A DNA stretch of 64,000 nt, from contig OZ024740.1 of NCBI GenBank assembly GCA_964016885.1, forward strand, positions 67,828,001-67,892,000, in the 5' to 3' direction. Below, one piece after another: positions 1 through 64,000 of this stretch (positions are counted from its first letter, which is position 1; every line of letters starts with the position of its first letter). The stretch comes from Eledone cirrhosa. Lineage: Eukaryota. Position numbers and translations under genes: made by a program. The notes under the pieces were generated by a model. It was not told the origin of the DNA. It did no database searches and saw nothing but the letters and a program-made list of their open reading frames with translations.

Positions 1-2305
1 TTTTAATGTCTAAAAGAATTAATTATCGCAGGAATGCTAAAACTTAAATTAAAATTTCGCCGGAGATAGATTAGCCAAATTTAATAAGCGGGGTGCGGTG
101 GAATAAGAGTGGGTAGTTGCAGTAATTTGAGACCAATGTGTAGTAATATTGAAATTTTTAGAGTGCAGTGTAAATTTATTTATGAAATAAATATGGAATT
201 TTCGCTCTAGATCTAAAGTGGAGAAAATTTTAGATTAACTATAGTCTTACCTTTTGAAATTCTCATGTCTAGGATGATTTCAGGAATTTAATGTAGATTT
301 AACATAAATATTTTTTATCTAAATAATTACTTCTCCCAATGTATGTAACTGATGCAAATTTTACTGGGAATTAGCTAATATTCTACATATTACTGCACAA
401 CATATCAATGAAAGAGTAGCATTCATTTCTAGACAAAATAATACATCTGCGTATTACAAAAAAATAATACATCTGCGTATTACAAAAAAATAATATATGT
501 TCACGTATAGAGGAAAAAATGTAAGTTTTACTTTTATTCTTTCTATAAAAGGCCCTAAATTAAAAAAAATAATGTAAATGTATTGGTTTTAAATTACCTT
601 AAAACATTTAATAACCAGGCAATACGACGGCTGCACTCAGGGGATATCCAATGAAACCTTGCCAGTAATTAGAGTACGTTATATACTTTTCTTAATTTAT
701 TAAACTGCACATTTATAGAAATCACGCAATAGCACGGCTACAGCATGACGGCGCCCGTCACCTCCGTACCAGAAAGTGGTATAGGTATGTTTATTGTTAT
801 TCATGAGAGTGTGTTTCGGGGTAGATTTCAGAATGACGTGATTCATTATTTTTTGCAATGTATTCTTTTTATTATTTATATATGATTATTCATTTTTTAT
901 GCATCTTTTTAAGAGAAGAAATTGGGCGTGATGGCAGTGTGGTAGTTTTATTTTTTTTTTATTTTTCTGGCGCTTACTTTTTCGAAAAGAAAAACTTATG
1001 TTGTACTGGAGATGTTTTTACTAAAAAAAAATATATATTGGGATAATTAACACTTTTGGCTGACTAATATTTACAGAATGTATAAAAAATAAAAATTGCC
1101 TTCAAGAGACTATTTAAAATTCTGTCGTAAATATTTATTTATTTTTATTTAAATTCTATTATATATATATTTATTTATTTTTATTTAAATTCTATTATAT
1201 ATATTTATTTTTTAGTTTTCCATTGAGTAAAAATCTGTCTCGAATTAATTGAGAATATTTATTATAATTCTCTGTTGATGCTGTTTATTTATTTATTTAT
1301 TTATTTATAATGTTTACGCTATTTTGCTAAAGTGTTTGTCTACGGTGCTGGGAGGAGAAAAAACACACACTAAAACGACGCTTAACGAATAGCCATTATA
1401 AATAAAATATGTATTATGTATGTATGTATGCATGTATGTATGCATGTATGGATGAATGGATGTACGCATGTATGCATATATATAGTTGTTTATGTGTGTG
1501 TGTGTCTGTGTATATATATATAATATATGTATATATATGCTATACATACATATATTATTGGGGTTTCGTATATCACTTATAAAATTTATGGATTTAGTTT
1601 ATGATTACCCTAAGGCCGTGGAAATACATATACAATCATAATTTCCTATACCTACTTGCTAATTAAAGTGAAAGAGAGAAGGGAGGGAGAGATAGAAAGA
1701 GAGAGGGGGAGATAGAGAGAAGGGAGGGGATTGTAAGAGAGCAAGTGAGAAGCGAACAGTTGTAGACAGAGAAAGGGTGTTTAATGCAGTTTTTAAAAAG
1801 TGTATAGGGATATAGAAAACACAGCTTTATGAATGTTAAAATGCCCTTGATTATTGGAAGGTCGAGATAACATTTTATTCGGATAACTGACCGTTCTCCT
1901 AAATGCTCTAATCCTAAAATAAGACAAATCATACTGCACTTACAGGGAAACACATTTAGGAAGATTTGTAGTGTTAGACTGTCAATAGTATTCACATTCT
2001 CTCCACAGTCATGGTTACAAGAAGGCGATTAAAACAAGAATGTACTCGGAACATTACCGTAGAGTGAATGGATACACCGTTCTTTTAAATCATTTAACAT
2101 AGTCGTATTCATGTCCGACCATGATCAATGATGCTGAGAGGAGTGACCGTAACATGGAATGTTTGTTTGAGTCTGTTGGTTATTGTTTGCAACGGTTTAG
2201 ACATGTTTCTAAAGATGTAGTTTTCTGTTTACAAGGTAATCATTTTTACATTTTACTGGTTTCAATCATTAGTTTGGACACAGTCTTAATAATAATAATA
2301 ATAAT

Positions 2306-2355
<50 letters not shown>

Positions 2356-2910
2356 ATTATTATTATGTTTTGACTGTTGTTTCTTGTAAACTGCTTTCCC
2401 ATCTCATCCCGCCATCACTAGTTTGTGTTCACGTGTGTTTTGTTATTTCATTTCTACACGCTGTTCGTTTGCCTGCTTTTAACTCCCAGTGGATTATTTT
2501 TTCCACTCGGTATTTTAGTAGTAGTTATTTAGTCAATGTAGGGAGCACTATTGGAGATCGACTCCAATCGTGAATAACCCCACAGAAAGTTTCATGAAAT
2601 GGTCTTTTAAGACTATATAGTGCATTTTTGTATTCCCCAAATTGACGGTTAATTATTTCTTCTTGATTTTATTTTGAATTAAGATTGTATTGCTTTTTCC
2701 CCAACTTACACAAGTTTGATGACAAAGTTTTTCCTCTTGATTTGTTTTGAATTAAGATTGTATTACTTTGTTTCCCTCATCTTACATTAAATATGTTTTC
2801 ATCTTAATGGTATAGTCACTTATATACCTGAATTATTATTGGCATTTTGCTTACATTAATTTTATTTTCATTTATATATATAAATATATATATATATATA
2901 CACACACACG

Positions 2911-3002
<92 letters not shown>

Positions 3003-3224
3003 GATATATTTCTTTATTTACCATAAAGGCATAAAAAGAAGGGACAAATACAAAGGGGGAGTTTACATACAATCGAGTAAAAAGTGTATGAAATGAAAAT
3101 AATCGAAAACAACCTCAAAAGGGAGGGGACGTGATGGGGGTTGCACACACCCCCGAAAAAGGGGTGCAATCCTTTGCCCGGGGAGCACATGGAGAAGGTG
3201 CTCCCCTCTCCTTCACTTTTTTAC

Positions 3225-6200
3225 CTACAGGATGGTATACAGAGAAGGCCCATTTACACGAGCCATTCTCGCCACTATCACCCACCTTTCATAAAACTGC
3301 CTGTGGCCAAGCACCTCTCTGTCCATTCTTATCCTTCTTCCGAAGTGATATCGGAAGAAGTAGACCAGACTATGGCCAGAGAGGAAGTTGCCTGACGTCA
3401 GACCTTTCAATCGTGTCCACCAAACAACCTCTTTCAACATGGCTATTACGCACAGAAAAACCGCCTTTGCTTCCTTTGTGAAGAGGGGAGGCGGTTTGAT
3501 TGTCATCACGGACTCGGCGGTCAATTGAATCGGCGCCACCCGCGACAGCAGTCGTTCGGCGTAGCCCCACAGATCAGTCACGCCCGGACATTGCACTAAT
3601 GCGTGCGCAACGGTTTCTTCGTGACGCACGCATCTAGGGCAAATCTTTTTCGAGGGATCCCTGCCCGGGCGCCCGTGTCTGTAGAGCCTCTCTCGAACGG
3701 GTAGAGCCCCCCGGTAGCACTGCCAGGCTAGTGACTTCTGGAAGTTGTCCATTGGTCCCGGGCCGAAAGTCCTACCGAACAGGCTGGCCAGTTCGTCCTC
3801 TTCCATGTCCAGCGACTCTCCAAGGGTGTCATCGCCCCTGCTAGGCACCAGCCTTCTATAGAATGATGAGGTGGATTCTCCACCGATGGCCTGGCCCGTT
3901 TGCCAGAGAGCCCTGAGCGCCTGAGCACACTCAGTGTGCCAATCTCCCAGTTTTCCGGATCTTTGCTTGACCCAGGACTGCAGCTCGGTGAGCGAGACGA
4001 GTCTCGGAAAGGCTCGTTTCACGAACGGAGCCCACACCGGTTGACCAGTGAGGAATACCTGTAGGTGCCGTAGCCTTAATGCGTGGCGACGCATCATCAA
4101 CCACGGCATCCCCAGCCCTCCTTTCGAAGGTTTTTGGCAGCAGATGGATCTTCTCACCATAGGAGGGCGCTTCTTCCAAAGAAATTGGAAGAGCATGCGT
4201 TCCATGGTGGTGAGGGTTTGCTTAGGACAAGGCACGACAGTCAGGCGGTAGTAAGTGACGGACGCTATGTAAATGTTCGCCACCTCCGCCCGGCCTTTTA
4301 GGGACAGCTTGCACTTGGCCCATTTCTGGGTTAGTGCAAACACCTTGTTCGTAACCTCGTCCCAGTTCTTTTCCACCTGGAGGTCCGGTCCAAACCAGAC
4401 CCCAAGCAACTTTACCGGGCCCTCCATCCAGTGTCCGACGACACCGTTGGGAGGCAACGGTCTTCCCCTCCACGTTCCGAGTTGCAGCCCGATGGATTTT
4501 TCCCGGTCCAGTTTCGCTCCTGACAACCTTTCATAATCCTCCAGTAAGGTACCGATCGCCTCGATCTCCGAGTTGGTCGATACCATTACTTGTACGTCAT
4601 CGGCGTAGGCCGACACCGCTTTGCTCAATCCTGGTTCCAGGGGGATACCCTGCAGCAACTCTAACTTCCTCAGTAAAGGCTTGAGAGTCAATACGTACAG
4701 AAGGGAGGAGAGAGGGCACCCCTGTCGAATGAATCGTGTGATATCGAACGGCTTCGAAAGGTAGCCGTTCACCTTGATCCTAGAACAGATGTGGTTGCTA
4801 TGTAAGGCAGTGATCCAGCCTCTGAAAACAGGACCGAACCCAGCCGCCGCTGGGCACCGCATCCAGGTAACCATGGTCGACCCTATCGAAGGCCTTAGAC
4901 TGATCCAAGTTGATCAGGGCCCCACCGAAGCCGGGTTTGTTGCCAACCTTCTCTATGATGTATCGCATGAGGTGGAGGTTATCGTGAATGGACCTGGATG
5001 TGATAGCACATGTCTGCGCATCTCCCACCAGGCTACCCACGACAAGCGCCAACCTCTTTGCTAACACCTTGGCCAAAATCTTTAACTCTGTGTTTAGCAG
5101 GGTTATGGGCCGAACATTATTTATACTATCCCTCTTGTTCTCGTCCTTCCTCACCAGCGAGACTACGCCCTTGGCTACAGAACAAGGAATTCTCCCGTTC
5201 TGCTGCCAATTGCAGTATACCGCTTCGAGGAGTTCGGAGAAGAAGACCGGCATTGCTAAATAAAGTTCGTAAGGTATACCATCGAGACCTGGAGATTTGC
5301 GTCTGCTGCATTGGCTCAGCACATTCCCGATCTCATCAGCCGAGATTGGTCCCTCGCAGGACTCTGCCTCTTCGCTCGAGAGACGCGGCAGGCCGTCAGG
5401 TATGGACCGAAATCCACGTCCCCGCCCGGACCCTCGCCTCCCCTGAATAATCGGGCAAAGTGCCTTTGAAAGGCGTCGCACATCTGCTTAGGCTCCCGGA
5501 TCACCCGTCCATCCTCGTCTTGCAACGACCGGAGGGTGGATCGATTTCCACTCTTAGCTTCTGTCACGCGGGCCCAGCCAACGGCTTTGGCCCCCTCATT
5601 ACCTAGAGCACGTATTTTACTTCGAATGACGCAGCCTTCGTGCTTTGCATCGAACAACTGGTTCAAGGCCGTCCTCGATGCCAGCACTCTGGCCACATCT
5701 TCGCTCTTGATTGCCTCTTCTAATTTACCTGTTAATACTTTCTCGTTTCTATTCCTATCGGCAGCTAACATCTTGCTATAACTTATTGATTCTCTTCTAA
5801 TCTCTCTTTTGAGAGATGCCCACCATCGGTTGTTGACGATTGCACCCGTCAACCTCTCCTTAACTAATCTGCTAATCCGGTCTCTGTAACCCTCTTTTGC
5901 CGGTAAAGACAAATTAAGTTTCCAGTAACCGGGACCCTGTCTATGTGTTCTCTCGAGATTGACTACGCAGGTCACTAATTTGTGATCCGTATATCCAACC
6001 GTGCGCATTTCTGGACAGCTTAATATGTCCCTATCCTTATTTCTAACTAAGAATCTATCTAAGTACGATCTAGATTGACCACTGTGGTTCGTTCAAGTCC
6101 AGGTAGGCACAGTTGGATATCTATCGACCAAGTTAAAACGGTCGAGTAACCCCTTGAGGCTGTTACACCCCCTCTATTAGGACATGCTCCCTGCATAGTC

Positions 6201-6651
6201 CCAACCTGCATCTAGGATGTCATTCCAATCCCCCCGCTAGAAGCAGGGAACGCGACGTTCCCAGAAAAGTCTCCAAACGCTGGAAGAAGTCCGGCCGTTC
6301 AGCTCCGAAAGGGGAGTAGACGGCGACCAGTCTCAAGGCCGCACCTTCACTACTGCCAACGTCTAGTACCAACAAACGACCCTCCGGGTCCGAGTGAACA
6401 ACCTGTACGGCAAGACCCAGGTGTTTTTGCAGCAGTACGACAACCCCACCCCCACCTCCAGGTTGACAGAGAGATGCATGCACCTCAAAGTCATCGAAGG
6501 TAGGGGCCAGCTTCCGCACGACGCTGATCCGAGTCTCACAGATAACCATTACATTTATAACACATGACCTGAGGTCATTTAGAAGCTTTACTTGCTTCCA
6601 AGTTGAGCCCAGGTCACGTGCATTCAAACATCCTACTCTTAACACATCCAT
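3225..6651 (-). pseudogene. LINE ORF2 (APE endonuclease-RT-zinc finger), split by several frameshifts
   Basis: Fragments 6220-6651 (CLNAR, ICETR, GRLL..VAVYSP), 5316-6008 (TDHKLV, PGYWKLN), 4798-5481 (KSPGLDG, RPITLLNTELKILAKVLA), 3225-4874 (YADD, GGLGMP, CPRC..ETVAHALVQC). Confidence 0.92.
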
Positions 6652-6684
6652 GTGGGCGGCAGAGCCAAAGGAGAGTGTAGAGAC

Positions 6685-8424
6685 CTACCTTTCTGCTTCC
6701 CGGGGTTCGGGTCGCACGACTTCCATGGGGTCGGGGATGTTGGGTGAACGGGTGTCTTGTGGTGGTGTGGGGTCGTCAGTGTGTGGTGGGGTTAGGGTGT
6801 TTGGAGTTGTGTTGGGGAGGGGAACGGGGGGGGGGAAGCTTTTTAGTAGGACGCGGTTTATGGGTTTGACAGAGGGCGGTCCTACGTCCTCCTTAAAATC
6901 CTTTTTTAGTTTTTGGTAGAGGATCATTGGGATCTTTATTAATTTTAAATGTTGGTAGTTTTCTGAAGAAACAAAGTTTACACCTTCGGTTTGTACCGAA
7001 GGATTATTGTTTATGAGTTCATTTAATTTATTATTGTTTCTGTTGATGTAAGAATAGTGTAATGTCTTTTTTTCGGATGGTGTGTGTGTTTCGAAGAGGA
7101 GAGGGGCAGGTTTGGTTTTGTTTGTTGCTGGAGGGGTGTTTTGTGTTTTGTTGGATTGTGTTGACATTTGGGTGGGGGTTGTTTGGCCTTGTGTGTTTTG
7201 CACATGTTTTCTTTTTTTCTTTTTAATCTGTCTGAAGGACTCCATTTCTTCCTCCGAATTCGTTGGGTTATCTTCAGTGTTGGAGGGAAGAGGCATGTTT
7301 GCTGGTAATGTTTCCGTGTTGGTTTTCTTTGTGGGGGAGATGGATGTCACTATGTTAGACTGTGTTGTGTGTTGTAGCTGCGGTGGTTGTGTTGTTTTAT
7401 TGAGTGAGGGTTTGGGTGCGCCTGTATTTTGTTTTGGGGTAATGTGTTCTGACTGTTTGTGTTGTGGTGGTGGTGTAGTTTTACTGAGGGACGGGTTGGG
7501 TGGGACTGAGTTTTGTTGTTTGTTTATCTGTTGTGGTGGTGGTGGTGGAGCTGGTGTTGGTAGCAGGGTTTTCTTTTTGTTGAGTTGGGGACAAGCCGCC
7601 TTCAGGTGCCCTCTGCCTGCACAGATATGACAGGACGGTCTTCTCCCCTCCACGCTAATGTTTATATACCCGTGGCCCTCTAATAGGATTCTGTCGGGTA
7701 TTTTGGCGATGCGTTCAGGCTTCATTTGCACTACAAGCTCTATACCTGTTCCACTGAACGCATTGCCTGTGGTTTTCCCAATGGAAATCACGTTGTCATT
7801 CGCTGGATCGATGAAGCCAGCTATGAGCCAGCAGTAGTCCACATCTGGCATCATTGCATCCAGCCATATGCGTTGAGTTCTTTTACCCATATAAGATGGA
7901 TAAAAGGTAAAATTTTCGAACGAATCGGTGAAAAAAGCACATTTTTTTGCCGCCGATTCGTTCTTCATAATAATCGCTAGGCTTCCATACAGTCTGTCTT
8001 TTCTTATGAAAGTGGTTTCATTAAGTACTTCTGTGAGTACTGTTTTAAATTTTGTTTGAGTTGGCTGTTCAGGTTTTTTAGAAGTGTTGTTGATGGTGCG
8101 GAAAACGACCGTTCGACTTTCAATGTCTTTGGTGAGTTCTTGAGGCATTTTTACCGATAAAATACCATTCTCTCCTTCAGTTATATATTGTTTGGCGTCT
8201 GCAATTCTTTGTGTCATATCTGAAATATTTTCAGGTATATATGTCAAATATTTCTTTGTTGTTTGTGCAAATGAAATCTTATTGGTGTTGACTTTGTCGT
8301 CTGCTTTGCTTTCTGTTATGATGTTGTTTTCAAATGTTATTTTTGTGTTTGTTGTGTCTTTGTTTGTGGTATTAACATTGTCATGCAATTTTTCAAATTT
8401 TTTTTTTTCCTTGTTGGAATCCAT
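6685..8424 (-). CDS. LINE ORF1 (gag-like nucleic-acid-binding protein), 579 aa, uninterrupted
   Basis: Zinc knuckle CHICAGRGHLKAAC, Pro/Thr-rich linker, basic KKKKRK; homologous to ORF1 fragments of copy 2 (FPTYMGRR, QMRPERVEKIPDRIVLE, CHKCGKTTHLKAFCP). Confidence 0.88.
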   Translation of the reverse strand: MDSNKEKKKFEKLHDNVNTTNKDTTNTKITFENNIITESKADDKVNTNKISFAQTTKKYLTYIPENISDMTQRIADAKQYITEGENGILSVKMPQELTKDIESRTVVFRTINNTSKKPEQPTQTKFKTVLTEVLNETTFIRKDRLYGSLAIIMKNESAAKKCAFFTDSFENFTFYPSYMGKRTQRIWLDAMMPDVDYCWLIAGFIDPANDNVISIGKTTGNAFSGTGIELVVQMKPERIAKIPDRILLEGHGYINISVEGRRPSCHICAGRGHLKAACPQLNKKKTLLPTPAPPPPPQQINKQQNSVPPNPSLSKTTPPPQHKQSEHITPKQNTGAPKPSLNKTTQPPQLQHTTQSNIVTSISPTKKTNTETLPANMPLPSNTEDNPTNSEEEMESFRQIKKKKRKHVQNTQGQTTPTQMSTQSNKTQNTPPATNKTKPAPLLFETHTPSEKKTLHYSYINRNNNKLNELINNNPSVQTEGVNFVSSENYQHLKLIKIPMILYQKLKKDFKEDVGPPSVKPINRVLLKSFPPPVPLPNTTPNTLTPPHTDDPTPPQDTRSPNIPDPMEVVRPEPREAER

Positions 8425-9446
8425 GTCCAGATTTGTGTTTTCGTCATTTTTCTCCGCAGATTCGTCTGTTTTTATTTTATGTTTTCCTTCCTTCTCTATG
8501 ACGTTAGTTGGGAAGGAAGGGGGGGGGGACTAAAGCGTGCGAGCTTACAACTCTTACCGCTGTCCCCCACCACTATTTTCGTTAGCTTCGTTTAACATTT
8601 CTGTCAGACGATTGAAATTTTTTTTATGCCACAAAATTAAAAAAAACAGGTTTTTCACCCCTAGGAGGGGTAAAGATGAGCTGACCCACCGCCTGACAGT
8701 TCAGACGGGGTGTCAAGCTACACAATAGTATCAAAATTAAAATTGAACTTACAAAATTTCCGCAATAAATTTGAACAAAACTTCTGCGCGAAGTGAATTA
8801 CATCTACGCTGTAGAACAGACGACAGATAGATTTTTTATATATATATATAGATATATATATATATATATAGATATATATATATATATAAGGTATTTATTT
8901 TAGATACAGCAAGGCATAAACAAATGTCATCAATTATTAAGCCGTGTAGCCCTGAGCAGTCACACAAATATAAACACAGACACACACAAAACACAGACAC
9001 ACACAAACACACACACACACATACACATATGTGATACCGAGTTAAATCAGAGGTTACAACAGTATAAAAGTGTGCTCAATACATTAAGATAATGTAAATA
9101 TCATTATGTAATATGGAAACAGCTTCCACAGGATTAGAACTGTATAATTCGTATAAAAGCATTAGGAATGCCACGTGACATAGTGATTGATTGATACGTA
9201 TAGGTTACTTAGTGCGATGGTGGCGGCGGGAGCTGTGTGGATGGGTGTATTGACATGCATATACTCATACACACACACATGCATATGCTCATGATACTCA
9301 TACACACAGGCTCATAAAATAGCTCTTCTATATATTTATATTTAAACGCATACACGATTATACGTGGGAACACTTGTGTGTTGTTTGCATATGCGTGAGT
9401 GTATATATATATATTAATTTATACACACACACACACACAGACACAT

Positions 9447-9538
<92 letters not shown>

Positions 9539-9855
9539 GTCTTTGGGTGGGTGTGTGTGTGTGGGGGGGATGTGTGTATCCCTTCCTGCGTCATTCATCC
9601 TATAACTCTCAGTTCTATTAACATTTTTCTGCGATTATCCGACATTGTCTTTACGTACCGACGAACCGTATAGGAAGAACGGAAGATAGGGAGGGGTGTG
9701 AGAATGATAATGAGAATGAGAATAAGTGATTTGTGCGTAAGAGTGACAGAAAGACTTCGAGTGAAACAAAGAAAGAAGGCTAAACACACAGACGCACACG
9801 TACACGCGTAAGTGTACATGTATGATTATATATAAACATATATACATATATATAT

Positions 9856-9978
<123 letters not shown>

Positions 9979-10058
9979 GACAGTTAGATAAAGGGGGGGG
10001 ATCAGGTAGATATAGCTAGATGGATAGATTAATAGAGAGAGGGAAAGAGAGAGGGGGG

Positions 10059-10151
<93 letters not shown>

Positions 10152-10408
10152 CGGGAGGAAGATGTCTGGCAATAGTGCAGAAGATGTAGTCTAAATATTG
10201 ATGTAAAAAATAAAAGAAGAAAGATACTGAAATCAAAGCTCAGTATAATCCAAGTGATTAAAGAAGTTTCTTCATTTGATTGACTTTTGCTTCTAACTCT
10301 TCTCTTCCAAAATTTTCTTCGACCTATTTAGATATTTTCATCTTTATTTTTTCATGGTTATATTTAAATTGTTCAGACCTTGTAATTTATCCTTCACCTC
10401 AACCATTG

Positions 10409-10489
<81 letters not shown>

Positions 10490-10540
10490 ATCTCTCTCTC
10501 TCTCACTTTTCTCTCTCTCTCAATCTATCTCTATCACTCT

Positions 10541-10583
<43 letters not shown>

Positions 10584-11997
10584 GAAACAACGGAGTTAAA
10601 GTCTCGCGTCTAATGAGCTCAAGGATTAAGTACCGGGCTCTTTATAATACAATACATAAAAAATAAAAGAAGAAATACTATGTTTTCACGTGCGACACGT
10701 TAGTTATGTAATGTATATTTAAAAGTGAGGAACATATCTTCTTTACTCCTGCCGATGACCCCTGAGTGGATAATATTCTTGCACTTGTTTATAGCGAAAC
10801 ATTCTTTTTGAGTGTGTCCAGGTGCTTTATCTATATATTAATTTCAACAATGTCAGTATTCCGTGTGTCATAATTCTCGATTATCATTGGTTCATAGGTT
10901 TTAAACGACTCCGCCCACCTCAACGACACCAAACTTAAATTAATATGCATAATGCCAATGAGGGAGTGAGAGGGGAGAGTAAGAAACAGAGAGGCAAAGT
11001 GTTGGATACACTATGTATATGTGTCAGTGTAGAGACATGTGTGAGTATGTGCGTGTGTGTAAGTGCACGGGTCCGTGTGTAAGTTTGCGTGCGTCGCATC
11101 TGACTACGGTGGTAATAAAACCTCATCATATGCTGAGTCTGGCAAAAAGGTTGGATCCTATGGCCGGCCAGGGCTAGAGTAATATTGAAAAACGATTCTA
11201 TTTTCGAAGTAGAAGGATCCGCCATTTGGACTTCAAACCAGGCCACCTCCCCGAGTTTAACTCTGGGCAACATTGACTGTCTATTAATCAGTGGCTAAGA
11301 GCCTGGAAATTACTGAATAAATGTTTGTGTCATATAATTTGTGTTTTATTATTATAGCTGATCACTTATAGATAAGCATGTTATCCATATCCATATTAAT
11401 TTAGCATTTGTATAAAACATTTCAAGTAAATAGGGACCTTTTTTACATTGACGGACATCTTTTATATTAATTATCTATATCTATATCTACATATAATATA
11501 AAAGATTGGAACTTCCATCATCCTTTTGAGAAACGTGGAACAACCACGTCTATGCAATGATACACGTTTTACAGTCAGGCAGAAGATGAACCATCTCCTA
11601 GCGGTCACTATTCTAGGTGGGAGCACCTAGAATTGTTCATATACTATGCACAAACGGTACAATGAAGAATCTGGTATATCTGGAAGATTTCTTTTACTGT
11701 TGTTTGTATCACGCAGACTCCACGGACTTGCCTCATACTGTAACCAGACAAACATCCAATACAGTCATTTTCTCTTTTACCTGTCTTCTCTTAGCATATA
11801 TTTATTCGGGCGAAGCTGGGTACGTCAGCTAATAGTTATAAAGGTGGGTTGATGCTTTTTGATTTAATTTTTTAATTATGATGTTTTTTCCATACTTTTC
11901 GTAGATTTTGTTTTGCACTCTAGTATCCTTCTACACCCTGCAATTGAAAACATACTCTTTCGTGTTTACGTCTCTCTATATTGTATTAATGTGTATG

Positions 11998-12034
<37 letters not shown>

Positions 12035-12333
12035 GTGTGTGTGCCTGTGTCTTTGCATCTTTGTGTATATGAAAAGCAAAACAAGACAGAAGTCAGAGGT
12101 GGATAATTAATTAGGTCATTGTTTTACCATCGTATCAGAAGGTCAATTGATCGTGGAAGATCGATAGCATGATAGTGTTCACGATACTACCTATTTCTAG
12201 ACTTGAAATTCCTGTTCGATCGACCGTCTTGTTCAGAAACACTAAAGAGTTTTCAACGATCAATAGATCCTCTGAAAGGATCGTAAAACTAAGATTTGAT
12301 TTAACTTTTGTTTTGTTGTTATTGTTTTCTCTC

Positions 12334-12411
<78 letters not shown>

Positions 12412-13745
12412 TCTCTCTCTCCCTCTCTCTCTCTCTCTTTACACACACACATATATATATCAATGGATGTAGTCATATATTTATATATATATATATGACT
12501 ATATACATTGAGATGTATTAGAGACAAATAACCTGTTAATTAATATTAACAACACCTTCGCTGTAGTGTTGATTAAGACATTTTGTTACTGCTATTTGTA
12601 GCGTCATTATAATCCCGTCGTATTATCTTACTATATATAAAGAGATTTATTCATTTAAAGCAACGTGTTGGAAAGCAAGCGGTTTCGACAACGAAATCGT
12701 ATGTATTTTCATGATCAATACTTCTCTTTTTCCAAAGAAAATTCCTGTCGAAAAAACGAATTCTTACAGTATTGGTTATTTCAATGATTTGAAATCCCTG
12801 ATGCTGCTTATTCCGTTTTTTAAACCATGGTAGGGAGATGTTTATACGAGTGAGGCTTTCTTATTTTAGATTCTCTGATTCATACTCCCCTAAATAGAGA
12901 TGTTCGGCACAAGTTTAATATATATATACACAAAAAAAAAACAACAACACAAAAAATAGAATTTGATCGTTCGCTCTAACTTGGCGGATTACATAAATGT
13001 AGATGTGGGGTATATGGAATAATGATAATTATATTCGATTCATTTGTAAGCAAACGGCTTCACTACGCTGTGTTTTGTTTTTGATGACTATCGTCATCCG
13101 TTTGTTCAACAGTAGCATTTCCCTTCATCAGGACCGTATACCTCTCTGCTACTCGTTTGAACTATTGAAAATATACAGTACTTTCTAAGGTATATATCCA
13201 CTTATTAGCCTCATTTGCATACTGAGTAATTTTACGGCTGGCGTTGCGAAAATTTAAAACAAATTATACCACCAAAATAATGGTTTCATTTATTGTACCA
13301 CCGAAATAATAAGGGCCATTAAACCTCTTCAAGTTAACGTTCCATTTTGTACTTATGATGACGATGGTAAGTAGGAGGAGGAGAAGGATGAGGAGGAGGA
13401 GGGAGATGGGAATGATGATGGTAATGAGGATGATGATAATGGTGACGAGGACGTGGATGATGGTGATTACCCAGCATGTATTTATTGCCATAAATTCTAA
13501 GGGAATAGGCCAGATTTAGGTCTTGTAGTGACTCGTAGAAAACAGGAAATATTTATACATTATGTCGGAGCGTGTATGTGTATGCTTGTATATACGTGTG
13601 TTTAGATAGATTTCTTTCATTATGTGCATTTCATAATGCAATCAATGAGCAGATCATTAGAATGTCGGTTAGCATATTTCGTGGTATGTTCCCTTCAGTT
13701 CTCTACATTCGGAGTTCAAATCTCGCCAATATCAACTTTGGAGAG

Positions 13746-13921
<176 letters not shown>

Positions 13922-14002
13922 CCTTAAATATATATTCCGTGCTATTTCCAATTCCACATTTTCTCTATAAATACTGTTTCTTTTATAGAACCTTATTCCC
14001 TC

Positions 14003-14052
<50 letters not shown>

Positions 14053-14364
14053 TATAGATATATTTATATAATATATGTATATATGTATATATATATATAT
14101 ATATGTACATATATATACATATATATATTTATATATATATATAATTAAGTTAAAAGTGTACATCTACATATGTATACGGAAATATTAGTATGCATATAAA
14201 TACACACATGTATACATATGTACATGTACTAAGTTTTTCACTGGACACTTTACTGTGAGTGTCCAGCTAGTCTGTATGTAACCAAACAGACAAACCGGGT
14301 TTTAGAGTCATACGGGATTTCAAGGAAACACATTTCCTCTATTCTCCAGAGAGCCAGACAGGAA

Positions 14365-14405
14365 TATTGGACTAGTTTCGATGTTATTACATCTCATCAG
14401 CAATA
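14365..14405 (-). ncRNA. Minimal type I hammerhead ribozyme, variant A
   Basis: Minus strand: tattg CTGATGA gatgt aata acatc GAAA CTAG TC^ caata. Confidence 0.82.
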
Positions 14406-14946
14406 TATACCCATCTTCCGGCTTCTCTAGAGAATCGTAAAAGCACATATCGTTATATGCTTTTTCTATGAAAATTAGTAGTGGGCAGACTAATTTGCAT
14501 AGAACGTGAGTCCAATATTCCTGTCTGGCTCTCTGGAGAATAGAGGAAATGTGTTTCCTTGAAAACCCGTATGACTCTAAAACCCGGTTTGTCTGTTTGG
14601 TTACATACAGACTAGCTGGACACTCACAGTAAAGTGTCCAGTGAAAAACTTAGTACATGTATATATGGATACATGTGTGTATTTATATGCATACTAATAT
14701 TTCCGTATACATATGTAGATGTACACTTTTAACTTAATTGTTTAAGCGTCAGTCATACAAAAGTGAGTTAGAAGCGAAACGAAATTTAATTTCGTTTCGT
14801 TATTTGTTTTTATCGTTTCCGCTGAACCGGTGCGTACACTGACTCACGTTCTATGCAAATTAGTCTGCCCACTACTAATTTTCATAGAAAAAGCATATAA
14901 CGATATGTGCTTTTACGATTCTCTAGAGAAGCCGGAAGATGGGTCT

Positions 14947-14989
14947 ATATTGCTGATGAGATGTAATAACATCGAAACTAGTCCAATAT
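14947..14989 (+). ncRNA. Minimal type I hammerhead ribozyme, variant A
   Basis: atattg CTGATGA gatgt-aata-acatc GAAA CTAG TC^ caatat; stem I atattg/caatat; palindromic ACTAGT stem III. Confidence 0.85.
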
Positions 14990-15527
14990 TCCTGTCTGGC
15001 TCTCTGGTGAATAGAGGAAATGTGTTTCCTTGAAAACCCGTATGACTCTAAAACCCGGTTTGTCTGTTTGGTTACATACAGACTAGCTGGACACTCACAG
15101 TAAAGTGTCCAGTGAAAAACTCAGTACATGTACATATGTATACATGTGTGTATTTATATGCATACTAATATTTCCGTATACATATGTAGATGTACACTTT
15201 TAACTTAATTGTTTAAGCGTCAGTCATACAAAAGTGAGTTAGAAGCGAAACGAAATTTAATTTCGTTTCGTTTGTAACTCACTTTTGTATGACTGACGCT
15301 TAAACAATTAAGTTAAAAATGTACATCTACATATGCATACTGAAATACTAGTGTGTATATGAATACACACACGTATACATATGTAGGTGTAACAAGTCTT
15401 TCACTGGTTGCTTTACTGTGAGCAACCCAGCTATTCTGTATGTAAACACACAGACAAACCGGTTTTTAGAGTCATACTGGTTTTCGGGGGAACACCTTCC
15501 CTCTATTCTCCAGAAGGCCAGACAAGG

Positions 15528-15572
15528 AATATTGAACTAGTTTCGTTGTTGTTACAACTCATCAGCAATATT
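15528..15572 (-). ncRNA. Minimal type I hammerhead ribozyme, variant B
   Basis: Minus strand: aatattg CTGATGA gttgt-aaca-acaac GAAA CTAG TT^ caatatt. Confidence 0.8.
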
Positions 15573-16143
15573 TACCTATCTACCGGCCCTTCTGGAGAAT
15601 TGTAAAAGCACATATCGTTATATGCTTTTTCTATGAAAATTAGTAGTGGGCAGACTAATTTGCATAGAGTGTGAGTACGCACCAGTTCAGCGGAGACGAT
15701 AAAAACAAATAACAAAACGAAATTAAATTTCGCCTTCTGGAGAATAGAGGGAAGGTGTTCCCCCGAAAACCAGTATGACTCTAAAAACCGGTTTGTCTGT
15801 GTGTTTACATACATAATAGCTGGGTTGCTCACAGTAAAGCAGCCAGTGAAAGACTTGTTACACCTACATATGTATACGTGTGTGTATTCATATACACACT
15901 AGTATTTCAGTATGCATATGTAGATGTACATTTTTAACTTAATTGTTTAAGCGTCAGTCATACAAAAGTGAGTTACAAACGAAACGAAATTCAATTTCGT
16001 TTCGTTATTTGTTTTATCGTCTCCGCTGAACCGGTGCGTACTCACACTCTATGCAAATTAGTCTGCCCACTACTAATTTTCATAGAAAAAGCATATAACG
16101 ATATGTGCATTTACAATTCTCCAGAAGAGCCGGTAGATAGGTA

Positions 16144-16188
16144 AATATTGCTGATGAGTTGTAACAACAACGAAACTAGTTCAATATT
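16144..16188 (+). ncRNA. Minimal type I hammerhead ribozyme, variant B
   Basis: aatattg CTGATGA gttgt-aaca-acaac GAAA CTAG TT^ caatatt. Confidence 0.82.
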
Positions 16189-16610
16189 CCTTGTCTGGCC
16201 TTCTGGAGAATAGAGGGAAGGTGTTCCCCCGAAAACCAGTATGACTCTAAAAACCGGTTTGTCTGTGTGTTTACATACAGAATAGCTGGGTTGCTCACAG
16301 TAAAGCAACCAGTGAAAGACTTGTTACACCTACATATGTATACGTGTGTGTATTCATATACACACTAGTATTTCAGTATGCATATGTAGATGTACATTTT
16401 TAACTTAATTGTTTAAGCGTCAGTCATACAAAAGTGAGTTACAAACGAAACGAAATTTAATTTCGTTTCGTTATTTGTTTTTATCGTCTCCGCTGAACCG
16501 GTGCGTACTCACACTCTATGCAAATTAGTCTGCCCACTACTAATTTTCATAGAAAAAGCATATAATGATATGTGCATTTACAATTCTCCAGAAGAGCCGG
16601 TAGATAGGTA

Positions 16611-16655
16611 AATATTGCTGATGAGTTGTAACAACAACGAAACTAGTTCAATATT
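16611..16655 (+). ncRNA. Minimal type I hammerhead ribozyme, variant B
   Basis: Same motif one 467-bp unit downstream. Confidence 0.82.
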
Positions 16656-16920
16656 CCTTGTCTGGCCTTCTGGAGAATAGAGGGAAGGTGTTCCCCCGAA
16701 AACCAGTATGACTCTAAAAACCGGTTTGTCTGTGTGTTTACATACAGAATAGCTGGGTTGCTCACAGTAAAGCAACCAGTGAAAGACTCGTTACACCTAC
16801 ATATGTATACGTGTGTGTATTCATATACACACTAGTATTTCAGTATGCATATGTAGATGTACATTTTTAACTTAATTTTTTATATATATATATACATTCA
16901 TATACATACAGACATATATG

Positions 16921-17009
<89 letters not shown>

Positions 17010-17010
17010 A

Positions 17011-17177
17011 TTATGTAATAAACAACATAAGGCAATTATTTAATTTACCAGTGGTTTCTTAAAAGCAAACAAATTTTGCTTTCAATAATCAGAATGAAAA
17101 AATCGTGGTGTATTCCTGTTTGCTTTTAAGAAACCACTTGTAAATGAAATAATTGCCTTATGTTGTTTATTACATAA
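17011..17177. repeat. Imperfect inverted repeat (about 60-bp arms) next to (TA)n
   Basis: ttatgtaataaacaacataaggcaattattt ... aaataattgccttatgttgtttattacataa. Confidence 0.8.
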
Positions 17178-17245
17178 CTATTAAGCTCTGTAACCTACAT
17201 AGAGCACTCCTTTTTCCTGGACCTTTCCGACGGAATTACTTCATT

Positions 17246-17351
<106 letters not shown>

Positions 17352-17840
17352 TGTGCGTGTGTGTTTGTGTGATTATTTTCTATGTTTGTACATGTATGTG
17401 TATGTGCGTAGTCGCTCCCATGTCAGTGTTTCCCTCCTTTATTTTCGTCTTTTTTTTAATGTTTGCACTGATCAAATGGTATTTTTCAAATGAGTTACGA
17501 CTTAAACTCATTTCAAACCGAAACCAAATCATATTACTTTACACAGTAAAGATCCTAAAAATGTGAAATACGAACTGGAATAAATGGAAAAGAAACAAAT
17601 TCTTAGAAGTTATTTCAAAGCCGTAAAAAGATCAATGGAAGATAGAAAAAGAAGAGAAATAAGTATTTGTTTTAATTTTATTTCTCCTATTCCCAACATC
17701 CACTACCCATGAACTTCATGAACTAAAACAGAATATGCTTACACAATATCGCATTTGTTTTATTTACACACTTAGACGGCTTATCTGAGACCAGGCTTAT
17801 ATATAGAGCCACACAAGGCTAAATATACATTACTGTATAT

Positions 17841-17890
<50 letters not shown>

Positions 17891-17966
17891 CGAAGGAAAT
17901 GTGGTAAGGAACCAGGTGGACCATAACGCACCAAAGTACTCAATACTTAGGGAAGTAGAGTGGGTA

Positions 17967-18073
17967 ATAGGAACCAGTAAGACCCCGACGGCTGAGCTCA
18001 AGCCATTTCGACGGCTAATTCTAGAATTAGCCGTCGAAACGGCTTGAGCTCAGCCGTCGGGGTCTTACTGGTT

Positions 18074-18078
<5 letters not shown>
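17967..18078. repeat. 112-bp near-perfect palindrome with no spacer, between (TA)n tracts
   Basis: ataggaaccagtaagaccccgacggctgagctc...ttct|agaa...gagctcagccgtcggggtcttactggttcctat; one mismatch seen. Confidence 0.92.
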
Positions 18079-18126
<48 letters not shown>

Positions 18127-18618
18127 CTGTATATGTATATCATTGTTTCTCACCTGCACCCCGCCTTCCTGGAACCTCTTGTCCAGCGGAAATCAGTCGC
18201 CCAGCTCAGGAAATTTAGTCCGTATACAGTTTTAATCATTTCAAAGGTTTCTGCGGCGTTTTTTGCCTAATTTGACACGAATCTTTATAACATTTCGAGC
18301 CTCCAAGTTGTTCTCACGTCCTGACTGCATTATGGAACCAGTCAGCTAAAACATGATGTGCATGACGATCAGCGTTAAAAGTGCTTCAGCGGCCCGACAT
18401 TTCAACCTGGAAAAAAATATATATATTTATAATGTTACATTATTATAGCCATATCAAGAAGGTGTTAGATTGACAGTTACGTAAGTTAATTAAAAGTGCC
18501 TAAAAAAAACGCCATAAAACGTCTTGACTATACCTAGCATACGTTGAAAATAGTCTAACAAATTGTGCACAAAAGACCTTGGGCGTTTAACATTTATAAA
18601 AAATGGATCATTATATAT

Positions 18619-18800
18619 CGGTGGATTGGCAGTATCGGTAGAGGGTCGGACGCCATGCTTTCCAGCATAGTTACGTCCCTTTGCGGTCTGAGTTCAAATT
18701 CCGTCGAGGTTCACTTTGCCTTTCATCCTTGCAGGGTCTATAATATAAATTACCAGTAATATACTGGGTAATTGATGGCCTTGTGCCAAAAGTAGAAAAA
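18619..18800 (+). mobile_element. tRNA-derived SINE (family with GCCTTTCATCC..GGGGTCGATAAAATA core)
   Basis: A-box-like TGGCAGTATCGG, B-box GAGTTCAAATCC, conserved core and TTGCTGGCCTTGTGCCAAAAGTAGAAA tail; more than 10 copies in window. Confidence 0.82.
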
Positions 18801-19411
18801 ATGATATATACATATGTACACACAATCACACAATACAAACACTCATACACACACATACACACACACACACTCTCTCTCTCACACACACATATATATATAT
18901 ATAATTGTGTGTTTTATATTTTTACCATTGTGATAGCGAGAGAGGATAGTGCGTATGGCCATTTTCTTAACATCCTAGATCGTTGAGAAAAAGTAAGTTA
19001 TCTCCAAACTAGTAGAAGCCTGGTCCGAATATTTGTAGCATAGAGCGCCCAAAATCAAGGTGATGGTATTAAATTAGGCCACCGATTATATCTATTATCC
19101 AAGGTGACGACAGTGGCATTTGATCTCATAACGCAACTTACCAGAACAAATATCACAATGTATCCAATCGACAGAAACATTGAAAGTGAAATTTGACATC
19201 TGCAGGATTAGAAATCAGAGAGCAGGGAACAGTTGTTAGTGCTCTTTGCACTAACGACTGTACCAAATAATCACCAAACCCATGTATGTATGTATGTATG
19301 TATGTATGCATGTATGTATGTATGTATGTATGTATGTATGTATGTATGTATGTATGTATGTATGTATGTATGTATGTATGTATGTATGTATGTATGTATG
19401 TATGTATGTAT

Positions 19412-19990
19412 GTCAGGTCACCAGTTGGTGCTACTGGTAACATGTATCCCAGTACAACCTGTCTCATGGTCGGGTCGTTGGCAACTAAACTGGCAACCCC
19501 ACCAAGGTTTCTTGGTGAGGAGGGTGGCTTTTGACATCCTGCAGGACTAAAAACAAAACCTGTCAAAAGGCAAAGGAGCTCTTAAGAGTCAATGGCCATC
19601 CAAAATCACTGGGAGAGATGACCCCTTAGCCTTTGTCAAGGCAGAATTCTAGGAGAAGGAAAACTCTGATATAACACCTGCAACTCTGATGGTATCCAAT
19701 GATGTTGACTTGTTCTTCTTTTTGGTAAATATCATCTTGGTTAAGAGAGTGGGACTGGCTTCGTACAGTGCCTTTGCTCACTATAAAAGCTTCACGGCAC
19801 AGGCATTGCTTTATATCTGGAGATCTCTCTGCACTTGTCGTTACATGGTACCATGGGACCAGCACTATGTGTCAATAATTGTCACAAGTGTAGTGTTTGT
19901 ACTAGAGTTTTCAAGTCGCTGGCTGGACTAAAAAGTCACACTCGTTCAGCGCATCGGTAGGGTTCTCCTACATGGATATAAAGTAGTGGC
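19412..19990 (+). mobile_element. Probable degenerate retroelement fragment between (TATG)n tracts
   Basis: GC-richer block resembling an RTE-type LINE 5' region; no ORF support. Confidence 0.3.
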
Positions 19991-21844
19991 CGTACTCGAA
20001 AACGAGTTGGCAGCCACCATGTATGTCTGTCTGTCTGTCTGTCTGTATGTATGTATGTATGTATGTATGCATGTATGTATGCCTTTGTCAGGGCATTCTT
20101 CTAGGAGAAGGCAACTCAGGAAACTGGGGTAACTCCTCATTTAAAAAAGCTTCAAGCAGAGGCATCCCTTTATATGTGACATTTCTTTCTTGCCATAGGC
20201 AAATCCGTAACACGACTAAAAAGCGACGTCACGCTTAGGTATCAGACGATGGCATTACTCGATATCCAGCTGCAGCTATCAATCGTATATGTATGCTGTC
20301 TGAGTGTATGTGTACATGTATGTATATATGCATCTAAGTATGTATGCATTTATGTACGTTTGTATGTATATATGTATGTATATATGTATATGTGTATGCA
20401 TACGTTCGTTTCAACTATATATTTACATTAACCTCTTCTTACTTTGCTGTATATGCAACAATTACCTATCACATTCTGATGTTAGTTTCCTTTTATGCAA
20501 GCCTAGGCCTTCTTCCTCAATGAGGAGCCACTATTATTATGGTGCAAACTTTACAATTTACACATAATCTAAGCTTATATTTACAATTTTGTTGGCGTAA
20601 ATGGCACTTGGGTGTTTAGGGCGCTAAACTAGTTCATCCCCTTCTCCCAAGTAAATAATTTCAGCCAATTAATTTTGCAAACTAAAATATTTAATTTCTC
20701 ATACTGCTAAGAAAATTACACAACACAGTCAAACTCACCTACGCCAAATCATGTGACAGGTCATAACAATCATACAAACGTCTCCAGCGTTTTGGGTTTT
20801 TACCAGTTTATTAATTGATCGCAGGAAAATACTAGACATTTAATTAATACAAATTCGTATAAAACTGTGATACTTAAACGTTAAGTAATGCGTCTGTCTT
20901 AAATATCTGCCCCCTCGGTGGCTGCCTAGATGGCATTAATGGTAGCACCGACACTGCCTTTGGGACAATAATGTGGTGGAAATTAGGAGCTTTAAACTTA
21001 GTATCACAACTACGAGTATAAGGCAGGACAAGGAAAGGATAATCAACACAAGTCGATTAAATATAAGGTTTTGTGAAAAATTGCGAGTATATTACCGAAT
21101 GTGTGTCAGACACCCAAAGAAATCTGAAGAGGAAAACAGACAACGTCGTGAATTTAACCAAAATAAAGATAGTAATACATATATATCAGTGTACCTACAT
21201 CATCATCATAATCATAATTATCCTGATCATCATCATCATCATCATCATCATCACCGTCGTCATCATCACCATCAACATCATCAACCTCATCATCATCGTC
21301 CTCCTCAACGACGTGTTGGTCTATCATCATCATCAGCAGCAACAACACCGTTTCATATGCATTTGCTATGCTGGCCTGGTTTAGATGTGTTGTCACGTTT
21401 TGAGATTTTACATACCACATAAACACATCATGCAACCATGTTTCCTTTAAGTATATTTTCTGTTTTCGAATACCCTCCTCACGCCAAATACTTTATAGCG
21501 TGTTCTGGGTGAGTTTTATATTCAAGCCAGCACTACCACTTTACACTTGACTGCGTGCATTTAATGTGGCACCAGCAGTATTACTACTTTACTGAGTGGA
21601 TTGTATGGTAGTGGTATTTCAGATACAATTTAATTTTCAGTATGTACAGCACAGTAGAGGAAATATGCTCATATTAGTAGCATTTAACTAACGAATAATC
21701 TTTTCAACTTGTAGTACTAGCGGGGGAAATGCATATGCATGCAACAGACCAGCACTGTATAAATTGTGAGGTAGGCACTTAAAATAGGCTGGGTGAAAGA
21801 AATGCCCAAAGCTTATTATAGCAACGAAGATGTTATAATAATAA

Positions 21845-22432
21845 GGGTGGCAGATTGGAAGTATCGGTAGGGGGTCGGACGCCATGCTTTGCAGTATAGA
21901 GTTACGGCTCTTTATGATCTGTGTTCAAATCCCGCCGAGGTTAACTTTGCCTTTCATCCTTATCGGGTTGATATCATAAAATACCAGTCAAGCACTGCGG
22001 TCGATTTAATCGATGTTTCCTTCCCCGCAAATTACTGGCCTTGTGCCTATATAAGAAATCATTATGATAAAAACAAACTTGTTGGTAGTATCGGTTAGCC
22101 GACAGACAACATGCTTCGCATCAGACAGTTATGGCCCTTTACGTTCTGATTTCAATTACCACGGAGGTTAACTTTTCATTTAATCCTTACGTGGTCGATA
22201 AAATAAAGCATCAGTAATGCACTGGGGTAATTGCTGGCCTTGTACCAACAGTAGAAACAATTATAATAACAACGAAGTATCGGTAGAGCGTCAGACACCA
22301 TGCTTTGCAGTATAGACTTATGACCCTTTACTTTCTGAGTTCAAATGCCACCGAGGTTAACTTTGCTTTCGTCCTTAAGTGGTCGATAAAATAAAGCACC
22401 AGTAATACACCTTGTGTCAAATGTAAAAACAA
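21845..22432 (+). mobile_element. Three head-to-tail copies of the SINE family
   Basis: Core motif repeats near 21940, 22165 and 22355. Confidence 0.82.
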
Positions 22433-23137
22433 TTAAAACAACGAAGAAGAGAACATTAGTCCGAATAAATTAGTGGGTGATACTGACATTTAAGCATAAC
22501 AGATAAAACCTTCTCTTCAACTCTCTAACCATTCTATGGAATGGATTTGTTAAATAGTCGGGAGAACATTTTCGCATTTGGGATCTGTGCATATTGAGTT
22601 CAAGCCGTGTCTACTTCTCCCACCTGAAAAGTGGTGAGACGCCTGCCATAAGTTACATACGGTTCCGGGTAGATTTGCCTCTCGTGGGAAATAATTGGCC
22701 TTAGGAAGTGTTCGCGAACATTATCGAATACCAATTGAAATATATTCATGGTTTCATTATGAAAAATACAGATTTTCAGAAAGGTACAATTTGGTGAGCA
22801 AGGTAATTTCCATAGGCAGCTTCTACAATCACAAGCAGTAACACGTGGTTCATGAACAACTATTTTGGCTTGTATTGCTGTATTCAAATACACTGAAGAG
22901 GATAGCTATCTACATGCGATATAACAACATTATACACTTAGGAATTTAATCTCGAATTCATTTGAAAATGCGGAAACTCTAGATAAGCACAGCTCCTTTG
23001 GATGCTTGAAGTTCGGAAAAACGATTAAGCATTTTGTTTTCCCCTTTAACACACATCTTAAAAAATCATCAATTTCTAACGGTAATAACACAAACAACTT
23101 GAAGCAACGTGCACGAACTCACACACATCCAGGCATG

Positions 23138-23220
<83 letters not shown>

Positions 23221-23672
23221 ACAGACACACATACACACACGTACACATACACACACACACTATCTCTTTCTTTCTCTCTCTCTGTTTCTTTTTCTCTCTC
23301 TCTCAAATGCACACATACACACAGATATATATATGAATTCGCAGCAAGATAAACCATAGTCATAATGAATCCCATCTTTCAACGATATTATTTATTCGTT
23401 CTTTCAACTTAGTCGATTATCAAAATGAATATCGTTTAAAATTATGTGCTATCTTTCTACTACTTGCCTTTTTATGCATGTTACAGGGTATTTGTGTTTC
23501 TTCTTCTGCTTCATCTTCATGAACATTATCTTGATCCTCATTATCTCACCATCACCGCCACCGCCACCATCACAGCCATCAACATAGTCGTTGTTTTCCT
23601 ACTCTTCTTCCTCCTCCTCCTTCTCATCATCATCACCATCATCATCGTCATCATCATCATCATTATCACTAC

Positions 23673-23720
<48 letters not shown>

Positions 23721-25144
23721 TATTAATATCGATATAATTATTGTTTGTACGACTGTTCCGGTATCGGGGGAGAAAGAGGAGTTTCGATGTGAGGAAAAAT
23801 AAGAAAGAAACTAAAGTTGATGGGAGTTGAAGTAAAAGAAAATAATCGATGGCCGAGAAAGCTGTTACAGTGTGAGGTATAAATGTGTTGGACGATGAGG
23901 CACAATGACAGAGGGAGAGAGGCTACTTGTAAACATATGCAATCTAACACACACGCATACACACACAAACACACACACGTACATGTGTGATATACAGGCG
24001 ACTGGATTTGGTAACCTTATCGGTAGGGATGTTGGAAAATAGATGTGGCATAGGTAGTGATCGTGTAAGAAAAAGAAGAGGGTGACTGTAGCTTTTTTTA
24101 GTAAGATATCATTTGTTTTAATTTGCTGTTATTTAGCGTATGCGCTTTAGAGCACTTAACTGTCGTCTGCTAGATTGAACCTTTTACAAAGAACTCAGCT
24201 TCTAGTTATTTTAGCTTATTCAATGACAAGTAACAATACTCATAGTGAAGCATTTAATAAGGTATAGATTTATTTTCCTCAGATAAAATAAACGTTATAT
24301 ACTACTTTCTCTAGGTAGTGAAAATTAACTGGTAGGATAAATAACACAAATAATCAAGGGAAACGAAGGGGAAAAATAATTTCATAATACATTGCATATA
24401 ATGAACTATTAAATTAATTGAAGAAATTATGATATTGATAAATAATAGTGTAGTAATTCAGATGATACGAAGATTGGCCAGGACCATGGAATTTTGACTG
24501 GGCCAGTTTGTTATTTATTATTGTTGTTGTTGTCAATGTCGTTTTGGTCGTTATCGCTTTTGTTAGTGTTAATGGTGTTTTTGTTGTTGTTGTTGTTGTT
24601 GTTATTGTTGTTGTTGTTGTTGTTGTTCTTGTTCTTCTTCTTGTTCTTCTTCTTCTTCTATTATTATTATTTTGTTTCTAAGATCGATAGAACAAAGTAT
24701 CAGTCACTTATTGGATCCTATATAATTGACTTTTTTTCTATCACACTAAACAGGTTGCGTTTTTCCTTAAATTAAAAGTCATTAATATTAAAGTTATGAA
24801 ATGCGGTCAGGATTGGTAACGGTACCGATTAAATGTGTGGGTTTATTTAATTATTCCCCATTTATATTCTTAATATTAAAGTCGCCACTGCCAACATTTG
24901 AATTCGTACTCCTTTCCGGAAGGAGTAGTGACTGAACAATAAATACCAGTGATATTAAGTTAACTAGTTAATATCCCTATTCAACGTTCCATTGACAGGT
25001 TCCCAGACCTTCTTCGACAAATCGAACCAAGAAAAACAACATACAAACCCACATATAACTAAGTAAATGTATTTTGTATTGAAGATAGGAGAAAAGTAAA
25101 AAGGCTTAGTCGAAGAAAAATTAATATACTATGGTCGATTTATG

Positions 25145-25407
25145 TGTAGTGACTGAGATGGTCGCTTAGCAACTAGCAGTTGCCTCCCCTTAACAACTCT
25201 TCAGAGAGCGGAGGCAATATACATCCGGTCACAGACGCTGGTTCACTCACTCTCTTTGGACCGCGGACATGAACAGACGTGAAAGGATTCGCTCCTCAAA
25301 ATATTGACGTTGTAGGAAATTTATTAAATGATCGCATTTAATAAAATGATCGTTAGATTTGATTGTTCATTTATTTATTCAACAAAGAGAAACATTCTTT
25401 TCCTTTA
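25145..25407 (+). repeat. 5' LTR
   Basis: TGTAGTGACTGAG...TTCCTTTA; about 5 substitutions versus the 3' LTR by eye. Confidence 0.95.
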
Positions 25408-25408
25408 T

Positions 25409-25426
25409 TGGTGACCCCGACGTGAT
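25409..25426 (+). promoter_or_regulatory. Primer-binding site complementary to tRNA-Trp 3' end
   Basis: TGGTGACCCCGACGTGAT, 1 nt after the LTR. Confidence 0.9.
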
Positions 25427-25874
25427 TCAAACACGCGGCCTTCTGACTCACGCATACAGACGAACACGAAAATACAACACAAAAGAAAGAGTTTTTTCGA
25501 CGACTAACAAAAGATTTCTGGATATAGAATTTTGCTTTCAACCCTCTGTTAAAATTACAAATGGAGACCCAAAAATGTTGTTTTCCCGCGTTCAGCTTGT
25601 CTTCTTCAATCCCAGCCATCTGATTGGCTACATCGTGCCACATGACGGCTTCTTCATCACGGACACATTTTTAAATCAGCCATCTTGGCTTTTCTTACCA
25701 TACAATTTTCATGGAAAATGATTTATTTTATTATTCAAATTTTCTTTAGAATATTTTTTTAAAGAAAAAAAATTAGCAGTATTTCAAAACGGCTACCACC
25801 AAGTACCAGCCATCAGCAGCAACACCTGGCTAACTATTAACCAACACCAAAAATTCATAAAATACGTGGGCACC

Positions 25875-26660
25875 ATGAGTCAACATCATTTGCTGTCCTT
25901 CGCAGGCGACATCAAGTTATGGTTTGCGCAGCTGGAATGTTTCTTTGAATTAACCAAGACGAAAGAACAGCATAAGCTGAAGGTCCTGATCAATGGCCTA
26001 CCTGTTTCCTTGGCATTTTCGGTGAAGGACGTTGTCACGGATTTGGACGCCGCCGATACCTACAGCTCATTAAAAAACGAAATTCTTCGGAGAAATACCA
26101 AGTCGGTAGAGAGTCGTTTTCAGGAGTTGTTGGACGATGCTCAAATGGGTGACAGGAAGCCGAGCTCCTATTTGCGACATTTGCGGGAGTTGAGCGACTC
26201 CCAGGGGATTGACACCCCCTTCATAAAGCAGCTCCTTTTCTCACGTTTACCGCCAAGTGCGCAAAGGATTTTGGTTAATAGTTTGGAGAGGGAGTCCTTA
26301 GAGCAACTTGCCGCGTCCGCGGATAGAATACTTGAGGTGGACTCGAACAGCAATCGGCATAATCCTTATGTGGCTTCAGCTTGTGTCCCCCCACGCAATT
26401 CTTCTGTGGCCGACAGCACACTGTTGGAGTTGATTGAAGCTCTCACCAAAAATGTAGAAGATTTGACTGTACAACACAGAGAGCCTTCTCAACGTTTGAG
26501 GTATCGTTCGCCGCCGTCCTCTATTCATCGCCAGCACTACAACGCAGACAACAATAATTCTTCGTTTTGTTGGTATCATGCTAACTTCGGCAGTAGGGCA
26601 CAACGTTGTCGCACGCCCTGTAATTACAAGAGATCGGGAAACGCAAAGCAGAGCCACTAG
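25875..26660 (+). CDS. gag: Gypsy Gag
   Basis: First ATG at 25875; LWFAQLE, MGDRKPSSYLRHLR, CWYHANFGSRAQRCRTPC knuckle variant. Confidence 0.88.
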   Translation: MSQHHLLSFAGDIKLWFAQLECFFELTKTKEQHKLKVLINGLPVSLAFSVKDVVTDLDAADTYSSLKNEILRRNTKSVESRFQELLDDAQMGDRKPSSYLRHLRELSDSQGIDTPFIKQLLFSRLPPSAQRILVNSLERESLEQLAASADRILEVDSNSNRHNPYVASACVPPRNSSVADSTLLELIEALTKNVEDLTVQHREPSQRLRYRSPPSSIHRQHYNADNNNSSFCWYHANFGSRAQRCRTPCNYKRSGNAKQSH

Positions 26661-26679
26661 GGGCGGCTAGTGAACTCTG
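26636..26679 (+). promoter_or_regulatory. Programmed -1 ribosomal frameshift signal (gag-pol)
   Basis: G_GGA_AAC slippery heptamer in gag phase, 6-nt spacer, then hairpin CAGAG..CACTAG-gggcgg-CTAGTG..CTCTG; the -1 frame is open into the protease N-terminus. Confidence 0.8.
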
Positions 26680-29600
26680 GGAAAACCGACCGAACCGCCA
26701 TCTTTTCGTATACGACCTGTGGTCAAACAAATTTTTCCTTGTCTGGCGCGTCGCCGAGTATTTGGCCAGTCAGTTATCTCCAAAAACCCTCAGCTGAATC
26801 AAATATAAATCTAGGAGCAGTCAACCACACGGCCATTCGAACGTACGGGCAAATTTCGCTTCCTCTTCGGTTAAAAAATGTGCGTCATGATTTGAAGTGG
26901 AAGTTTACTATCGCCGACTTGCCATACGCCATTTTGGGAGCGGATTTTCTCCACCATTTTTCCTTGTTGGTGGACATTCGCAGACAACGCCTTTTTGATG
27001 CTGAAACAGGCCTTTCTTTCGAGGGTTCAGAGCCGGACGTCGCCACTGTCAGTCCTTCCTTTTTCTTGGCTGAAGTGGGCAACCAGTATCAAAGCCTGTT
27101 ACATTCATTCCTTCAGTTGACGCAGGGAAAGTTACGAATTACTAGCCCGGATCATGCGATTGAACACTTCATATCCACTACAGGTCCACCTGTTTTCTCA
27201 CGTCCTCGAAGATTATCTACAGAGAAGTTGAAAGCTGCACGTCTTGAATTCGACCACATGCTGAAATTAGGAATAATTCGGTGTTCCACAAGTCCTTGGG
27301 CATCGCCTCTACATATGGTACTTAAATCTTCTGGTGATTGGAGACCGACGGGTGACTACCGACGCTTAAACGCGATTACTGTGCCTGACCGTTATCCAAT
27401 CCCGCATTTGCAGGATTTTGCATCGTCATTGCAGGGTTGCAGAATCTTTTCTAAGCTTGATTTGATCCGCGCTTATAATCAAATTCCGGTTAACAAGGAG
27501 GATATCCCAAAGACTGCTATTGCCACTCCTTTCGGATCATTCGAGTTCCTCACTATGCCTTTCGGCCTTAGCAATGCTGCAAGTACCTTCCAACGATTTA
27601 TGGATGATGTTACTCGGGGCCTGGATTTTGTGTACACGTATATCGATGACGTGTTGATTGCTAGTTCTTCCCCTCAGCAGCATTCAAAGCATCTGGATCT
27701 CGTATTTCGTCGTTTACAGAGATATAAGGTTCGTATTAATGCTTCCAAGTGTGTTTTCGGCTCGACTTCACTAACATTTTTAGGCCATCTGATTGACGCC
27801 GATGGTATTCGACCTCTTCCTGAGAAGGTTAAGGCAGTATCGGATTTGCCTCCGCCAAGTTCACTGCGACAATTACGTCAATTCTTAGGCCTTGTAAATT
27901 TTTATAGGTGATTCGTACTTGGTTGTTCCAAATTGCTGTTCTCGTTGACATAAATTTTTAAGGGTTGCCGGCGTAAGAATATGGACATTTCCTTAAATAA
28001 AACGCAGCTTGAAGATTTTAAAAAAGTGAAAAAGGCGTTAGCGAACGCGTCTTTGCTCACCCACCCAGTACCCAACGCCGAGCTATCGCTCTGTGTTGAT
28101 GCTTCGGATAGCGCCGTGGGCGCAGTCTTACAGAAGAAGTGTGATGGGGTACAGCAACCACTCGAGTTCTTTTCGAGGAAGTTAAAGCCTGGCGAAACTC
28201 GCTATAGCACCTTTGGAAGGGAGCTATTAGCAATTTATTTATCAGTGAAACGTTTTGCTCATGTACTTGAAGGAAGAATATTCACCATTTTCACTGATCA
28301 TAAACCTTTGACGTTTGCTCTTCGAACTAAAGCAGACAAATACTCGCCCAGAGAAATGAAACATCTGGACTTCCTCTCACAGTTCACGAACGACATTCAA
28401 CATATTCCGGGTTCTTTGAATACAGCGGCCGATGCGCTGTCTCTCCTGCCGATCGCATCGATTTCGTCTTCCGAGGAGATAGATTTACATCGAATGGCAG
28501 CTGCCCAACCCACTCTCGAATCGTTGGATGTTACATCGCCAGAGTTTGTACATTGCAACTTGAAATACATTCCGATCTCAACTGCTGACGGACAAATACT
28601 GTGTGATGTTTCGTTGGACTCACCACGACCTCTAGTCCCAGTGGAACATCGACGAACTGTGTTTCTTGCTTTACATGGCATTTCTCACCCAGGAGTATCA
28701 GCCTCAGTAAAACTCATAACAGCCAGATTTTTCTGGCCTGATATGAGACGTGACATTGCTGCTTGGTGTCGTTCCTGTGTCGCTTGCCAACAAGCGAAAG
28801 TTCATAGACATGTTAAGGCTCCTCTCGGAACCTTCACCTGCCCGGATGCAAGATTTCGTCACATTCATGTGGATATCGTCGGCCCGTGACCGGTTAGTCG
28901 TGGTTTTTCGTATTTTTTGACGATTGTTGACCGTTTGTCGCGTTGGCCTGAAGCCGTCCCTATAACAGATATCACCGCTGAAACCACAGCCCGTACTCTC
29001 GTATCTTCATGGATCGCTCGTTTTGGTGTACCAACCATCATAACAACGGATCGTGGTCGTCAATTTGAGTCTAACCTCTTCCGAGAATTAACCCAAATCC
29101 TGGGGGCTACTTGAATAAGAACCATGGCTTACCACCTAGCCTCAAACGGAATGGTGGAAAGATTCCACTGGAAACTCAAAGCCTCCTTAAGGGCTTCCAT
29201 GGACTCTTCACGTTGGAGCGAGTACCTACCTATTGTGTTGTTGGGTATTCGGTCGACGGTAAAGGTGGACCTTGGGTTCTCCTCTGCCGAATTAGTTTAT
29301 GGTACTCCTCTGGCGTTACCGGGGCAAATGCTGGCCCCTTTTGACCTGACTTCGCAGGACCCCGCTTCCTACGTGTCCCGGCTTCGCTCTTATTTCAAGG
29401 ATCTACCACCGATGGGCACTAGGAAGCAGACTGTAAAAACTGCCGTCCCAAGGGATATTGCCTTGAGGACACATGTGTTCGTTAGAGACGACGCCGTGAG
29501 ACCCCCTCTTCAACGGCCGTACTCTGGACCCTATCGTGTGCTTGCTCGCACAGACAAACATTTCACACTGGACATTCGGGGTTCCAAGGAAACGGTTTCC

Positions 29601-29783
29601 GTTAATCGTCTCAAACGAGCAAACCTGGACAATGACACAATGACACTTGAAACTCAAATGCCCCCTTCTTTTTCTTTGCCACATAGGCCTATTTCTTCCC
29701 CCCCCCCCCACCATCAACACACAGAACTACGACCCGTTCTGAGCGACGGGTGCATTGGCCCCGTAAGCTATGCAGTAATATAA
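26642..29783 (+). pseudogene. pol: Gypsy Pol (PR-RT-RNase H-IN) with stops and frameshifts
   Basis: [77 protein letters not shown]; in-frame stops at about 27911, 28889 and 29114. Confidence 0.93.
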
Positions 29784-30196
29784 ACTGAATTGTATTCTTT
29801 TTTTTCTTCCAATTGTTTTTGCTGTATATTGCATTTTGTTACTTTTTGATTCTTGACTGCCTACGGCAGTGTCAATATATTATATTTTTCGTAACATTAC
29901 GACTGTTGTCAATTCTGACACAGTCCATTTTTTTAGTGCATTTTTATAACTATGCTACATATGGCATTTTCATTGCCTAGCAAAAAAATGTTTTCTTGTT
30001 TATCGCATTTGGGGCCCCTTTATTGCGAAGAGTGTTATCTTTTCATGCATTTTGCATCTTTTACTGTACGTTTTTTTTTCTGTGTTAATGCTTGCAGACA
30101 TGAACCTATTTCTTTTTTTTTTCATAATTTGTTGATACATGCTTCTACATTTTGTAAACTACCTTCGCTTCATTGTTAACGATTTTTCGAGGTGAA

Positions 30197-30459
30197 TGTA
30201 GTGACTGAGATGGTCGCTTAGCAACTAGCAGTTGCCTCCCCTTAACAACTCTTCAGAGATCGGAGGCAATATACATCCGGTCCCAGACGCAGGTTCACTC
30301 ACTCTCTTTGGACTGCGGACATGAACAGACGTGAAAGGATTCGCTCCTCAAAATATTGACGTTGTAGGAAATTTATTAAATGATCGCATTTAATAAAATG
30401 ATCGTTAGATTTGATTGTTCATTTATTTATTCAACAAAGAGAAACATTATTTTCCTTTA
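30197..30459 (+). repeat. 3' LTR
   Basis: Copy of 25145-25407, followed by TSD TATG. Confidence 0.95.
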
Positions 30460-30547
30460 TATGCAACCAAACACACCCTAGTCTACTAAATTAATGGCTC
30501 AGTGGTAATATATATAATTATTATCAATTACATGTGGGGGATTACAA

Positions 30548-30740
30548 GCGGTGGATTGGCAGTATCGGAAGAGGGTCGGGCGCCATGCTTTGAAGCATAG
30601 AGTTACCTCCCTTTATGATCTGAGTTCAAATCCCGCCGAGGTTAACTTTGCCTTTCATCCTTACGGGGTCTATAAAATAAAGTACCAGTAATGCACTGGT
30701 GAATTGCTGGCCTTTTGCCAAAAGTAGATACAATTATTAT
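30548..30740 (+). mobile_element. SINE copy
   Basis: Full head, core and tail motifs. Confidence 0.85.
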
Positions 30741-31286
30741 CATTACATGTAATCTAGTCTCTCTTTAATCTTCGTTCTCGTTCCTAATACCTACACACAC
30801 ACACACACATATATATATGTAGGATTGTGTGTGTGTGTGAGAGTATGAATGTATGTATGTATGTTTAAACAGAATGTATATATATATATATATATATACG
30901 AAATTGGCGGTTCAGTCAAGGGTGAGGCTGACTGTTTACATAGAAACTTAGCAGAGTGTTGTGTTTAGACATAACTACTTTTGCATATGTAAAGTTAATG
31001 GTTTAGAATTAAGGTACCACCATTTTTTTTTATTTCTCTTTGTATATGATTGCCAATAAACAAACAAACAAACAAAAAAAACCCATTAATATAAAATATC
31101 AAAAAAATAAAATAAGTAAAACAAAAAAGCCATTTTCCGTCGCCTAGTGAAGTATATATACATTCACATCTTGCTACATAGAGCATCCATCATTTAGTAC
31201 CCACTGATATTTTGGTAAAATTAACAGATGTGTTGGTAAATAGAAGTGCGAGATTTATTGGTAAGGTTTACACACACACACATACA

Positions 31287-31368
<82 letters not shown>

Positions 31369-31763
31369 TTGCTTTTCATTAACAAATGGGATTAATCATA
31401 GGAATTACAGGCAGTGACCGTACTGATATTAATAGAAGTGTTTCGTACTCACTCATTACAAGTAAAAAGGAAATAAAACAAATTAGCTTAGGTTTCGTTA
31501 CATATCTTGGTAGCCTAAACACCTGGTTAGATTCAACGTGAAGAAAATTTCTTAAATGACATACAATTAATATGCTGCTGTGTTTTATACTGAAATGCCT
31601 CGGGAGCAAGGGAGGGTGTATCTTGGTCTTGAGATGAGTGTATATGTCTTTTTCAACGTAAGGAATCCTTGACGCGGAGTCTGAGACATCTGCTGACATC
31701 TGCTAACTGAGGAAGTTAAAGCTGGTGGACTCTCATACTTCGATACCGTGGATCAAGTCCATC

Positions 31764-32217
<454 letters not shown>

Positions 32218-33443
32218 GTGAATATGAAAACAAGACGTTCTGCGTGGTTGCATATGGGTTACAAATGAATAAAGTTAGTCCTTCATCAGTGATCTTCCAA
32301 ACTTCATTGATATTTCATCGCTTTAAAGACCATATACCTCCGGTAGGTGCGAGCAACAGCTAAAGAAGGTCGTTGGGACACGTAAATAAGGGGTACGAGC
32401 GAGACTGTAAACAATCAAAGATGGTAATGCAACGAAAAGTGAGGAAGAAGGAGTCAAGTCCCAGAATTCTATGAATATAAGTTCTGTGAAATCGTGGATG
32501 AGAGAGAATAAAGACCATCAAACCAAGTCGAAATATTAGCAAGGAAATAATTTCGCACAGGTCAAAGAAGTAAGAAAGAGTCTAGTCCCTGAATTCGGTG
32601 AACATAGGTTCTGTGAAATCGTAGACAAGAGAGAAAAAAAGGAACAACCAACCTGGTCAATGTGCTCGAGGAAAGAATTGCGCACAGGTCAAACGGGAGG
32701 AAGTAGGAGAGGGAGTAGCAGAGAGTGAGTGAGTGAAGTGTGAGGAAGTGGCTAACAGAGAGAGTGATTGTTAGAGAGGGTAAAGGGAGGTGAAAAATAC
32801 AGAGAAAGAGGAAGCAGTAAGAATGAAATAGACGGGTCACAGCGGAGGAAATATATTTGTGAATATGAAAACAAGTCGTGCTGCGTGGTTGCAAATGAGT
32901 TACATATGAATAAAGTTAGTCCTTCATCAGTGATCTTCCAACCTTCATTGGCATTTCGTCGCTTTAAAGACCATATACCTCCGGTTGGTGCGAGCAACGG
33001 CTAAAGAAAGTTGTTGGGGCACGTAAATAAGGGGAACGAGCGAGACTGTAAACAATCAAAGATGGTAATGCAACAAAAAGTGAGGAAGAAGGAGTCAAGT
33101 CCCAGAATTCTATAAATATAAGTTCTGTGAAATCGTGAACGAGAGAGAATAAAGACCATCAAACCTAGTTGAAATGTGAGTAAGGAAAGAATTTCGCACA
33201 GGTCAAACGGGGGTAAGAAGGAATCTAGTCCCTGAATTCGGTGAACATAAGTTCTGTGAAATCGTAGACAAGAGAGACAAAAAGGAACAACCAACCTGGT
33301 CAAGAGTGCGCGAGGAAAGAATTTCGCACAGGTCAAACGGGAGGAAGTAGGAGAGGGAGTAGCAGAGAGTGAGTGAGTGAAGGTTGAGGAAGAGGCTAAC
33401 AGAGAGTGACTGTTAGAGAGGGTAAAGGGAGGTGAAAGATACA
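32218..33443. repeat. About 641-bp tandem duplication (about 1.9 units) with internal about 120-bp subrepeats
   Basis: gtgaatatgaaaacaag at 32218 and 32859; recurring ttctgtgaaatcgt and cgcacaggtcaaa. Confidence 0.8.
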
Positions 33444-33593
33444 GTACATTACTGGTACTTTATTTTATCGACCCCGTAAGGATGAAAGGCAAAGTTAACT
33501 TCGGCGGAATTTGAACTCAGACCATAAAGGGCCGTAACTCTTTGCTGCAAAGCATGGCGTCCGTCCCTCTACCGATACTGCCAATCCACCGCC
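33443..33593 (-). mobile_element. SINE copy
   Basis: Reverse complement of the family head and core. Confidence 0.85.
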
Positions 33594-33744
33594 CAATTAG
33601 TATTAATAATGGAACCTATAAGACCCTTTAACGAAAAAATCAGGACGCATCTGCTAATGTTAAACTCCTCCTTATGCCCTACTATTTAAACTATACCACC
33701 AATTCTCTATTGTCAAAACATTCCATGTATACTCTTTCTCCTAA

Positions 33745-33833
<89 letters not shown>

Positions 33834-33869
33834 GAAAAGTGTAATTTTCTACACAAAACGAAGGTTATA

Positions 33870-34390
33870 GAGAGAATTGAGGTTGGTAATGGCACATGGA
33901 ATATATAAGAGACAGAATACTTTTTTGTGAAAAAACATATAATTTTATAAGGTAAGGAAATAATAAAGGGTATAAAAAATGACCGGTTTCGATGGGTCTG
34001 CAAAAGCCATCTTTTCAAATGTTGATTAATATTAAGAAAAATTAATAATACGAAGAGTTAAAATTTGAGATTTGAAAATTCAAGTATAAAATTCATTGTG
34101 GGATTTCATAGTAGTTTTCATCTAGGTAGCAACAACAGGTTGACTGCTGTATCCCTTTCTGGTAGTGAATGAGAAGTTATTTGGGGTGTGGGTTATTTTA
34201 TAAAGGTCAGATTTAGCAATGGCCAACTGGCCAGCTGCTGGTCAGTGAGGGGGTGGAAGCAATATACATACACATATCTTCAGTGGTGGGTAGGAGAGTG
34301 GAGCGTGATAGAAAGGGATTTAGTGCACTTACACCTATATATACACACATACCTTCATCCACACATACATACATATACATATACATACAC

Positions 34391-34433
<43 letters not shown>

Positions 34434-34500
34434 CACACATACATACACACACACATACATATACATACACACATACACACACACACACCTATATACACAT

Positions 34501-34545
<45 letters not shown>

Positions 34546-35627
34546 TATATATACATACACATACATCCAGATACACACATACATACACACACACACACCC
34601 ACACATATATATATACACACACATATATATATATATACACATACGCATACATCCAGATACACACATACATACACACACACAATACATACATCCACATGCA
34701 CACACATACACACACACACATATACACATACATACACCCACACACAGAGAAATGGCCTCCAAATATATATATATATACATACATACACATATATTTTTTC
34801 CATAATATAAGAAGTTGGGACAGTGAAATTAAAATACAAGTCATTCTGATCACATTGAGTTCTTCATGTAGATTGGGCCCCGCAACCGACAGTGGTGAAT
34901 TCTGTGTGCGCATATATATATAGATATATGTGTGTGCACGTGCAGGGTTTAACATGGATGTGTTGGTCACACAAAGGCATGGTCTGTCAACGAATAAACC
35001 TGATTCTACAGAATTGGTCTCTGGTCTTTAATAGTAGTGATTCCGTGCGTATGTGTGTTTATATTTTATGACAATTCTATTGGGGTGATAAACCGTTTAG
35101 TTTTGGTTTAAATTTGTTAAGGAATAGATTTTCTTTGTTTATTCTTTGTTGCTGTGTGAACGAATCTGAGCACTTGTAGAAGGGGAAGATTTTAAAGTTG
35201 GGTAGTGTCATTCCTGCGCAGTTCGCAGTATGGCTGCTCAAGGGGATTTTTCTTGTGTTAGCGTCCCGGATTTGTTGGCGGAAATCTGACCTTTATAAAA
35301 TAACCCACACCCCAAATAACTTCTCATTCACTACCAGAAAGGGACACAGCAGTCAACCTGTTGTTGCTACCTAGATGAAAACTAATATGAAATCCCACAA
35401 TGAATTTTATACTTGAATTTTCAAATCTCAAATTATAACTCTTCGTATTATTAATTTTTCTTAATATTAATCAACATTTGAAAAGATGGCTTTTGCAGAC
35501 CCATCGAAACCGGTCATTTTTTATACCCTTTATTATTTCCTTACCTTATAAAATTATATGTTTTTTCACAAAAAAGTATTCTGTCTCTTATATATTCCAT
35601 GTGCCATTACCAACCTCAATTTTCTCT
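33870..35627 (-). mobile_element. 5'-truncated Penelope-like element with inverted pseudo-LTR copy
   Basis: Arms about 33870-34214 and 35282-35627 are inverted; GIY-YIG C-terminal remnant lies between them; arms carry a degenerate hammerhead (gatgg..ccatc GAAACCGGTC). Confidence 0.78.
35077..35280 (-). pseudogene. C-terminus of Penelope GIY-YIG endonuclease
   Basis: My translation: RQQIRDANTRKIPLSSHTANCAGMTLPNFKIFPFYKCSDSFTQQQRINKENLFLNKFKPKLNGLSPQ*; not in the ORF track. Confidence 0.72.
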
Positions 35628-35669
35628 CTCTCTATATATATATATTTATATATATATATATATATATAT

Positions 35670-35960
35670 AACCAAAGATTAATATGGTTCGTTGATTACT
35701 AAATTAATACAATTTTACAATAGATTAAAAGCACTCAACAGTGAAAAAAAGTGGTTACCCTGGAGTTTTTAATATTATTCAAAATATTAACATATGAAAG
35801 ATATTCACATAATCAAAATATATGCTTTATTATATATATTTCAAAGGTACTGTGTTGTTTTTTCAGTACGACTTCATCAGATAAAATATATGATTTGATA
35901 TATGACATACCACTACGGTATTGATTTTACAATTCCAGTATTGGCAGTGATTTATTTCAT
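35670..35960 (-). repeat. Hammerhead-bearing pLTR-like repeat, same family as 37890-39900
   Basis: Minus strand near 35826-35886: tttat CTGATGA agtcgtactg...cagtacctt tGAAA tatata TA ataaa. Confidence 0.65.
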
Positions 35961-36150
35961 CAAATCTCAATGTTTATATACCACGAATAATATAATAAAC
36001 TCAAAGAAGAAAAGGACGTAGAGCAAATTAGAGATATGAGAAAGGGTCTAAATAAGAGGAAAGGCAAGAAAAAAAAAATATATATATATATATCATGAAA
36101 ATAGTGAGGACCCCGACGGCCGACCGTTTTGACAGCTAGATCCGAACTTT

Positions 36151-36297
<147 letters not shown>

Positions 36298-37133
36298 AGG
36301 GGCAGAATGTTCAGCAAATCCGTAGAGAACTTTTGAGTGTGCCAAACTCAGCACTCGCTGCAGAGCAGAGTGTATACAAGATGTGGAGGTGTCACATAAT
36401 AAATTTATTGTTCAATCCTGGTTACAATTGTTTCACAATCATCATAATCCGGGTTAATGTTCCAGATCAGATTCCAAATCCCCTGATCCTTAGACCAGTG
36501 TTATCACAAAAACAACATGAGATCTGTGGTCAAACCAGCCAAACACAAACATATATAGGGAGGGGGATAATAATAGAGTCATGTAGTAGATATAGAGAGG
36601 AGAGTTTGGTGGTGATTGATATATAGATCATCCAATCACAGGCCCCCGCAATAATTATATTTTCCTCCCCAAACTACCCAATACACACATTATTTGTATA
36701 TGCACTACAATTTATGTACAAGTTATGTTGATCGTATATCGAAGTTTTTTTTTATATCTTGATATTTAATAACTTATGTTAAACATCATAGTTAATTTAT
36801 TTGTTATGTCATAACATATTTTCCACATATCACTATTCACCAATTGCTAGTAAGTGCATTCAGAGACAAATTGCATAGGTCATTTTGCAATAATCACTTT
36901 ATAATTATTGAAACCTGTAAATGTGAATGTAATATGATCTGCTTGGCCTCAAATTGAACTTTCTGAGTTTTTTAGAGTGCAAAAAGCTAAACTAATCACT
37001 ACGACTAAATTGTACAAATTCCACCACCCCCAACACACACATACATAAATGCTTCCACCGCCACTGTATATATATATTAAGGATCAAAGCAGTGATTCAT
37101 TGCTTAAACTTTAATCTGTTATTTTAATAATAA

Positions 37134-37170
<37 letters not shown>

Positions 37171-37944
37171 TTTAGGTTTGTTGGTTCACCACTGGATAGA
37201 ACCGGGGGTCCACCACATCGCTAGTTATTGACCGCTAAGCATGGGCTTAATCTTTACTCTATTTTCTACCCTGAAACTGTATCGTGACTATCTATAATAC
37301 ATTTAAACTTTTTCATAAAAGCCTCCCTCTCTAAATTCTTTAACTAAATCTCACAACTTTAAACCTAAATCTTATTTTTCTAATTTCATCTTAAATGGCA
37401 TCTTCTAACTCTAAACATAAATTTAACGTTTCTTATTGTTAATCGTATTTTCTGTTCATACATCATACCATGCAGACGCCCACGATATATTACTATATGT
37501 AGCTTTGTTAAAGATATATGTTTTTGAAAAAATATTTTTCGAGGCACATTCTAGCACTCATGACCAGCTTGATTGTAACCTGATTTCAACGCTGGGGTGG
37601 TAGTAGTAGACTATAAGCCCACGCCGCTTCACCATATGGACATAAGCAGGCTTAATAATCACCACTTGAGGGCGGCCAACCGGGGTAGAAGCTGCTAAAT
37701 GTTCGGTGGCCCTCATGTCTCTGATTTTCAGCCCCATGGATTTTGTCTATTATATTCCTTTCTTATATTTAGAATACCTGATGATGTCACCGGATTCATA
37801 CTGAACATTAAAATGATGATAGTATAATAAACCTTTTAAGGAATTACACCAGTCCAGCCTCCTGTTATTTTATAATATATATATATATATATATTCAGAA
37901 TAATAATAAATGAAGACATTCCCATAATCAAAATATATGTTTTA

Positions 37945-39402
37945 CTAACCGTGGTACCCGGCGTTCACGGGATAAAGTATTTTGGAACGCAGGCCTCCAA
38001 CAGACCTAATCGTGGAAAAACTGCATGCCTGGACAACATGTAAAGATAATAAACCAAATATTCTGATGGCTGGATAATATTTAAGATTTTCCTCGATGAA
38101 GCAGGAAAAATGCAGGTTTTCACCTAATGCGAGCTCTAGGGGATCAAGAAAATGAATTTATTTTATGTGCATAACATGCTTCGAAATTTCTGGGAAACGG
38201 CTAGACGTAACGCCTCCAAAAAGCCCTAAAAAGCTGAAAAAATGAAGTTTTTCACCTAATGCCTAGGCCATAAAAAAGTTGGATTTTCTTGGCTCATGGT
38301 ATGAAGAAGAGATTGACTAATACATAGTTACAATTTCAATGAAATTTGTCTGACGTAACGCCTAAAACAAAAAGGCTTAAAAAAACGCAGTTTTTCACCT
38401 AATGTGGACCCTAGGAGACAAAAGGTTGAATTCCTTTATGTGCTTATCACTCCCTGAAACATAAGTAATACACATGTAAAGTTTGAAAAAAATCGGTTGG
38501 GTACTCCTCGAGTTTTAGGGAATCAAACTCACAGACACACACACACAGACAGGGAAGTGACGTAATGCAGACAGTCAGGCATACAGACAGATATTATAAG
38601 GGCGCGATGTTATATGTATGTATCTATCTAAAAAGAGAGAGACTAAGAATTATAGAGAAAGATCGCTAAATCGCCTAATGCGGTCCCTAGGGCATTGAAA
38701 ATTTGAAATTATTTTTGCTCAGAATACTCCCAGAAACTTAAGAATTACCTGCGTAAAGTTTGAAAACAGTCGGTTCGGTGGTTCTCGAGTTTTAGTGATT
38801 CAAACTCACACACACACATACAGACATCCTCAGTTTTATATATATAGACTAGCAGAATCCACACGTGGTGCGGTTTTCTGCTAGTCTATATATCTAAAAC
38901 AGAGAATGTCTGTCTGTCTGTCAGCTCACTAAAACTTGAGAACCATCCAACCGATTGTTTTCAAACTTTAGACATGTAATACTTATGGTCTTGTGAGTGT
39001 TTTGTGCAAACATTATTTCAAATTTTTAATGCCCTAGGGACCGCATTAGGCGATTTAGCGTTCTCTCTATATAATTCTTAGTCTTTCTTTTTAGATAGAT
39101 ACATAGATATAATGTTGCGCCCTTATAATATCTGTCTGTATGTCTGGCTGTCTGCATTACGTCATTATGACGCGCTCAGCGCGATTCCCTCGGCCTTAGT
39201 GACCAAAGTCAGTAGAGAGGGGTAGGTAAGGTTTCTGTAGCACGTGTTTTAGCGTCTATTCACTATCTCTCTCTCCCTCTCTCCCTCCCGCTATCCCCCT
39301 CTTGTAGTCTGTCTCTTTCTTTCACTCTCACTCTCTCTCTACGCACGTGTTTCCACTGTCAGACAGACAGACAGAGAAATTGCTGGTTATATATATAAGT
39401 AG
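37945..39402. mobile_element. Helitron/DINE-1-like non-autonomous composite inserted in a pLTR-like repeat
   Basis: Starts ACTAACCGTGGTACCCGGCGTTCACGGG and ends (CAGA)n...TTATATATATAAGTAGAT; host repeat resumes at about 39403; internal inverted arms about 38568-38850 and 38885-39164. Confidence 0.6.
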
Positions 39403-39497
39403 ATTATATACATTTCGAAGGTACTGTGCTGTTTTTTCAGTACGTCCTCGTCAGATAAAATACATGAATTGAGGTATTTCATACATCAATTCATGTA

Positions 39498-39559
39498 TTT
39501 TATCTGACGAGGACGTATTGAAAAAACAGCACAGTACCTTCGAAATATATATAATAAAA
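39498..39559 (+). ncRNA. Type I hammerhead ribozyme motif (inverted copy at about 39403-39460)
   Basis: ttttat CTGACGA ggacgtattg-aaaaaacagca-cagtaccttc GAAA tatata TA^ ataaaa. Confidence 0.68.
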
Positions 39560-39606
39560 CATATATTTTGATTATGCGAATGTCTTCATTTCTTATTATT
39601 CTGAAT

Positions 39607-39796
39607 AATAATTGTTTCTACTTTTGGCACAAGGCCAGCAATTATCCAGTACATTACTGGTACTTTATTTTATCGACCCCGTAAGGATGAAAGGCAAAGT
39701 TAACCTTGGCAGGATTTGAACTCAGACCATAAAGGGCTGTAACTCTTTGCTGCAAAGCATGGCGTCCGACCCTCTACCGATACTGCCAATTCACCA
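39607..39796 (-). mobile_element. SINE copy inserted in the pLTR-like repeat
   Basis: Reverse complement of the family consensus. Confidence 0.85.
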
Positions 39797-40510
39797 TAAT
39801 AACTCCAGACAACCTACTGTAGAGTGCTTTTTAATCTATTGTAAAACTATATTCATTGAGTAATCAATACACCATATTAATATTTGGTTATATATCTATA
39901 TATATAATATTGAATATGTGTTGGTTGTTTACCTACAATTCAGTATGCAAAAATAACATGGGATCTGTGGACAAACCAGCCAAAAACAAACATATATAGG
40001 GAGGGGGATAATAATAGTATCGTGTAATAGATATAGAGAGGCGAATTTGGTGGTGACTAATATACAGAGGGGGATTGGGAGAGACAAATATAGATAGATA
40101 TAGTGAGGGGGAGAGTTTACTGGTGGTAGTGGATATAGAGAGTAGGATTATGAGAGATGTTGTATGATAAGACATAGAGAGGGAGATAGAGTGGTGTTCA
40201 GGTATATCGAGAGAGTAATAATGAGAGTGTGTTATTGGTATAGAGAGGGGGATTGGGAGAGAATGTTCTATGGTAGATATAGAGAGAGGGAGAGTTCCGG
40301 TGGTAATTCATATATAGAGGGGCGTTGGGAGAATGTGTTGTATAATAAATATAGTGGGGGGAGGGAGATTGATGCCTATTGATATAGGGAGGGTGATTGG
40401 AATAGAATTCCGTGTAGTAGATATAGAGAGGGTGAGAGACTAGTGTTAATTGATATAGAGGGTGTGTTGTATGGTTGATATAGAGAGTGGGAGACATTAG
40501 TGGTAATGAA

Positions 40511-40578
<68 letters not shown>

Positions 40579-40669
40579 TATATATATATAGAGAGAGAGA
40601 GCATTGATGGTGGTCCCCGAAGGATGACTGTAGCCGCACACGACGCGTTCACCCATAAGACGGGCGAAC

Positions 40670-41145
40670 AGATGGGGCATACAGTTAATGAGTATTGCAG
40701 ACCTGGTGTTGGACGCACACCCGCATAGCTTAAGGATCTCCACACTCTCGGAGATACAAAGCCGATAAATTCCGCTAACCACCCCATGGGGGGTGAAATG
40801 AATAAATGTCTACCTCAGCCTGAAACTCCGTTTCTCGTCCCTGAGTCTCCACACGCATCCAGCTAGACTAGTGTGGTTGCGGAACCGGGATTTGAACTCA
40901 GTTCTGGTGGAGCCCACACACACAAGGTTATCACTCCCCGTGGAAATCGTACAACTGTAGACTACTCCCGAAATTCTGTAGCGGTCGTTAAGGAGGCAGA
41001 TTTGTTGTGATAACACTGGTCAGGGTATCAGGCAGATATGCAATCTGGTCGGGAACATCAACCCGGATCATGCGCCAACTGTTTGTGAAACAGTTATAAC
41101 CGGGATTGAGCACTACATTTCTTATGTAACACCTCCACATTGTTC
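40670..41145 (-). pseudogene. Degenerate Penelope GIY-YIG remnant
   Basis: CLLN..GVVYSCTI..VCVGSTRTEFKSRFRNH and YRLCISE..IL..NTRSAIL..C fragments; related sequence at 36370-36530. Confidence 0.6.
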
Positions 41146-41148
41146 TTA

Positions 41149-41282
<134 letters not shown>

Positions 41283-41418
41283 ATGCTTTGGGACACTAAG
41301 AAACACACGCACCAGATGTTTTCACTCCAATTTATTATAATTTAAATTTATAAATTTAAGAATTTATAAATTTACGATTGGTTGGTTGGTTCCACAACCG
41401 GACGGTTGTTCATATAGT

Positions 41419-41461
41419 GTCAAAATTCTTTCGTCACACATTCTGTGACCTCTTCAGTGAC
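41419..41461 (-). ncRNA. Candidate minimal hammerhead ribozyme
   Basis: gtca CTGAAGA g gtcac..gtgac GAAA gaat TT tgac. Confidence 0.55.
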
Positions 41462-41514
41462 TGGGGATTCTTTTCTTTGATTTTGTGCCTCTCCTTTCTT
41501 CTGTCCTACGCCAT

Positions 41515-41594
<80 letters not shown>

Positions 41595-41620
41595 TATACA
41601 TATGTATATATATATATATG

Positions 41621-41671
<51 letters not shown>

Positions 41672-42202
41672 GTATTTATATATAAATATATATATATGTG
41701 TGTGAGTGTGTGTGTGCATTTGTGTCTGTGTGCGTGTATATATACAAATGGTGTATATACATAAAGAAAAATACGTTAAAGCACACCATGAATGCATACA
41801 CCCATAAATATGTATTATTTAATTTATTTATTTATTCCTCTTACGGATACGGTTACGTACCTACATATGTGTGTTGCTTACGATGGCATAAATTCTTCTG
41901 TCAATTATCGGTATGTAGATATTTCGTCTAGTATTGTTTGTTATTTATTTATTTATTTATTTATTTTTTTTTTTTTTTATATATATTTTTATTTTCCAAC
42001 TTCTGTTGTGTTATCATCTTTAGATACTATTGATGCGTTGGATGTGACAAGTCCTGCCTTTGGAAGCATCAGAAACTATAATAATTCTCAAAAGACAGCT
42101 AGTGAGAAGAAATTCTCCTTTTAGTTGTCCGTTCCGAGTTTTCTCTATTTGACTCTGTCCCACCTTCTTTTAATGTTCTATATATAAAGATACACATGTA
42201 TT

Positions 42203-42304
<102 letters not shown>

Positions 42305-42937
42305 TATGTATGTATCTATCTATCGGATGGACACGTGTTAAACTTTCTCGGTAAGTTTTGTTTAAATTTCTTTAGAAATTCGTCACTGTGAACTTTTATT
42401 TTTATATCAATTTGAAGAGGGACTGAGAAGTCAAATTTTGATCTGGTCAGTCTCCTAAAACATCGTGCCCCTCAGGGCAAAAACATACAAAATATTTTCG
42501 AAAATATTTTTACAAAACACTTCAATTTTCAAAATTGGCCGAAGCAAAGGACCTACTTCTTTGTCAATACAAGTAGATGGGAAGAGAAAGCCATGCCTAC
42601 TTGACCAGCAAGTAGTAGCAGACATGGACAAAGGAATGCCAACATTATCGCCTCAACATTTAGATTAGGGACAAGCTTCAGCTGATGTAAGCAACTGAAC
42701 ACGCCTGACGTCACAAACGTCACATGTATCCACACACAGAAGAAAGAATGTGTAGCAAATACTAACACCACCACAAGCAATAAAAACAACAACACAATAA
42801 ATGAGAACAACAACAACACAACAAAAGGTATCAGCGGCAACACAACGAATGAGACCATCATCACCACCAACAACAACAATAACAACATTTCATTTGCCGC
42901 AACCGTTGCTAAGCAACAGGATTTTAAATATTACCCT

Positions 42938-44421
42938 ATGTACATTTCCCCAAAGTCCAAATATTTGGAAGAAGCTTCCAACTATGTGACGCCTGAGAGA
43001 GACACCCCACACATACACATACCCCCGCAAGTAAGAGAGATGACAAAGAAAAAGAAGCTAAGTTATAGAACAGTTGACATCATTACCAAAAAATCCATAA
43101 CGCTCCCAACAAACACTATTGAAGCTGCACTAAAAGATATCAAGCCAGACGTGGCATACCTCCAAAGAGGTAAACAGTATGGAAGTGTTTCAGTGCTCTT
43201 TAAGAGCGAAACTCTGGCTCAAAAACACTCAGTTTACCTAATAATAACGGATCAACACATATTCTTCCCCACATACATGGGAAGGAGATCATACAAAATA
43301 AAAATAACCAAGATCCCAGCAGAGGTAAGCATATGGTGAATCCTATGCTGCATCCCGAAGAAGGATGAGGACACCCTCCTATCTGTAGACAGGACAGACC
43401 GGAATAACTGTTTTGGAACCTGCATCAAGGTTCTGGTACAAATGAGGCCAGAGAGAGTTGAGAAAATCCCGGACAGGATCGTCCTTGAGGAAGATGTCAT
43501 CTCCATTTTAGTGGAGGGAAAAAGACCTCAATGCCATAAGTGCGGGAAAACCACACACTTAAAGGCCTTTTGCCCTCTCTTAAACAAACCTAGGACAAAG
43601 AAGGTGTTATTACAAACACCAAAACCCCAACATCAACACCCCAAACCAAACATAACACAAAAACCTGCAACATCCACTCCCACACCACTACAGACCTGAG
43701 ACAACCACACACACAATCCCACTGAAAAAACATCCATTGCCTCCTCCCTCCCTGTCAAATACTTCCACAAACACCTGCACAATCACACCACCACACAACA
43801 TACCCCTCCCATCTACCCCTGATTCAGAAGTCTCAGACACGAGAACCTCTACATCTACATGTGAGAATGAAGAGGCACCCAAAAATTCAAAAAACAAAAA
43901 AAGGGACAAACAAAAAACACAAACACAAAAACATCTACAGAAAACACGCACACACCCAACCCCACCATAAACACGACGCCACAAACGACAAACACACCAA
44001 CTACACAATCACCACCAATACAACCAAACAATTCACCCACAAAACAAACACCCACACTACCACAATCACAAACCCCAACCACTAACAGAAAACTACAAAC
44101 AGTAACAGCACACATAAAAAAACAAAACATCTTACACATACATAAAAACAAAAAAGAATTGTTAGACACTGTCCGAAAGGACCCTACTATCCAAAGGGAA
44201 GGGAAAACCTTCCCCACCAACGACCCACCGCCAAACCTCAAACTGATCAGGGTAACAACCCTACAACATGTAACATTGAAAGGGACATTCCCACATGGTG
44301 TGGGCCCCCCTTGCCAAAAAACCCTTAACCGTGTGCTGCTAAAAGGATTCCCCCCTCGCCAAACACCCCCAATCTTGACATGGAGATCGAACAAGCCGAC
44401 CTCCAGGAAACGAAAAGGTAA
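42938..44421 (+). pseudogene. LINE ORF1 remnant
   Basis: FPTYMGRR, CHKCGKTTHLKAFCP, NRVLLKGFPP, terminal MEIEQADLQETKR*; the true start is probably further upstream. Confidence 0.8.
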
Positions 44422-44464
44422 GTGTTCCTGCCTTTTCTCTCCCTTATCTCTCTTCTTCACCAAT

Positions 44465-47400
44465 ATGGCGACTATACAGGTTGGATGTTCGAATGTACGT
44501 GGCTCGGGCATGCCCTGGAAACATGGCCAGCTTTTAAATGATCTCAATTCACATTGCATAGATGTGATAGCCATCACCGAGTCCAGGATTCATGACAGGC
44601 AGCAGCTAACCCCCATGTTCGATGACTTTGAGATCTACGTATCTCTCTGTCAGCCAGGAGGTGGAGGGGGAGTTGGTGTTCTGTTTCGAAAAAACTTGGA
44701 TCTCAAAGTACAGACGATTCACTTGGAACGGAGGGCAGCTTGGTAGTCCTGAAAGTAAATGGTAGTGAAGGTGGACCTTTCAGATTCGTGGCCGTATATG
44801 CTCCGACTGGGACATCGCGACCAGAGTTCTTCAAGCGTCTGGAGCCATTCCTGGGAACGTCTCGCTCCTTAGTATTAGCGGGGGACTGAAATGGCATCTT
44901 AGATGCACGTTGGGACTATGTAGGAGCTTGTGATAAAAGAGGGGGGGGGGGGGGTAATAGCCTGAAAAATTTAATCAGCCTATTCCAACTGGCTGATAGA
45001 TATCGACTAGACTTCCCAAGTGTACCACTGTGGACGTGGAGCACCCGCACTGGGTCTTCTAGATCGTATTTAGATAGATTTTTAATTAGACAGAAAGATA
45101 AGGAAACATTAAGCAGTCCACAAATGCACATGGTTGCCTATTCAGACCTCAAATTAGTCACCTGCGTAGTGAACCTTGATAGAACACATAGACAGGGACC
45201 CGGATACTGGAAGCTAAACATGTCGCTTCCGGCACGTAAGGCCTACAGTAAACGGATTAGCACCTTAGTTAAGTGCCAGTTGACGGGGGCGATCGTCAAC
45301 AACAGGTGGTGAAGCTCTCTCAAGAGACAATTAGAATGGAATCGATAGTATTTCGCAAGAAAGTAGCTTTAGAAAAAACAAAGCCGAAAAGGAACTGGTA
45401 GCTAAAGTAGAAGAGACCCTTAGGAATGGCAGTACAGCTGAAGTGCTAGCGGCGAGAACGGCACTAGAACGGCACTAGACAATTTCTTCAACGTGAAACA
45501 CAAAGGTTGTATTGTCAGAAGTAGAACACGTGCTCTAAGAAACGAGGGTACCAAAGCTGTTAGCTGGGCCCGAGTGGCAGATGCGAAAAGTGACAACAAA
45601 TCCACAATTCGGTCCTTGCAAGACAAAGATGGATGCATTCTACTTGAATCCAAGCAGATGTGCACGGTCTTCCAGCAGCATTTTGCACAACTGTTCGGGC
45701 AAAGCGGTACGTCAAGGGAAGTGATGGACTTCAGCTCCTACCTCGACGGCGTACCACGATTCTCGAACAGGGATTCGGTGAGCGAAAGGCCGATCACAGC
45801 GGGCGAAATAGAAGATGCCCTTGGTCGCTGTGGGAAAAGTAAATCACCCGGTTTAGATGAGTGTTACATAGGCATACCAGACTTGTTCTCTGGCGTCCTC
45901 GAAGCGGTCCACTGCAACTAGTAACAGAACGGGAGGATTCCTGTTCTGTAGGCAGAGGCGTAGTAACGCTGATCAGGAAAGATGAGAACAAGGGGGATGA
46001 GATAAGCAATTTCAGGCCCATAACCCTGCTTAACACAGAGTTAAAGATTTTGGCCAAGGTGTTAGCAACGAGGCTGGCGCTTTTCATCTAGAATCTGGCA
46101 GGGGAAGCGCGGACGTGTGCAATCCCGACCAGGTCCATACACGACAACCTCCACCTCATGCGATACATCATACAGAGGGTAGGGTGTAAACCTGACTTCG
46201 GTGGGGATCTGATCAATTTAGATCAGTCTAAGGCATTTGATAGGGTCGACCATCAATACTTGAAAGCGGTTCTCAAGGCGGACGGCTTCGGTCCCGTCTT
46301 CAGAGGCCGGATCGCTGCCATGCACACCAGCATCTGCTCGGCAGTCAAGGTGAATGGCTACCTACTGGAGCCATTCCAAATAATGCGTTCCATCCGTCAG
46401 GGGTGCCTTCTCTTCTCCATTCTGTATGTACTGACTCTCGAGCCATTACTGCGGAAAGTGGAGCTGTTGCAGGGCATCCCGGTCGAACCAGGACTGCGGA
46501 AAGCAGCGTCGGTCTATGTCGACGACATAACCGCAATGGTGTCGATAACCTCGGACATCGGGGTAATCGGTAACCTATTACAGGAATACGAAACGTTGAC
46601 AAGAGCAAGACTAAACCCAAACAAGTCTGTCGGTTTGCAACTCAGCACATGGAGAGGCAAACCCATGTCTTCCGACAGTGTCGTTGGACGCTGGACGGAA
46701 GGACTGGTGAAATTGCTCGGGGTCTGGTTTGGTCCAGACATCCAGGTGGACCAGAACTGGAACGAGGTCACGGCGAAGGTGTTTGCACTTACCCACAAGT
46801 GGGCTGAGTGCAAACTCTCCTTCACAGGTCGAGCAGAGGTGGCGAAAACTTACATAGCGTCCGTCATCTACTACCGCTTGACAGTCGTGCCTTGTCCCCG
46901 TGAATACCTTACCAAAATGGAACCAAGTTCCTCTGGTAGAAACAGGCTCCATTGGTGAGGAGGTCCATCTGCTGTCAACACCCTTCTAACGGAGGGCTGG
47001 GCATGCCGTGACTGATGATGCGCAAACACGCACTGAGGCTACGCCATCTCCAGCTGTTCCTGAACGGTGAATCGGTGTGGCTGTCGTTTGTGAGACGAGC
47101 TCTTCCACAACTCGTCTCACTAACAGAGCTGCAGTCCTGGGTTAAGCGAAGACCGAAAATGGGCGCCTGGCACCTCGAGTGCGTTCAGGGGCTCACAGCC
47201 CTCTACCAAGCGGAAACGGAAATTAGTGGAGACATGACTTCGACATTCTATAGGGGATTAGTAGAAGATAAGTGCGACGACGTTCTAGGTGAAAATCTAG
47301 GCATCGAGGAAGACGAACTGACCAGTTTGTTTGGGAGGACTTTCCGTCCAGGGCTTATGGATAACTTCCAGAGCTGTCTGGCCTGGCAGTGCTACCAAAG

Positions 47401-47884
47401 AGCACTTCCAGTTCGAGACAAAATCTACAGGCACGGACACCCAGGCAGAGATCCTGCCAAAAGGACCTGTCCAATATGCGAGCAGGACATCGAAACCGTT
47501 CTTCACGCAATTGTTCAGTGCCCAGGGGTGACCATCCTGTGGAATTATGTCGAACAGCTACTGTCACGTGTAGGACGCATCCAGTTGTCAGCCGAGTCCA
47601 TCGAGAGGATCACCCCTCCGCCTTCATTTAAGAATGAAGCAGAGGCAATGTTCCTCAGTCTGGTGGCTATGGCGAAAGAGGTAATATGGTGGACGAGGTT
47701 AAAAGGACTGAGGGCAAGCACCTTTCTCTCCGGACAACAACTCAACCCCTTCTTTAAGTACCACTTCAGAAGGAAGGTGAGAGTGGAGAGAGAGATGCTG
47801 CACTCCAGTAAATTTGTTGAACGGTGGGTGAATGTGGCGAAAATGGCCCGGGTAAATGGGCCTTCTCTGTATATAAACCTATAG
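44465..47884 (+). pseudogene. LINE ORF2 remnant (APE-RT-ZnF)
   Basis: MATIQVGCSNVRG, PGYWKLN, FRPITLLNTELKILAKVLA, DQSKAFDRVDH, YVDD, CPICEQDIETVLHAIVQC, VNGPSLYINL*. Confidence 0.92.
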
Positions 47885-48119
47885 GTTGAAGAAGATAAAC
47901 AGAGGGAAGACGGGTTATCGAGGGTTGTTCTATCCACGGGATGTTAAACAACCCCACAGTAGCGTTACCCCCTCCACCTAATGGGGATTTCAATTGTTTT
48001 ATTTTTATATAGTTTATTGTTATTTATCATTGTTAAAGATTTTATGTAAAACCCCCGCCATCACGTCTTGTAACGTCCCAATGGTGTACCCGGCTGTGGC
48101 AAATAAAGAAAGATATCTT

Positions 48120-48259
<140 letters not shown>

Positions 48260-48399
48260 TAGCTAACTAGATAGATAAATAGATAGATAGATAGATACAT
48301 ACATACATATATACATATATACAAGCAAGCATACATATACATATACACACATACTTATATGCATTTATGTATGTATATATGCAAGTTTGGATATTTATA

Positions 48400-48732
48400 T
48401 ATAGGGTAAATATCTCTTTCGCCACGAATGCTCATGTGATTTGCACCTAGAAACAACTCCTACGAGGCACACATCCGAGCAAGGTTGTTTGTGAAAGACC
48501 AGAGTCGCCCATGCATACCAGTCTCCTCTCTCCCCGCCACCAATATTATCCAAGGTAAAGACAAAGGCTAATACAGCTTCGCACCTGTGACGCTGCAACC
48601 TATATCTACAGCTGGGTGAAGTGTAGTAATCTGAAATAAAGTGTCTTTCTCAAGAGCACAACACAAAGCCCGGTCTCAGAATCACAACCTCACGATTGTC
48701 AGTCCGACGCTCTAACCACTAAGTCAAGTGAT
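48400..48732 (-). mobile_element. Second tRNA-derived SINE family (CORE-like), degenerate
   Basis: Minus strand: TAGTGGTTAGAGCGTCGGACT..., then TGTGTTGTGCTCTTGAGAAAGACACTTTA...CACCCAGCTGTA. Confidence 0.6.
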
Positions 48733-48737
48733 ATATA

Positions 48738-48785
<48 letters not shown>

Positions 48786-48877
48786 TAAACAAGAAAGGTC
48801 AGTAATTTATTACTATCTTATCACCAGTAAGGGAAATAGCTCAATGTAAGAACATCAGGTGTTTTACAGAGCAGGAA

Positions 48878-49320
48878 TATAAATTACACAAATATCAAAG
48901 TTATGTTCAAATTATTTAATTGCTGACAATTGTTTCTTCCAAACTTTCGTTTGGGGTTATCGGAGCATTATCAATGTTTGTACATATAATTACCCTCCTA
49001 TTCAACTGAACAATCATATAGATACATATATATTGATGTTGTGAACAACAGTTTAGTATTTACAAGGTGTAATGGATGCGATATATATAATACGAGAATT
49101 GTACAAACATTTTAATTTTAACTTGACACCCTATAAATACTAAACAGTTGTTCACAACATCAATATATATATGTATCTATATGATTGTTCAGTTGAATAG
49201 GAGGTTAATTATATGTAGAAACAATGATACTGCTCCGATGACTCCAAACGAAAGTTTGGAAGAAGCAATTTTCAGCAATTAAATGATTTGAACGTAACTT
49301 TGATACTTGTCTAATTTATA
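48878..49320. repeat. Diverged fold-back repeat (about 190-bp arms) with decayed hammerhead-like core
   Basis: Arms are reverse complementary; right arm contains cCGATGA ctccaaac GAAA gtt. Confidence 0.75.
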
Positions 49321-49324
49321 TATA

Positions 49325-51201
49325 TACTAACATTAAAGCCCGGCGTTGCTCGGGGTCATTAAGTTACCAAAGTTAGGTTGCACCACCCATTTTATGGCAG
49401 CACTTTTTTGTCTGCCAGGCACTGGGTGAATGAATTGCAACCTGGAAGCAGGAGCTGCGCCAGCAGTGACAATCGTAGTTTCACCTATGGATATAATCTC
49501 TGTGCAAAAAAGTGTTGAAATTTATTGTTTCACAGTACTTGCGCAACACGCGCGTAGACGATGCCAGCCGAACAACAGAGCTGTGATGGAGTTGTTCTGC
49601 GTGGTTGTCTGTGTGTTTTGTAAATTTAAGGCAGTAGGGAGGGTTGTGATATGAGGGATAATTAGCTGTTGTTTGTAGCAGGTTTAGTGACCTCATAGAG
49701 GATATGTGTTTTCTAAATTTAAGACAGTAGGGAGTGGTGTGATATGGGGAGAGTTAGCTGCTGTTTCTAGCAGGTTTATTGACCTCATCGAAGATATGTT
49801 TTCTAAATTTAAGACAGTAGGGAGGGTTGTGATATGAGGGATAGTTAGCTGTTGTTTCTAGCAGGTTTAGTAACCTCATAGAGGATATGGGTTTTCTAAA
49901 TTTAAGACAGTAGGGAGTGGTGTGATATGGGGGAGAGTTAGCTGCTGTTTCTAGCAGGTTTAGTGACCTGATAGAAGATATTATTGTTTATCATTATCTA
50001 ATTGGCAATTCGGTAGAGGGTCGGACGCCATGCTTTGACGTATAGAGTTACGGCCCTTGCCATTCTGAGTTCAAATCCCGCCGAGGTTAACTTTGCCTTT
50101 CATCCTTATGGGGTCGATAAAATAAAGTACCAGTAATACACTGGGCAATTGCTGGCCTTGTGCCAAAAGTAGAAACAATTATCTATAAAAGGCAGATTGT
50201 TGTTGTTGTTGTGTGTGTGCACATGTTCCATGTTTATACAATTTCAAACCGATTGGACTCAAAGTCTGCAAGAATCCACGTTCGTTGAGAGGTTTTAAAA
50301 AAGATTTATCGCTTGTTGTTGAATAAATGTATCTGTTGCTTTTGAATAATTGTCGTTTCGTATGAAATGTAATAATTGTTTCTACTTTTTTGGCACAAGG
50401 CCAGCAATTACCCAGTACATTACTGGTACTTTATGTAACATTAAACGTTCTGTCTCTCTCTCCCTCTCACTCTCTTCTCTCTCTCTCTTCAGCGTTCCTA
50501 AAGGAAGTTTGTAAGCATGTATGTAGTTTTATCGAATTTGAAGGGGAGTAGAGAGAGGTAGGCAGATTCTATTAGAGGGGTAAAGCGTCATGTATTTATT
50601 TTTATCGATTATTTCCATAATTCTGGGTGAGTTTGAATGAAATAAATAGTCGTTGACCTAAGTTAGACCATTTACAACATTCTTACATACTTTGAGTCGA
50701 ATCGGTTAGAAATTGTGCAAATGTTTAAACATGGAACATGCGCACACACACAGGCAACCACAACAATCTGCCTTTTATAGGTAATAAAAGAGAAAGTAGC
50801 AAAATGTGTGGGTTGTAGATAGAGGGGAGCAGATGATATGAGAGAGTAAAACGGACAGTATCACCATCAACATGAACAATGTAAAATGAAAAGAATAATT
50901 TAGTTTCATTTTACGTGTTGTTTCAGCTTGGAAAGAGAAAGTAGCAGAAAGTATGAAGTTGTATAGATTTTGAATGGTAATGGAAAGATTTTAGCAGTTT
51001 AAATGAGAGAAGAAAATCGTTAAATATTGAGTTTTATCTATTTTTTGCGTAATTGTGCGTGAAATTGAAAAAAATATATGTGCCATGACCCAATCGAAGC
51101 TATTTCGAATACTGAATTCTAAATTTCAATTGAAGAAATTCTATATCGTAGATTTCTATAACAAAGAAATGTGACCATACACTGAGCTTTATAGATTATG
51201 A

Positions 51202-51203
<2 letters not shown>
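49325..51203. mobile_element. Helitron/DINE-1-like non-autonomous element with internal about 91-bp x4 tandem repeat, nested SINE (50001-50180) and a nested inverted-repeat element (50181-50783)
   Basis: Starts ACTAACATTAAAGCCCGGCGTTGCTCGGGG and ends CTTTATAGATTATGAT; TAAATTTAAG(A/G)CAGTAGGGAG recurs four times in 49620-49980. Confidence 0.55.
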
Positions 51204-51242
<39 letters not shown>

Positions 51243-51334
51243 TAAGTTTATGTTGGTTGTATACCAACACCTCAGTATGCAGGCTGGAGCACTCGACGAA
51301 GTGCGCAGGTTGGTTTGGTTACTCCAGAGTAGTG

Positions 51335-51757
51335 TAAAATAAAGTTAAATATAAAGTCAAATGATTAAAATTTAGCTTCGTTTATTACTTCTATATATAT
51401 TTCAGTGACAGCCATCTTTGGCTGTGACCTCTTCAGGCAGTTTGAATTAGTATGGTATAGACAAGTACATATGTTGTTGAGGTGTATAATATTGTCAATA
51501 CTCTGATATGCCCAGTTCCTGGTTGGGTTGTTATTTCACTGAGGAACTGGAATCATATATATGATTCCAGTTCCTCAGTGAACTGGGCATATCAGAGTAT
51601 TGACAATATTATACACCTCAACAACATATGTACTTGTCTATACCATACTAATTCAAACTGCCTGAAGAGGTCACAGCCAAAGATGGCTGTCACTGAAATA
51701 TATATAGCAGTAATAAACGAAGCTAAATTTTAATCATTTGACTTTTTATTTAACTTT

Positions 51758-51765
<8 letters not shown>
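51335..51765. repeat. Fold-back element with two inverted hammerhead motifs and an inner palindrome
   Basis: Arms about 51335-51518 and 51580-51765; inner palindrome 51537-51580. Confidence 0.85.
51657..51711 (+). ncRNA. Type I hammerhead ribozyme motif (inverted copy 51387-51441)
   Basis: actgc CTGAAGA ggtc acagcca-aaga-tggctgt cact GAAA tatata TA^ gcagt. Confidence 0.72.
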
Positions 51766-51841
<76 letters not shown>

Positions 51842-51853
51842 AACACATACCCC

Positions 51854-51917
<64 letters not shown>

Positions 51918-52736
51918 GTACGAATGTATGTATGGTTCAAGTTAAAAAGAAAAGATAAACAACGAGAAACAACGTATATCGGAGGTTGGTCCTTTTCAGA
52001 AAAGAATATATTCAGGCGAAAGAGGAGCTTGGAAGTTTAAGAAGAAAATGGGAGGTTTATCAATACCAGTGAAATAAGCTCGGAGTTTGTTCGGCATTTG
52101 GAGTGTGTCGAGGTGGTTATGGTGTGTGCAGGTCTGTATTTGGCAGTGTTATGTGTATACAGATGATGTTTATGTGGTGAGTGTGTGTGTTGTGTTTATT
52201 TATTGTTTGTGTGTGTGTGTGTTTGTGTGTGTTGTTATGTTTGTTGGATAGTTCTATATTTTATTCGTCAGAGCATGTGTTTTTATGGGTGTGTTATTAG
52301 TATTTGTGTGTGTTTGTGGGTGTTATCAGTGTGTGTGTGTGGGGGTATGTGTGTCCAAGATATTGGCGTAGATTATTATTGTATATGGGTATGTGCTTTT
52401 TATGTTTGTGTATAAGCCTGTGTGTCTCTCTGAATGCGTGTGGGTAGGAGTGGTACCATGTAGCAAGATATATCGAAAGCCTACATTCCGACGTTTCTGT
52501 TGGGTTTCAGAAATTGCGTTGGTTCAATGATCAGAGAGTGGGATTGGTCGAGTGCAAGGCCTTTCACCACTTGAAAAACCTTCAAAGCACAAGTATTGCT
52601 TGTTCAGGATATGTTACATGTTCGTGTGGCTAGCTGTAGCCTAAAGGTGCATCATTTTCTGTAAACTGGCAAGTGATTGCAATACTCTTAGCATAGTTTG
52701 CAGACACCATAAGATATATATATAGGTATAGGTACG

Positions 52737-53418
52737 TTATTCCGGTTGAATCGGAGGTAACCACAGTAAGTAAGCTACTCAATACATAGCAGAGTATACA
52801 AGTTTTAATATAGATGAGATTCTACAGGACTAGAACTGTTTATTCTTTAGAAATCATCAGGAATCTGGCTGTCCGAAATAGACATCAAGGTCGAGTTTGG
52901 GCAGCATCGTTTCTTGTGGATGGTTATAAAGGGAGCAAAGAGTGCTAAAAGGTAAGTTATTCCGGGTTGAATCGGAGGTAACCACAGTAAGTAAGCTACT
53001 CAATACATGCAGAGTATAAATGTTTTAATATAGATGAGATTCTACAGAACTAGATCTGTTTCATTCTTTAGAAATCATCAGGAATCTGGCTTTCCAAAAT
53101 AGACATCAGGGTCGAGTTTGGTCAACATAGTTTCTTGGTGATGGTTATAAGGGACACAAAGAGTGCTAAAAGGTAAATTATTCCGGGTTGAATCGGAGGT
53201 AACCACAGTAAGTAAGCTACTCAATACATAGCAGACTATAACAGTTTTAATATAGATGAGGTTCTACAGAACTATATCTGTTTCATTCTTTAGAAATCAT
53301 CAGGAATCTGGCTTTCCAAAATAGACATCAGTGTCGAGTTTGGTCAGCATAGTTTCTTGATGATGGTTATAAAGGGCACAAAGTGGGCTAAAAGGTAAGT
53401 TATTCCGGGTTGAATCGG

Positions 53419-53420
<2 letters not shown>
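52737..53420 (-). repeat. About 220-bp x3.1 tandem repeat with one hammerhead motif per unit (retrozyme-like)
   Basis: ttattccgg(g)ttgaatcgg at about 52737, 52958, 53178 and 53400; motifs at 52817-52866, 53037-53087 and 53259-53309. Confidence 0.85.
53037..53087 (-). ncRNA. Type I hammerhead ribozyme motif (best copy)
   Basis: agattc CTGATGA tttctaaagaat GAAA caga-tctagt-tctg TA^ gaatct. Confidence 0.72.
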
Positions 53421-53467
<47 letters not shown>

Positions 53468-54033
53468 CCTATATATATAGATATAGATATATTGTTTGAA
53501 ATTTATAGAACTAATTTGAAAACTAAAACGTAAGAATAGCTTTTTAAACATGCAAATGCCCTCAATATATATACCTCAAGGACAGAAATCAGTGACCGGT
53601 GTTCGGTAAATGCAAAAGTAAAATTGTAAGGTGGGTGACGGTAACTGAAATATAGACAGAATTGAGAGAGGAGAAAAAGAAATTTGTTATCACGTTGAAT
53701 TGTTAAGAATAATGAAAGGGAGACAATGGAAATTAGGTTTATAAAAGTGTTATGAACGCTACAACATCTCTAATAAACATAAGACTTCCTTTTTTCCTTT
53801 GTATCATTTCCCCGTGCCACCACATTTCTTGTTTTCATCTTCTCTCAATCGTTTCTGTTTTATCTGACTATCAACTTTACTTTCCTCTTTACTGACCACT
53901 GGCAACTGGTTATTGCCCTTGATGTACTCTTACATCACTTGCATGCTCTCAAAGGCGGCATTTGCTGTTACAACAGTTATTCTTGTGTTCGAGTTCCAAA
54001 TGATTACGGTCAATACACACACACACACACACA

Positions 54034-54094
<61 letters not shown>

Positions 54095-54095
54095 A

Positions 54096-54184
<89 letters not shown>

Positions 54185-55333
54185 GTATAATAAGTTGAAG
54201 CCACTAGTATAAGTTTCCTTGCTAGTACAGGTTGCATCTCAGCGTACTCAGTAGGTAAGGATATGTAAAAAATCCCAGAGTAGACACAAAGATAGTTGCT
54301 TCAATACGAGACACGTAAATGGGCAGCATAAATATATACCCATATCCGGCCTCTTTTAATGCACCAAGAGAGCATATCGCATCTACTGTCTGCATTTATT
54401 ATGCAACAATGCATAATCAGTGCACGTGGCTTCATCAGTGTGTCTCGCCTAATCAATAACCAATCGATCGACATAATTCGATTCCAATCCATGCCGCCTA
54501 TGGCAGTGAATGCGTCAGGAAACACAATAGTACCTTATTAACTGAAATATCTACGCGTTACTAAAATGCGGTCAACCGATTGGCCACTAGTTCACAAATT
54601 TACGTGATGATAGGAGTCAAATTTCTGTAGGTATTGCCCTCCTATGAACGAATCGATATATGCTCGGAAGCTGATTTTCCACGCGTGGTTATGGTTGTTG
54701 TAGAGAATTTACATAGGAACTGAAATCGATAATTCACGTTGGCCTCTGTGCCTATGTCAACAAATTGAAATTACTCACTATACTTTCATTCGTGGCGTAA
54801 TCAGATGATTGCTGACCTGCACTTAGATAGGTTATGTGAGCTGCCGCTCTTTTCAGCATTCTGTCGGCTATTTACCCAATAGACTTTTCCTACCTGGCAA
54901 GTTTTGGGAGGGTCGTAACGCTGGCCTTAGTGTTAGAAATAATTATTGGCCTTGCAGGTATACCTGTTAATAAGACCCGTATTTCTATTTTGCCATTAAC
55001 CAATTTTTAATAATTGTGCTTGGCAAATATATTCCGGGATTCAAAAAAAATATTTGGGTGCTGGTGAAAAAGAATCTCTTAAGTATCTGAAATCTTTCTT
55101 TGATGAACTCTTGAAATTCTTATTATTCTCTGAGCGTTATCCGCCTGTTCGTACTTCATGCGTACTAACGTCCTATGAACGAATCGATATGATAAGCTCA
55201 AAAGCTGATTTTCCACACGTGGTTTTTGCTGCTGTAGAGCAGTTATATAGGAAGCAAAATCGATAACTCTCGTTAGCCTCAGTGCCTATAACAACAAATC
55301 GATTTCAATTCCCCCACAATATATATACATATA

Positions 55334-56185
55334 CGAGGTGGGTCAGAAAAATTCCAGGAATGATGTCACAAAAGATATATTTCAAACCCAAACTTCACAC
55401 TAAGAGTTTTCTCCTTCAAAATAATCTCCCTGGAGTCTAATGCACTTTTTCATCCTTTTCTGCCACGCTTGCATGCACTCCTGGGAGGATACGTCCCGGA
55501 TCCTCCGCAGTTCCGTCGTCACGGCCTTTTTTTATGTCGCCCACGTCTTCAAAACGGGTCCCCTTCGGGTCGTACTCAAAGAACCATGACTCATCATCGG
55601 TGATGACTGTCCCTAGCAAGTCTGGTTCAAGACGCTCGAGAATGCCCTGGTACACTTGCATACGTCGACCCTTCTTGTCATCGTTAAGCAGTTTTGGCAC
55701 CATCTTCGCGCAGACTTTCCGCATGTCCAAATGTTCAGTGAGAATCTTCCAAACGCTGTCCCGATTCATGCGCCGCTCATTTACCATCAGTCGAACATTC
55801 TGCCGACGGTCGCTACGCGCCATCTGCCTGACGTGCTCAACGTTGACGTCAGTCCTGGTTGTTGAGGGCCTTCCGCTCCTGGGGTCATCGTGTCCTTCTT
55901 TAAAGCTATTGCACCACTCAAAAACACGTGAGCGTGACTTCGTCTCATCTCCATACACTTGCTGCAGCAATCCCAGTGCTTCTGACGGAGTTTTTAAGTT
56001 TGTTCGTTACTCTGTTCTCATTGTATATAAAATTATGAAAAAGAAAGTGTGATCGCTGCAGAGAGCTGAGATTACAGTTACATACTCCAGGTAGATTACT
56101 TTGAAGGAGAAAACTCTTAGTGTGAAGTTTGGGTTTGAAATAAATCTTTTGTGACATCAGTCCAGAACTTTTCTGACCCACCTCC
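55334..56185 (-). mobile_element. Internally deleted Tc1/mariner DNA transposon
   Basis: TA TSD, about 105-bp inverted ends (CGAGGTGGGTCAGAAAA...TTTTCTGACCCACCTCC), transposase remnant. Confidence 0.92.
55437..55970 (-). pseudogene. Mariner transposase remnant
   Basis: VFEW..F..DDPRSGRP, KVCAKMVPKLL, VITDDESWFFEYDP joined directly to KGTRFEDV (most of the catalytic core deleted). Confidence 0.88.
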
Positions 56186-56467
56186 TATATAAATATATAT
56201 ATGTTTGTGTGTGCGTCTGTGTATGGCCAGAGATGATTTTGTCTGCGTGATTGTGTGTGCGAAGAGGAATTACTATTAATAAATTTGCAGAAATATGCAT
56301 ACATATGTAAACACAATATTAATGTATACAAACACGCATATTATTATTGAACGTAACGCTCTTCACACAGATGCAGAAAACGAACAACGGACCAACACAT
56401 GTCTTTGTATAGGCGTGGAAGTCGTTTTATGATTATATTCGAGTATATATATGTGTGTTTATGTGTA

Positions 56468-56535
<68 letters not shown>

Positions 56536-57082
56536 TATATATATATGTATATATGTATATATTTACATACTCTCATACATACACACAAATATATTTATGG
56601 GAGTTTAGATACACAAGCCCCGTTTTATTTTACTTAAGCATATTTATATTGCCATAAAAAATGATAAGACTATCAGTGTTCAGTTAAGGTTCGTTTCCCG
56701 AAGCAGCAATGCGTGCGAGAGAAAATTTCTGGCTACTCAAGACATTAACACAAAGGAAGCTTTTATGGGGTTAGAGCGGGGGTTGTCTACCATTTTCAGA
56801 TCCCTTTATGTCAATATCTTTCAGATATACCACACAAGAACCGTGTCTGAATGGGGAAGTGGTGTAATGTTATGTGTGAATATATGTATGTATGTATATG
56901 TGTATATATATATATATATGTGTGTGTGTGTATATGCATATATATATATATATACGTATATTTGTATATATATATATATGTACGTATATGTGTATATATA
57001 TGTGTGTATATATATATATGAAAGTATATGTGTGTGTATATATATATATATCCATATATAAACATTCACACGCACAAACATA

Positions 57083-57160
<78 letters not shown>

Positions 57161-57374
57161 AATATAAATTAGCGAGAATCGTATTTCGGCTATTGGAAAT
57201 TAGCGAAAATCAACTTCCGAGATGTGTGGCAAGCGCTCCATAGAAGCTAGTGAACTAGAGCTACAACATAAGTTAAGAGGCCAAACACACTGAGACGATG
57301 GTTAAACCATTATCCGCACAGCCATAGAAACGACCAAGTAATTCGGGTCAAACAAATAAAATATGATTGAAAAG

Positions 57375-57407
<33 letters not shown>

Positions 57408-57456
57408 ATGCACTGGGTAATTGCTGGCCTTGTGTCTAAAGTAGAAACAATTATAT

Positions 57457-57579
<123 letters not shown>

Positions 57580-58217
57580 CGTATATATATATATGTATGA
57601 ATGAGCTATCTGTAATATTCTTCTGTCGCAGGCGCATATTCACATATACACATTTCGTTTGAGCACAAGCGATATTCAGTCACAAGAACAAATATATGCA
57701 AATACCTACACGCTCAAGTACATATATATCCCTAGATGGAAACTTATGTATGTTGCTACTGAACGCATAATTATGGAAACTAAAATATCCATATTCATTT
57801 TGTATGTGAAGTGATGTACGTATTATAATAAATTTATGTAACAACATAAAGCGTACCCTTTTGAACGTTTAAAAAATACAGTAGATAAAAAACTATGGTT
57901 AGAAAAAAGTGGAAAAAATAATTGTTTCTACATTTGGCACAAGGCCAGCAATTACCAGTACATTACTGGTAGTGGAAAAAATAATGAATGTGTAAACCAC
58001 TTTAAAAATCTTCGTGGATTAATCAAAAAGCACTACGTTAGTCATAAGGCTAAAAAACAAAAACAAAATAGAATAAAATAAGTGTAAAATTACATTTTGA
58101 TAATCGAAACCTGTATTCAACCATATAATATGAGCAAATCCATACAAAAGCGTATTACACGTGACACTTTATGGAATTCATAGTGAAATATTTACAATAT
58201 CACTTTTATAATGTTAA

Positions 58218-58800
58218 TAATTGTTTCTACGTTTGGCACAAGGCCAGCAATTTTTCAGTGCATTACTGGTACTTTATTTTATCGACCCTGTAAGGATGAA
58301 AGGCAAAGTTAACCTTAGCGGGATTTGAACTCAGAATGGCAAGGACCGTAACTCTATACGTCAAAGCATGGCGTCCAACCCTATGGTGTTTATATAGGCA
58401 CAAGGCCAGCAATTTTGGGGGGAGGAGAAAGTTGATTAAATCGACCTCAGTGCATTAATGCTACTTTATTTTATCGACCCCGTAAGGATGAAAGGCAATA
58501 TTATCCTCGGCGGGATTTGAACTCAGATCATAAAGGGCCGTAACTCTATGCTGCAAAGAATGGAATCCGAATCTCTTCCGATACTTCCAATCCACTGCCC
58601 TCTATATTATTAATAATTGTTTCTACTTTTGGCACAAGGCCAGCAAATTAACCAGTGCATTACTTGTACTTTATTTTATCGACCTCGTAAGGATGAAAGG
58701 CAAAATACCCTCGGCTGGATTTGAACTCAGAATGGCAAGGACCGTAATTCTATGCGTCAAATCATGGCGTCCGACGCTCCAGCGATACTGCCAATCCACG
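58218..58800 (-). mobile_element. Three head-to-tail SINE copies
   Basis: TAAGGATGAAAGGCAA core at about 58290, 58482 and 58688; extra tail fragments at 57408 and 57918. Confidence 0.85.
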
Positions 58801-59754
58801 TCCTTTATAATATTAATAATAATAGATGTTTTCGTTTAGAGTGATAAATGTGCGGGTTTAATTCACACGTATTTTAAACGGCAATGAAGAATTTTTTTTT
58901 TTTTTACTTTAGTATAATTTTGCTACCTATAAAAACAAGTAATTAAGAAGTAGATCGATCGTTCTTTCTCTATGGAATTAAAGAAGTAGGAAATGAGAGG
59001 TGCGTTCGATAGAAGTTGAGAGAGAAAAGGTTATGCTAGAAATTGTAAATGAAAACTTTTACAAATTACGCTTAAAAAATTACGCACAAATGTCTGTGTG
59101 TATTTACACCCACATGTGCCGAATATAACTGTGTAAGTCGTGATCACATGTAAAGGTCTACCTCATATATATATATATATATATATATAGTTTTGCGAGG
59201 TTTTTTATATGAAATCGTGTGTCGAAACAGATATTGTTATATTTGGGGAGGGTCATATTTGCGTAATATTGCCAGAATTAATAACAGAACACACTCACTG
59301 TTTGGTTGGTTTTCGCTTCTCGCTGTCTTTTATATATATATATCTGCGATCTAACTTACTCGGTCCTCAATGTTGCCATTGACTGACCGGCGGTCAAAAA
59401 ATAATACAGATACAATATAGACAAACACATATATATATAGTTTACATAAATCTTTCGTTGCACATCTGCAACATCGTCAGTGGTGTTATATTCATTGTTC
59501 CTCCTGTTGTGTAGTATGTCTACGCCATTTTTTTTTTGTTCAGTCTGTCTATATATTTATTTATTTATTTGCTTGTTTGTTTATCTTATTTTATTTTGTC
59601 TTCTTTGCGCATGCGTTTGCGTGTGTGTATAGTGTTATGTGTGATGTGTGACTAGTGTGTATAGTGTTGTGTCTGCTGGGTGACTAGTGTGTGTTTATGT
59701 GCTTGTGTATGTATTTATTTATCTTATTTTATTTAATTTAATTTACTTATTTAT

Positions 59755-61905
59755 TTATACTTCTCTTAGGTCAGTGTTGTTTGTTTGGGTGTTGTTGTTG
59801 TTCCTCTCATTCTTTCTGTTTAGCTTTGGTCTTCTAATTTCTATTTCACTGGCCTCTCTGATTTGCCTATCTGCTGGGTCATTCCTATGTTTAGATATTA
59901 TTCTAATTTCTATGTTGTCTATGTTACCGTCATGATGTTGTCTAGCATGTTCGTATAGTACTGACCCGTTTTTTCGTCCTTTTAGTTCCCCCCAGTGTTG
60001 GTCTATCCTTTCACCTATGCTACGAGCTGTCTCACCTATGTATGTTGTTGTCGTGTTTCTGCAAGTACCCTCTGTACATCTTATGCTATAGACTACGTTT
60101 CTAGTTTTACAGTTTATCCGGGGGTTCACCTTACATATGATACATTTCCTATTGGTACAGTGGGTTTTCTTAAAAGGGTAGGTTTTGCTGATCAGGGATT
60201 TTATGGTGGTTCCTGGCTTTTCTACCACCTTTATTTTTAAGTGGGTCTTTCTCAGGGCCTTTCTACACTGGTTAGCTAATTTCCCTCCAGGGGTGGCGTC
60301 CACAAACATGACACTCTGATATCTCTGGTTGTCGTACCATGATATGGCCTTCCCTATCTTATGTCTAGCCCTATCTAAGCTATTCCATGATTTGCTCCTG
60401 TATAGTGGGCAAATTCCTTTCATGTCCAGTTCTATGAGGGTCTTATACTTTTCCATGGCTCCTTCGTATACTCTGACTCTGTCTCTTTGGTTGTAGCCAG
60501 AGAACTGCATGCGGTTGATGAAGTGTTGGATGTGTCCTTCCATTTCTGTTGGGTCGCACATGCTGGACACATTCTTCATCACTCGTACCAAATCTGCGAT
60601 CAGAATATTAAACTTAGCACTACTGGACATTGCTGAGTTTTTGAGTATCAGGTATTTGGAGGCCATGGGTTTAGCATAGTGTGAGTGGAGAATTTGGGCT
60701 CTCTCGTCTATAGTGTTAATCCAGAGTTCTGTGTCTAATACAGGTAGTCTATTGTTAGGGTGTTTGGAAGGGAAGTCTATAGTTACAGTTATACTCTGGT
60801 GTATGGAATTAGCTATCTGCTGGATGCTTTCCATCGTGCTACGTTCTAAATCAAACTTGTTAGTGCTCTCTAGTGGGGGTGTTCTTATAACTATATTGAT
60901 ATCGTCTACATAACGAGAGTACATGATGAGGTCTATGGAGCTTTCATTAAGGAGATCTTTAAGTCTCCTTTCCCACCATACCATGAAAAGGTTGGCAACA
61001 TCGCCAGCTATGCTGACGCCGATAGCTGCTCCCTCATTTTGGGTGTAGATTTTCTCATTGAACTTAAATATGTGGCCTTTAGGGTAGTTTTGATACTAGC
61101 CCCTATTGCATGTGCGACCATTTTTCTTACCTGATCAGTGTTTTGGGGGGTCCGTATAGCTTTGGTCCACCCAATCCACCTTCCTATGGGAGTCTTTTTA
61201 GCCATTGAGGTTATGGTGGGGGGTCTACCTCTTATAGGTCTACTAGGGCAGAAACATCTAAGGTCATGGCTGTCTAGGTAGTCAGTGTCGTAGGTAAGTC
61301 TAAGTAGGAGGCCCAGTTCGTCTGTGTCGACGTCGCAGAACTCCACCTCACTCTCAATGATCATCTCCACACATCTTTTCACAGCAAAATCAATGTTAAT
61401 GGATGGGTACAGTGACACCACATCCATGCTGCCTATTATGCAGTTGGATAGGCTCCTGTTTTTGTTGCACTCACTGATTCTGCTGAGGAGGTCCTCTGTA
61501 CTTTCACATACATCTGGGGACATCTTGATTATGGGGCGTATAACCATTGAGAGGAAGTAGGAGATCCTGTAGTTGCTAGCTATATTAGCTCCGCATACAG
61601 GTCTTGTTGGTGGTCCTATTGTCGGGTCGTCGACTGTCTTGTGGTCTTTGCGGAGCCCATACAAGGGTGGTATGCCATTGTTAGACGCCTGGAAGTTGTT
61701 GGCAGTGCGTCTGCTTGGCTTTAGGATGTCAGTCCACATCATCATGTGAGCGTTGAGGATTTTTTCTCTCCCATCGTGTGTTAGTTGTGCAACTTCGCTC
61801 GTGTTGGTGATGTGGGGTTGCATTGCCTCGATGTAGTTCGGCATGCTATCTATTGACATCCTACCAGACTTATCTGTGGGTAGACACACTACCTCACCAT
61901 CCCTA
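59755..61905 (-). pseudogene. Penelope RT-GIY-YIG ORF, 5'-truncated, one frameshift near 61080
   Basis: PTDKSG, LYGLRKDHK, TRPV, SMDVVSLYPSI, YTQNEGAAIG, RYVDD, LPVLDT, CTNRKCIIC, VVYSIRC..YIGETARSIGERIDQH. Confidence 0.92.
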
Positions 61906-62073
61906 GTCACACATCACACATAACACTATACACACACGCAAACGCATGCGCAAAGAAGACAAAATAAAATAAGATAAACAAACAAGCAAATAAATAAATA
62001 AATATATAGACAGACTGAACAAAAAAAAAATGGCGTAGACATACAACACAACAGGAGGAACAATGAATATAAC

Positions 62074-62114
62074 ACCACTGACGATGTTGCAGATGTGCAA
62101 CGAAAGATTTATGT
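62074..62114 (+). ncRNA. Candidate minimal hammerhead in the Penelope pLTR (mirror copy about 59445-59485 minus, element sense)
   Basis: CTGACGA t gttgca-gatg-tgcaac GAAA gatt TA; stem I is weak (2 bp). Confidence 0.5.
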
Positions 62115-62319
62115 AAACTATATATATATGTGTTTGTCTATATTGTATCTGTATTATTTTTTGACCGCCGGTCAGTCAATGGCAACATTGAGGACCGAGT
62201 AAGTTAGATCGCAGATATATATATATAAAAGACAGCGAGAAGCGAAAACCAACCAAACAGTGAGTGTGTTCTGTTATTAATTCTGGCAATATTACGCAAA
62301 TATGACCCTCCCCAAATAT

Positions 62320-62440
<121 letters not shown>

Positions 62441-62459
62441 AATATACATATATATATAT

Positions 62460-62512
<53 letters not shown>

Positions 62513-62882
62513 CATATATATAAGTTGTAATATAATGAAACGAAATTTCATTTCTCACACTTAGTACGGCACTTACTTAAATGTAAGTATGTATGTAGAC
62601 GTACATACATATATGTATACAGACGTTAATTTTCATAAGGAAAGTATATACTTTCGAAAGTTCAACTATCTGGCAGAAGGGTATACGGTGCTGATGATAG
62701 CTAACAAGCTTGAAACTAGTACATCGTACCTGTGTCAGTGTTGAACAAAAAGGTGACGTGGTTGCCTTAACACCGTATGGCATAAATCAGGCTGTTCGCT
62801 TGTTTACAAACGGACAAAGCGGGCGTTATAATAAACGTTCGCTAAACTGATACGTACATATATATATGTGTACCTGTATGTA

Positions 62883-62977
<95 letters not shown>

Positions 62978-62986
62978 GTGTATATA

Positions 62987-63039
<53 letters not shown>

Positions 63040-63041
<2 letters not shown>

Positions 63042-63950
63042 GCGATTTAAAGATTTACAGAAACCCAAGAAGCTAGATTTACCATCTTTCTAGCGGGTGC
63101 GGGTAAGCTTTTTACATTCATATGATTTATTGATTTATTGATATTTTATCTGAGTGACCCGAATCTTCCGGATCGTAATTTTTCGCGCGTATGGTTGATT
63201 TTAGACATGATCTAAGTGTGTTGGTATTTTAACGATAGTTATAGCTCTGATTTATCTGAATTATTGAGCCCTCTGCCACTCATGTCGAATTTTGTTTATC
63301 GTGAACTCGTGCGCCGATTTTTCGATACTCGATTATTCTACTATATTTAGCTCTAGACGTAGCTATTGACCAGTTAATTTTATTGTTCATTTTTTGTCGA
63401 TTCTATTAAATGATGAATAGCTCCTGTTTATTTTAACATGTCTATTGAGCACTCTTATTCGATATGTGATTTTCCACATTCCAGAATATTTTTCGCCGAT
63501 ATAGAGGTTATCTCCCTTGCTGGATTCCATGTGCGTTTTCAGCTAGGGTTGTGCTTTTTTATTCGTCTGGACAAAGCTCGTTGATAAAGTATTTCCTGTC
63601 CGCCGCTCCCTAGAAGTCTTATATATTTTTATGTGGGCTGATAGTGGGCGATTTAAGGATTTACAGAAACCCAAGAAGCTAGATTTACCATCTTTCTAGT
63701 GAGTCCGGGTAAGCTTTTTACATTCATATGATTTATTGATTTATTGATATTTTATCTGAGTGACCCGAATCTTCCGGATCGTAATTTTTCGGTCGTATGG
63801 TTGATTTTAGACATGATCTATGTGTGTTGGTATTTTAACGATAGTTATAGCTCTGATTTATCTGAATTATTGAGCCCTCTGCCATTCATGTCGAATTTTG
63901 TTTATCGTGAACTCGTGCGCCGATTTTTCGATACTCGATTATTCTACTAT
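63040..63950. repeat. About 606-bp partial tandem duplication (1.5 units) between (TA)n tracts
   Basis: gggcgatttaa(a/g)gatttacagaaacccaag at 63040 and 63646. Confidence 0.85.
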
Positions 63951-64000
63951 ATATATGTATATATATATATATATATATGCATGCTACTGTACGTCTGTAT

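Follow-up and report, generated by a model that had tools for sequence, protein, structure and literature searches.

Background

The closest described systems are two LTR retrotransposons, copia of Drosophila and the Ty1/Copia element EVD of Arabidopsis, whose Gag and shGAG RNAs, respectively, are proven spliced RNAs (PMC5580714, partial text). According to the same part of this source, the U1 site of EVD enables splicing and also blocks premature termination, and the copia intron is about 3 kb long and ends near the 3' end of the element. Human L1 RNAs likewise contain functional donors and acceptors; in the resulting SpIREs, the splice stays inside the 5' UTR or reaches into ORF1. SpIREs are found as genomic copies and were called dead ends (PMC5860796, partial text). 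In plus-strand RNA viruses of the Tombusviridae and Luteoviridae, a 3'-end sequence reaches across kilobases to pair with the junction that precedes the polymerase ORF (PMC5767303, PMC5009743, partial texts). Recently active L1-Tx1 families have been reported in octopods, and neither 'splic' nor 'ORF1' occurs in the available main text of that paper, supplements apart (PMC13282606, partial text).

Here, we describe a LINE found in a window, meaning the whole stretch of 64,000 nucleotides of Eledone cirrhosa DNA that was analysed. It shares with copia and EVD a conserved U1 site that ends the structural ORF, and its putative intron resembles that of copia in length and in ending near the 3' end. 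In contrast to these LTR elements with their single polyprotein frame, it is a bicistronic non-LTR element, its splicing is putative, and a long-range helix is predicted over its splice sites, a feature not mentioned for copia or EVD in the available text (PMC5580714). The element may work like copia, yet it is not a member of the LTR class, since it has two L1-type ORFs and no terminal repeats. Unlike in SpIREs, as far as these are covered by the available text (PMC5860796), the donor lies at the end of ORF1 and is conserved across lineages, and no spliced genomic copies were found in the family groups searched. As in the viruses, the 3' end is predicted to contact the junction before the polymerase ORF, but the contact covers about 120 nt, spans both the start and the stop of ORF2, covers a splice donor and lies in a nuclear, Pol II-type transcript. 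A literature search by title and abstract, with subscription papers, repeat-database annotations and supplements outside its scope, returned neither feature for a non-LTR element.

The element and its classification

The window contains a full-length L1/Tx1-type LINE of about 5.8 kb on the minus strand (3003-8832; the ends are approximate and were set by comparing copies). It belongs to family A, of which about 1000 copies share 96-97% identity with the window copy. According to the ORF listing, ORF1 comprises 579 codons from the first methionine and ends in E-R-stop (6685-8424, minus strand); its frame runs from stop to stop between 8529 and 6685, with the first methionine at 8424. Tandem RRM-like folds, a CCHC knuckle, a low-complexity linker and a conserved C-terminal domain were predicted, and the structure model (pLDDT 80) resembles tandem-RRM proteins (best E 2e-5, TM at most 0.35). 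An RRM plus a CCHC knuckle defines type I ORF1p (PMC5203782), and ORF1 falls into this type, the CCHC being invariant in 5 of 5 sequences compared.

ORF2 (endonuclease, RT and zf-RVT; 3225-6651, minus strand) starts with the AUG at 6651 and ends with the stop at 3227-3225; in the window copy it is disrupted by stops and frameshifts into four frames. PF00078 and PF13966 scored above cut-off for the RT and the C-terminal zf-RVT. The broken ORF2 pieces of this copy gave no Pfam match for an endonuclease, and the L1-type endonuclease is assigned through ORF2 relatives at about 40% identity, which carry PF03372; for one of these, the best match among solved structures is human L1 ORF2p (E 1e-72). 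The closest named relatives of ORF1 are octopod proteins. A metagenome scan returned distant relatives only (27-31% identity over full-length matches), and a viral sequence scan and Rfam yielded no match.

An AATAAA (3013-3018, minus strand) lies about 205 nt past the ORF2 stop and is followed by an (ATCT)n-type tail, which replaces the poly(A) end that an earlier sequence-only reading had assumed. Nearly all of 16 full-length copies lie in or beside (ATCT)n runs, where copies often stand head to tail with related families, in line with a target preference for a repeat. The window also holds a second, diverged family, D (44415-47910, plus strand), whose ORF2 is 72% identical to that of family A. 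Its donor AAG/GTAAGT has its predicted boundary between 44417 and 44418, its ORF2 starts at 44465 and stops at 47882-47884, and its complementary arms lie at 44436-44459 and 47887-47910 on the same strand.

Splice donor at the end of ORF1

A U1-type 5' splice site, AAG/GTAGGT, holds the ORF1 stop (6683-6691, minus strand). As the sequence-only reading had claimed, the minus strand reads GAA AG/G TAG GT with the first intron-side base, a G, at 6688. Of 30 copies that were chosen by the ORF2 endonuclease motif only, which makes this the unbiased figure, 28 agree with the U1 consensus in at least 8 of its 9 positions, compared with 27 of 930 control windows. The donor was also present in 98 of the first 100 among 10,288 motif-picked copies, a listing that was scored by reading. 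In 12 representatives, picked by a pattern that itself requires the donor, positions -2 to +3 and +6 are identical in all 12, +4 in 10 and +5 in 11, and the flanking positions mostly in 4-9. U1 pairing tolerates changes at the donor positions where this variation falls. The donor is kept across about 11 lineages with ORF2 identities as low as 67% and is absent in 5 of 6 distant relatives. It occurs in ORF1 phases 2, 1 and 0, so that the stop codon does not account for it. Its bases +2 to +4 or +2 to +3 are unpaired in the predicted helix described below in 5 of 12 copies and are still conserved. Judged by these sequence comparisons, the end of the structural ORF carries a conserved U1-type signal in this donor, as it does in copia and EVD.

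Such a signal could also act with productive splicing being rare or absent. U1 would then bind the donor and either keep the A-rich ORF1 from being polyadenylated prematurely or hold back incomplete RNA in the nucleus. The helix would remove U1 from complete transcripts only and so act as a full-length check, and the acceptor would be a by-product of the helix. This reading agrees with a conserved donor beside an acceptor that is not conserved, with the failure to find spliced genomic copies in the families searched, and with the AATAAA or ATTAAA that lies within 500 nt upstream of the donor in 8 of 9 copies, ORF2 being nearly free of them. Repression of premature termination by U1 has a precedent in EVD (PMC5580714, partial text). 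However, such hexamers are expected in an A-rich ORF, one copy has none, and the best-scoring acceptors concentrate at the 3' end in most lineages. We consider this explanation rather unlikely, if worth keeping in view.

A pyrimidine-rich spacer (6652-6684, minus strand) separates the ORFs. A further alternative is an intron of no more than 42-62 nt, running from the donor to the first AG of ORF2, whose removal would join the two ORFs in a single frame. In families A, F1, F2 and F8, the codons for L-R-V-G contain a phase-2 AG that would give such a fusion, but in D, F4 and part of C the frame would be lost, and the intron would be very short. Predicted pairing with the purine-rich start of the 3' UTR accounts for the pyrimidines of the spacer, and no such genomic copies were found in A or F2. 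Of all the explanations considered, we give this one the least credence.

Candidate acceptor at the ORF2 stop

The acceptor-like CTGTAG/GTAA lies on the ORF2 stop (3221-3250, minus strand; AG at 3226-3225), where the sequence-only reading had placed it, and the intervening segment measures 3464 nt, in agreement with the length of about 3.46 kb given there. In family A, 101 YAG sites follow the start of ORF2, and this acceptor ranks first among them by pyrimidine content; the stop acceptor ranks first in F4 as well. Synonymous constraint at the acceptor was considered and rejected, since the synonymous sites there are not unusually conserved (window rank 38 of 305). The ORF2 stop of the abundant family F1 is TAA, so there is no AG at this position; a T-rich CAG acceptor is present in the 3' UTR in 10 of 10 F1 copies, and the candidate 3' UTR acceptor of F1 and F6 lies about 160 nt past the stop. 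A candidate acceptor exists at or behind the ORF2 stop in every lineage checked, and 4 of 12 copies have a further AG 5 nt upstream of the stop acceptor. Thus, when both sites are scored across families, as had been proposed, the donor proves to be conserved, whereas the ORF2-stop acceptor is lost in F1 and, on the sequences compared, is not conserved beyond expectation.

The two sites had been interpreted as a precisely designed stop-to-stop intron whose removal rebuilds the ORF1 end exactly and can yield progeny with ORF1 alone, RNA structure playing no part in it. Joining the ends does restore E-R-stop in the window copy, and the rebuild is exact or near in A, F8, F3, F5 and F4; as a general rule it does not hold, because the joining adds 19-87 residues in 4 of the 9 YAG-stop lineages (F2, L178, C and D). 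The joined tail is short in 5 of 9 lineages, close to a chance estimate of 3.5, and a match between the donor phase and the stop behind the acceptor was tried across lineages and rejected. In terms of sequence, exact rebuilding of the ORF1 end is a family-specific property. The first rank of the acceptor in A and F4 is in favor of a designed intron, but the three donor phases, the long tails, the F1 stop without an AG, the lack of progeny among the copies searched and the co-variation of the arms make it very improbable.

Predicted long-range helix across ORF2

The sequence-only reading overlooked a long-range complementarity that covers both sites and is the source of much of the acceptor's appearance. 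The end of ORF1, the donor, the spacer and the first ORF2 codons are complementary to the final ORF2 codons and the start of the 3' UTR, 3.4 kb apart. In the window copy, arm 1 (6612-6731, minus strand) comprises the ORF1 end, donor, spacer and ORF2 codons 1-13, and arm 2 (3149-3264, minus strand) the final 12 ORF2 codons, the stop and nucleotides 1-75 of the 3' UTR, including the acceptor motif. These arms form 86 predicted pairs at -101.1 kcal/mol, compared with a mean of -56.2 for 71 other windows and -80.8 for the next best. The predicted helix covers both splice motifs, and its AUG faces the UAG. The acceptor pyrimidines are predicted to pair with the start codons of ORF2, and the look of the acceptor is mostly explained by this pairing.

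The arms were the best window in 12 of 12 copies, and the sense strand beat the antisense strand in all 12. Across 11 lineages, cognate arms scored -43.3 kcal/mol against -33.1 for non-cognate arms (0 of 200,000 permutations); the arm windows were set after the complementarity had been noticed and the permutations ignore the tree. Co-variation with the UTR also holds for the segment of exon end and donor taken by itself (0 of 100,000 permutations), and control region pairs were mostly null. In a fixed register, 96 of 110 cells are paired and 5 of 10 columns changed on both sides (6 of 100,000 permutations). In pairwise comparisons, 64 pairs were broken, 4 had changed on both sides and 36 on one side. 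The short-arm duplex of family A is the weakest (z -1.5, 20 of 300 shuffles), and whole-RNA minimum-energy folds contain the helix in 4 of 7 copies, those of family A and the window copy being without it. An ungapped inverted-repeat search ranked the arms within its first five pairs for 2 of 5 regions, family A not among them; this poor visibility is expected for a bulged helix with G-U pairs. Five distant relatives lack the helix. Taken together, these comparisons indicate that complementarity is kept by co-variation on the RNA strand, and a long-range helix is predicted for these LINE RNAs.

Alternatively, the helix could serve translation and reverse transcription. The ORF2 start would be buried until the ribosome ending ORF1 opens it, the stop would lie beside the start, and 3' UTR hairpins would be freed for new ORF2p, in the manner of the long-range contacts of plus-strand RNA viruses, with a separate and minor role for the donor. 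The fixed register sets the AUG against the last ORF2 codon and the stop, and is centred in this way in all lineages. A local 3' UTR hairpin with a 9-bp stem (3180-3206, minus strand) overlaps arm 2 at the partner of the donor and is therefore predicted to exclude the long-range helix. Furthermore, 9 of 9 rows of the young family F4 have ATA at the position of ATG, and the ORF2 of its copy L157 is open over 1146 codons. This explanation leaves the invariant U1 complement unaccounted for, as well as the co-variation of the exon end and donor segment alone with the UTR, and we judge it unlikely.

Search for spliced or ORF1-only copies

HAL1, the half-L1, is an ORF1-only derivative and represents the product type that the sequence-only reading had predicted. 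In family A, the genome contains no match to the spliced junction, at which ORF1 would be fused to the 3' UTR, compared with 1033 matches to the unspliced donor 25-mer (up to 2 mismatches). Among 121 listed donor departures in A, F2, F1, F4, C and D, there was no GT-AG join that removes ORF2, and hence neither the predicted progeny nor the clean intron-removed copies known from SpIREs and HAL1. The search covered these six family groups, with F3, F5, F6 and F8 outside it; its final-letter filter hides about a quarter of unknown junctions, and the predicted products were checked by hand against this filter for most families, incompletely for F2 and part of C.

Near the donor, seven departures other than point changes were examined (L215-L220 and L222), and none of them is an ORF2-removing splice. 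L219 misses a GT-AG join by a single base; L220, a candidate junction, continues in AG register into a satellite of more than 22 kb. L221 and L223-L225 were rejected as chance matches, and a rough background estimate predicts 3-4 such junction events by chance. Missing spliced copies count less against splicing because of cis preference. For the predicted spliced tail, an ORF1 search by shared words found no protein, and an ORF1 profile search found relatives, none of them with the tail. For copy L079, compared with four contig sets of unrecorded kind, the joint from 2398 to 5875 is not in the 15 of 116 joints listed, and one X4 contig, also of unrecorded kind, runs through the acceptor (5605-6108); both observations count neither way.

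Discussion

The reading that we favor, at somewhat less than even confidence, is that the U1 donor and the arms flanking ORF2 together decide between unspliced full-length RNA and spliced ORF1-only RNA. U1 would bind the donor on the nascent RNA, and once the 3' end is transcribed, the arms would pair over the donor and leave ORF2 as a closed loop of 3.4 kb. At this moment, helix formation and recognition of the acceptor would compete. RNAs closed by the helix would lose U1, retain ORF2 and act as template and as message for ORF2p. Other RNAs would be spliced to the ORF2-stop acceptor in A, F4, F2, F8 and C, or to a 3' UTR acceptor in F1 and F6 and perhaps F3 and F5, giving excess ORF1p comparable to copia Gag.

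In its broadest form, which we put forward a little more tentatively still, this amounts to a LINE radiation of more than 10,000 copies in about a dozen lineages that carries a structure-controlled splicing switch. A 120-nt helix that joins the ends of ORF2 would sense when the transcript is complete, remove U1 from the perfect donor and license the unspliced RNA for transposition, and transcripts without the helix would be spliced to become a dedicated ORF1 mRNA. If true, these LINEs would present a non-LTR parallel to the copia Gag RNA, with the start and the stop of ORF2 physically joined.

Long-standing questions in LINE biology are how far more ORF1p than ORF2p is made, how the second ORF is translated and why the machinery prefers its own full-length RNA. 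A U1 site with a co-evolving helix across ORF2 would bear on each of these questions as a single, concrete element open to mutation, and the dozen natural variants would provide built-in compensatory mutants.

The element and its relatives

The LINE studied here is full-length (5.8 kb; about 8832-3003, minus strand) and belongs to an L1/Tx1-type family termed A; F1-F6, F8, C and D denote related families or lineages of the same genome, and L numbers denote individual copies. Its ORF1 is open and ends in GAA AG|G TAG GT, which contains the U1-type donor AAG|GTAGGT, and its ORF2, which starts at 6651, is broken and ends in CTG TAG|G TAA, the candidate acceptor. RT and zf-RVT domains exceed the Pfam cut-offs. 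ORF1 contains a CCHC knuckle, has octopod proteins as its nearest named relatives, and its fold is predicted to be tandem-RRM-like. The window element is 96-97% identical to other copies, and the 25-mer of the unspliced donor has 1033 matches in the 3.0-Gb genome. Copies are located within runs of (ATCT)n, where they frequently stand in tandem with related families.

Branches differ in their 3' tails, which are of the (ATCT)n type in A, F4, F8, C and D and of the (ATT)n type in F1 and F3; L152 combines a 5' part of F3 type with a 3' end of F1 type and is either a recombinant or a nested insertion. In the family D element of the window, a stretch of the endonuclease region (45071-45100) and the (ATCT)n tail of the same element (48114-48150) are complementary. 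Synonymous conservation in ORF2, compared over 10 lineages, peaks at about codons -354 to -336 from the stop (window mean 0.98 vs 0.73), possibly marking an RNA signal.

A conserved donor at the end of ORF1

Copies were picked by a pattern anchored on the ORF2 endonuclease motif alone, which gave 10,288 matches compared to 13 for the reversed control. Scored against the U1 consensus, 28 of 30 fetched copies contain an 8/9 or 9/9 match within 85 nt upstream, compared to 27 of 930 control windows; among the first 100 matches listed, the donor was read off by eye in 98. An ORF2 tree of 25 copies contains about 10 lineages with identities down to 67-69%, and two further types, L163 and L172, are without a full ORF2.

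A pattern containing the donor was used to pick 12 representatives; they show no variation at positions -2 to +3 and +6 and almost none at +4 and +5, while the flanking columns agree mostly in 4-9 of 12. Relative to the ORF1 frame, the donor is in phase 2 in A, F2, F1 and C, phase 1 in F3 and F5 and phase 0 in F4, whose ORF1 continues through it. Since it persists across these frame changes, it is not a by-product of the stop codon. Nor can it be explained as a helix partner: 5 of 12 copies keep its central bases although these are looped out of the helix predicted below, and among the five are F4 and F3, in which the bases do not form the stop. As a U1-type signal, the donor is conserved independently of phase. 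Six distant relatives (27-31% identity) have a clear junction; the donor is missing in five of them, and the sixth, L188, has a donor-like motif 5 nt ahead of its stop.

Two ORF1 relatives from other sources, P0078 and P0081, one of them named as Argonauta, end at the protein level in EGKS and QGK, the translation expected of a phase-1 donor as in F3 and F5. F4 is young (L156-L158 and L127; copies 99-100% identical), and its ORF1 stops over the ATA codon with which ORF2 starts in 9 of 9 rows; L157 has 1146 open ORF2 codons, with the first Met at 56.

A predicted long-range helix around ORF2

The pyrimidine spacer behind the donor is complementary to the purine-rich 3' UTR start of its own family. 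The duplex of donor region and spacer with the first 55 UTR bases reaches -35 to -51 kcal/mol in 19 copies (z -1.5 to -5.5 against dinucleotide shuffles) and in 14 of the 16 copies tested no ORF2 window beats it. When each lineage is represented by one copy (n=11), the mean energy is -43.3 for cognate and -33.1 for non-cognate pairs, reached by 0 of 200,000 permutations, which ignore the tree and use helix windows picked after the pattern was noticed. The cognate advantage also holds for the spacer alone (28/100,000) and for exon end plus donor alone (0/100,000); nine pairs of control regions gave values of 0.04-0.99. The first 45 and last 48 nt of ORF2 co-vary as well (69/50,000), with a pairing that is only mild against synonymous recoding (z -2.7 to +0.7).

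In 12 of 12 copies, the whole 120-nt arm has its best partner at the ORF2 stop, with a narrow margin in D. In the window copy, 6731-6612 is predicted to pair with 3149-3264 (minus strand; 86 pairs, -101.1, compared to -80.8 for the runner-up of 71 windows). With the register fixed around AUG and stop as in family A, 96 of 110 cells are paired and 5 of 10 columns show two-sided change, a value reached by 6 of 100,000 permutations. Automatic pairwise comparisons speak against the helix, with 64 broken pairs next to 36 one-sided and 4 two-sided changes. The predicted helix is more stable for the sense than for the antisense strand in 12 of 12 copies. The two arms, centred on the ORF2 start and stop, co-evolve on the sense RNA. 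It also counts against the helix that whole-RNA folds form it in 4 of 7 copies, A not being among them. No such helix was found in the five distant relatives searched. A local hairpin in the UTR (3206-3180) shares bases with the donor's partner, so that two mutually exclusive folds are predicted. Long-range contacts in plus-strand RNA viruses are comparable to the predicted helix.

A start-stop loop of this kind might instead have a translational role, for which the ATA in place of ATG in the young F4 family speaks; in L1, translation of ORF2 without an AUG is known (PMC11485995). We regard such a role as unlikely.

Acceptor candidates

The sequence-only reading took ORF2 to be an intron running exactly from stop to stop, and in the window sequence both sites and the joined E-R-stop are as it described them. 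Across the family, the acceptor is weaker than the donor. Among about 100 YAG sites it ranks first in A and F4, between 1 and 3 in four other copies and between 8 and 19 in D, F3 and F5, but it is missing in F1, a family to which about 30 of the first 100 listed copies belong. A further AG lies 5 nt upstream in four copies, and four-fold sites at the acceptor show no unusual conservation (rank 38 of 305). If the donor is joined to the ORF2 stop, the resulting tail is no longer than 3 residues in A, F8, F4, F3 and F5, but measures 19-87 residues in F2, L178, C and D. In the predicted helix, the acceptor pyrimidines pair with the purine-rich first ORF2 codons, and its TAG|GT with the bases directly before AUG; its acceptor-like appearance is therefore possible without selection for splicing. 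We consider the exact stop-to-stop design very improbable, and a short intron fusing the two ORFs even more so.

The 3' UTRs of F1 and F6 have a common strong T-rich CAG acceptor-like site (10 of 10 F1 copies), and UTR candidates also occur in F3, F5 and D, although such sites reach high scores easily because the 3' UTRs are T-rich. The site common to F1 and F6 lies about 160 nt behind the ORF2 stop (L141-L146, L163, L174, L216 and L217); the A branch, whose UTR tails contain almost no AG, is without it. At its 5' end, family A starts with an acceptor-like pyrimidine run (8827-8809, minus strand) whose last letters are CAG, and in tandem arrays it could take the donor of an upstream element.

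Search for spliced copies

The suggestion that splicing yields ORF1-only non-autonomous progeny was not borne out. The predicted junction fusing ORF1 to the 3' UTR has 0 genomic matches with up to 2 mismatches, and no spliced progeny occurs among 121 listed rows of copies departing from the donor (some repeated; the searches covered A, F2, F1, F4, C and D). Nearly all departures are point changes or small indels, and seven larger junctions are microhomology deletions or joins to unrelated DNA. With no spliced copies in the families searched, this is not a SpIRE or HAL1 case. RNA without ORF2 can be mobilised only in trans, so the lack of spliced copies refutes non-autonomous progeny more than splicing. 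In L220:1446-2554, a 5'-truncated C-type ORF1 ends exactly at the donor, and a 21-bp satellite of more than 22 kb, with a repeat unit that looks acceptor-like, follows in AG register.

Proposed mechanism

The observation made from the sequence alone is confirmed and its interpretation partly supported, and the neighbouring feature, the helix, is better supported. In literature searches, no listed title or abstract described a LINE with a conserved donor at the ORF1 end or with a helix that closes ORF2. In copia and EVD, a conserved U1 site makes a Gag-only RNA possible and also blocks premature termination (PMC5580714). The LINE would work similarly through its conserved U1 site, although it is no LTR element and its spliced RNA is putative. 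As a rival reading, U1 might bind without splicing, with the helix serving as a completion check; this seems rather unlikely.

A structure-controlled choice is tentatively preferred, with a chance somewhat below even. While ORF2 is transcribed, U1 would sit on the donor, and once the 3' end emerges, the helix would compete with acceptor use. RNAs closed by the helix would remain full-length, while open RNAs would be spliced to an acceptor at the 3' end and yield ORF1p only.

Follow-up and report, generated by a model that had tools for sequence, protein, structure and literature searches.

Animal retrozymes are already known as a class. The main text of PMC7229834 defines the non-LTR kind with units of 150 to 450 bp, mentions crustaceans once, and names Penelope-like elements (PLEs) as the likely mover. 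The main text of a preprint (bioRxiv 10.64898/2026.07.22.740005) gives units of 51 to 972 bp and argues for a PLE origin of retrozymes from co-occurrence and from similarity to the pseudo-LTRs (pLTRs) of PLEs; of nine predicted frog retrozyme dimers, one was cleaved in vitro and eight were not.

PLE insertions, according to the available text of PMC8557442, combine a partial tandem with an adjacent inverted 5′-truncated copy, carry a tail of 30 to 40 bp that is often present at one end only, and frequently target (TA)n; their tandem and inverted structures cause trouble in assemblies. The available text of PMC3846280 adds that palindromes occur at inverted junctions and that the tail-to-tail arrangement is the rarer form. 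A lizard PLE protein nicks both strands of AT-rich DNA in vitro and primes within the RNA at two sites bounding the tail; in the part of PMC11167929 that describes this system, the ribozyme is dispensable and no reads end at the ribozyme site. Canonical animal hammerheads, as set out in the available text of PMC4209133, have a helix I of 6 bp, a helix II of 4 bp, and a helix III of 1 to 2 bp with a palindromic loop, and minimal PLE hammerheads differ in a longer helix II, in a helix I that is short, and in an additional base that follows position 9.

The locus described here is contained in a 64-kb window (the whole stretch of DNA analyzed, 64,000 nt) and consists of four repeat pieces, S1 to S4, embedded in a TA microsatellite in the order A minus, A plus, B minus, B plus, where A and B are variants of a unit of 471 and 467 nt, respectively. 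Unit coordinates are numbered from the predicted cleavage site. The left (TA)n tract (14006 to 14142, TRF period 2) is the likely insertion target. It is followed by S1 (14143 to 14512, minus strand, delimited by self-comparison), an inverted, 5′-truncated piece of variant A that runs from ~140 nt before the cleavage site across one ribozyme to a 3′ end common to the locus (A unit position 227). S2 (14513 to 15272, plus strand), also variant A and ~99% identical to S1, contains one whole 471-nt unit (14513 to 14983) and 276 to 289 nt of the following one. S1 and S2 meet head to head at a 4-nt microhomology (14509 to 14512), the end of which coincides exactly with the predicted A cleavage site. 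S2 and S3 are joined tail to tail within the unit’s palindrome (15246 to 15272), where they overlap by 14 bp exactly (15259 to 15272) or by 27 bp with one loop mismatch. S3 (15259 to 15732, minus strand), an inverted piece of variant B, begins in the palindrome (unit position ~270), crosses one ribozyme, and stops 33 to 47 nt past the common 3′ end. S4 (15732 to 16877, plus strand) is a direct tandem of 2.46 B units of 467 nt that starts at unit position 17, with a 1-nt overlap with S3, and ends at position 229, next to the right (TA)n tract (16881 to 17009, TRF).

The initial annotation treated this region as a 467-bp array. A tandem of that period does exist in S4, and the only direct array detected by TRF (15732 to 16882, 2.5 copies) corresponds to it; the rest of the array description had to be replaced by four alternating segments, two minus-strand ribozymes, and a 471-nt period in A. 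Nor did the expectation that the locus yields ~467-nt RNAs hold up: it is made mostly of inverted pieces, and only one whole unit lies between two complete same-strand ribozymes (16182 to 16648, plus strand), from which a single 467-nt RNA monomer could be released.

Both outer ends of the locus stop at the same nine bases (A 227, B 229) and abut (TA)n. The termini form 370-bp inverted ends that are 86 to 87% identical and belong to two different subfamilies. In each pair of pieces, one end stops at 227 to 229, while the other, at the S2/S3 junction, extends 48 to 62 nt (A) or 33 to 47 nt (B) beyond the common 3′ end. These inferred tails partly exceed the length typical of PLEs; the inner ends overlap in the palindrome, and a deletion may have trimmed them. 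As for 5′ ends, that of S2 is located 0 to 4 nt and that of S4 16 nt from the cleavage site. The chance that two of two 5′ ends fall that near the cut (~22 of 469 positions each) is ~0.2% jointly, a hand-reckoned and post hoc figure, but a third inversion joint, recovered from reads, connects unit positions 58 and 295, and the S1/S2 microhomology alone could have caused the first of them. A target-site duplication is unreadable, both flanks being (TA)n. The end and inversion pattern comes from one locus, and the (TA)n flank from one locus and one relative.

Divergence within each variant is ~0 to 1.7% in the longer comparisons and at most 3% in one 196-nt stretch of S3. Since it is alike in A and B, the pieces are of similar age. 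Both S4 units share an A (16109 and 16576) where S1, S2, and S3 have T, and in sequencing run X1 this position is T in all of the 293,438 depth units except ~7. The shared A points either to double copying of a single RNA or to a local duplication of S4 soon after insertion.

The five hammerhead cores lie at 14400 (minus), 14953 (plus), 15565 (minus), 16151 (plus), and 16618 (plus). Each combines a helix I of 6 to 7 bp, CUGAUGA, a 5-bp helix II capped by an A-rich loop of 4 nt, GAA, and the palindrome ACUAGU; beyond an internal loop, helix I is prolonged by a long stem. The cleavage triplet is GUC in the two A copies and GUU in the three B copies, and stem II has a covarying pair, A-U in variant A and U-A in variant B. 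A structural descriptor gave nine matches in the window, five of them at the locus, versus no strict match in each of 30 shuffled windows, and the core pattern gave six matches versus none in 100 shuffles; the motifs are therefore not due to chance. Thus, the five ribozymes and the two variants with their compensatory pair, both proposed in the initial annotation, are well founded. The complementary pair it placed around the motif is real in B; A has a compensated version, and in both variants the pairing extends helix I.

The covariance-model search suggested at the same time had a mixed outcome: Rfam returned nothing at the gathering score, and Hammerhead_HH9 (RF02275) matched all five copies at 29.8 to 38.2 bits (E 1.9e-7 to 9.9e-5), every match being below the gathering score of 52. 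Individually, hammerhead 1 (A, GUC; 14347 to 14419, minus) scored 32.9 bits (E 9.6e-6), with a predicted cut after 14370; hammerhead 2 (A, GUC; 14939 to 15006, plus), whose loop 1 carries a private A>C at 14945, scored 29.8 bits and should be cut after 14983. All three B copies (GUU) scored 38.2 bits: hammerhead 3 (15512 to 15583, minus; E 1.9e-7), hammerhead 4 (16133 to 16204, plus), and hammerhead 5 (16600 to 16671, plus), with predicted cuts after 15535, 16181, and 16648, respectively. The core, the type I topology, a UA in loop 1, and the A-rich loop 2 align with the model, while helix III at the locus lacks the model’s loop. MicroRNA matches in the same search were rejected as hairpin and microsatellite noise.

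The ribozyme had been taken for the minimal type of PLE pLTRs, an assignment contradicted by the definitions in the available text of PMC4209133 (helix II of 7 to 8 bp, helix I of 4 to 5 bp, a poor loop 1, and an unpaired base at the 5′ end of helix II). With that type it shares the palindromic helix III region and the predicted action as a dimer. It differs in its helix I of 6 to 7 bp with a defined loop 1 and a long extension, in its 5-bp helix II, and in G10.1 directly following A9. By these definitions, the ribozyme is a canonical type I hammerhead with a short palindromic helix III and without minimal PLE traits. A similar helix III is found in axolotl HHR_Amex1, a ribozyme whose cleavage is far better in dimeric form. 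Folding of the S4 dimer makes dimer action of the predicted ribozyme plausible: the constrained double hammerhead reached −204.5 kcal/mol versus −193.5 kcal/mol for two single hammerheads. The unconstrained fold (−208.7 kcal/mol) is 4.2 kcal/mol lower than the double hammerhead and traps the core in a pairing that is inactive.

The two unit variants are 87% identical (413 of 473 alignment columns). The longest ATG-initiated frame on either circular unit, both strands considered, is 42 amino acids, so the unit is noncoding, as had been stated. Frames of 108 to 109 amino acids at 14320 and 15572 span inversion junctions, have no Pfam match, and were discarded. The GC content of the region is 32 to 34%. 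No tRNA was found in the window, and a B-box pattern had no match within the locus. Every unit contains a degenerate TA/CA-rich hairpin just upstream of the common 3′ end (one copy at 16324 to 16396, plus strand) that resembles a decayed microsatellite and aligns to (TA)n tracts.

The ribozyme strand of the circular units folds much more stably than shuffled sequence, with z scores of −11.5 (A) and −11.0 (B), compared to −6.6 and −6.0 for the opposite strand, and 66 to 68% of the unit RNA is predicted to be paired. Among the 52 substitutions that separate A from B, 14 make seven two-sided pair changes and six are one-sided wobble changes; the covarying pairs reach well outside the ribozyme. 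In 150 random placements of the substitutions, the mean number of two-sided changes was 1.8 and the maximum was 5; the best null energy was −111.8 versus −138.7 for the A/B ribozyme strand. Since the minus strand covaries too (eight two-sided changes at −115.1), covariation alone neither picks a strand nor proves selection at the RNA level. Correction of DNA palindromes could also generate covariation in hairpins.

A solo distant relative of the unit, recognized by similarity to A and flanked by (TA)n, is located at 62523 to 62910 on the plus strand (right end approximate) and is 62.8% identical to A over 247 nt (E 9e-19). It keeps the ACUAGU helix III, and the downstream hairpins are retained via compensatory changes. 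The part after the core scored 82 versus a shuffle maximum of 54; the part before the core was not significant alone (34 versus a shuffle maximum of 43). When the solo copy was included, two-sided changes were seen in 20 of 75 predicted pairs; many other predicted pairs are broken or gapped in it. No base of the unpaired catalytic core differs among A, B, and the solo copy, while the surrounding helices covary.

With one B period as a reference, the family was counted in 4 of 23 sequencing runs (20 from a run search covering 16 studies, and 3 added). X1 is possibly the source sample and is therefore not independent; X21 consists of raw reads from another study with the same species label. The unit was matched by 1021 contigs in X1 and 3423 reads in X21, with many variants, which indicates a many-copy family; depth is not a copy number. 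Runs with other organism labels contributed 35 (X5) and 4 (X6) contigs at low depth, which may reflect contamination. The end-to-start joint of the 467-nt period is present in X1, X21 (61 reads), and X6; in the last of these, a single contig of 497 nt spans the whole unit. In the unphased X21 reads, the two sides of the stem II pair vary alike (411 of 580 and 404 of 554). No variant in CUGAUGA or GAAA occurs among the best 40 of 77 variant rows. Among the 1021 X1 contigs, 68 cover the unit only in part, and the proportion continuing into unlike sequence is zero, a value limited by the fact that X1 contigs break at branch points. A strand-switch joint exists elsewhere in the family (five X21 raw reads with three starts). 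No RNA run was found among the matching runs listed, the runs examined being DNA or untyped.

X21 read ends and loose ends at 16075 to 16078, 16118, 16407 to 16410, and 16457 to 16459 were considered as element ends and rejected, since all fall on AATT; starts at 16276 were likewise rejected, as they fall on a GCATGC created by a variant. We interpret these positions, that at the common 3′ end among them, as restriction sites of a RAD library (the enzyme is inferred). The reads of such a library cannot test the end and inversion pattern. In X21, A>G in the helix III palindrome is carried by 185 of 532 reads and is absent from X1, X5, and X6; it would preserve the dimer duplex through G-U pairs, and we discounted it as support for the dimer because of its restriction to X21. 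Outside these runs, exact ribozyme patterns had no match in viral contigs or metagenomes; a loose pattern had 115 metagenome matches, none of which folds as a hammerhead or resembles the unit.

As in described animal non-LTR retrozymes, the locus has a tandem noncoding unit of a few hundred bases with low GC and high self-pairing, one canonical type I hammerhead per unit, two co-existing subfamilies, and PLEs in the same genome. All five copies of the type I hammerhead have an intact core, and no fewer than two successive units, each having a complete ribozyme, are found in S4 (16151 and 16618). The unit is short and noncoding, with a GC content below 50% and without LTR structure, as judged from length, frames, GC content, and the tRNA search; its RNA is predicted to be highly self-paired (z about −11), with covariation above the null; and its genomic copies are many. 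What differs is the sequence, which is new, and the length of A, which at 471 nt slightly exceeds the 150- to 450-bp range and falls within the 51- to 972-bp one. The family is thus likely a new family of known animal non-LTR retrozymes, and its earlier classification as a non-autonomous hammerhead retroelement of this kind stands.

The locus departs from described animal retrozymes in its inverted pairs, fixed internal 3′ end, and (TA)n target. This insertion layout is not described in the main texts of PMC7229834 and bioRxiv 10.64898/2026.07.22.740005, where the word “inverted” occurs, respectively, not at all and once, in a reference title; their supplements may show crustacean families or insertion structures. 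No retrozyme with such a layout was recognized from titles and the beginnings of abstracts among the papers listed, a scope outside which most subscription literature falls.

The same layout is familiar from EN+ PLEs and their non-autonomous derivatives such as MRC1 (available texts of PMC8557442, PMC3846280, and PMC11167929), which share with the locus a partial tandem with an adjacent inverted 5′-truncated copy (here, S1 with S2 and S3 with S4), an extension at one end only (apparently so here), a microsatellite target (here, (TA)n on both sides), a hammerhead in the repeat, and palindromes at junctions. The tail-to-tail A/B junction is, in these texts, the less common arrangement. Unlike these elements, the unit has no open reading frame and no detectable similarity to the PLE found in the window, and the RT plus GIY-YIG frame of an autonomous PLE is absent from it. 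Considered together, the (TA)n flanks, the shared 3′ end, the inverted 5′ copies, and the apparent one-sided extensions make Penelope-type mobilization likely. Mobilization by a Penelope RT had been proposed in the initial annotation; the insertion layout, then overlooked, supports it better than the original argument.

The window PLE is a broken element at 59190 to 62327 with a layout like that of the locus, a 41-bp tail on one side, and (TA)n bordering each end. Its frame has only a weak RT match in Pfam (E 0.02) and 157 relatives, with no informative name among the best 120 of 157, so the PLE label rests on motifs, which are of the Neptune/Nematis type. The element shows that a Penelope-type machine acted in the host genome. 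Since the repeat of this element and the unit lack DNA similarity (score 36, shuffle maximum 42), the window PLE is no more than a candidate partner. Comparison with five other repeat elements likewise revealed no similarity, two weak scores being TA-rich matches. An autonomous PLE with the 3′ sequence of the unit, which the earlier proposal called for, does not occur in the 64-kb window.

Overall, we consider it probable that the repeat of this locus is a non-autonomous retrozyme and was moved by a Penelope-like enzyme. A less favored reading, which we regard as unlikely, is that the unit is the pLTR of an autonomous PLE and the locus a heap of 5′-truncated, inverted pLTR pieces. The layout does equal that of truncated PLE insertions (available texts of PMC8557442 and PMC3846280); 24 of 57 frog retrozyme families match Repbase transposable elements, nearly all PLEs (main text of bioRxiv 10.64898/2026.07.22.740005); and shrimp and fly PLEs carry small ribozymes with a palindromic helix III (available text of PMC4209133). 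But the unit closes head to tail at 467 to 471 nt in S2, S4, X1, X21, and X6, has no coding remnant, does not run on into unlike sequence in the X1 contigs (subject to their breaking at branch points), and has a ribozyme without the marks of the minimal pLTR type. It is more improbable still that the ribozyme is a fossil in a repeat spreading as a DNA satellite or MITE-like fold-back, its covariation being produced by palindrome correction. Such a repeat would have the inverted ends in (TA)n and the minus-strand folding and covariation noted above, and local tandem duplication could account for the base common to S4. This reading has to contend with an unpaired core that is unchanged in A, B, and the 62% solo copy while the helices covary, with the lack of core variants among the best 40 of 77 variant rows, with inverted ends that come from two different subfamilies, and with internal copies of equal age.

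Twin priming by a LINE-type RT likewise yields 5′ inversions with microhomology, and frames with RVT_1 and zf-RVT domains are present in the window at 3225 to 5487 and 46092 to 47884. Twin priming, however, gives no identical internal 3′ end on both outer sides; the element has no poly(A) or simple-repeat tail of its own; and window self-comparison detected no similarity to the LINE ends in the window, so that LINE-driven movement of the retrozyme seems very improbable to us. The alternating layout could also be an assembly artifact of a many-copy repeat, a concern raised by the difficulties with tandem and inverted PLE structures acknowledged in the available text of PMC8557442. Each segment, however, has private changes, the junctions show microhomology, a strand-switch joint elsewhere in the family is seen in the raw reads of another study, and the window contains several other fold-back elements; we give this explanation almost no credence.

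If the repeat is a retrozyme moved by a Penelope-like enzyme, tandem copies would be transcribed, and the ACUAGU palindromes of neighboring ribozymes would base-pair to form a double hammerhead that cuts out unit-length RNAs, perhaps ligated into circles. A Penelope-like protein would nick (TA)n and start cDNA inside the unit at 227 to 229 or 33 to 62 nt further, the latter leaving a “tail.” Copying would exceed one unit, with either a circle or a multimer left uncut as the template, and an inverted 5′-truncated copy would be joined head to head. Two insertions of about equal age, A (S1 and S2) and B (S3 and S4), would have ended tail to tail in the unit’s palindrome, through a single event or through two events followed by a deletion via the palindrome. 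Formation of S3 by fold-back from S4’s own cDNA was rejected because S3 lacks the base common to the S4 units (16109 and 16576); this objection fails if S4 was homogenized later.

More tentatively, and with doubt outweighing belief, the locus can be read as a fossilized trace left by a Penelope enzyme while it copied retrozyme RNAs processed by their ribozymes. Priming would then occur at a fixed internal site, ribozyme junctions would be crossed more than once on one molecule, and copying would halt at or near the cleavage or ligation site (0 to 4 nt away in A and 16 nt away in B). A single event may have drawn on three or more RNA molecules from two subfamilies, linked via the unit’s palindrome. 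If true family-wide, this would give the retrozyme-Penelope cycle, so far an inferred one, direct support at the sequence level, with the ribozyme site helping to set 5′ ends, unlike in the lizard PLE in vitro.

What the locus adds to the known class is an integration footprint: an internal 3′ end at a fixed position, 5′ copies in inverted orientation, a (TA)n target, and 5′ ends near the cleavage site. Given copies that account for thousands of reads, two young subfamilies, and covariation against a 62% relative, the family could be used to test who mobilizes retrozymes and to discriminate between a circle, a cut linear RNA, and an uncut multimer as the template.

The window as a whole is AT-rich, with retroelement remains and tracts of (TA)n, (CT)n, and (CA)n at high density, on which grounds we take it for animal DNA; self-comparison revealed the further fold-back elements in it.

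The Penelope-like element (PLE) of the window, a broken copy at 59190–62327, carries reverse transcriptase (RT) and GIY-YIG–like frames that form two overlapping pieces, 59755–61095 and 61008–61913, both on the minus strand. Its protein was barely detected by Pfam and has 157 relatives, with no informative name among the matches listed. The element ends in an inverted terminal repeat with a 41-bp tail on one side only, and (TA)n is present at either end. A CUGACGA-hairpin-GAAA motif occurs in the repeat at 59480 (minus) and 62078 (plus); both occurrences failed the hammerhead descriptor, our structural pattern search. Directly adjoining the inverted repeat is a solo distant relative of the 467- to 471-nt hammerhead unit (62523–62910, plus strand). 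It is flanked by (TA)n and retains an intact hammerhead motif with a 7-bp helix I, the triplet GUA, and a helix II that has U-U at its base.

A 221-bp tandem repeat (3.1 copies, 52730–53418, minus strand) is probably a second retrozyme family with predicted hammerheads. The copy at 53081 passed the relaxed descriptor with a 5-bp helix III, the copy at 53303 contains the hammerhead core, and (TA)n lies at the right end of the array. Fold-back or repeat elements at 51335–51763, which is terminated by (TA)n, at 39403–39555, and at 35880 (minus) also contain hammerhead-like motifs, with a palindromic (AU)4 run as helix III. TA or CT tracts adjoin several of the other fold-back or inverted-end elements (17007–17181, 17967–18078, 33869–35627, 38558–39164, and 48877–49321).

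One contig from X5, a low-depth public sequencing run labelled as a different organism, passes from the unit into an AT run at unit position 303 (position 16484), which adds one more microsatellite junction. Between TA tracts at 63039–63955 lies a 311-bp direct repeat (97%, ~606 bp apart), in which the descriptor found no hammerhead.

An LTR retrotransposon at 25145–30460 has RT, RNase H, and integrase zinc domains in interrupted frames, and its 264-bp terminal repeats are 98% identical. Two LINE-like remnants (RVT_1 and zf-RVT; 3201–6636, minus, and 44480–47909, plus) are 71% identical. A dispersed 140- to 190-bp repeat is present in ~10 copies, some in tandem (18619–18815 and, approximately, 21840–22410, 30550, 33440, 39610, 50000, and 58210–58820); since several copies contain a B-box–like 9-mer, it is possibly a SINE.

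Follow-up and report, generated by a model that had tools for sequence, protein, structure and literature searches.

Does a LINE of Eledone cirrhosa carry the borders of an intron on the stop codons of its two genes, such that the whole of its enzyme-coding frame might be removed from the RNA, or are these borders simply what stop codons and conserved protein ends look like? In the usual view, a LINE expresses its two proteins from a single unspliced RNA. The question arises from a single window, by which we mean the entire stretch of 64,000 nucleotides analysed here (assembly GCA_964016885.1, contig OZ024740.1, positions 67,828,001 to 67,892,000 of the forward strand). An earlier note on this DNA had pointed to a diverged second copy of an element in which a donor-like site at the end of ORF1 and an acceptor-like site at the end of ORF2 seemed to be independently conserved, and had proposed RNA-level constraint on both.

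Spliced RNAs have been described for several retroelements, here as given in the available parts of the respective papers. Ty1/copia elements produce a spliced gag-only RNA, through an intron of ~3 kb in Drosophila copia and as shGAG in Arabidopsis EVD (PMC5580714); human L1 splicing gives rise to SpIREs, with deletions inside the 5' UTR or between 5' UTR and ORF1 (PMC5860796); and TART has spliced antisense RNAs (PMC1636488). Tx1 non-LTR elements often target microsatellites (Kojima 2015, PMC4494074), and L1-Tx1 families have been recently active in Octopus vulgaris (PMC13282606), again according to the accessible sections.

Results

One LINE family in two copies

The window is microsatellite-rich DNA and holds one LINE family in two copies on opposite strands. 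Copy 1 (3009..8830, reverse strand, boundaries approximate) is the better preserved, with an ORF1 open for 614 codons, while copy 2 (42325..48111, forward strand, boundaries approximate) is decayed and has TA/TCTA microsatellite on both sides. Both copies lie inside such repeats (ends at 3009-3018, 8830, 42325 and 48102-48160) in a window that is itself very rich in them, and a target preference is possible. The 3' end of both is AATAAAGAAA, without a poly(A) tail (3009-3018; 48102-48160).

Each copy has two ORFs and a 3' UTR and no LTRs. ORF2 contains a reverse transcriptase (RT) domain (PF00078) in both copies and a zinc finger at its C-terminus (zf-RVT, PF13966); both ORF1s carry a CCHC knuckle (C-X2-C-X4-H-X4-C), and the Atlas neighbours of ORF1 are zf-CCHC/ZCCHC3-like (0.90-0.92). 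Against solved structures, the relative P0003 matched human L1 ORF2p best (E 3e-50), with R2 at 4e-24. Short fragments of the endonuclease-like N-terminal region of ORF2 had no match in Pfam or PDB; the region aligned at 30% with the N-terminus of the full-length homologue P0008, and from its motifs we presume a resemblance to an apurinic-type endonuclease. By its domain content the element is classed as an L1/Tx1-type LINE, with Tx1 as a tentative placement. Protein searches returned no relatives of ORF1 and, for the N-terminal part of ORF2, none among longer proteins; DNA scans for the family found nothing in viral contigs and prokaryote genomes, and metagenome scans with the N-terminus and the C-terminus of ORF2 found no family DNA.

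Between the copies, ORF2 is 71.7% identical in nucleotides and 65% in protein, with 0.51 identity at four-fold sites, and ORF1 is only ~50% identical; judged by these values, they are different, sister subfamilies. Copy 2 has acquired 12 stops (in three segments aligned to P0003) as well as frameshifts, and reads as a dead LINE copy. It consists of an ORF1 remnant (42686..44421, +, its start provisional) with the CCHC knuckle, stops and, near its end, a net deletion of 79 nt relative to copy 1; a pyrimidine-rich spacer (44422..44464, +; 36 of 43 nt, against 25 of 33 in copy 1); ORF2 (44465..47884, +), in which the endonuclease-like N-terminus, RT and zf-RVT are interrupted by stops and frameshifts; and a 3' UTR (47885..48111, +) with AATAAA at 48102. 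Across 43871-44746 (+) the 79-nt deletion brings the upstream ORF1 frame into phase with ORF2 through a stop-free spacer, a read-through that is probably a lesion particular to copy 2.

Other repeats share the window. At 59231-62327 (-), RT and GIY-YIG-like ORFs lie between perfect inverted repeats of 425 nt, in what appears to be a young Penelope-like element; gag-pol-like ORFs with RT, RNase H and integrase motifs, interrupted by stops, occupy 25350-29783 (+), which we take to be a Ty3/Gypsy-type LTR retrotransposon; and 55437-56006 (-) is presumably a mariner-like transposase remnant. Nested, near-perfect inverted repeats at 14138-16882 and 33869-35627 (arms of 236-484 nt, 97-99% complementary) are either fold-back structures or a feature of the assembly.

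A donor-like site on the ORF1 stop codon

Copy 2 contains the donor-like 9-mer AAG|GTAAGT at 44415..44423 (+), overlapping the ORF1 stop TAA at 44419-44421 and opening a putative intron at 44418, exactly as first described. Copy 1 has AAG|GTAGGT at 6683..6691 (-), also on the ORF1 stop, with a putative intron from 6688. Scored by simple nine-position match to the consensus MAG|GTRAGT, the two sites reach 9/9 and 8/9 respectively. No other of the 288 GT sites in copy 2 scores 9/9, and among 132 aligned GT-GT pairs this is the sole pair with at least 8/9 in both copies. Over the two elements, donor-like context occurs at 3 of 298 TAR triplets, two of which are the ORF1-stop site, against 1/296 elsewhere. 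The donor is a real signal, the best conserved in the 5.8-kb element, and it is the one striking fact of this locus.

The sequence leading into the donor is also conserved. The last 14 codons of ORF1 in copy 2 (MEIEQADLQETKR*, 44380..44421, +) are purine-rich and share 29 of 42 nt with copy 1, an identity of 69% where the remainder of ORF1 has about 52% (P about 0.02), and this end is more alike as DNA than as protein, the same 29/42 nt standing beside 4/13 shared residues. Nucleotide-level constraint at the end of ORF1 is mildly supported by these comparisons.

Two readings of the donor can be set out here. The one that we favour, at somewhat better than an even chance, is that copy 2 is an ordinary decayed LINE whose splice-like motifs are by-products of its stop codons, of the G after each stop and of protein conservation. 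Replication would then proceed from unspliced two-ORF RNA, and an arginine codon AGG, a TAR stop and the next G would by themselves yield AG|GTAR G, a G after the stop codon being a strong termination context; the last T and the choice of codon are the parts of the donor left over. The second reading, a serious proposal that we nevertheless hold to be unlikely, makes ORF2 a regulated spliceosomal intron: with its donor on the ORF1 stop and its acceptor on the ORF2 stop, splicing would give an ORF1-only mRNA with a normal 3' UTR, as in copia, the full RNA serving as copying template and source of ORF2p while the spliced mRNA would supply an excess of ORF1p. In its favour, the best aligned donor (1/132) stands at one border and a joint-best acceptor (top 3/51) at the other; the 42 nt before the donor are purine-rich and conserved as DNA; and the length, about 3.5 kb, is near that of the ~3-kb Drosophila copia intron given in the accessible part of PMC5580714.

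The acceptor-like end of ORF2

ORF2 of copy 2 closes with TAG (47882-47884) followed by G, an acceptor-like YAG|G at 47882..47885 (+) that was correctly placed by the earlier note. In copy 1 the same TAG and G are found at 3224..3227 (-), and the next codon in frame with ORF1 is TAA. Ranked by pyrimidine count (13-15 in 20), the site shares first place in a set of 51 aligned YAG pairs, and within the top three of the 51 it alone has G at +1 in both copies. A 22-mer upstream, encoding VNGPSLY (47852..47873, +; copy 1, 3257-3236, -), is identical in the two copies, which bears out a further observation made at the outset.

How exceptional this identity is depends on the rest of ORF2, where the 22-mer is the third identical run by length, after runs of 37 and 27 nt that are both in the RT domain, a region without a proposed splice site. 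Of 87 windows in which seven residues agree, 10 agree in every nucleotide as well, and 20000 shuffles of synonymous identity gave a mean of 1.09 runs of at least seven identical codons, with one or more such runs in 69%. That all of the terminal seven ORF2 codons should be identical has a chance of about 0.012-0.017 for a fixed place. For the final 24 codons the synonymous identity of 12/16 exceeds the background of 0.57 without reaching significance (P=0.11). Conservation at synonymous sites is therefore slightly above background locally but does not exceed other peaks of the element, which gives a mixed answer to the refuting condition set in the earlier note, and that it is no higher near the acceptor than at the RT-domain peaks counts against an intron border. 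The two longest runs (46014-46068 and 46131-46172; copy 1, 5112-4954) belong to the N-terminal part of RT, with 16 of 18 and 12 of 14 codons the same; RNA-level constraint or gene conversion is possible there, and stronger than at the end of ORF2.

The peptide offers a simpler source for the 22-mer. VNGPSLY is kept in four close relatives (64-69% identical), which have an RVNGPxLxxxL-like end in the same column, and among the homologue C-termini listed, 30 of 58 ends (out of 153 proteins) have L or F; a hydrophobic ORF2 end with pyrimidine-rich codons is general in the clade. If the motifs are by-products, the pyrimidine run would derive from this conserved hydrophobic peptide and the AG from the TAG stop. 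Because the 22-mer encodes a conserved peptide, longer identical runs exist in RT and the AG belongs to a stop codon, the case for constraint on the acceptor is weak. The proposal of RNA-level constraint on both sites consequently survives, in mild form, only for the donor and the 42 nt at the end of ORF1.

The predicted spliced product across the family

The putative intron measures 3467 nt in copy 2 (44418 to 47884) and 3464 nt in copy 1. Splicing of copy 1 is predicted to meet an immediate stop and to leave ORF1p unaltered, which suits an intron; in copy 2 it adds 31 codons, close to the extension of about 30 codons without a stop that had been read from the letters. The ending of ORF1p after the junction thus varies from one subfamily to the other, which speaks against an intron.

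Copy 2 reads GTTG after its TAG, for which a decayed TAG had been suggested. Contigs from four public runs, for none of which an RNA origin is recorded, were aligned on copy 1 at 82% likeness, and three loose contig ends of run X5 (24 of 1926 loose ends displayed) are other 3' ends of the family: one is of copy 1 type, one reads TAG|GTTG like copy 2, and one has Ile-Met-Arg-Leu and then TAG|GCTG. Both copies retain TAG|G, as do the loose-end contigs, including one contig that was not selected for it, and an immediate stop after the junction is absent from two of these three ends. Since TAG|G is retained and the stop behind it is not, decay of a TAG is an unlikely origin for the GTTG of copy 2, and the contig ends with TAG|GTTG and TAG|GCTG contradict that suggestion.

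Search for a spliced form

The joint expected from copy 1, 3224 to 6689 (ORF1 to 3' UTR), is missing from the best-supported 15 of 215 joints in the four contig sets, none recorded as RNA, and this weighs against ORF2 as an intron. Contigs 17 (X5) and 25 (X6) run through the copy 1 acceptor unspliced. These contig data, from assemblies that drop rare forms and runs of which none is recorded as RNA, are a weak test that lowers the likelihood of splicing. X5, to judge by its size, may be RNA. As DNA, ORF1 joined to the 3' UTR was found neither in the window nor among the displayed joints of X1, from which rare single copies could escape; this deep run of the same species argues against an abundant family of spliced DNA copies, although a spliced RNA would retain the 3' UTR. 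Both copies have their enzyme-coding region framed by a conserved donor and a conserved acceptor, as motifs only.

The donor might also function alone, binding U1 snRNP to guard against early polyadenylation or serving other acceptors, with the AG at the ORF2 end incidental. This would fit a donor that is a much stronger signal than the acceptor, and U1 protects the plant copia element EVD from premature termination (PMC5580714, available part). Downstream of the donor, however, neither copy has AATAAA or ATTAAA before the terminal signal, all internal ones being upstream of the donor, and this absence weakens the case for U1 protection; nor do the 15 displayed joints (of 215) on copy 1 include any further GT..AG joint on the element strand. 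We regard a function of the donor alone as improbable.

Less probable still is that conservation at these places reflects RNA signals of another kind, namely a termination/reinitiation element at the ORF1 stop and a hairpin at the end of ORF2 within a 3' region recognised by RT. A small 6-bp hairpin is predicted in both copies (47845..47862, + in copy 2), overlapping the start of the 22-mer and differing by one C-G to U-G change, and the purine-rich ORF1 end of copy 2 could pair with the pyrimidine spacer. Yet most of the stem is dictated by the peptide MARVNGP, and the folding is not significant, with z-scores of -1.5 and -2.2 at the ORF2 end and -1.9 and +0.6 at the ORF1 end, from two sequences only. 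For hairpins in the 3' UTR, folding did not surpass that of shuffled sequences (z -1.3 and +0.4).

Discussion

Our preference for by-products of stop codons and protein conservation rests mainly on these points: the 22-mer is only the third run by length, its peptide recurs in relatives, the stop after AG|G is absent from copy 2 and from two of the three other 3' ends, and the spliced joint is missing from the 15 joints displayed out of 215. Opposed to it is the position of the element's best donor exactly on the ORF1 stop, although ORF1 is only ~50% identical between the copies, together with the DNA conservation over 42 nt, the retention of TAG|G, the seven identical codons and the restoration of the ORF1 protein by the copy 1 junction.

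Compared with known systems, the element resembles the L1 superfamily and its Tx1 clade in having two ORFs, a CCHC knuckle in ORF1 and an ORF2 with RT and a C-terminal zinc finger; the position of its copies in microsatellites, within a window very rich in them, may be a further likeness to several Tx1 families (PMC4494074, in the sections available). It differs in the splice-like motifs on both stops, which go unmentioned for Tx1 in the accessible portions of PMC4494074 and PMC13282606; in the main text of the latter, on Octopus vulgaris, the string 'splic' has no match. Human L1 offers a LINE RNA whose donors and acceptors can be used and whose spliced forms are able to reinsert, but the SpIREs described do not lack the whole of ORF2, whereas loss of the entire ORF2 is proposed here (PMC5860796, in part). 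With Ty1/copia the proposed likeness is that splicing would provide an mRNA for the structural protein and unspliced RNA would serve replication; Ty1/copia elements, however, have LTRs, a single gag-pol frame and RNA evidence, while the present element has two separate ORFs, and its putative intron is known from motifs in DNA. HAL1 (half-L1) elements contain ORF1 only. ORF1 with a 3' UTR and no ORF2 is just how a reinserted spliced RNA would be expected to look; by contrast both copies in the window retain ORF2, and the ORF1-3' UTR form is missing from the window and from the displayed X1 joints.

In the literature consulted, mostly from outside subscription journals and partly as excerpts, we found no LINE with its entire ORF2 as an intron, and as far as that literature goes a spliced ORF1-only mRNA, if real, would be new for LINEs. 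Were ORF2 an intron, this would be a new mode of LINE expression that sets the ratio of ORF1p to ORF2p, a convergence with copia reached independently by non-LTR elements, and a short path to half-LINE (HAL1-like) parasites, suggesting an origin for ORF1-only elements. If instead the motifs are by-products, as we favour, copy 2 is simply a dead LINE of the ordinary kind, with the lesson that stop codons mimic splice sites.
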